This document shows, in pieces, positions 1 through 32,000 of a stretch of DNA of 32,000 bases. Numbering within the stretch: the stretch's first letter is position 1; every line of letters starts with the position of its first letter. Made by a program: the position numbers and the translations under genes. The notes under the pieces are model-generated. The model was not told the origin of the DNA, made no database searches, and saw nothing but the letters and a program-made list of their open reading frames with translations. The stretch spans positions 539,789-571,788 of the forward strand of contig JAMWCX010000001.1 of the NCBI GenBank assembly GCA_023818895.1, written 5' to 3'. The stretch comes from Candidatus Omnitrophota bacterium. GTDB lineage: Bacteria; Omnitrophota; Gorgyraeia; 2-01-FULL-45-10.

Positions 1-689
1 CCGTATCGATATACTTTACCGCAAAACGGTTTGAAAAAATGTCGCTTATCATAAAGGCTCCAATCCGGGAACGGAAGCGTATCAAGGTCTTCAAGCGGCC
101 CGATTTCGTTCTTAACGACTCCGGAAGATGTCTTTACCCAAAGATTAGGAATTCTGTCATATGGCCTTCCTTCCTCAAGGCTAACACATAAATTACGGAA
201 TGGCGTCTCCCCCTCGCCGATGCAAACAATATCAATATTTTTGTTATCGATAAACTTTTCAGGATTCATAGTCACGCATTTGCCGCCAACAGCCACTACA
301 CTATCCTTATCCGAAATGCTGTTTATAATCTCAATTGCAAGCGGATAGTTATAGGCGGTCGGAATGGTAACTGCAATAAGCCGGGGATTATATTGCTTCA
401 CTTTAGTATTGAAATCGCGGAGATAATCACGCGATTCCCTAATAACTCCAAATTTTTTCATATCAACTGGGAGAAATTCTCCAACCTTCTCGTTCTTTTT
501 TCGGTCTTCATACTCAGTGGTCTTATAATAAGTCGTGTCGAATATATCGACTGGGAATTTTTCATTACGAGCTACCGCGATAAGCGATGAAAGTCCAATT
601 GGGAGGAAGCCCTCAATTCCAGACATTGGATTCACAAATAGTATTTTTGTGGCACGATTTTCAGTTTTTCCCAGTGTAACTTGTCTCAT
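1..689 (-). CDS. B12-binding-domain radical SAM protein, N-terminal 229 aa only (gene continues past window start)
   Basis: Absent from the supplied ORF track because it has no stop inside the window. My own minus-strand translation from ATG 689-687 stays open to position 1: MRQVTLGKTENRATKILFVNPMSGIEGFLPIGLSSLIAVARNEKFPVDIFD...RLIAVTIPTAYNYPLAIEIINSISDKDSVVAVGGKCVTMNPEKFIDNKNIDIVCIGEGETPFRNLCVSLEEGRPYDRIPNLWVKTSSGVVKNEIGPLEDLDTLPFPDWSLYDKRHFFKPFCGKVYRY. It has the same cobalamin-binding N-domain layout (GG...GEGE, LDxLPFPD) as the complete ORFs at 8593-10302 and 16822-18357. The CX3CX2C cluster would lie outside the window. Confidence 0.7.
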   Translation of the reverse strand, partial: MRQVTLGKTENRATKILFVNPMSGIEGFLPIGLSSLIAVARNEKFPVDIFDTTYYKTTEYEDRKKNEKVGEFLPVDMKKFGVIRESRDYLRDFNTKVKQYNPRLIAVTIPTAYNYPLAIEIINSISDKDSVVAVGGKCVTMNPEKFIDNKNIDIVCIGEGETPFRNLCVSLEEGRPYDRIPNLWVKTSSGVVKNEIGPLEDLDTLPFPDWSLYDKRHFFKPFCGKVYRY

Positions 690-730
690 AATTCGCTTAT
701 ACTCCCATGCAATAGCGGACTCCTAGATAT

Positions 731-1693
731 CTATTTCTGACAAAGCACAGTCACCCGATGGCGAAAAGGTCCTTCAAACCTATGAAAAAATGGCGGTCTT
801 AAAGAGAGATAGTAACGATAAAATGCGCATTCTTCATCAACGAGGTGCACATCATTTCTATTCCATGGGTATTTTTCAAATTCGATAACTTCACCCCCTG
901 GAAGTTCTTTTTTTACCCTATTTAAACAATAAAAAAGCGCCCCATCTACCACGTGCGATCGCATATATGCAAAATAACGCATTATAGTTTTGTAATCCAT
1001 TTCTTGCATTGAGGCTATGTTAACTATCAGTCCGAATCTTATATCATTCAACGCCTCAATATTTTCCGATGGACAATAAACAAAATCATATCTCCCCGTT
1101 GAGCAGGTAGCGTTTTCGGGACTAAACACTAAATGATGTCTCGCCTGCCTAAAAATACGCTGTAGATAGATTGCTTGAAAAAGCAGGACTTTTCCAATAT
1201 CAACAAGAACAATAGTCGATCGGGGATAGAGCACCTTAATCATAGCCGAGAGAAAACCATATCCATCACCTATCATAAGTACGGCAATGGAATCTCTCTT
1301 ATCTGCATTAAAATGTTTTAGGATAACATTAAGAGAACAGAGCTGCCTGAAAGATTCATATGAAAGATAGCTATCGACCGCTTTCAACAAGTCACTCGAA
1401 AGCTTCATAAGGTTTTTGATTGCAAAGCGATCGGGTAGGGTTATCAAATATGAGTTGTTGCAAATCATATGGACAATCTTATTAAAGATATGAGTGTTGT
1501 CCATAAGTCCAAAGCCACTACCTCTGAGTACCCGCACATTACCATTATAGTCTATGCTAACTCTTATCCTGGAGCTGTGGTATTTCCAATGAGAAGAAAC
1601 GAAACGCTTGTCCGTATCTTCTCTGCCGTAATACCTATTAAATATTTCGCTAATGATTTTCGGTTCCGGTAATTTATATATATTAAGCTTCAC
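731..1693 (-). CDS. SAM-dependent methyltransferase, probably a sugar O-methyltransferase
   Basis: 320-aa ORF. The GTG start at 1693 overlaps the upstream TGA (GTGA, 1690-1693). A motif-I-like SAM-binding stretch VLMIGDGYGFLSAMI is followed by VLVDIG. Size and layout resemble the stand-alone putative sugar O-methyltransferases that I recall accompanying sialic/nonulosonic acid loci; that family assignment is from memory, not a search. Confidence 0.5.
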   Translation of the reverse strand: MKLNIYKLPEPKIISEIFNRYYGREDTDKRFVSSHWKYHSSRIRVSIDYNGNVRVLRGSGFGLMDNTHIFNKIVHMICNNSYLITLPDRFAIKNLMKLSSDLLKAVDSYLSYESFRQLCSLNVILKHFNADKRDSIAVLMIGDGYGFLSAMIKVLYPRSTIVLVDIGKVLLFQAIYLQRIFRQARHHLVFSPENATCSTGRYDFVYCPSENIEALNDIRFGLIVNIASMQEMDYKTIMRYFAYMRSHVVDGALFYCLNRVKKELPGGEVIEFEKYPWNRNDVHLVDEECAFYRYYLSLRPPFFHRFEGPFRHRVTVLCQK

Positions 1694-3498
1694 TCTATCG
1701 TCTTTCTGGAAAAGTCTTTCATATTAGTTTGCATTTCATACAAATGTTTATAGAGGCCCTGTTTCTTCACAAGATCTTTATGCGCACCACTTTCAACCAG
1801 AACACCTTTATCAAGCACAATAATATTATCAGCCTCCATAATCGTTGACAGACGATGCGTAATCGCAACCACAGTTCTGTTCTTTGTCAGACGGTCTATC
1901 GCGCCTTTTATTAAACGCTCCGTTTCCGTATCAAGAGAGCTGGTTGCTTCATCAAGTATAAGGATATCCGGATCGCTGATGATCGCGCGTGCAATAGATA
2001 TCCGCTGCCTCTGTCCACCAGAAAGCGTAATTCCTCTCTCACCTAGAACCGTATCGTAACCATTCGGAAGGCTCATGATGAAGTCATGGGCCCCTGCGGC
2101 TTTTGCCGCTTCTATAATCTTTTCGTTTTTAACATCAACACAACCATAACAAATATTTTCCCTCGCGCTCTTATTGAAAACGAATATATCTTGGGAAACA
2201 AACCCTATCTTTTTTCTCCACTCAGGTAACGATAAATCCTTTAGGTTAATTCCATCAACTAATATAACTCCTGATGATGGGTCATAAAATCTGAGAATAA
2301 GGTTAACTATCGTACTTTTACCGACACCCGAAGAACCTACGATAGCGGTCACTTTTCCCCGCGGTATATTTATGTTCACCTTATCAAGAACCGGTTTACC
2401 TTCTAAATATGCAAAGCTTACATCTTTGAAATCGATGGAGTCTGAGAACTCTTTCAGCTTGAAGACACCACTTTTTATGACCATTTTCCCTGTATCATCG
2501 TAAATCGCTTCATATCTTTTGAAAGAAGCCAAATTATTAATGGCATCCGAACGAGAGCCATTCAGGGTGTTAAGCTGGGTCAAGGCCCTGATCAAAACCA
2601 AAAGATATGTAGCCATAACTGGGAATGTAGACGCTATGTCTATCCTAACTACGTTGACTAAAAACAGAAAAAGAGCCACTATAAGGAAAAATATCAGTGT
2701 TTCGGATAGCGGAATAAGTAGATTGATATATTTGTTGCTTATATATTGTAATCGCGTCAATTTTTTTATAGAACTAGCAAAATCGCGTTTTTCAATATTC
2801 TCGGTTCCGAAAGTCTTTATTACCCGTATCCCGCTGAAAATCTCGGTCAGTTTGTGGTTGTAATCCGAAATGGCCCGAGAAACATCTTCCCCCAGCTTTT
2901 TCAACCGCAACATAATCATTTCCAGCGGCAATAGAACTCCGGCCACCATTAAAAATATCACAATACTTGCCTTAATCGATATGGCAAAGAGAAGTGCTAT
3001 GTATGTCAAAATTCTGCCTGATATGGCTACAAATTTGAGCGCTTCCATAATGAAACCGCCCATCCTCGTTGTCTCTATAGTAAGAGCGCTTATAAGGTGA
3101 CCGCTATTCGTCATATCATAATATTTGAGATCGTATTCGATAAGCTTATTCATGAGGCCCGTATTCAAATCTCTGATAATGGCGAAGCGTAATTTTGATA
3201 TAAGAACATTTGAAATATAGGAGAATGCGTTCTTTACCGCTATGAGAATAAAGACGATTGAAAATATTATAGATACTGATGAGGCTCCTTCCTTAAAGTG
3301 CAATATTCTGAGGTGCCCCAATAGCGGAATATCGGCAAGCGGGTTTGGCACGGCATTGGTCATGCCCTGCAAAAGCGGTATAAGCATGCCTAAGCTTGCA
3401 CCTTCAAACAAAGACGCCATTGCGATCATAACAAGTGTCGCGCCTGTCAGATAAGGATATTTCTTGAGATATTTGTAAGCAACTCGCAATATCTCCAT
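1690..3498 (-). CDS. ABC exporter, fused permease + ATPase (MsbA/PglK-type half transporter)
   Basis: 602-aa ORF. The N-terminal ~300 aa are hydrophobic with about six predicted TM segments. The C-terminal NBD has Walker A GSSGVGKST, ABC signature LSGGQRQRISIARA, Walker B ILILDEATSSLD and H-loop AITHRL. There is no N-terminal C39 peptidase domain. Confidence 0.9.
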   Translation of the reverse strand: MEILRVAYKYLKKYPYLTGATLVMIAMASLFEGASLGMLIPLLQGMTNAVPNPLADIPLLGHLRILHFKEGASSVSIIFSIVFILIAVKNAFSYISNVLISKLRFAIIRDLNTGLMNKLIEYDLKYYDMTNSGHLISALTIETTRMGGFIMEALKFVAISGRILTYIALLFAISIKASIVIFLMVAGVLLPLEMIMLRLKKLGEDVSRAISDYNHKLTEIFSGIRVIKTFGTENIEKRDFASSIKKLTRLQYISNKYINLLIPLSETLIFFLIVALFLFLVNVVRIDIASTFPVMATYLLVLIRALTQLNTLNGSRSDAINNLASFKRYEAIYDDTGKMVIKSGVFKLKEFSDSIDFKDVSFAYLEGKPVLDKVNINIPRGKVTAIVGSSGVGKSTIVNLILRFYDPSSGVILVDGINLKDLSLPEWRKKIGFVSQDIFVFNKSARENICYGCVDVKNEKIIEAAKAAGAHDFIMSLPNGYDTVLGERGITLSGGQRQRISIARAIISDPDILILDEATSSLDTETERLIKGAIDRLTKNRTVVAITHRLSTIMEADNIIVLDKGVLVESGAHKDLVKKQGLYKHLYEMQTNMKDFSRKTIE

Positions 3499-3503
3499 AT
3501 TAC

Positions 3504-5393
3504 CTATCCCCCCCCTAACAGAGCGCTGAGACTAACTCTTTCGGATTTCTTATAGATATATTCATCAAATAAAGATAAGTCTATTTCTGGATCTATGCCA
3601 AGTTCCAGTATACCACATAGAGCCCGGTTGAGATCATGCGCTTGCCTTACCCAATATACCGCACTCTTCTTAATATCCGCATCAGGTCTTACCTCAAACG
3701 CCGGAATATGACAATACCGACCATTACCTCCAAACAGCAGCACTGGTATATGGTTCTGAAGCGCCTCCTCAATGGTAGTTGATGAAAAACTGACAAGTAG
3801 ATCTGCCATACCCAACACTTCAATAAAAGGTTCTTTAACGCTAAGTACGACATTATCCGAAAATTTGATTAAGTCTGTTATTTCTGCCACTCCGATCTCG
3901 CGCACAGGCCGAAACCTGACAACAATTACGGTATCTGGTATATTTTTCGCTGCCTCGACCAGCTGCCGTACACTCTCTATATACTCATCACTAGTCTCGT
4001 AGATATATGGCCGGGAGCATTTATTTGTGTTTGGCGTACTGGCGTGCACGATTACCCTAGTGCTATCAAGACTACGCCCATGACCGAACATCCTATTAAA
4101 TAAAGCTCGACTTATTTCTCTGTTTACGCTACCACCCCATATTAGCGGACCCGTCTTTAGAAGATTGCTACTCGATGGGAAGATTTTCAGGTAGCCCTCG
4201 GCGAGAGGCGTCTGAAGCGCCAGATACGTAACGGGTAACCTCAGAAGCGTTCTTCCCTGCTCTCCCCACTCTATTTTTTCATATTCATTCTTGGGCTCCA
4301 CAAGAGAACCATGACTAATGAGGATAGTAGAAAAAGCTTTCTTTTTACCAAACTTGGCTAAAGAGGTCTCGTCGAGTCGATTGCCGCTACTTATAATAGC
4401 ATATGGTCTTAATCTGGAAAGAATATCGTCGAGTTCTATCGACCACAGGATTTCACCTATGCTGTAAGAGTATATGGCGTCAGTTAATTTCTTCTTTATC
4501 GGCTCTGCAAAAGGTATGCCTCTATAGGAAAAAATGTCTTTATCGGCATCTATCTTTTTATCCAGGTCATCAAAATAATGTTTTTGCTCAGAGAGCATCC
4601 TATAATGCTTGCCATACAACACACGAATAACCAAATCAGGGAAAGAAAAGGTCGGAATGAGAGGTCCTTCTAACAAGCAAAAGTTCATCCCAGGTAACTC
4701 ATCCTGAAGTTTTTTTATAAGCGCCCCCATCTGGTAATATCGCGTTGTAAATAATACTAGTCTCTTATGAAGACCGTAGTTACGAGTATTAGCTATGGCC
4801 CACATATGGATATATATGTATTTCATGACATAGCGCATAATATCCTTCGCTAAGTCATAGGGTCCATTGTCTTTTATTTTTTCGTCGTCTATATTTTTGA
4901 ATTCAAGTCCCATGTATGATGATATCTTCTCAGCAAAGAATCCGAGATAGTTTTCAAAGGTTTGTATCTGGGCAGTTCTAGCACTTATTCTACGTGATGA
5001 GGCTAAAACCATACATGCTTCATGAGCCCTAATAGCGTTAATAATGACCTCGATTGAACAGAGACACTCATTGACAACAAAGCGAACATAGAAAACAAAC
5101 GAGTTGCGATATGCTTCGTCCATATTCATTCCGAAATCAACGAATTTAGCATTCTCCCTGAACCATCGTATGACCTGCTCAGACTTCTTTACCACGCGCA
5201 TATGTGATTCATTCGTTAGGTATGGCAAGGTATTCTGTGCTTTGATACCGTATCTTTTCAGGCGTACATAAGCCACCGGGTTCATAGCAATAACACAGCC
5301 TAGGGGGTCACAGCCATATTTTGCCGAGTTTTTAACACAGTTATGCGCTTGAGAGGCATCATCGATAAATATAACGCTGTTATTTTTTTTCAT
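3504..5393 (-). CDS. Large orphan protein (629 aa); weak C-terminal resemblance to capsule-type/CMP-sugar GT-B transferases
   Basis: Intact ORF whose ATG at 5393 abuts the upstream TGA (TGAATG). I can assign no confident family motif. The C-terminal LLVSFSSTTIEEALQNHIPVLLFGGNGRY resembles the nucleotide-sugar-binding half of Capsule_synth (KpsC/KpsS)/TagF-like enzymes. The last three codons are a G8 tract. The CDS is very likely real; the function call is weak. Confidence 0.3.
   Translation of the reverse strand: MKKNNSVIFIDDASQAHNCVKNSAKYGCDPLGCVIAMNPVAYVRLKRYGIKAQNTLPYLTNESHMRVVKKSEQVIRWFRENAKFVDFGMNMDEAYRNSFVFYVRFVVNECLCSIEVIINAIRAHEACMVLASSRRISARTAQIQTFENYLGFFAEKISSYMGLEFKNIDDEKIKDNGPYDLAKDIMRYVMKYIYIHMWAIANTRNYGLHKRLVLFTTRYYQMGALIKKLQDELPGMNFCLLEGPLIPTFSFPDLVIRVLYGKHYRMLSEQKHYFDDLDKKIDADKDIFSYRGIPFAEPIKKKLTDAIYSYSIGEILWSIELDDILSRLRPYAIISSGNRLDETSLAKFGKKKAFSTILISHGSLVEPKNEYEKIEWGEQGRTLLRLPVTYLALQTPLAEGYLKIFPSSSNLLKTGPLIWGGSVNREISRALFNRMFGHGRSLDSTRVIVHASTPNTNKCSRPYIYETSDEYIESVRQLVEAAKNIPDTVIVVRFRPVREIGVAEITDLIKFSDNVVLSVKEPFIEVLGMADLLVSFSSTTIEEALQNHIPVLLFGGNGRYCHIPAFEVRPDADIKKSAVYWVRQAHDLNRALCGILELGIDPEIDLSLFDEYIYKKSERVSLSALLGGG
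3508..3515 (-). repeat. G8 homopolymer (C8 on + strand) at the junction of the 629-aa ORF and the ABC exporter
   Basis: Read directly. The coding strand is TTA GGG GGG GGA TAG GTA AT ATG GAG. The tract encodes the terminal GGG of the 629-aa protein and ends 9 nt upstream of the exporter ATG (3498). It is the only G/C run of 7 or more that I found in the window. Confidence 0.9.
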
Positions 5394-6746
5394 TCAATCG
5401 AACCATTCTTTTATAAGTGGTGATACGATTTTGAAATCCTCTTCGTTCCTCACCTCAATTGATGAGCAGTTGTCTTTCACTTCATAAATACCTATCTTAT
5501 CCCCCAACAGGCGCCCGTTTCTTAAAAATTCTGGATGCGTAACGCATCCTATGCCCCTGAGTTCTATGAAAGTTGGATCTTTAAATTTTCTTGGCGTGAG
5601 CCCTTCATCAAGTTGCACTATGCCTCCGGCCCTCTGCTTCCATATTGCTTTATTCTCAATCTTTGCAGCAGTAACACTATCCAGGCCGCTCTGCGTCAGC
5701 CGTACTATCATGTCATCTATCAGGCCTTTCGCGCGAAAAGGAAAGGTGATCTCGAGCGACACAACAAGATCCGGATATATGCCCATGCTCTCCAGCTTTT
5801 GAAGAGAATATTGCAGAACCTGATCTAAATTAACATGCTCTTCGGATAGGGCTTTTTCGCGGATGAAAGGAACTTCTGCCCCTAGCTCCTTCGCAATCTT
5901 TGCCAGCTGGAGGTTATCCGTAGATACAATTATCTTCTTAACATGCTTAGAATCGACCACTCTCTTTAAGGTATAATCCAACAGCGGTCTTCCGTTCAAA
6001 TATTGCACGATGCCGCGCACGGGTATGATAGCAACTATATTAAGCCTATCTATATCTATCGATTTGTAACTATAATCATTATGGAGGCCTTCCAGTATCC
6101 TCACAACATTGGCGCATCTTTCTTCGTTACCATTCTGGTGGATGCCGTGATAATGATATACGCTCGCTTCTGGCTCATATACTATCTTATAGCCTGCACT
6201 GAGAACCTGTTTAGCCCAAACCCTATCTTCGATATTGGTTACCGTTTCATCAAACGGGATCTTTTCCCAAATAGCTTTTCTGATAATGCTATTTGCATTA
6301 TGAAAAAAACTGTCCTTAATCTGGATCTTCCGGTCTAGGCCGAAAATAAGCGCCAAATCACGTTTATCCGAATCCGATGTAAAGTCCAGTGGTTCTTGAC
6401 GTCCATATACACCGGCAATAGACGGATCGCCTTCGAGACTGCTGACAAGGCACGTCAACCATGAACGATTAACCGGTATACAGTGACCGGAGAGGCAGAC
6501 AAGCATCTCACCTTCAGCAGTCCTCATTCCAATATTAAGAGCTTTCCCGGGCAAATATTCATCGCAAGTCAATATTCTTGTAACAGCGAACGCCTTTGCC
6601 TTCTCGATTGTCTTGTCAGTACTTTTATTATCTACTATGATGACTTCAAAATCTCTATAATCCTGTTCGAACACACCGGCAAGACATTGAGATATCCAGC
6701 GTTCTTCATTTTTGGTTCTTACAATTATTGAAACCTTCTTTTTCAC
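5394..6746 (-). CDS. Fusion protein: N-terminal family-2 glycosyltransferase + C-terminal cytidylyltransferase-like (NeuA/KdsB fold) domain
   Basis: 450-aa ORF with a GTG start at 6746. The N-terminus VSIIVRTKNEERWISQCLAGVFEQDYRDFEVIIVDNKSTDKT is a classic GT2 opening. From about residue 235, IVAIIPVRGIVQYLNGRPLLDYTLKRVVDSKHVKKIIVSTDNLQLAKIAKELGAEVPFIREKALSEEHV matches the CTP_transf_3 layout, but the GSK/GSTR...KN phosphate-binding loop is shortened. Confidence 0.75.
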   Translation of the reverse strand: MKKKVSIIVRTKNEERWISQCLAGVFEQDYRDFEVIIVDNKSTDKTIEKAKAFAVTRILTCDEYLPGKALNIGMRTAEGEMLVCLSGHCIPVNRSWLTCLVSSLEGDPSIAGVYGRQEPLDFTSDSDKRDLALIFGLDRKIQIKDSFFHNANSIIRKAIWEKIPFDETVTNIEDRVWAKQVLSAGYKIVYEPEASVYHYHGIHQNGNEERCANVVRILEGLHNDYSYKSIDIDRLNIVAIIPVRGIVQYLNGRPLLDYTLKRVVDSKHVKKIIVSTDNLQLAKIAKELGAEVPFIREKALSEEHVNLDQVLQYSLQKLESMGIYPDLVVSLEITFPFRAKGLIDDMIVRLTQSGLDSVTAAKIENKAIWKQRAGGIVQLDEGLTPRKFKDPTFIELRGIGCVTHPEFLRNGRLLGDKIGIYEVKDNCSSIEVRNEEDFKIVSPLIKEWFD

Positions 6747-6748
6747 TT

Positions 6749-7498
6749 CTACCTTTTCCTTCCGATATTCCTTATAATCCTATCATACCTCGGCACGTAT
6801 CGCTTATACGATGCCATCGCAGTCATTAAATAATCAGCTAATTTCAGGTCTTCTTCTTTTTTTACGATAAAGGAGGTAAGTTTGCTAACACCAAAATACC
6901 CGACTTTCCCGCATAGAAGAGCATAACCTCTAGTTTCAAATGCCTTCCGGAACGTCGACGATCTCCACATCATCGTTGAATAGACAAATTGCTGTACGGG
7001 TATAAGATCCTGTGTTTGGGCAAATACCTCGTTGATTTTGAAATTCACGGGGGTACCATTATAAATACAATGCACTTGTTCATGCTTGACCGTCATAAGC
7101 GAGTCCAATCCTTTTGCGCGAAAATACTCGACCATCTTTCGCACCTCCGCACCCTGCTGAAAAGGCGCAATTGGACTAATCCAAGCTACAATATCGCATG
7201 GATATTTACTCACAAAATCATATACAACCACATCGGTCTTGGTGGTCGGACTCACGATACTATCAGGCCTTTTGTAGAAATCTACCCCATATCTACAGGC
7301 TATTTTTGAGAATATTTCATCTTCGGCATTCACGATTATCCTGTCAAAAACACCGGCTTCCATTGCTGCTTTTATCGCATAATAAATAAGCGGCTTGCCG
7401 CCAACAAGCGCAAGATTTTTCATCAAGAGCCGCGTGCTCCCAAGCTTTGCTGGTATCATAGCAATAGTAGAGCATTTCGCCATACAGCTTTCCTCCAT
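6749..7498 (-). CDS. Cytidylyltransferase (acylneuraminate/KdsB family)
   Basis: 249-aa ORF. IAMIPAKLGSTRLLMKNLALVGGKPLIYYAIKAAMEAGVFDRIIVNAEDEIFSKIACRYGVDFYKRP fits the KdsB/NeuA N-terminal CTP-binding pattern (IPAR-xSxR-xxxKN...GKPLI). The ATG at 7498 overlaps the upstream TAA (TAATG). An internal ATG at 7483 (MAKCST...) is preceded by GGAGG and may be the true start. Confidence 0.75.
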   Translation of the reverse strand: MEESCMAKCSTIAMIPAKLGSTRLLMKNLALVGGKPLIYYAIKAAMEAGVFDRIIVNAEDEIFSKIACRYGVDFYKRPDSIVSPTTKTDVVVYDFVSKYPCDIVAWISPIAPFQQGAEVRKMVEYFRAKGLDSLMTVKHEQVHCIYNGTPVNFKINEVFAQTQDLIPVQQFVYSTMMWRSSTFRKAFETRGYALLCGKVGYFGVSKLTSFIVKKEEDLKLADYLMTAMASYKRYVPRYDRIIRNIGRKR

Positions 7499-8577
7499 TA
7501 GGAAAATAGCCTGTAAAATCTGTCGAAATATCGCTTTTTCAGCCGCGCAATAAGACTTGCTCTGAAATCCCCTTCTAATCCCAGCCTCAAGAGATCGTAT
7601 AAGCCTATCTCGCGGTAATCAAGCGCCCGTATGGCCAGTTGAAGAAGAATTGTCCCTGCGCTTACCGGTAAGGCTCGGCCTTTAGCTAGCGATTTACCAA
7701 CTTGCGATTGCCTGGCACAAAAGACACGACTAAATTCATCAATGTATATTATCCAGAAACCATGCCGTTCAAGCACCGTAGCAAGACTTTTTGTATCGAA
7801 ACAATAATTGAACTCAACATCAAAATATCCTGAGGTATTGAGGGCACCGTAGTAGCGAATGTTAGGCGTCTCAATAAATATATATCCATCTGGGGCGATT
7901 ACTGCAGAAAGATGCGCCATGAACCGGTTTATATCCGAAACGTGGCCAAGGACATGCGAAAGTATAATAACCTTAGGCTTTCTGAGTTCAAACTCATAGG
8001 TCATCAAATCAGCTTCAACTATATCTATACCGTGTCGCCTGCCGCATTGGGCAGGGACGGAATCCAGCTCTATGCCCAGCACCGAAAACCCAAGCTCCTT
8101 CCACGGCAGAAGGTTAGCTCCGTCATTACATCCAAGCTCTGCGATAAGGTCACGACCCGGCACAAGATCAGCAAAGTGGGAAATGAACTTTTGTCGGGGA
8201 CGGGCAAACAATCTAAGCCGTTTTTTAAATAAATTCTCTATTTCAAGCTCCGATAGCCCTTTACCGCGCAACGCATACGATAGAGTCTGATAATGCCGCC
8301 TGGCAGCCGAATCATTCAGGATTCGGGATTTAAAGCAGCCTTCACAACTATCACAGATCACCACTTCCGAAGGTAGAAACTTCTTGCTTACTTCGGATAT
8401 CTTTGTAAAATCCTTGCCGCCACAGTACGGGCATTGCGAAACGTTCACATAGTTGACATCTTTGTAGATTTCACGTAAGAAAACCCGCCGCGCTTCGACC
8501 TCAGCACTGCTGAGTCCTTCGGGTTCTAAATCTTTCCTAAATTTGTGTTTGGCGCTGAGCAATCTTTCAGTTATCAT
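7498..8577 (-). CDS. Class I SAM-dependent methyltransferase with N-terminal Cys4 zinc-ribbon
   Basis: 359-aa ORF. It has a CPYCGG...(~20 aa)...CDSCEGC zinc-ribbon-like motif. SAM motif I is LIAELGCNDGANLL, with post-I ELD and ILSHVLGHVSD further on. Confidence 0.7.
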   Translation of the reverse strand: MITERLLSAKHKFRKDLEPEGLSSAEVEARRVFLREIYKDVNYVNVSQCPYCGGKDFTKISEVSKKFLPSEVVICDSCEGCFKSRILNDSAARRHYQTLSYALRGKGLSELEIENLFKKRLRLFARPRQKFISHFADLVPGRDLIAELGCNDGANLLPWKELGFSVLGIELDSVPAQCGRRHGIDIVEADLMTYEFELRKPKVIILSHVLGHVSDINRFMAHLSAVIAPDGYIFIETPNIRYYGALNTSGYFDVEFNYCFDTKSLATVLERHGFWIIYIDEFSRVFCARQSQVGKSLAKGRALPVSAGTILLQLAIRALDYREIGLYDLLRLGLEGDFRASLIARLKKRYFDRFYRLFS

Positions 8578-8592
8578 AGAATCCGCTTACTC

Positions 8593-10302
8593 CTATAAAC
8601 GCATTGAAGTCTTTAAAACTTCTTCTTTCATAACGGAGCTATCCCGATTGATAATCGACCGCTCCTCTTCCTTCAAGCGTTTTATGACTTGTCGCAGGCC
8701 TATACCAGGCTGGTTAATTATATTACAAGCCACCCCCGATATGGGATCCGTTGTATGACCATGCTTATCCGAAACACTCCAACATTCTCTTTTAAGTAGG
8801 CGCTTGAATATCAATAGTATCGTCTTACCTAAGCCATATATCTTTATCATATGAAAAACTATGTCCGGTTTTAAATATTTTCTGACCAGATATAGCAGAT
8901 TGTTCCTGCTGTAATGGCGTAGTAGAGCTTCATTTACCATATCTGGCCAGGCTCGCACTTTTTCAACCGGTTCCGATGTAAAATTTATAAATGAGCTTCT
9001 TAATACGTGGTTATGGATATCAGAAAAATAGATATCGGAAAGATAGGCGTCCTCATCCCCGATCTTTCCAGTAAGCCTGCCAAAATCATACAGTGGAGAG
9101 CCCGGCAACGCAAATGCATAACTGTATTGATAGCAATAAGGGCCATAATTAATGGCTTTCAGGAATTGCACATTTTCTTCTATCGTCCGCTCATTCTCTC
9201 CAGGCATACCGAAAACGAAGTTCGGACACATGTAAATACCCGCTTTTTTGGTCCATATCGCTACATCTATATTCTGCTGAAGGGTCACATTCTTTTCCAT
9301 CATATCGAGCATCTTCTGGCTACCCGACTCAATCCCATATTCAATCATGTAACAACCCGCTTCCTTGTAGGCACGGAGTATGTCATAATCGACTGTATCG
9401 ATCCTCATCCCAAGGATTTGGAACATAATATCAAGTTTACGCCTGTGCAGCTCATTGAGAAATCCCCAATTCCATTCTTTCCCTGCCGCGAAACATTCAT
9501 CACCGAAAGAGAATACGTTTACTCCGAACTTATCCATAAGGAATTCTATATAATCAAACATATATTTGAAGGAGAAATGGCGCAGCCCCTTAGTAATGCG
9601 ATAGCAGAATGCACAACTGTTGACGCACCCCCTGCTTAAGGATACCCGTAACAGATGCTTGCTCCGATGCTTGTCAAAGAAGCGTTTATCAGGATTTTTA
9701 TAATGCCGCGACGCGGCCAGAAAACGCTTTACTTCGTACAAATACTTCTTCATGTCAACCAAATCGAATGCCGGATACGGAAGGGTATCCATATCAGCTA
9801 TCAGCGGTCTCGAGCCGGTATAAATCGGGTCTTTGCCATCTTTATAGGCGATCCCTTTCACATTATTAAAAACTTTTTTTGATACGTTTTTAGAAGCGAT
9901 CTCCTGTATTGTAGAATCGCCCTCCCCTATGACAACAACGTCGACAAGCGAATTCCTAAGCAGCGGATCCCATGCAGCACCAAGCCCGCCTCCCACAACG
10001 ATTAAGATTTTCGGAAATCTTAATTTTATGAGAGCGCTTATATCTTTTACATATTTATATGACGTCGAGATGATAGCGCTAATACCCACTATATCAGGAT
10101 CGAATTCATCAATCACTTTGAGAAGATCAGCGCTACTCATGTGGTCAACATCACATGTAGAAATTCTGACATCGTGACCCTGCCTGATAAGGGCGCTGGC
10201 TATGTAGAGTGCACCATATGGCGGATCAGCAAACGCCCGCTCCCGTACTGGTGGGAATAAAGAGTAGTCTTGTGCTGGAGCAACAATAAGCTGAATTTTC
10301 AC
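8593..10302 (-). CDS. B12-binding-domain radical SAM enzyme (class B rSAM)
   Basis: 569-aa ORF with a GTG start at 10302. The N-terminal cobalamin-binding domain reads DIVGISAI...ILIVVGGGLGAAWDPLL...VDVVVIGEGDSTI, with MDTLPYPAFD. The radical SAM cluster motif is SRGCVNSCAFCYR (CX3CX2C). There is no Cys-rich SPASM/twitch tail. Confidence 0.85.
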   Translation of the reverse strand: MKIQLIVAPAQDYSLFPPVRERAFADPPYGALYIASALIRQGHDVRISTCDVDHMSSADLLKVIDEFDPDIVGISAIISTSYKYVKDISALIKLRFPKILIVVGGGLGAAWDPLLRNSLVDVVVIGEGDSTIQEIASKNVSKKVFNNVKGIAYKDGKDPIYTGSRPLIADMDTLPYPAFDLVDMKKYLYEVKRFLAASRHYKNPDKRFFDKHRSKHLLRVSLSRGCVNSCAFCYRITKGLRHFSFKYMFDYIEFLMDKFGVNVFSFGDECFAAGKEWNWGFLNELHRRKLDIMFQILGMRIDTVDYDILRAYKEAGCYMIEYGIESGSQKMLDMMEKNVTLQQNIDVAIWTKKAGIYMCPNFVFGMPGENERTIEENVQFLKAINYGPYCYQYSYAFALPGSPLYDFGRLTGKIGDEDAYLSDIYFSDIHNHVLRSSFINFTSEPVEKVRAWPDMVNEALLRHYSRNNLLYLVRKYLKPDIVFHMIKIYGLGKTILLIFKRLLKRECWSVSDKHGHTTDPISGVACNIINQPGIGLRQVIKRLKEEERSIINRDSSVMKEEVLKTSMRL

Positions 10303-10327
10303 AACCTACGCTCTCCCATAAAATAAA

Positions 10328-11386
10328 TCATGGAAATGGCACCCCATATTCTTCTGCCAATGCGATGAGTGCTTCATATTCAATTTTGGTGAGTGGTATT
10401 CCTGCTTTTTCTCTCTCACTCCTCTTCTTTTTCTCAGGATCGCCCGAAACCATAACCGGATTATGTTTGTCTATCGCAGGAGAGCTTCTGAGATCATTCA
10501 TTAAAAGCGACATTCGCTTCTTAAATGCCGATACTGGCTGAAAACAGTCTATTCTTACTGCTATCATGAAATGTCCGAGCATGCGATGTTGGCTCATGGG
10601 TGCCTCGAACATTTTCGGTATATTAGGCCCATATGGCATTCCGGTTAGTAGACTGCAAAGTACCTCTATCATCAAGCTAAGACCGTAACCCTTATATCCG
10701 CCAATAGGCAATAGTGTCGTTATCTTGTGCGGATCCGTCGTCTCCACCCCATTCCTATCGGCACCAACGCCTGGAGGCGCCTCCAGACCAGAATCTCTAA
10801 GCTGTCGTATCTTATTGAAAGTGACTACGCTTGTCGCCATATCTAGGCAAAGTGGTTCCTCATCTTCACAGGGAACGGTAAAGGCAATTGGATTATTGCC
10901 CAGAAAAGGCTCTTTGCCGCCGTGAGGTTTGATAAGAGCATCCGTATTAGTGAAACTGAATCCTATCATATCATGTTTCGCAATTTCAAGAGCATAGTAG
11001 GCAGCGGCACCAAAATGGGATGAATTATATACGGCTACATGACCTGTCCCTGCTTCTTTAGCAAGCTCTATGGCTTTGCGAACGGCTTCCATACCTGCCG
11101 CATGGCCAAAGGTATGATCGGCATCGAGCTTACCGGTCGAGGCGGAGGTACGCTTGAATACATATTTTGGATCAGGATTAATGCGTCCGCCCTTAACTCC
11201 CTTAAGATAATGAGGAAATAGCCTCAAGCCGTGCGAATCAACTCCTCTTAGCGAAGTCTGAACGAGGCCGTCTGTGACGTAAAAAGCCACATCGCGCCTA
11301 ACGCCAGCCTTAAGCATGATATTCATCATAAAATCATGAAGGCTCTTAGCCGAAACCTTTATCTCTTCTATCGCTTTAGATTTCAT
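10328..11386 (-). CDS. Ldh_2-family NAD(P)H-dependent 2-oxoacid/imine reductase (malate/L-lactate/sulfolactate dehydrogenase type 2)
   Basis: The ORF track gives 10328-11407. I prefer the internal ATG at 11386 (MKSKAIEEI...), which forms an ATGA overlap with the upstream stop (11383-11386). SLRGVDSHGLRLFPHYLKGVKGGRINPDP and HFGAAAYYA are typical of the Ldh_2 family. Confidence 0.8.
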   Translation of the reverse strand: MKSKAIEEIKVSAKSLHDFMMNIMLKAGVRRDVAFYVTDGLVQTSLRGVDSHGLRLFPHYLKGVKGGRINPDPKYVFKRTSASTGKLDADHTFGHAAGMEAVRKAIELAKEAGTGHVAVYNSSHFGAAAYYALEIAKHDMIGFSFTNTDALIKPHGGKEPFLGNNPIAFTVPCEDEEPLCLDMATSVVTFNKIRQLRDSGLEAPPGVGADRNGVETTDPHKITTLLPIGGYKGYGLSLMIEVLCSLLTGMPYGPNIPKMFEAPMSQHRMLGHFMIAVRIDCFQPVSAFKKRMSLLMNDLRSSPAIDKHNPVMVSGDPEKKKRSEREKAGIPLTKIEYEALIALAEEYGVPFP

Positions 11387-12558
11387 ATGCCCTTCACTTC
11401 TACCCACTCGCTTCCTTTCTTAAGGCTCCTGTCCACTCCTTCTATGACGGCCGTTGAGATAAGCGATGTTCTGAAGGTCGGCCTCTTAGCCTCTAATTCT
11501 TTTATAGTAACTGCCCCCTTCTCTATGTCCGATACATCCTGCAAAAATGTTTGAATACTCTTTATTCCGTAACCGCGGTATTCAACTTCACCCGGCCGGC
11601 CGTATGCAGCACAAAAATAAGGGTTAAACGTCTCTATTCCACGTTTATCACTTATCATAGTTATACCCCTGTCTTTCTGATCCGATTCAAAACGCCCTTG
11701 AGCACCTATTACCTTTATGCGCTGATCTGACATCGCTGAAGTAGAGTCGGGATCTATCCAGTTCGTAATGATGTGCGAGCTAAACTTGTTGCCGGAACTC
11801 CCGTGCCATTCAATCACCGCCTCTATAGCATCATAAGTATCAAGACCTCGCCTTAATAGCCAGTTCTTTTGGCCTATCGCCATTACACGCATGGGCTTCG
11901 CGCAAGTTGTATAATATATAATATCCACATAGTGCACACCAAGATAATTGAATATATTCGTCGTACTTGCCCATGCCCTGAACACCTTTAAAGGCATAAC
12001 CTTTCTCTGGCTAAACTCAATGATGAAATAAAGAAGATCGCCCAACGCTCCGCTGGCTATCACATCCTTCATTTTTATATTAGCGTCGTCAAACCTTTTG
12101 TGGAACTCTACCGCACAATAAACCCCGTGTTCATTTTGCGCCTTTATAAGCCGTTTTACCTCTTTTACTGTAGTTGCCAGCGGTTTCACTACAAGAGTAT
12201 GAAAACCATGCTCTATCGAATATTCCGCAATATCAGCATGAAGCGAGTCCGGTACAGCGATAATGCATGCAGCGGGTGTGCGTATATTCCGCAAGACTTT
12301 TTTGTACGCTTTCACATCACAACCGTTTTGAGGATAATATTTGATATCGGCGTTTACACCCATTAAGCGCCCAAGCGCAATGGTTTTCTTTGACGCTGCC
12401 CTAGCACTTGACGACTTGGTGGTCACAATAACTACTTGACCAACTTGGTCATGCCGTTTTGCCTCAAGAAGAGCGGGCATTATTGTGCCATAGCCTTCAA
12501 CACCTCTTCCGCACACATACATACCACCACCGACTACAACAACATTAATAGACTTCAT
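11383..12558 (-). CDS. Gfo/Idh/MocA-like NAD(P)-dependent oxidoreductase
   Basis: The track ORF starts at a TTG (12564). The ATG at 12558 (MKSINVVVVGGGMYVCGRG) has GAGG 6 nt upstream. There is an N-terminal Rossmann GGG motif. HTLVVKPLATTVKEVKRL corresponds to the EKP motif region, followed by VEFHKRFD. Confidence 0.65.
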   Translation of the reverse strand: MKSINVVVVGGGMYVCGRGVEGYGTIMPALLEAKRHDQVGQVVIVTTKSSSARAASKKTIALGRLMGVNADIKYYPQNGCDVKAYKKVLRNIRTPAACIIAVPDSLHADIAEYSIEHGFHTLVVKPLATTVKEVKRLIKAQNEHGVYCAVEFHKRFDDANIKMKDVIASGALGDLLYFIIEFSQRKVMPLKVFRAWASTTNIFNYLGVHYVDIIYYTTCAKPMRVMAIGQKNWLLRRGLDTYDAIEAVIEWHGSSGNKFSSHIITNWIDPDSTSAMSDQRIKVIGAQGRFESDQKDRGITMISDKRGIETFNPYFCAAYGRPGEVEYRGYGIKSIQTFLQDVSDIEKGAVTIKELEAKRPTFRTSLISTAVIEGVDRSLKKGSEWVEVKGI

Positions 12559-12577
12559 AGACAACCTCGTAACCGGC

Positions 12578-13684
12578 CTAAATTAGTCCTTTTTCCTCGA
12601 TAAGACCTTTAACGTAATTTGAAATAGCCAAAGATGCCGTAAGCGCAGGTGACTCCATTCCCCATAAGTCCAGCCATCCCGGCTCAGGCGCCCACTCGAA
12701 TCTGAAGTCTTCCACTCTTTCATTCGGGCCGTATATCCTTGGCCTTATTCCAGCACAATCAGGATGGAGGCGCGTTACGTCTATGGAAGGCAAATAGCTC
12801 TTAATCGTTGCCGCCATCTCATCAACGATGTTTGCGCGTACATTAAAGTCATCAAGATCACGTACTTCTTCGGTGTTGGGGCCAAAACGCAGCGATCCAT
12901 TAAGGTCCGGTGTTGCATCCACCCTCTCCTCTATAACTCCCGGTGTTATCGAAGAATATACGATATGACTTACGGGGGATGGGCCGGAAAATCTTATATA
13001 GCACCCTTTCGAAGGATAAAGTTCGGCTGTTTTCCTACCGGGGAAGACTTTTTTGCTCAACTGTATCGCGTACAGCCCTGCTGCATTTACGACAAGCCGC
13101 GCCTTTATAGACGAAGCCTGCCTGCCACCTACTCTAACCTCCCAACCGGACGAAGAACGTTCTGCTCCCACCACAGGCGCTCCTCCTGCAAATATCACGC
13201 CTTTTGATTTTGCAATACTAAAGAGCGCCTTCATAAAACCGTGGGAATCGAATATCCCTGAAGACGGTGAAAGTAGCGCAGCTATACCGTCGAGTAACGG
13301 CTCTAGTTTCCGCAGCTGTCTTCTATCTAGCTCCACAATGTCAGTCACGCCATTACTCAGAGCTTGTTTACGTGTAGCCTCCAGGCGCGAAAGCTCTTCC
13401 GGACGCCTGGCAATTAATAACTTACCTATCTTTTTCACCCGAACTTTATTATCTTCGCAGAAGTTGTACAAAAGGTCTCTACCACTCCTGCATAATAAGG
13501 CCTTGAGAGATCCTGTCTGGTAATACATACCGGCATGTATTGTCTCTGTGCTCCGCGATGATATCCCCATGCCGTACTTTTCCTCTTTCTCAAGCAGGAC
13601 AACTGAGAGGCCACTATCAGCCAGCTTATTAGCCACTGCCAGCCCTATTACACCAGCGCCTATCACTACTGCGTCTGTTTCCAT
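12578..13684 (-). CDS. FAD-dependent oxidoreductase (DAO family; L-2-hydroxyglutarate oxidase / glycerol-3-phosphate dehydrogenase-like)
   Basis: 368-aa ORF. DAVVIGAGVIGLAVANKLADSGLSVVLLEKEEKYGMGISSRSTETIHAGMYYQTGSLKALLC combines a GxGxxG dinucleotide fold with the xSxRxSxxIHAGxYY pattern I associate with LhgO-type flavoenzymes. Confidence 0.75.
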   Translation of the reverse strand: METDAVVIGAGVIGLAVANKLADSGLSVVLLEKEEKYGMGISSRSTETIHAGMYYQTGSLKALLCRSGRDLLYNFCEDNKVRVKKIGKLLIARRPEELSRLEATRKQALSNGVTDIVELDRRQLRKLEPLLDGIAALLSPSSGIFDSHGFMKALFSIAKSKGVIFAGGAPVVGAERSSSGWEVRVGGRQASSIKARLVVNAAGLYAIQLSKKVFPGRKTAELYPSKGCYIRFSGPSPVSHIVYSSITPGVIEERVDATPDLNGSLRFGPNTEEVRDLDDFNVRANIVDEMAATIKSYLPSIDVTRLHPDCAGIRPRIYGPNERVEDFRFEWAPEPGWLDLWGMESPALTASLAISNYVKGLIEEKGLI

Positions 13685-13687
13685 GTC

Positions 13688-14815
13688 TTACCTAATCGAT
13701 TTCGGATCCTCTGCCATTAAAGTATCTCTGAATTGGCTTACAAAAATTTCCATGATCGGCCTCGGCGCAGCTGTAACCGAGAATCCTGTATCATACGGCG
13801 CAGGCCAGCCCCCGCGCACATACACTTTACGAAGGCGCAAGCCCTCAACAACATCCGCGGAACGTTTCTTGGAATGCATTTCTATATATAGGAAGTTGGA
13901 GGCCTCCCCGCCATTATGTTCTACGCCGAGTGCATCTAGTTCGCCCTTGAGATACTCAAGACCATCACGTATATCTTTCACGTAATTTTTGACAATATGA
14001 TAGTTCTCCAGGAAATACCCCGCGACTGCCATTGAGAGGGTATTTGTTTCGTATCCAGTACGTGTCTTAGAAACGTAATCTATATATCTCGCAGGCCCTA
14101 TCAGATACCCCAAGCGTATTCCCGCAAGTCCAAATGCCTTTGAGAATGAGCGCATAATGAAAATGTTTTCGAACTCGTCTATGAGTTTCATTGCGCCGGG
14201 GGGACCAAACTCAAAATAGACCTCGTCCACCACAAAGAAGGTGTTGTTCTCGAGACACCTCTTTGCGATGTGCCGCATCTCTTCAGTTCCAAGAGTGCCC
14301 TCTATGGGCACATTAGGGTTTGGTATGAATAAAAACGACGTTTTTTCATCAAGCAATGACATCATTTTTTCAATATCTAGCCTATATTCGGACGTATATC
14401 CGAAAGTCTTATAGTCTACACCGAACATCCTGCAGTAGACAGGATATAAGGCGAATGTCGGGAGGGGGAATATGATATTGTCTCCCGGGCTTGCAATCGA
14501 TTCGATGAGAGACTTTATCGCACCCGAAACGCCCTCAGTTATATAAAGCCGCTCTTTTCCGATGCCGAGCCATGAGGCCAGCCTATCATAGAAAGGCATT
14601 ATATCAGGGTAGAGGTTAAAATTACTCCGCGCTATCCTGTCGCATATGGCATGCATCGTCTCTTTGTCAAACGGGACCACCCTTTCGTTCCGGTCGAGGT
14701 ATAGCCCTGACGAAACATCTCTGTATGCACCCACCCTGGTCCGTTCCAACATCTCAAGCCGCAACTTTAAATTTTTTTTCATCTTCACTTTTATCCGATG
14801 GGCTATTCGCCGCAT
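13688..14815 (-). CDS. Class I/II PLP-dependent aminotransferase (HisC/CobD-like)
   Basis: 375-aa ORF. MRSFSKAFGLAGIRLGYLIG carries the PLP-lysine motif (SxSKxxxxxGxRxGY) and NPNVP is an NPNNPTG-like motif. The ATG at 14815 overlaps the upstream gene by 13 nt. The alternative start is ATG 14782 (MKKNLKL). Confidence 0.8.
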   Translation of the reverse strand: MRRIAHRIKVKMKKNLKLRLEMLERTRVGAYRDVSSGLYLDRNERVVPFDKETMHAICDRIARSNFNLYPDIMPFYDRLASWLGIGKERLYITEGVSGAIKSLIESIASPGDNIIFPLPTFALYPVYCRMFGVDYKTFGYTSEYRLDIEKMMSLLDEKTSFLFIPNPNVPIEGTLGTEEMRHIAKRCLENNTFFVVDEVYFEFGPPGAMKLIDEFENIFIMRSFSKAFGLAGIRLGYLIGPARYIDYVSKTRTGYETNTLSMAVAGYFLENYHIVKNYVKDIRDGLEYLKGELDALGVEHNGGEASNFLYIEMHSKKRSADVVEGLRLRKVYVRGGWPAPYDTGFSVTAAPRPIMEIFVSQFRDTLMAEDPKSIR

Positions 14816-16818
14816 TTGACCAATACTTTATCGCTACCCCACCGCCTCATATAGTCATCCCTGGCCCTGTCCATAGCTTCGGCTTGGGTCTGGCCTTTTT
14901 CTAGACTTTCCAGGAGGGACTTTATATATCCCCCGATCCTCTCGCCTGCCCTGCCGTCCCTGAAAGGCTCTATCTCATCAATGTGCGGCGCCCAGCCCAG
15001 ATAACCGGCTTCCCGCTGAGGGTCCTTTTTCATCTTCTTCAGGAAATCTATCAACCTGTCTATGTCGTCAAATACTATCTTGTCGTATCCCCATATATAT
15101 AAAGGGTTGGAGCGGTGGCCTGGCAAATCGCACAGAACTCCCCTGGAACCAGTAACAACAGCTTCTATCACAGCCGAGGATATGCCTATGCCAACGGCTA
15201 TATCTGCGTGACGCGCTACCTGTGACGGAAAATAGCCCGCACTATTATTAAGCCTTACCAGACGGCCCGTCTTTAAGGCGTCCGAAAAGACCTTATCTAT
15301 GTCCGGAAGACTATCGAAGAAGCTGGATTGTTTTTTCTCTTTCATGATAATGGCAAGCCCATCATCTTCTATAAGCCAAGCCAGGAACTTTTTGTAGAAA
15401 AGCGCCATCATATTCTTACTGAAAGGTCCTTTTGTATTATATGCGTTGTCAAAAAGCGCTATCGTAAAGGCGCGCTTCGGAACTCTACGCCCATCTTCCA
15501 AAAAAATACTTCCTGATAGGGGCTTATCCTGGAATGCGGCATCGAAAGGATAACCCGATATAATGAATTCCCTTAAGGCCCTACTCGTGCCGCGGTGGGT
15601 GGTAATTACGCTGCCCCATACGAAGAGGAGATGATTAGCATTGTAACGTAAGGCATACTGATACTCGGTCCCCTTAAGCGCTGAACGCTGGGCGCCGATA
15701 CGTATCCCCCCTGTCATATCGAGAGCTATCCTTTCGGCCACCAACTCAAGATGCGGAGCACTCAGATCAAATACGACCTTTATATTGAAAAGCTTGTAGA
15801 ACCTGAGAGCCATGGTTATCTGGACAGACAATGTTCGGAAGTTGTCCACTATCCAGCGATCGACGCCTTTTGCCCCTCCCGTTTTTAGTTTCGGCACCTC
15901 GTCATAGTTAAGGCGAAATGCCGGGTTCTTCTGTCTAGAAACCTTTCTTCCCTGCAAGTGAAGTATGCTTTCGTAAAGACATACCCACGGAATACCAGTA
16001 CGCTCAACCTCATCAATAACAGCTCCGGAGATAGGCACTTTGGCATTCCTGTAATGGTCGAAATATATAAGCATTCTGCCTGCTCCTATACCTGACCGCC
16101 TATACCAGAAAATGTCCGATTTTTTTTCAGTATCAGCCCCGTCCACAAAATGCACAGCCACGCGCCCTGAACGGTCCGATAGATCCAAGCCCTCTCCTAC
16201 CAACCTGCGCAGGAAGAACCTTTTATTAAACGCATCCCGTACTGCATTCTTCAGGGCATACAAGGCATACGCCGGCGAGTAATATGTCCTAACCCTTATA
16301 TACTCGTTCTCTCGCAACGAAGTAAGCTCCTTGGAAATCGGCGTGGAGGGACATAGGACCAGTTGCAAAGTCTTGTCGCAACTTGCAGAAACATGCCATC
16401 TCACGATGGACAGAAGCCTCGCTACAAAGAACAAATCTTCGCAGATCTTGAGCTCAAAAAATATATCCACTTCTTCTTCGGGAAGTCTGGAGATAATCTC
16501 TTTATAACGCTCCCTGGTTTTCAATCTCGTAAGTATCTTGCGGGCGAGGTTCGTCAGATCTATCTCAAAATTCACTCCCATTGATCGACCGTCCACCTTA
16601 AGGTCAGCCAGGGAATACGAATACTTAAGCATTTCTATTCGGGTATTGATCAGCCTTTCAAAACATGGTATAAACGCCCGGACAGCCCAAGAGGCCTTTT
16701 CGTAATGCACCCTCAGACACTTATTGCCAAAAGACAGTGCTACAAGGGTGGGGAGTGCCGCAAGGGACGCATTGTGTATCCATACGTCCGTTATCATGAC
16801 CCATGGAGTCCAAATCAT
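14803..16818 (-). CDS. Large orphan protein (671 aa); possible GT-B-like transferase
   Basis: Intact ORF with AAGGAG 9 nt upstream of ATG 16818. I recognise no family motif. The C-terminal half (ADIAVGIGISSAVIEAVVTGSRGVLCDLPG...IVFDDIDRLIDFLKK) loosely resembles the donor-binding half of GT-B/capsule-type transferases. The CDS is very likely real; the function call is weak. Confidence 0.3.
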   Translation of the reverse strand: MIWTPWVMITDVWIHNASLAALPTLVALSFGNKCLRVHYEKASWAVRAFIPCFERLINTRIEMLKYSYSLADLKVDGRSMGVNFEIDLTNLARKILTRLKTRERYKEIISRLPEEEVDIFFELKICEDLFFVARLLSIVRWHVSASCDKTLQLVLCPSTPISKELTSLRENEYIRVRTYYSPAYALYALKNAVRDAFNKRFFLRRLVGEGLDLSDRSGRVAVHFVDGADTEKKSDIFWYRRSGIGAGRMLIYFDHYRNAKVPISGAVIDEVERTGIPWVCLYESILHLQGRKVSRQKNPAFRLNYDEVPKLKTGGAKGVDRWIVDNFRTLSVQITMALRFYKLFNIKVVFDLSAPHLELVAERIALDMTGGIRIGAQRSALKGTEYQYALRYNANHLLFVWGSVITTHRGTSRALREFIISGYPFDAAFQDKPLSGSIFLEDGRRVPKRAFTIALFDNAYNTKGPFSKNMMALFYKKFLAWLIEDDGLAIIMKEKKQSSFFDSLPDIDKVFSDALKTGRLVRLNNSAGYFPSQVARHADIAVGIGISSAVIEAVVTGSRGVLCDLPGHRSNPLYIWGYDKIVFDDIDRLIDFLKKMKKDPQREAGYLGWAPHIDEIEPFRDGRAGERIGGYIKSLLESLEKGQTQAEAMDRARDDYMRRWGSDKVLVKCGE

Positions 16819-16821
16819 TCT

Positions 16822-24588: not shown

Positions 24589-25287
24589 TCACCTTTCGCT
24601 TATCAACAACTCCGCCAGCTTGAAATCGATCGCGTCATCTATGTCAACGGATCTGTCCTTAGGCATTATATAGGCATATACGCCCGGTCCGAAAAAACTC
24701 CTGTTCGAGCGCAGGAACTCAGTAAGGGCAACGTATATCGCACCATTCAGCCGATAGAATTCTGGAAGCTTGTGTCTATTCTTATTTATAACGGCCTTTG
24801 GTAGAAAATCCTTCATCGAAAGATCCACGGGAATACTGTTTGCCCATAAAGGATTATGCTCTGCTTTGCATACGGATACTATACCTGCAGCTTTCCTGTC
24901 AAATAGCATCTTTAAGGCCGAAGTGATATCTCCAGCTACTCTTAGAGGAGATGTGGGCTGCAGAACCACGACAACATCATAGTCGCAGCCCTCATCTCTA
25001 AGCCAGTTAATGGCATGCAGTATAACATCTATCGTCTCCGTTCTATCCAACGAAAGGCGCTTCGGCCTTAGGAAAGGGATTTCCGCCCCGTATCTAGCAG
25101 AGATATTCGCTATCTCTTTATCGTCGGTGGTGACAATAACTCTGTCTATGCATCCGCATTTCAACGCTTCTCTGATCGTCCAGGCAATGAGCGGCTTACC
25201 TGCCAGATCCTTTACGTTCTTGCGAGGAAGGCCTTTCGACCCCCCTCGGGCAGGAATTATAGCGAGTATCGACCTTCCATTATACAT
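24589..25287 (-). CDS. neuA: CMP-nonulosonic acid synthetase (acylneuraminate cytidylyltransferase; LegF/NeuA type)
   Basis: 232-aa ORF. ILAIIPARGGSKGLPRKNVKDLAGKPLIAWTIREAL...IDRVIVTTDDKEIANISARYGAEIPFLRP is the canonical NeuA N-terminal signature. Confidence 0.9.
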   Translation of the reverse strand: MYNGRSILAIIPARGGSKGLPRKNVKDLAGKPLIAWTIREALKCGCIDRVIVTTDDKEIANISARYGAEIPFLRPKRLSLDRTETIDVILHAINWLRDEGCDYDVVVVLQPTSPLRVAGDITSALKMLFDRKAAGIVSVCKAEHNPLWANSIPVDLSMKDFLPKAVINKNRHKLPEFYRLNGAIYVALTEFLRSNRSFFGPGVYAYIMPKDRSVDIDDAIDFKLAELLISER

Positions 25288-25293
25288 TAAATA

Positions 25294-25953
25294 TCACCCT
25301 ATCTCTTTTATTATTTGAAAACCCTCAGCGCACAGGCATCCGGCTGAAGCACCGCGGCAGACTGCTAAAGAGCGTATGGCATTTTCGCTTCGCGGGAAGG
25401 GTGTCTTTTGCAGCTGGCCACTGTATATTTTCATAATGCTTATCTTCTTATCTATTGAATCGGAAATATCCACAAAAAAGTTCGGAACAAATACCGGGCC
25501 AGCTGGCGCAAAATCCGTCTCCGAAAGTATCTCCATCATAAGGATCCTGCGCAAGTACGAATACCTGAATATTTTGGTGCATGAATAGGCCGCATCAAAT
25601 ACTATCCTATGGTCTGAGTGCGCGTCGTTCCTGAACGGTAGGATAACGGTATCAGGCTTAACTTCGTTCATAAATTCTGAAACCATCTTTACCAGCTTAT
25701 GCTGCGAATACGTATCGAGCCCGGCAGGCCGCAGTTTGAGATTACGCACACCGCTGAAACCATATCTCTCCGAAACCATTCTGATTTCTTTCTTCCTATT
25801 ACTCACGGCCTTATGTTCATATCCGTATTTGACTTCCATATCTGTAAAATTCAACCAGAAGAGTTGCCATCCGCGTTTCCTGTATTCTACCAAAGTGCCA
25901 CCCGCACCCAGCGTCTCGTCGTCAGGATGAGGGGAAACAACCAATAGTCTCAT
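25294..25953 (-). CDS. PIG-L/LmbE-family N-deacetylase
   Basis: 219-aa ORF. MRLLVVSPHPDDETLGAGGTL and NDAHSDHR (HxDH) are the family zinc-binding motifs. Confidence 0.85.
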   Translation of the reverse strand: MRLLVVSPHPDDETLGAGGTLVEYRKRGWQLFWLNFTDMEVKYGYEHKAVSNRKKEIRMVSERYGFSGVRNLKLRPAGLDTYSQHKLVKMVSEFMNEVKPDTVILPFRNDAHSDHRIVFDAAYSCTKIFRYSYLRRILMMEILSETDFAPAGPVFVPNFFVDISDSIDKKISIMKIYSGQLQKTPFPRSENAIRSLAVCRGASAGCLCAEGFQIIKEIG

Positions 25954-26837
25954 AAGTAATCCCCTTCTTCTATATTTTTCCGCAATTCACAATCAAGTAT
26001 CCTGATGCAATGGTCCCCTGCCTTCACTAGCAATCCCCCATTGGGGTATGTCTTGAGCACTTTGCCGGGTTCGGCGTAGTTTTCACCGTCCAAGACCTCT
26101 TCAACCTTCCACACCTTTACAGAATGCCCTTTATAGATGAAATGCGCTCCCGGATATGGCCTGTCAAGAGCTCTCACCAAGTTATATATCCTCCTCGAAG
26201 ACATCCTCCAGTCTATCTCGCCATCCTTAATAGATCTCTTGCGCAGATATGTCGCCTCGGCATGGTTCTGCGGCGTCCTAACTACAATGCCACTCTCTAA
26301 CTCAGGTATCTTTCTTGAAAGCAAGGCTATAGTAGTTTCAATCATCTTTCTGTATATGTCAGAGGCACTATCGGTAAGAAGTATGTCAAATTCTGCCTGA
26401 GCCCATATATCGCCGGCATCGACTTTCTCATCGATCCAGAAAAGCGTAACCCCACTTTTTTTCATTCCGTTGGCTATGGCCCATATTATTGGGTGTCTGC
26501 CCCTATTCTTCGGCAATAGTGACGGATGGCTACCTATCCATCCGAGTTTTGGGATGTCAAGCATGGAGAGGGGTATTATTTGCGAGAGCCCCAGAACAAA
26601 GACCGCGTCCGGTTTCTTCATTCTTATTACCGGCTCCATTTCGTTTATCTTATTGAAGTAAAGCACTTTTTTGCTGTAGTTCCTGGCCACTACGCCGAGA
26701 TCGCAATAATCGCTGTTTATCCTTGCAGCTTTCCTGTAAGGACAGAGTATGTCCGTGACATTCACCTTCATATTGAGCAATGCTCTCAGGCAATGTGCAC
26801 TGTATTCGACGGAACCTATGAATATATAACTCTTCAT
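25950..26837 (-). CDS. Formyltransferase (Fmt/ArnA-N-like, likely sugar N-formyltransferase)
   Basis: 295-aa ORF. IGSHPSLLPKNRGRHPIIWAI (HxSLLPxxRG) and DAGDI carry the catalytic His and Asp, and a C-terminal Formyl_trans_C-like domain follows. There are ATGA overlaps at both ends (25950-25953 and 26834-26837). Confidence 0.8.
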   Translation of the reverse strand: MKSYIFIGSVEYSAHCLRALLNMKVNVTDILCPYRKAARINSDYCDLGVVARNYSKKVLYFNKINEMEPVIRMKKPDAVFVLGLSQIIPLSMLDIPKLGWIGSHPSLLPKNRGRHPIIWAIANGMKKSGVTLFWIDEKVDAGDIWAQAEFDILLTDSASDIYRKMIETTIALLSRKIPELESGIVVRTPQNHAEATYLRKRSIKDGEIDWRMSSRRIYNLVRALDRPYPGAHFIYKGHSVKVWKVEEVLDGENYAEPGKVLKTYPNGGLLVKAGDHCIRILDCELRKNIEEGDYL

Positions 26838-28009
26838 CGCGTAATATCGTAAAATCTCTTTTTTATCAGGTACTCTCCAAGCTCGATGCGCTTAAGTCTA
26901 TCTACTATATAGGTACTGGCACTACCTTGGCCGTAAGGATTACGCAGATACCGAAGTGAACGAATAAAATCCGGGGAAAGCGCTATTTTTATGGCCCTGG
27001 TAATGGCCTTTTCTTCACACACCGACACATCTATGACGTTAGAGGCTCGTATCCTCCCCTTTTGCCTGTCTCCAATATTCACCACCGGCAACTTGAAAGA
27101 AGGCGCCTCTATGAGCCCACTGGAAGAGTTACCTACCATCACTGAAGCGTGTTTCAACAAAGAAAGGTATTTCACCTGCCCAAGAGAGATAAACTGCCCG
27201 CTACTCTCAGGGAAGCGTTTAGTAAAGGCGCGTATCCTTTCCGCTATGGTAGTCCATCCTGTATCTGTGTTCGGCGATGTGAATACCCAGTATAAGCCGT
27301 CGAAACTATTCAGAGAGCGCAATAGTTCTTCCATTTGGTGCGACGCAGTTCTTTCCTCTAGTGTTACAGGATGGTATGTCACTACACCTATCTTCTTCTC
27401 AGGAGGTATATTGAGCACTTCTTCCAGCTCTTTTCTTCCTAGGAGTTTCAGCTTGCGCACGTTATCAAGCCCCGGCGCACCGAAGCAGAATACATTTGCC
27501 GGATTTTCCCCCATCTGTATTATGCGGCTCCTGTACTGCCGATTCGAAGCAAAGTGAACATGGCTCATCTTGGTTATTGCGTGTCTTATCAATTCGTCTA
27601 TCAGTCCTTCGGTAGACTCGCCGCCGTGTATGTGAGCTATGGGAATCCTAAAAGGCATCGCGGCCGCAGCCGCGGAAAGGATCTCGAACCTATCGCCCAA
27701 AAGGACGATAATATCGGGTTTTATTTTTTCATATATACGCGCGAACTTAATAATTCCCATCCCCATAGCCTTGGCGATCGCGCCTTCGGTATCCGATGAT
27801 GAAAGTATGTTCACTTTGGCAGCTATTGGAAAGCCATCCTTTATTATCTGGTTTACTGTACTCCCGAAATCAGACGACAGGTGCATGCCGGTCACTATAA
27901 GCAGAAGGCTTAGGCCAGGATCTTCGTTTATACTCTTTATGATCCAATAAAGATGGCCGTATTCCGCTCGGGATCCGGTAACGACGGCTATTTTACGTTT
28001 TGCAGGCAT
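26834..28009 (-). CDS. neuC: Nucleotide-sugar 2-epimerase (hydrolysing), NeuC/LegG type
   Basis: 391-aa ORF. KIAVVTGSRAEYGHLYWII, GDRFEILSAA, IAHIHGGESTEGLIDELIRHAITKMSHVHF and VGNSSSGLIEAPSFKLPVVNIGDRQKGR fit the hydrolysing epimerase subfamily. Confidence 0.85.
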   Translation of the reverse strand: MPAKRKIAVVTGSRAEYGHLYWIIKSINEDPGLSLLLIVTGMHLSSDFGSTVNQIIKDGFPIAAKVNILSSSDTEGAIAKAMGMGIIKFARIYEKIKPDIIVLLGDRFEILSAAAAAMPFRIPIAHIHGGESTEGLIDELIRHAITKMSHVHFASNRQYRSRIIQMGENPANVFCFGAPGLDNVRKLKLLGRKELEEVLNIPPEKKIGVVTYHPVTLEERTASHQMEELLRSLNSFDGLYWVFTSPNTDTGWTTIAERIRAFTKRFPESSGQFISLGQVKYLSLLKHASVMVGNSSSGLIEAPSFKLPVVNIGDRQKGRIRASNVIDVSVCEEKAITRAIKIALSPDFIRSLRYLRNPYGQGSASTYIVDRLKRIELGEYLIKKRFYDITR

Positions 28010-28010
28010 C

Positions 28011-29090
28011 CTAAACGCCTTTCTGAAGGAGATACAGACTATCCTGATATTCCTTCCATTGCCCTATATCCACCCACCCACCGTAAACTGGATATACAGA
28101 TACTTTAAGCGACTTCTTTATTGCGCGTTCTATCAGATGGTTCATATCTATCCGTTCCCTGTCTCCGATCAGCCCCATAACCCCTGGCTCCATTATATAG
28201 ACGCCTACATTGATTATCAGGTCAAAAACCGGCTTCTCGTTGATGGCCTTTAGATCGCCATTCTCTATCTCAAGCATACCGTAAGGTATGCTCATCTCCT
28301 TATGACAGCCAATAATGGTTATCTGAGCCTTCTCACCCTTATGCCAGAGCAATATGTTCTTGAACTCGTTATCGAGCAATATGTCACAGTTGCATACGAA
28401 AAAAGTTTCTTTTATGCGGTTTCTTAAGAGACCCAGACTTCCGGCTGTACCGAGATATTCATCTTCCTCCACCCAATCGACCTTATACGGAAGCTGGTTC
28501 TCTTTAAGATACATCTTTATAAGCTCTTTCTTGTAATTGAGCGTTAGGATGAAATTGTAAAAACCGTACTTGTTAAAATTATCCATTATTTTTTCTAAGA
28601 TAGGTTTATCACCAAAAGGTATGAGGGGCTTTGGTAATATTTTCGTAAATGGGTCTAGGCGCTCACCCTTGCCTCCTGCCATTATCACGACCGGATTTGA
28701 CATCGAATGAGGCACGAGCTGTTCATGAGGGTGCTTGTCAAAGAAATCATACCAGACTTCTATATCAAGTATCTTCCCTGCCTCGTTAACGACTGGTACA
28801 GCAGAAAGGTGTTCCTCCCGTATATAACGCCTTATCTTCTCCCTGAAGTCCGCGTCACCTCTTCTCACAAATCGAGGAGACTTGAACATGATATCTTTTA
28901 TCGGGCGATCAAACCCCACATTGCTAAGAATGGCCCTCCTGATATCTCCATCCGTAACGGAGCCGATTAGCCTATCGCTGTCGTCTACAACGAATATGAC
29001 TTTTGTAAGGACGGAACTGAGCGTCTTCATGGCGATTTTTACAGATGTGTAAGGTCCTATCAAAAGCTTCTTGACTTCTTCAGTATGCAT
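28011..29090 (-). CDS. CBS-pair + sugar-phosphate nucleotidyltransferase (PtmE-like)
   Basis: 359-aa ORF. The N-terminal CBS pair includes LIGSVTDGDIRRAIL and AVPVVNEAGKILDI. The nucleotidyltransferase domain reads VVIMAGGKGERLDPFTKILPKPLIPFGDKPILE (GGxGxRL). Confidence 0.8.
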   Translation of the reverse strand: MHTEEVKKLLIGPYTSVKIAMKTLSSVLTKVIFVVDDSDRLIGSVTDGDIRRAILSNVGFDRPIKDIMFKSPRFVRRGDADFREKIRRYIREEHLSAVPVVNEAGKILDIEVWYDFFDKHPHEQLVPHSMSNPVVIMAGGKGERLDPFTKILPKPLIPFGDKPILEKIMDNFNKYGFYNFILTLNYKKELIKMYLKENQLPYKVDWVEEDEYLGTAGSLGLLRNRIKETFFVCNCDILLDNEFKNILLWHKGEKAQITIIGCHKEMSIPYGMLEIENGDLKAINEKPVFDLIINVGVYIMEPGVMGLIGDRERIDMNHLIERAIKKSLKVSVYPVYGGWVDIGQWKEYQDSLYLLQKGV

Positions 29091-29114
29091 GTGTCTCTTG
29101 TTTCTCTTAGTGAT

Positions 29115-30155
29115 CTATCTATCTGAGACCTTTTCGAAATATTCCGGTTTCAGCAACCCATCTTTCTGTATGTTCTTAACGGCTCTGACCCCAACTATCT
29201 CTCTTAAGCGCTCAATACCCATTCCGTTTCCGGCTCTTTTGGCACAAATGTCTCTACCATTAATCATCTCGCCAACCTTTATGTCTCTGGCGGCAACGAG
29301 GCTGCGCCGCATCGTAAGTCTAGTATCAAGCTCAGACCTTACTGGCCTTTTCACGCCGTCACCCATCGCACGTTCAATATTCCTGATAGCCATGACCATC
29401 TTTTTCAGTTCATCCGGCTCTATAGAGGCCCTGTGGTCCGGCCCTTTCATAAAGCGACTAAGCGTGATATGCTTTTCTATGACGCATGCGCCCATCGCAA
29501 CAGCAGCTATAGGCACTTCTATGCCTAGCGTGTGGTCTGAAAGGCCTATCGGCAAGCCAAATTCTGAAGCCATAGTCTTCATGGCTAAAAGATTGACATC
29601 CCCCATCCGCGTCGGATAACTCGAAACGCAATGAAGGAGCACAAGGTCATCCCCAGCATTATTCCTTCTCCTTTCGCCCCTGATCCATCCTACAGCTTCC
29701 CCGACCTCCGAAAGATATGACATCCCGGTAGAAAGTATTATCGGCTTACCCTTCCGTGCAATATGCCTCACGAGCGGTTCGTTCGTAATTTCCCCAGAAG
29801 GTACCTTAAATATCTTCATCCCTAAGCTATCAAGAAAATCGGCGCTAGACTCATCGAAGGGGCTAGACATGAAAATTATGCCACGGCGCCTGCAGTAAAG
29901 ATACAGTTCTTTCTGATCATGCCAGGATAGCTCCAACCGCTTCAGCATCGCCAACTGCGTGCCACTTTCCGGCAAATTCTTTTTCTGATAACGTGCCTTC
30001 GAAGCACTACGAGTAGCTAATGAATCCGCCCTGAAAGATTGGAACTTTACGGCGTCGCAACCGGCATCGCGAGCCACATCTATAAGCGTCTTTGCGGTCC
30101 TTACAGAACCGTTATGATTGACTCCGATCTCCGCAACTATGAATATCTTGCTCAC
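29115..30155 (-). CDS. neuB: Nonulosonic acid synthase (NeuB/LegI type)
   Basis: The track ORF starts at a TTG (30179). The GTG at 30155 has GAGGG 6 nt upstream. IFIVAEIGVNHNGSVRTAKTLIDVARDAGCDAVKFQ is the NeuB signature, and the C-terminal SAF domain reads ARDIKVGEMINGRDICAKRAGNG. Either start overlaps the upstream gene by 44-68 nt. Confidence 0.9.
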   Translation of the reverse strand: MSKIFIVAEIGVNHNGSVRTAKTLIDVARDAGCDAVKFQSFRADSLATRSASKARYQKKNLPESGTQLAMLKRLELSWHDQKELYLYCRRRGIIFMSSPFDESSADFLDSLGMKIFKVPSGEITNEPLVRHIARKGKPIILSTGMSYLSEVGEAVGWIRGERRRNNAGDDLVLLHCVSSYPTRMGDVNLLAMKTMASEFGLPIGLSDHTLGIEVPIAAVAMGACVIEKHITLSRFMKGPDHRASIEPDELKKMVMAIRNIERAMGDGVKRPVRSELDTRLTMRRSLVAARDIKVGEMINGRDICAKRAGNGMGIERLREIVGVRAVKNIQKDGLLKPEYFEKVSDR

Positions 30156-30795
30156 TTTTTTCCCTCGCAGGGATACCAAAGACGGTACATCCGTCGCTCA
30201 CGTCCCTTGTCACGACTGCGCCAGCTCCTACAGTAACGAACCTTCCTATTTTCAGACCCTGAAGAACAATTGCACCAATGCCGATATGGGAACATTCACC
30301 TACTCTTACTCCACCGGCAAGTACTGAACCTACGGAAACATGAACGTGGTCCTCGATATAGCAGTCGTGCTCAATTACGGCCGCCGTGTTAACAATGACA
30401 TTCTCGCCCACCGTGCAGTTAGCTTGTATAACGGCACCCGCCATAACCTGCGTGCCACTTCCTAGCCTGGCGCTTTTTGCAACAATAGCACTCTTATGCA
30501 CTATCACTGGTATATCAAAATCATTTCGCAACCTTTCAAATACCTCTTTTCGCCTGACTGATGCCTTTACCGTACCTATGCCTATAGCAAGGAGCGGCAC
30601 ACCTTTTTTGCCGAACATTCGACCAAGCGCACTTTCATCTCCAAGGACAGGATATCCAAGCACCTTATCCGACGTCTTCCTGTTAGGATCTATAATACCG
30701 GCAACAGCGTACACACCCATTGAGAGCACTGCGTCCAAGAGCACCTTAGCGTGTCCACCACCCCCTACTATGACAACATTTTTTCTTTTATTCAT
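30112..30795 (-). CDS. neuD: NeuD/PglD-family sugar N-acetyltransferase (hexapeptide repeat; LegH-like)
   Basis: The track ORF starts at TTG 30813. The ATG at 30795 gives MNKRKNVVIVGGGGHAKVLLDAV, the usual NeuD-family N-terminus. Left-handed beta-helix repeats follow: VGENVIVNTAAVIEHDCYIEDHVHVSVGSVLAGGVRVGECSHIGIGAIV. The start is uncertain. Confidence 0.85.
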   Translation of the reverse strand: MNKRKNVVIVGGGGHAKVLLDAVLSMGVYAVAGIIDPNRKTSDKVLGYPVLGDESALGRMFGKKGVPLLAIGIGTVKASVRRKEVFERLRNDFDIPVIVHKSAIVAKSARLGSGTQVMAGAVIQANCTVGENVIVNTAAVIEHDCYIEDHVHVSVGSVLAGGVRVGECSHIGIGAIVLQGLKIGRFVTVGAGAVVTRDVSDGCTVFGIPAREKSEQDIHSCGDRSQS

Positions 30796-30824
30796 GTTTG
30801 TCCGTAATAACAAAATAAGAGAGC

Positions 30825-31532
30825 TTATTTTTTATATATCGAGATTAAGTAAAAGTTATGCGGCATCACCGCATTCTTAATGAGCCGCTCTCCATTACAT
30901 ATCTCGGTCCATGTTTTTATCGGGTCTTTACTCTTTGGTATATCAAACGGAATGCTAAATTTATCAAACGATGAGGATGCGACATCTTTGTTCTCCCTAA
31001 AATACTGTTCATAGGAATATCTAGAAAATGTATTGTATCCTGTATGCCAAAGCCGTTTCTCGTCTTCTGAATACCTATACCGTATCAGGCAGTCAACCGG
31101 ATAATCATTAACACGGGTAAAGATCGCTACCATGCCACCTTTCTTAGTTACCCTCAGCAATTCGTCGATTACCTTATCGAACCTGTCAAAAAAACCTATC
31201 GTACCCATGCAGGTGGTAACATCGAAACGCTGATCGTCAAGGCACATAGACCTTACATCGCCTAATACAAATCTGCATTCCTTTATCCTTGCCCGTCCTT
31301 CGCGTACAAGGACTTCGTCACAATCAAGCACCGTTATGTCAATATCACCGAATCTATGCCTAATATAGCTGGCAAACGCTCCTGTCGCTCCACCAACATC
31401 CAGCAGCGACCACCCTTTCCTGTTCTTTATAAAGTCCTGTATCTTGTCCCCCACTACCTTAAAATAATGCTTTGGTTTGCTAGGATCCGCTTTGAGAAGA
31501 CAGCCGGTCCTTTTATAATATGCTCCCTGCAT
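30825..31532 (-). CDS. Class I SAM-dependent methyltransferase
   Basis: 235-aa ORF. Motif I is WSLLDVGGATGAFASYI, followed by VLDCDE and a GGMVAIF region. Its start overlaps the upstream aminotransferase stop by 20 nt. Confidence 0.75.
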   Translation of the reverse strand: MQGAYYKRTGCLLKADPSKPKHYFKVVGDKIQDFIKNRKGWSLLDVGGATGAFASYIRHRFGDIDITVLDCDEVLVREGRARIKECRFVLGDVRSMCLDDQRFDVTTCMGTIGFFDRFDKVIDELLRVTKKGGMVAIFTRVNDYPVDCLIRYRYSEDEKRLWHTGYNTFSRYSYEQYFRENKDVASSSFDKFSIPFDIPKSKDPIKTWTEICNGERLIKNAVMPHNFYLISIYKK

Positions 31533-32000
31533 TTACTACCGCCTTTCTTCCCAGACAAATCTGCTCTTTACTAACCCTCCTACTAAGCCTTTCTTTCGCA
31601 AAAAAACTGGCAATCGTTGAAACAACTCGGTGTATATCCGATTCTTTCAGGTCTACGCTGCAAGGCACGTTTATGCATGTCTCGTATACTTCTACAGCAT
31701 GCTCAACCCTATAAGACATGTATCTTCGGTACATAGGCAGTGTATTGATGGGATTCCAGACAGAACGTACTTGTATACCCATTGTAGTCAGGTATTTCAT
31801 AAGCGGTTTTTTGCACCCCCGTGGTAACCTGATAGTATAAAACCAGAAATTGCTCTTCACTGTAGGCGTATCTTCCCATATTAATTCCACCTTATCTAAG
31901 CCAGACAACAACCTTCTATAAAGACGCGCGTTATCGCGCTTTATCTTTATGTACTCATCGAGTTTCTCCATCTGCGCCACGCCCATAGCGGCCTGGATAT
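31513..32000 (-). CDS. DegT/DnrJ/EryC1-family sugar aminotransferase, C-terminal part only (LegC/PglE-like; N-terminus beyond window end)
   Basis: The track ORF begins at an internal Met (31986), but the frame stays open to 32000 (...IQAAMGVAQMEKLDEYIKIKRDNARLY...). That matches the conserved xQAAxGxxQLxKLD segment and C-terminal domain of DegT-family enzymes. Confidence 0.8.
   Translation of the reverse strand, partial: IQAAMGVAQMEKLDEYIKIKRDNARLYRRLLSGLDKVELIWEDTPTVKSNFWFYTIRLPRGCKKPLMKYLTTMGIQVRSVWNPINTLPMYRRYMSYRVEHAVEVYETCINVPCSVDLKESDIHRVVSTIASFFAKERLSRRVSKEQICLGRKAVVNAGSIL

Follow-up and report, generated by a model that had tools for sequence, protein, structure and literature searches.

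One of the described systems closest to the locus considered here is the Shewanella pathway to Kdo8N, which shares the chemical logic proposed for it: KdnB and then KdnA act on Kdo, so that one hydroxyl group of this 2-keto-3-deoxy sugar acid is oxidised and then transaminated, and the product is CMP-activated. KdnB is catalogued as a 3-deoxy-D-manno-octulosonate 8-oxidase, performing the first step of Kdo8N synthesis, and KdnA is the aminotransferase that follows it on Kdo. The oxidases differ in kind: KdnB is an iron-type alcohol dehydrogenase, whereas the oxidase of the module described below is a FAD flavoprotein (DAO), and the module adds an Ldh_2-family dehydrogenase, a Gfo/Idh/MocA dehydrogenase (GFO) and a fusion of a family 2 glycosyltransferase with a cytidylyltransferase domain (GT2CTP).

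In Acinetobacter baumannii, extra oxidoreductase genes (aci/ela) likewise sit beside a legionaminic set (lgaABCDEF) and lead to a different CMP-activated nonulosonic acid (acinetaminic or 8-epilegionaminic acid). These oxidoreductases are biochemically uncharacterised, as are those of the module, but AciB and AciE belong to the short-chain dehydrogenases (PF00106, PF13561), the modules are described without any aminotransferase, DAO or Ldh_2, and they yield epimers, not amino derivatives. Amidation of the C. jejuni HS:2 capsule (Cj1437, Cj1436, Cj1438C, Cj1435) similarly uses a PLP aminotransferase to provide a small amine on a surface glycan, but needs no dedicated dehydrogenase, has no cytidylyltransferase, and depends on an ATP-dependent amide ligase and a HAD phosphatase.

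Taken singly, the DAO flavoprotein shares its fold and clade with L2HGDH/LhgO and with Bordetella Bp3253 (PDB 3DME). As in gentamicin tailoring (GenD2/GenS2, GenN, GenD1), a dehydrogenase and an aminotransferase are found in the window (the whole 32,000-nucleotide stretch analysed) together with a SAM methyltransferase and a B12-radical-SAM enzyme. This parallel, drawn in a preliminary description of the locus, is an analogy that holds as chemical logic but not in its pairing of enzymes, because the aminotransferase (AT) is genetically coupled to the flavoprotein and not to GFO; the AT-DAO pair more closely resembles the flavoenzyme and aminotransferase pairs used for neomycin and kanamycin 6'-amination.

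A four-gene block and its neighbours

The block sits inside a legionaminic-type nonulosonic-acid (NulO) island, as judged by the NeuB (448 bits; cut-off 400), NeuC (470; 236) and WbuX (349; 203) proteins of the window, which further encodes HisH/HisF, PtmE-like and PglD-like proteins and a PseF-like cytidylyltransferase; a single NeuB-type synthase is set against three CTP_transf_3 domains. All four genes lie on the minus strand, in the order AT (13688-14815; a class I/II, HisC-like PLP aminotransferase; Pfam Aminotran_1_2, 1.2e-39), DAO (12578-13684; of the L2HGDH/3DME/GlpO clade; Pfam DAO, 9.1e-54), GFO (11383-12564; a divergent NAD(P) dehydrogenase; Pfam GFO_IDH_MocA, 8.6e-11, and GFO_IDH_MocA_C3, 1.7e-9, at 43 and 38 bits, both above cut-off) and Ldh_2 (10328-11407; Pfam Ldh_2, 2.1e-109). 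Spacers of 3 nt (AT-DAO) and 13 nt (DAO-GFO), together with an ATGA overlap of GFO stop and Ldh_2 start at 11386-11383, bear out the tight packing first described, and the four family assignments and the flanking genes given there are confirmed. AT, in which the motif SFSKAFGLAGIRLGY is found, probably starts at 14782 (364 aa, in agreement with P0121) and Ldh_2 probably at 11386 (352 aa, in agreement with P0001), so that 14815 and 11407 would be longest-ORF limits.

Upstream lie orf671 (14803-16818, minus strand) and a B12-rSAM gene assigned by Pfam (16822-18453). The orphan 671-aa product of orf671 has no match in Pfam or NCBIfam, but is homologous to proteins of about 680 aa in two other loci (L005 and L013; HHalign probability 99.95%); the gene regularly precedes the GFO/AT block, and a protein of its family was present in 12 of 28 early loci.

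Downstream, and again on the minus strand, Ldh_2 is followed by a B12-binding radical SAM enzyme identified by Pfam (rSAM_B, 8593-10302), a SAM methyltransferase (Methyltransf_23, 9.2e-16; 7498-8577), a NeuA-like cytidylyltransferase of the CMP-ulosonate-synthetase type (CTP3_2, 6749-7498; Pfam CTP_transf_3, 4e-15) and the Pfam-assigned GT2CTP fusion (5394-6746). The PDB matches of CTP3_2 are NeuA enzymes, over residues 10-139 only (the nucleotide-binding half), and the CTP loop in the CTP_transf_3 domain of GT2CTP is degenerate. Next comes the orphan orf629 (3504-5393, minus strand), whose sialyltransferase-like matches are faint and all far below cut-off (BFO_1060 family, 22.5 bits; DUF6716, 16.1; polysialyltransferase, 13.1), but which follows GT2CTP syntenically in most loci and is a candidate transferase for the module product. 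An ABC exporter in which the transmembrane and ATPase domains are joined in one protein (1690-3498, minus strand; Pfam ABC_tran, ABC_membrane) is also syntenic with the module, with orthologues in L001, L005, L008, L010 and L011.

Two gene pairs within a larger module

The contiguous AT-DAO-GFO-Ldh_2 order is found in at least 10 independent loci, as the preliminary description had anticipated, with several more showing a permuted order, and more than 60 loci, spread over several phyla, keep synteny with glycan genes. Since this order repeats across independent loci, the clustering of the four genes is far beyond chance.

The boundaries first drawn around the four genes do not hold, as the cassette, compared across 108 related loci, falls into an AT-DAO and a GFO-Ldh_2 sub-unit, both belonging to a larger, six-gene module that includes the cytidylyltransferase-domain genes at 5394-7498 (CTP3_2 and GT2CTP). 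DAO is present in all 30 loci that carry an AT orthologue of at least 39% identity, and directly downstream of it in 27; of 13 Ldh_2-anchored loci, 11 have GFO as the immediate upstream neighbour of Ldh_2 and only one also has AT-DAO, with GFO commonly found without DAO or AT (12/13). Where the contig extends 5 kb or more to each side, 11 of 12 AT-DAO loci have all four genes, and nine have all six. In 39 of 66 loci, the gene immediately upstream of AT is of the CTP3_2 type, and L100 encodes a CTP_transf_3 domain fused to an AT-like domain; in many loci, a marginal GNAT or hexapeptide acyltransferase gene adjoins AT.

Ldh_2 and CTP3_2 are the most constant genes of the module, with GFO and GT2CTP (orthologues of the latter, at 46-70% identity, occurring in most loci) near-constant and the AT-DAO pair optional. 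Frequent companions are rSAM_B, which comes after Ldh_2 in L001, L005, L010-L015, L017, L032 and L040/L080, and the Methyltransf_23 gene, with orthologues in L001-L006, L014 and L015.

Active-site signatures of the four enzymes

None of the four proteins attains any NCBIfam equivalog cut-off, and none is therefore demonstrated to be a housekeeping enzyme, in line with the view taken originally. AT scores 179 bits against the hisC model (cut-off 276.55) and, when aligned to 3hdo, has Ser at the HisC Arg of ‘gmRisiG’. The PLP Lys is kept, as is R334, the aligned counterpart of the first C-terminal HisC Arg; K226, R234 and R334 are invariant in 65/65 orthologues. At the ‘gmRisiG’ position, that of the second C-terminal HisC Arg, just 6 of the 65 have Arg. 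AT is a distinct subfamily, usually without that residue.

In the PDB, DAO matches 3dme (243 bits), L2HGDH (107 bits) and GlpO (61 bits), and its best named NCBIfam match is the L-2-hydroxyglutarate oxidase (LhgO) model at 177 bits (cut-off 299); the type-2 glycerol-3-phosphate oxidase (GlpO) model aligns over the full length, at 128 bits against a cut-off of 460. Equivalents of the catalytic His92, Tyr289 and Arg393 of L2HGDH are retained (the last being the distal-anion Arg), as are the Ser/Thr, His, Tyr and Arg common to mpGlpO. DAO differs from L2HGDH in that an invariant Arg-x-Asp occupies the Gly-Val-His site, with Arg at Gly300 and, in 45/45 orthologues, Asp at the carboxylate-binding His302; the Ser88 position is Thr in 26 of the 45, and H50, R254, D256 and R314 are invariant in all of them. 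His302 has been described as strictly conserved in L2HGDH, with H302A abolishing activity.

The best PDB match of GFO reaches just 38.6 bits; among its PDB matches at E<=1e-5, no chain is named WbpB or WlbA, going by depositor names only. Its weak NCBIfam match is to UDP-GlcNAc 3-dehydrogenase (71 bits), and other weak matches include D-xylose 1-dehydrogenase and aldose-aldose oxidoreductase. Ldh_2, whose orthologues are 64-79% identical across phyla, scores below the AllD, sulfolactate dehydrogenase, YbiC and YiaK cut-offs, with the YiaK clade being the least similar (157 bits, as against about 240 for AllD and ComC).

Proposed function and alternative readings

We propose, tentatively and with a probability of roughly 0.45, that the module serves to tailor a second acidic sugar activated with CMP, to which the AT-DAO pair adds an optional amino group; the preliminary description was in our judgement right in its broad notion that an extra amino substituent is introduced. 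We infer an order of steps in which DAO would oxidise a secondary alcohol of an anionic substrate (a ulosonic acid or a precursor of one) to a ketone, which AT would convert to an amine; in many other loci, the new amine could next be acylated by the GNAT or hexapeptide acyltransferase encoded alongside. GFO and Ldh_2 would contribute NAD(P)-linked redox steps, that of Ldh_2 at the carbon adjoining the carboxylate, before CMP activation of the product by CTP3_2, installation of the activated sugar by GT2CTP, orf629 or orf671, and presumed export of the glycoconjugate by the ABC transporter. The island context, the gene linkage and the active-site signatures speak for this reading, and chemical precedent is offered by T. 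maritimum, which has an 8-amino nonulosonic acid, and by KdnB as the initiating oxidase of Kdo8N synthesis.

Several points count against this proposal. The substrates known for L2HGDH/GlpO-type flavoproteins are small C3-C5 compounds rather than sugars, and those known for Ldh_2 enzymes are simple 2-oxo acids; and, because the window has a single NeuB-type synthase, the source of a second ulosonic acid is left unaccounted for. AT-DAO pairs with no GFO and Ldh_2 within 10 kb (L023 and L027/L028) also tell against it. The S-layer glycan of Kuenenia, the one chemically analysed relative identified here, is without acidic sugar, which would weigh against the proposal if Kuenenia carries the module.

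A possible but unlikely alternative is that Ldh_2 reduces a central 2-oxo-diacid, 2-oxoglutarate or oxaloacetate, to a non-standard 2-hydroxy-diacid serving as an O-glycosylated, amide-linked glycan spacer, with DAO and AT turning such hydroxy acids into amino acids in some lineages. Such acids do occur in glycans: in the T. maritimum O-antigen, 2-hydroxyglutaric acid is attached to the 8-amino nonulosonic acid, and in F. psychrophilum malic acid is both O-glycosylated and amide-linked. Ldh_2, L2HGDH-like DAO and class I/II aminotransferases also typically work at the alpha-carbon of carboxylic acids, and orf629, with its faint resemblance to NulO transferases, directly adjoins Ldh_2 in L018 and L022. 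Against this, domain searches of the window identified neither an amide ligase nor an acyl-activating enzyme nor an ATP-grasp protein, DAO is without the His by which the C1 carboxylate of 2-oxoglutarate is bound, the close coupling between AT and a NeuA-like cytidylyltransferase would go unexplained, and the paper on T. maritimum O-antigen genetics names none of these families.

We likewise doubt that DAO is a glycerol-3-phosphate dehydrogenase yielding DHAP (or a CDP-linked analogue), from which a Cj1437-like AT would make serinol phosphate for glycan decoration, as Cj1437 does in transaminating DHAP to (S)-serinol phosphate. The full-length GlpO alignment, the retained mpGlpO residues, the conserved R334 of AT and the TagF-like and LtaS-like genes beside AT-DAO in L027/L028 are all consistent with it; but the GlpO score is far short of its cut-off, the ligase and phosphatase partners (Cj1438C and Cj1435) are not identifiable in the window, and the commonest neighbour of AT is NeuA-like, belonging to CTP_transf_3, a family of ulosonate cytidylyltransferases of which, to our knowledge, none acts on phospho-alcohols. 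As DHAP is ubiquitous, a dehydrogenase obligatorily beside AT (30/30) would moreover be redundant, unless its substrate were other than free glycerol-3-phosphate. This suggestion of the preliminary description is left unsupported.

The excess of CTP_transf_3 domains over NeuB could instead reflect a NeuB-free route to a 2-ulosonic acid, which we regard as improbable. Here GFO would oxidise C1 of a free aldose to an aldonic acid and Ldh_2 the C2 hydroxyl to a 2-keto acid, followed by CMP activation through CTP3_2 and transfer by the GT2 fusion, with AT-DAO adding an amino group in some lineages. It draws on Ldh_2 and a NeuA-like cytidylyltransferase being the most constant pair, on the weak aldose-enzyme matches of GFO (Gfo/Idh/MocA includes aldose 1-dehydrogenases) and on the membership of the sugar-acid 2-dehydrogenase YiaK in the Ldh_2 family; yet the YiaK clade is the one least similar to our Ldh_2, we know of no CMP-activated 3-hydroxy-2-ulosonic acid, and the scheme derives purely from family chemistry.

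The 2-hydroxyglutarate loop suggested earlier, with GFO as a WbpB-like sugar 3-dehydrogenase regenerating NAD+ via 2-oxoglutarate, AT in the role of WbpE and DAO re-oxidising L-2-hydroxyglutarate, fits the LhgO and UDP-GlcNAc 3-dehydrogenase matches and the presence of all four genes in most long loci, but is very improbable: it fails on the Asp replacing the essential His302, on DAO occurring without GFO (L081, Pfam-checked; L023; L027), as GFO does without DAO or AT, and on the lack of WbpB- or WlbA-named chains, by depositor names, among the PDB matches of GFO at E<=1e-5, and AT is a class I/II enzyme, unlike WbpE, which belongs to the DegT family. That these are housekeeping enzymes (HisC, LhgO, a malate or lactate dehydrogenase) whose place in the island is accidental, as source names such as ‘histidinol-phosphate aminotransferase’ and ‘ureidoglycolate dehydrogenase’ among the orthologues might imply, is refuted by the comparative data, given the sub-threshold equivalog scores, the widespread glycan-gene synteny and the altered active-site signatures.

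The module recurs beside sialic-acid-like sugar genes in many uncultured bacteria, as an accessory to surface-glycan islands of the legionaminic/pseudaminic type; and, on our preferred reading of it as a tailoring pathway, we propose that the second sugar would be distinct from the legionaminic-type acid of the upstream genes.

The cassette and the island around it

The four genes lie where the preliminary description had placed them, all on the minus strand: a class I/II aminotransferase (AT, 13688-14815), an FAD flavoprotein (DAO, 12578-13684), a Gfo/Idh/MocA dehydrogenase (GFO, 11383-12564) and an Ldh_2-family dehydrogenase (Ldh_2, 10328-11407). They belong to one same-strand array of 28 genes that, in our ORF map, runs across the entire window. 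Inside the cassette AT and DAO lie 3 nt apart and DAO and GFO 13 nt apart, and the GFO stop overlaps the Ldh_2 start as ATGA (11386-11383). The true start of Ldh_2 is most likely at 11386, and that of AT is most likely the ATG at 14782, 20 nt past the stop of the 671-aa orphan orf671 (14803-16818). The flanks are also as previously described, with B12-radical-SAM genes, the 671-aa orphan and a methyltransferase (Pfam). Scans of the operon for terminator- and promoter-like sites were uninformative, with most sites falling within coding sequence; terminator-like hairpins between 3000 and 20000 numbered 25, against 14.0 in shuffled sequence (sd 3.8), almost all of them inside coding regions. G+C content is 39-44% in 1-10000 (ABC exporter to the radical-SAM gene rSAM_B) as against 46-48.5% in 11000-30000, a step that suggests the array was assembled as a mosaic.

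The window is a legionaminic-type nonulosonic acid (NulO) island. Its core genes include NeuB_NnaB (447.9 bits, cut-off 399.65) and the hydrolysing 2-epimerase NeuC_NnaA (469.5 bits, cut-off 235.9), together with a PseF-like cytidylyltransferase (CTP3_1) that scores 173 bits, just under its cut-off of 205.7, a DegT aminotransferase truncated at the edge of the window, a PglD-like acetyltransferase and a PtmE-type CBS-nucleotidyltransferase. Further potential for decoration is encoded on the same strand. A complete WbuX/HisH/HisF acetamidino trio occupies 21801-24584 (349 bits for the N-acetyl-sugar amidotransferase WbuX, cut-off 203); a PIG-L de-N-acetylase adjoins a two-domain formyltransferase at 25294-26837, which suggests an N-acetyl to N-formyl swap on the NulO or its precursor; two sulfotransferases sit either side of a 459-aa orphan without family match (18354-21772); and a NanM-type putative sugar O-methyltransferase (731-1693; 70.9 bits, cut-off 44; no Pfam match) forms the array's last complete gene at the low end of the window. 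Genes for PAPS synthesis were absent from the window; among the related loci that we compared, L026 carries an APS kinase and L027 an ATP sulfurylase adjoining AT-DAO. An orthologue of the NanM-type gene adjoins a CTP3_2 gene in the Nomurabacteria locus L020, and the acetamidino trio also accompanies the module in L001, L013-L015, L023, L029, L032, L081, L088 and L092.

Downstream, past the cassette, come a NeuA-like cytidylyltransferase (CTP3_2, 6749-7498), a GT2-cytidylyltransferase fusion (GT2CTP, 5394-6746), the 629-aa orphan orf629 (3504-5393) and an ABC exporter. CTP3_2 matches Pfam CTP_transf_3 (PF02348) at 56.7 bits against 22.6 and the PseF model at 67.7, under 205.7, with its PDB matches to NeuA-type CMP-sialate synthetases confined to residues 10-139, the nucleotide-binding half. 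GT2CTP has a degenerate CTP-binding loop (IPVRGIVQYLNGRPL, where CTP3_1 has IPARGGSKGLPRKN), and the cytidylyltransferase half of the fusion may be non-catalytic. The orphan orf629 gave faint sialyltransferase-like matches only. A paralogous relationship between orf671 and orf629 was considered and rejected (BLASTP E 0.36; HHalign probability 0.1%), and a model of orf671, for which only three homologues came through the word filter, built from a four-sequence alignment (mean pLDDT 43) was discarded, Foldseek having returned no match at E<=0.001 and TM-scores of at most 0.14.

Linkage of the genes in related loci

Homologues of every window gene were mapped onto 108 loci, comprising 19 anchored on Ldh_2 in reference genomes, nine from exact-protein look-ups and 80 anchored on AT in metagenomes; the last were recovered with an alignment-based query, a single AT sequence having given no relatives. 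AT and DAO are a fixed pair: where an AT orthologue (39% identity or more) is followed by enough sequence, DAO occurs in 30/30 loci and is the next gene downstream in 27/30. A second pair is formed by GFO and Ldh_2. In 11 of the 13 loci anchored on a close Ldh_2 orthologue, GFO is the gene immediately upstream of Ldh_2, and only one of these 13 has AT-DAO. Conversely, where AT-DAO is flanked by at least 5 kb of contig on both sides, GFO and Ldh_2 are also found in 11 of 12 loci. By these counts AT-DAO is an optional extension of a wider core.

That core takes in genes beyond the four-gene cassette. A CTP3_2-type cytidylyltransferase stands directly upstream of AT in 39/66 loci, the commonest marine order being CTP3_2-AT-DAO-GFO-Ldh_2-GT2CTP, with all six genes present in 9 of the 12 long AT-DAO loci. 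The contiguous order AT-DAO-GFO-Ldh_2, whose conservation elsewhere the preliminary description had offered as a check, recurs in L010, L032, L040/L080, L051-L053, L063, L068, L087, L092 and L095/L096, and the four genes are permuted in L001, L024, L026, L029-L031, L043, L067 and L089. Exceptions are L081, which reads Hexapep-CTP_transf_3-AT-DAO-Ldh_2-Hexapep with GFO absent within 10 kb (Pfam), and L023 and L027/L028, in which AT-DAO is present with both GFO and Ldh_2 absent within 10 kb. In L027/L028 (10001-17733) AT-DAO sits beside an ATP sulfurylase, a pyruvate-kinase-family gene and an LtaS/sulfatase-family gene, with a TagF-like glycerophosphotransferase and a CTP_transf_3-Aminotran_3 fusion as further neighbours, and AT-DAO seems here to have been put to use in another setting, one that is teichoic-acid-like.

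AT is often adjoined by a hexapeptide acyltransferase or by a protein of ~200 aa that is marginally GNAT-like (two members score 23.8 and 23.3 bits where the cut-off is 20.7, and a third falls under it). A screen for fusions among module members returned only one, a 549-aa protein in L100 (9320-10969) in which CTP_transf_3 is joined with an AT-like Aminotran_1_2 domain; L097 and L101, the two sister loci checked, have two separate, overlapping genes, so that the fusion is weak evidence alone. The AT subgroup of the L100 type is 35-38% identical to the window AT, is without DAO and has radical SAM/SPASM genes nearby.

Carriers of the module, as named in the records, include Omnitrophota, Planctomycetota (Brocadiaceae among them), Sumerlaeota, Halobacteriovoraceae, a Nomurabacteria MAG (a CPR bacterium), a Deltaproteobacteria MAG and many marine metagenome contigs, and many of the loci have NulO-core or acetamidino genes no more than 10 kb away. 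One locus, L032 (contig Ga0082335_1000012), holds the same island in near-identical order at 54-73% protein identity, with a GNAT-like gene before AT and a ~350-aa gene of family f12 after Ldh_2 as extras, and may come from a related genome. Across different phyla (L001-L022) Ldh_2 (10328-11407) keeps 64-79% identity, far more than its syntenic neighbours (GFO ~54%, AT ~52%, orf629 27-44%); such conservation points to unusually strong constraint or to recent horizontal spread.

Family membership and active-site residues

The preliminary description had held the cassette apart from housekeeping clades and, in keeping with this, none of its four proteins reaches any curated NCBIfam equivalog cut-off. 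AT has the class I/II aminotransferase fold (Aminotran_1_2, PF00155, 1.2e-39, 137 bits) and contains the motif SFSKAFGLAGIRLGY; it scores 179.1 bits against the HisC equivalog TIGR01141, under the cut-off of 276.55, and is only distantly HisC-like among solved structures (95 bits). The PLP-binding lysine K226, R234 (the arginine of the GIRLGY motif) and R334 are invariant in 65/65 orthologues. In HisC a second C-terminal arginine anchors the substrate phosphate or carboxylate. The corresponding residue (‘gmRisiG’ in 3hdo) is Ser in the window AT, alignment confidence there being moderate, and is Arg in only 6 of the 65 orthologues.

DAO (Pfam DAO, 9.1e-54) falls under the cut-offs for L-2-hydroxyglutarate oxidase (NF008726, 177.4 bits against 299) and for type 2 glycerol-3-phosphate oxidase (NF033460, 128.5 bits against 460, aligned over its full length), and its nearest solved structure is the uncharacterised Bordetella protein Bp3253 (3DME, 243 bits). 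In the published L2HGDH structure, 2-oxoglutarate is bound by Ser88, His92, Tyr289, His302 and Arg393, residues described as strictly conserved among L2HGDH homologues and 3DME; the H302A substitution abolishes activity, and mpGlpO has no equivalent of His302. We mapped these residues onto DAO through HMMER alignments and an alignment of 45 orthologues. The catalytic His (His92 equivalent) and the distal-anion Arg (Arg393) are retained in 45/45 and the Tyr in 44/45, with Thr in 26 and Ser in 19 at the Ser88 position; the His302 equivalent, however, is Asp in 45/45 and that of Gly300 is an invariant Arg, and where DAO has this Arg-x-Asp, mpGlpO reads K-G-V-I. By these residues DAO is neither a canonical L-2-hydroxyglutarate enzyme nor mpGlpO-like.

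GFO matches GFO_IDH_MocA (PF01408, 8.6e-11, 43 bits against a gathering cut-off of 24) and the C3 domain (PF22725, 1.7e-9, 38.1 bits against 27), and by eye its sequence has a Rossmann motif (VVGGGMYVCGRG), a VKP motif and an H-x-x-D motif. Its top NCBIfam matches, inositol 2-dehydrogenase and UDP-GlcNAc 3-dehydrogenase, reach ~72 bits against cut-offs of 355 and 450; no solved structure exceeds 39 bits, and none of its 21 PDB matches at E<=1e-5 is a chain named WbpB or WlbA by its depositors, although such an enzyme may stand among them under a generic oxidoreductase title. Ldh_2 is a firm member of its family (PF02615, 2.1e-109, 366 bits) that lies under the cut-offs for AllD (240 against 496), sulfolactate dehydrogenase (235 against 500), PRK10098/YbiC-type enzymes (191 against 336) and YiaK (157 against 316), and by solved structures is about equidistant from all characterised clades.

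A proposed route to a second acidic sugar

Synthesising the observed linkage statistics, island context, family memberships and signatures, we propose that the four genes belong to an accessory module for a second CMP-activated acidic sugar of the island's glycan, a reading to which we assign a probability of roughly 45%. DAO would oxidise a secondary alcohol beside an anionic group and AT would turn the resulting ketone into an amine, which may then be N-acylated in those lineages that carry an acyltransferase of the GNAT or hexapeptide type; further redox steps would fall to GFO and Ldh_2, CTP3_2 would activate the product, and GT2CTP, orf629 or orf671 would transfer it. Chemical precedents are two ulosonic acids that bear an additional amino group, Kdo8N and the 8-amino nonulosonic acid that the O-antigen of T. 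maritimum combines with 2-hydroxyglutarate; legionaminic-acid modules to which further oxidoreductase genes have been added have a precedent in aci/ela. The S-layer glycan of the anammox bacterium Kuenenia consists of five HexNAc and a methylated deoxyhexose without acidic sugar, and so gives no chemical handle on the module product.

We also speculate, more tentatively and at odds we consider clearly lower, that this product is an undescribed CMP-activated acidic sugar. It could be a triamino NulO, its third amino group put on by the L2HGDH-like flavoprotein and the HisC-like transaminase, or a 2-ulosonic acid whose synthesis bypasses any NeuB-type aldolase, in which case GFO might oxidise a free sugar at C1 and Ldh_2 then at C2.

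Ldh_2 might instead make a 2-hydroxyacyl group, a rival that we retain given the 2-hydroxyglutaric and malic acid found in T. maritimum and F. psychrophilum structures; a paper on the genetics of the T. maritimum O-antigen mentions none of the cassette's families. Less probably, as the preliminary description had suggested, AT may make serinol phosphate from dihydroxyacetone phosphate (DHAP) supplied by DAO: Cj1437 has been shown to transaminate DHAP, the alignment of DAO with type-2 GlpO is full-length, and glycerol-phosphate-type neighbours occur in L027. That said, the 28 window ORFs, three of them unassigned orphans that may yet hide either enzyme, gave no Pfam match to an ATP-grasp (Cj1438C-like) ligase or a HAD (Cj1435-like) phosphatase, and serinol phosphate accounts neither for AT's usual neighbour, the NeuA-like cytidylyltransferase, nor for an obligatorily coupled dehydrogenase, DHAP being a ubiquitous ketone. 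Of the parallel drawn with gentamicin tailoring, the chemistry (oxidise, transaminate, methylate) holds up, but the genetics do not, AT being coupled to the flavoprotein and not to GFO. Disfavoured is a WbpB/WbpE logic closed by a 2-hydroxyglutarate oxidase, as DAO has Asp for the essential His, occurs without GFO in L081, L023 and L027, and GFO is commonly found without DAO or AT; nor does AT fit the role of WbpE, a DegT-type aminotransferase, being class I/II by Pfam.

The tailoring of nucleotide-activated sugar acids by oxidation and transamination is already known, but not with these enzyme families or in a module of this architecture, and our literature search returned no paper tying the four families to nonulosonic acids. 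These sugars weigh heavily in how bacterial surfaces are recognised; little is known of the enzymes that decorate them, specialists themselves describing NulO-modifying enzymes as poorly known. Two diagnostic signatures are gained, the Arg-x-Asp of the flavoprotein and a transaminase lacking the second HisC arginine, and loci with and without AT-DAO provide a natural comparison that predicts a specific glycan mass difference, -0.98 Da for OH to NH2, or +41.03 Da where a GNAT or hexapeptide acyltransferase accompanies the pair. If the product is indeed an undescribed sugar, three small-metabolite families (L2HGDH/GlpO-type, HisC-type and Ldh_2) would have been recruited to sugar tailoring. Were the substrate an ulosonic acid, the module would supply new catalysts for sialic-acid analogues and would explain the origin of sugars with an additional amino group, among them the 8-amino nonulosonic acid of T. 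maritimum.
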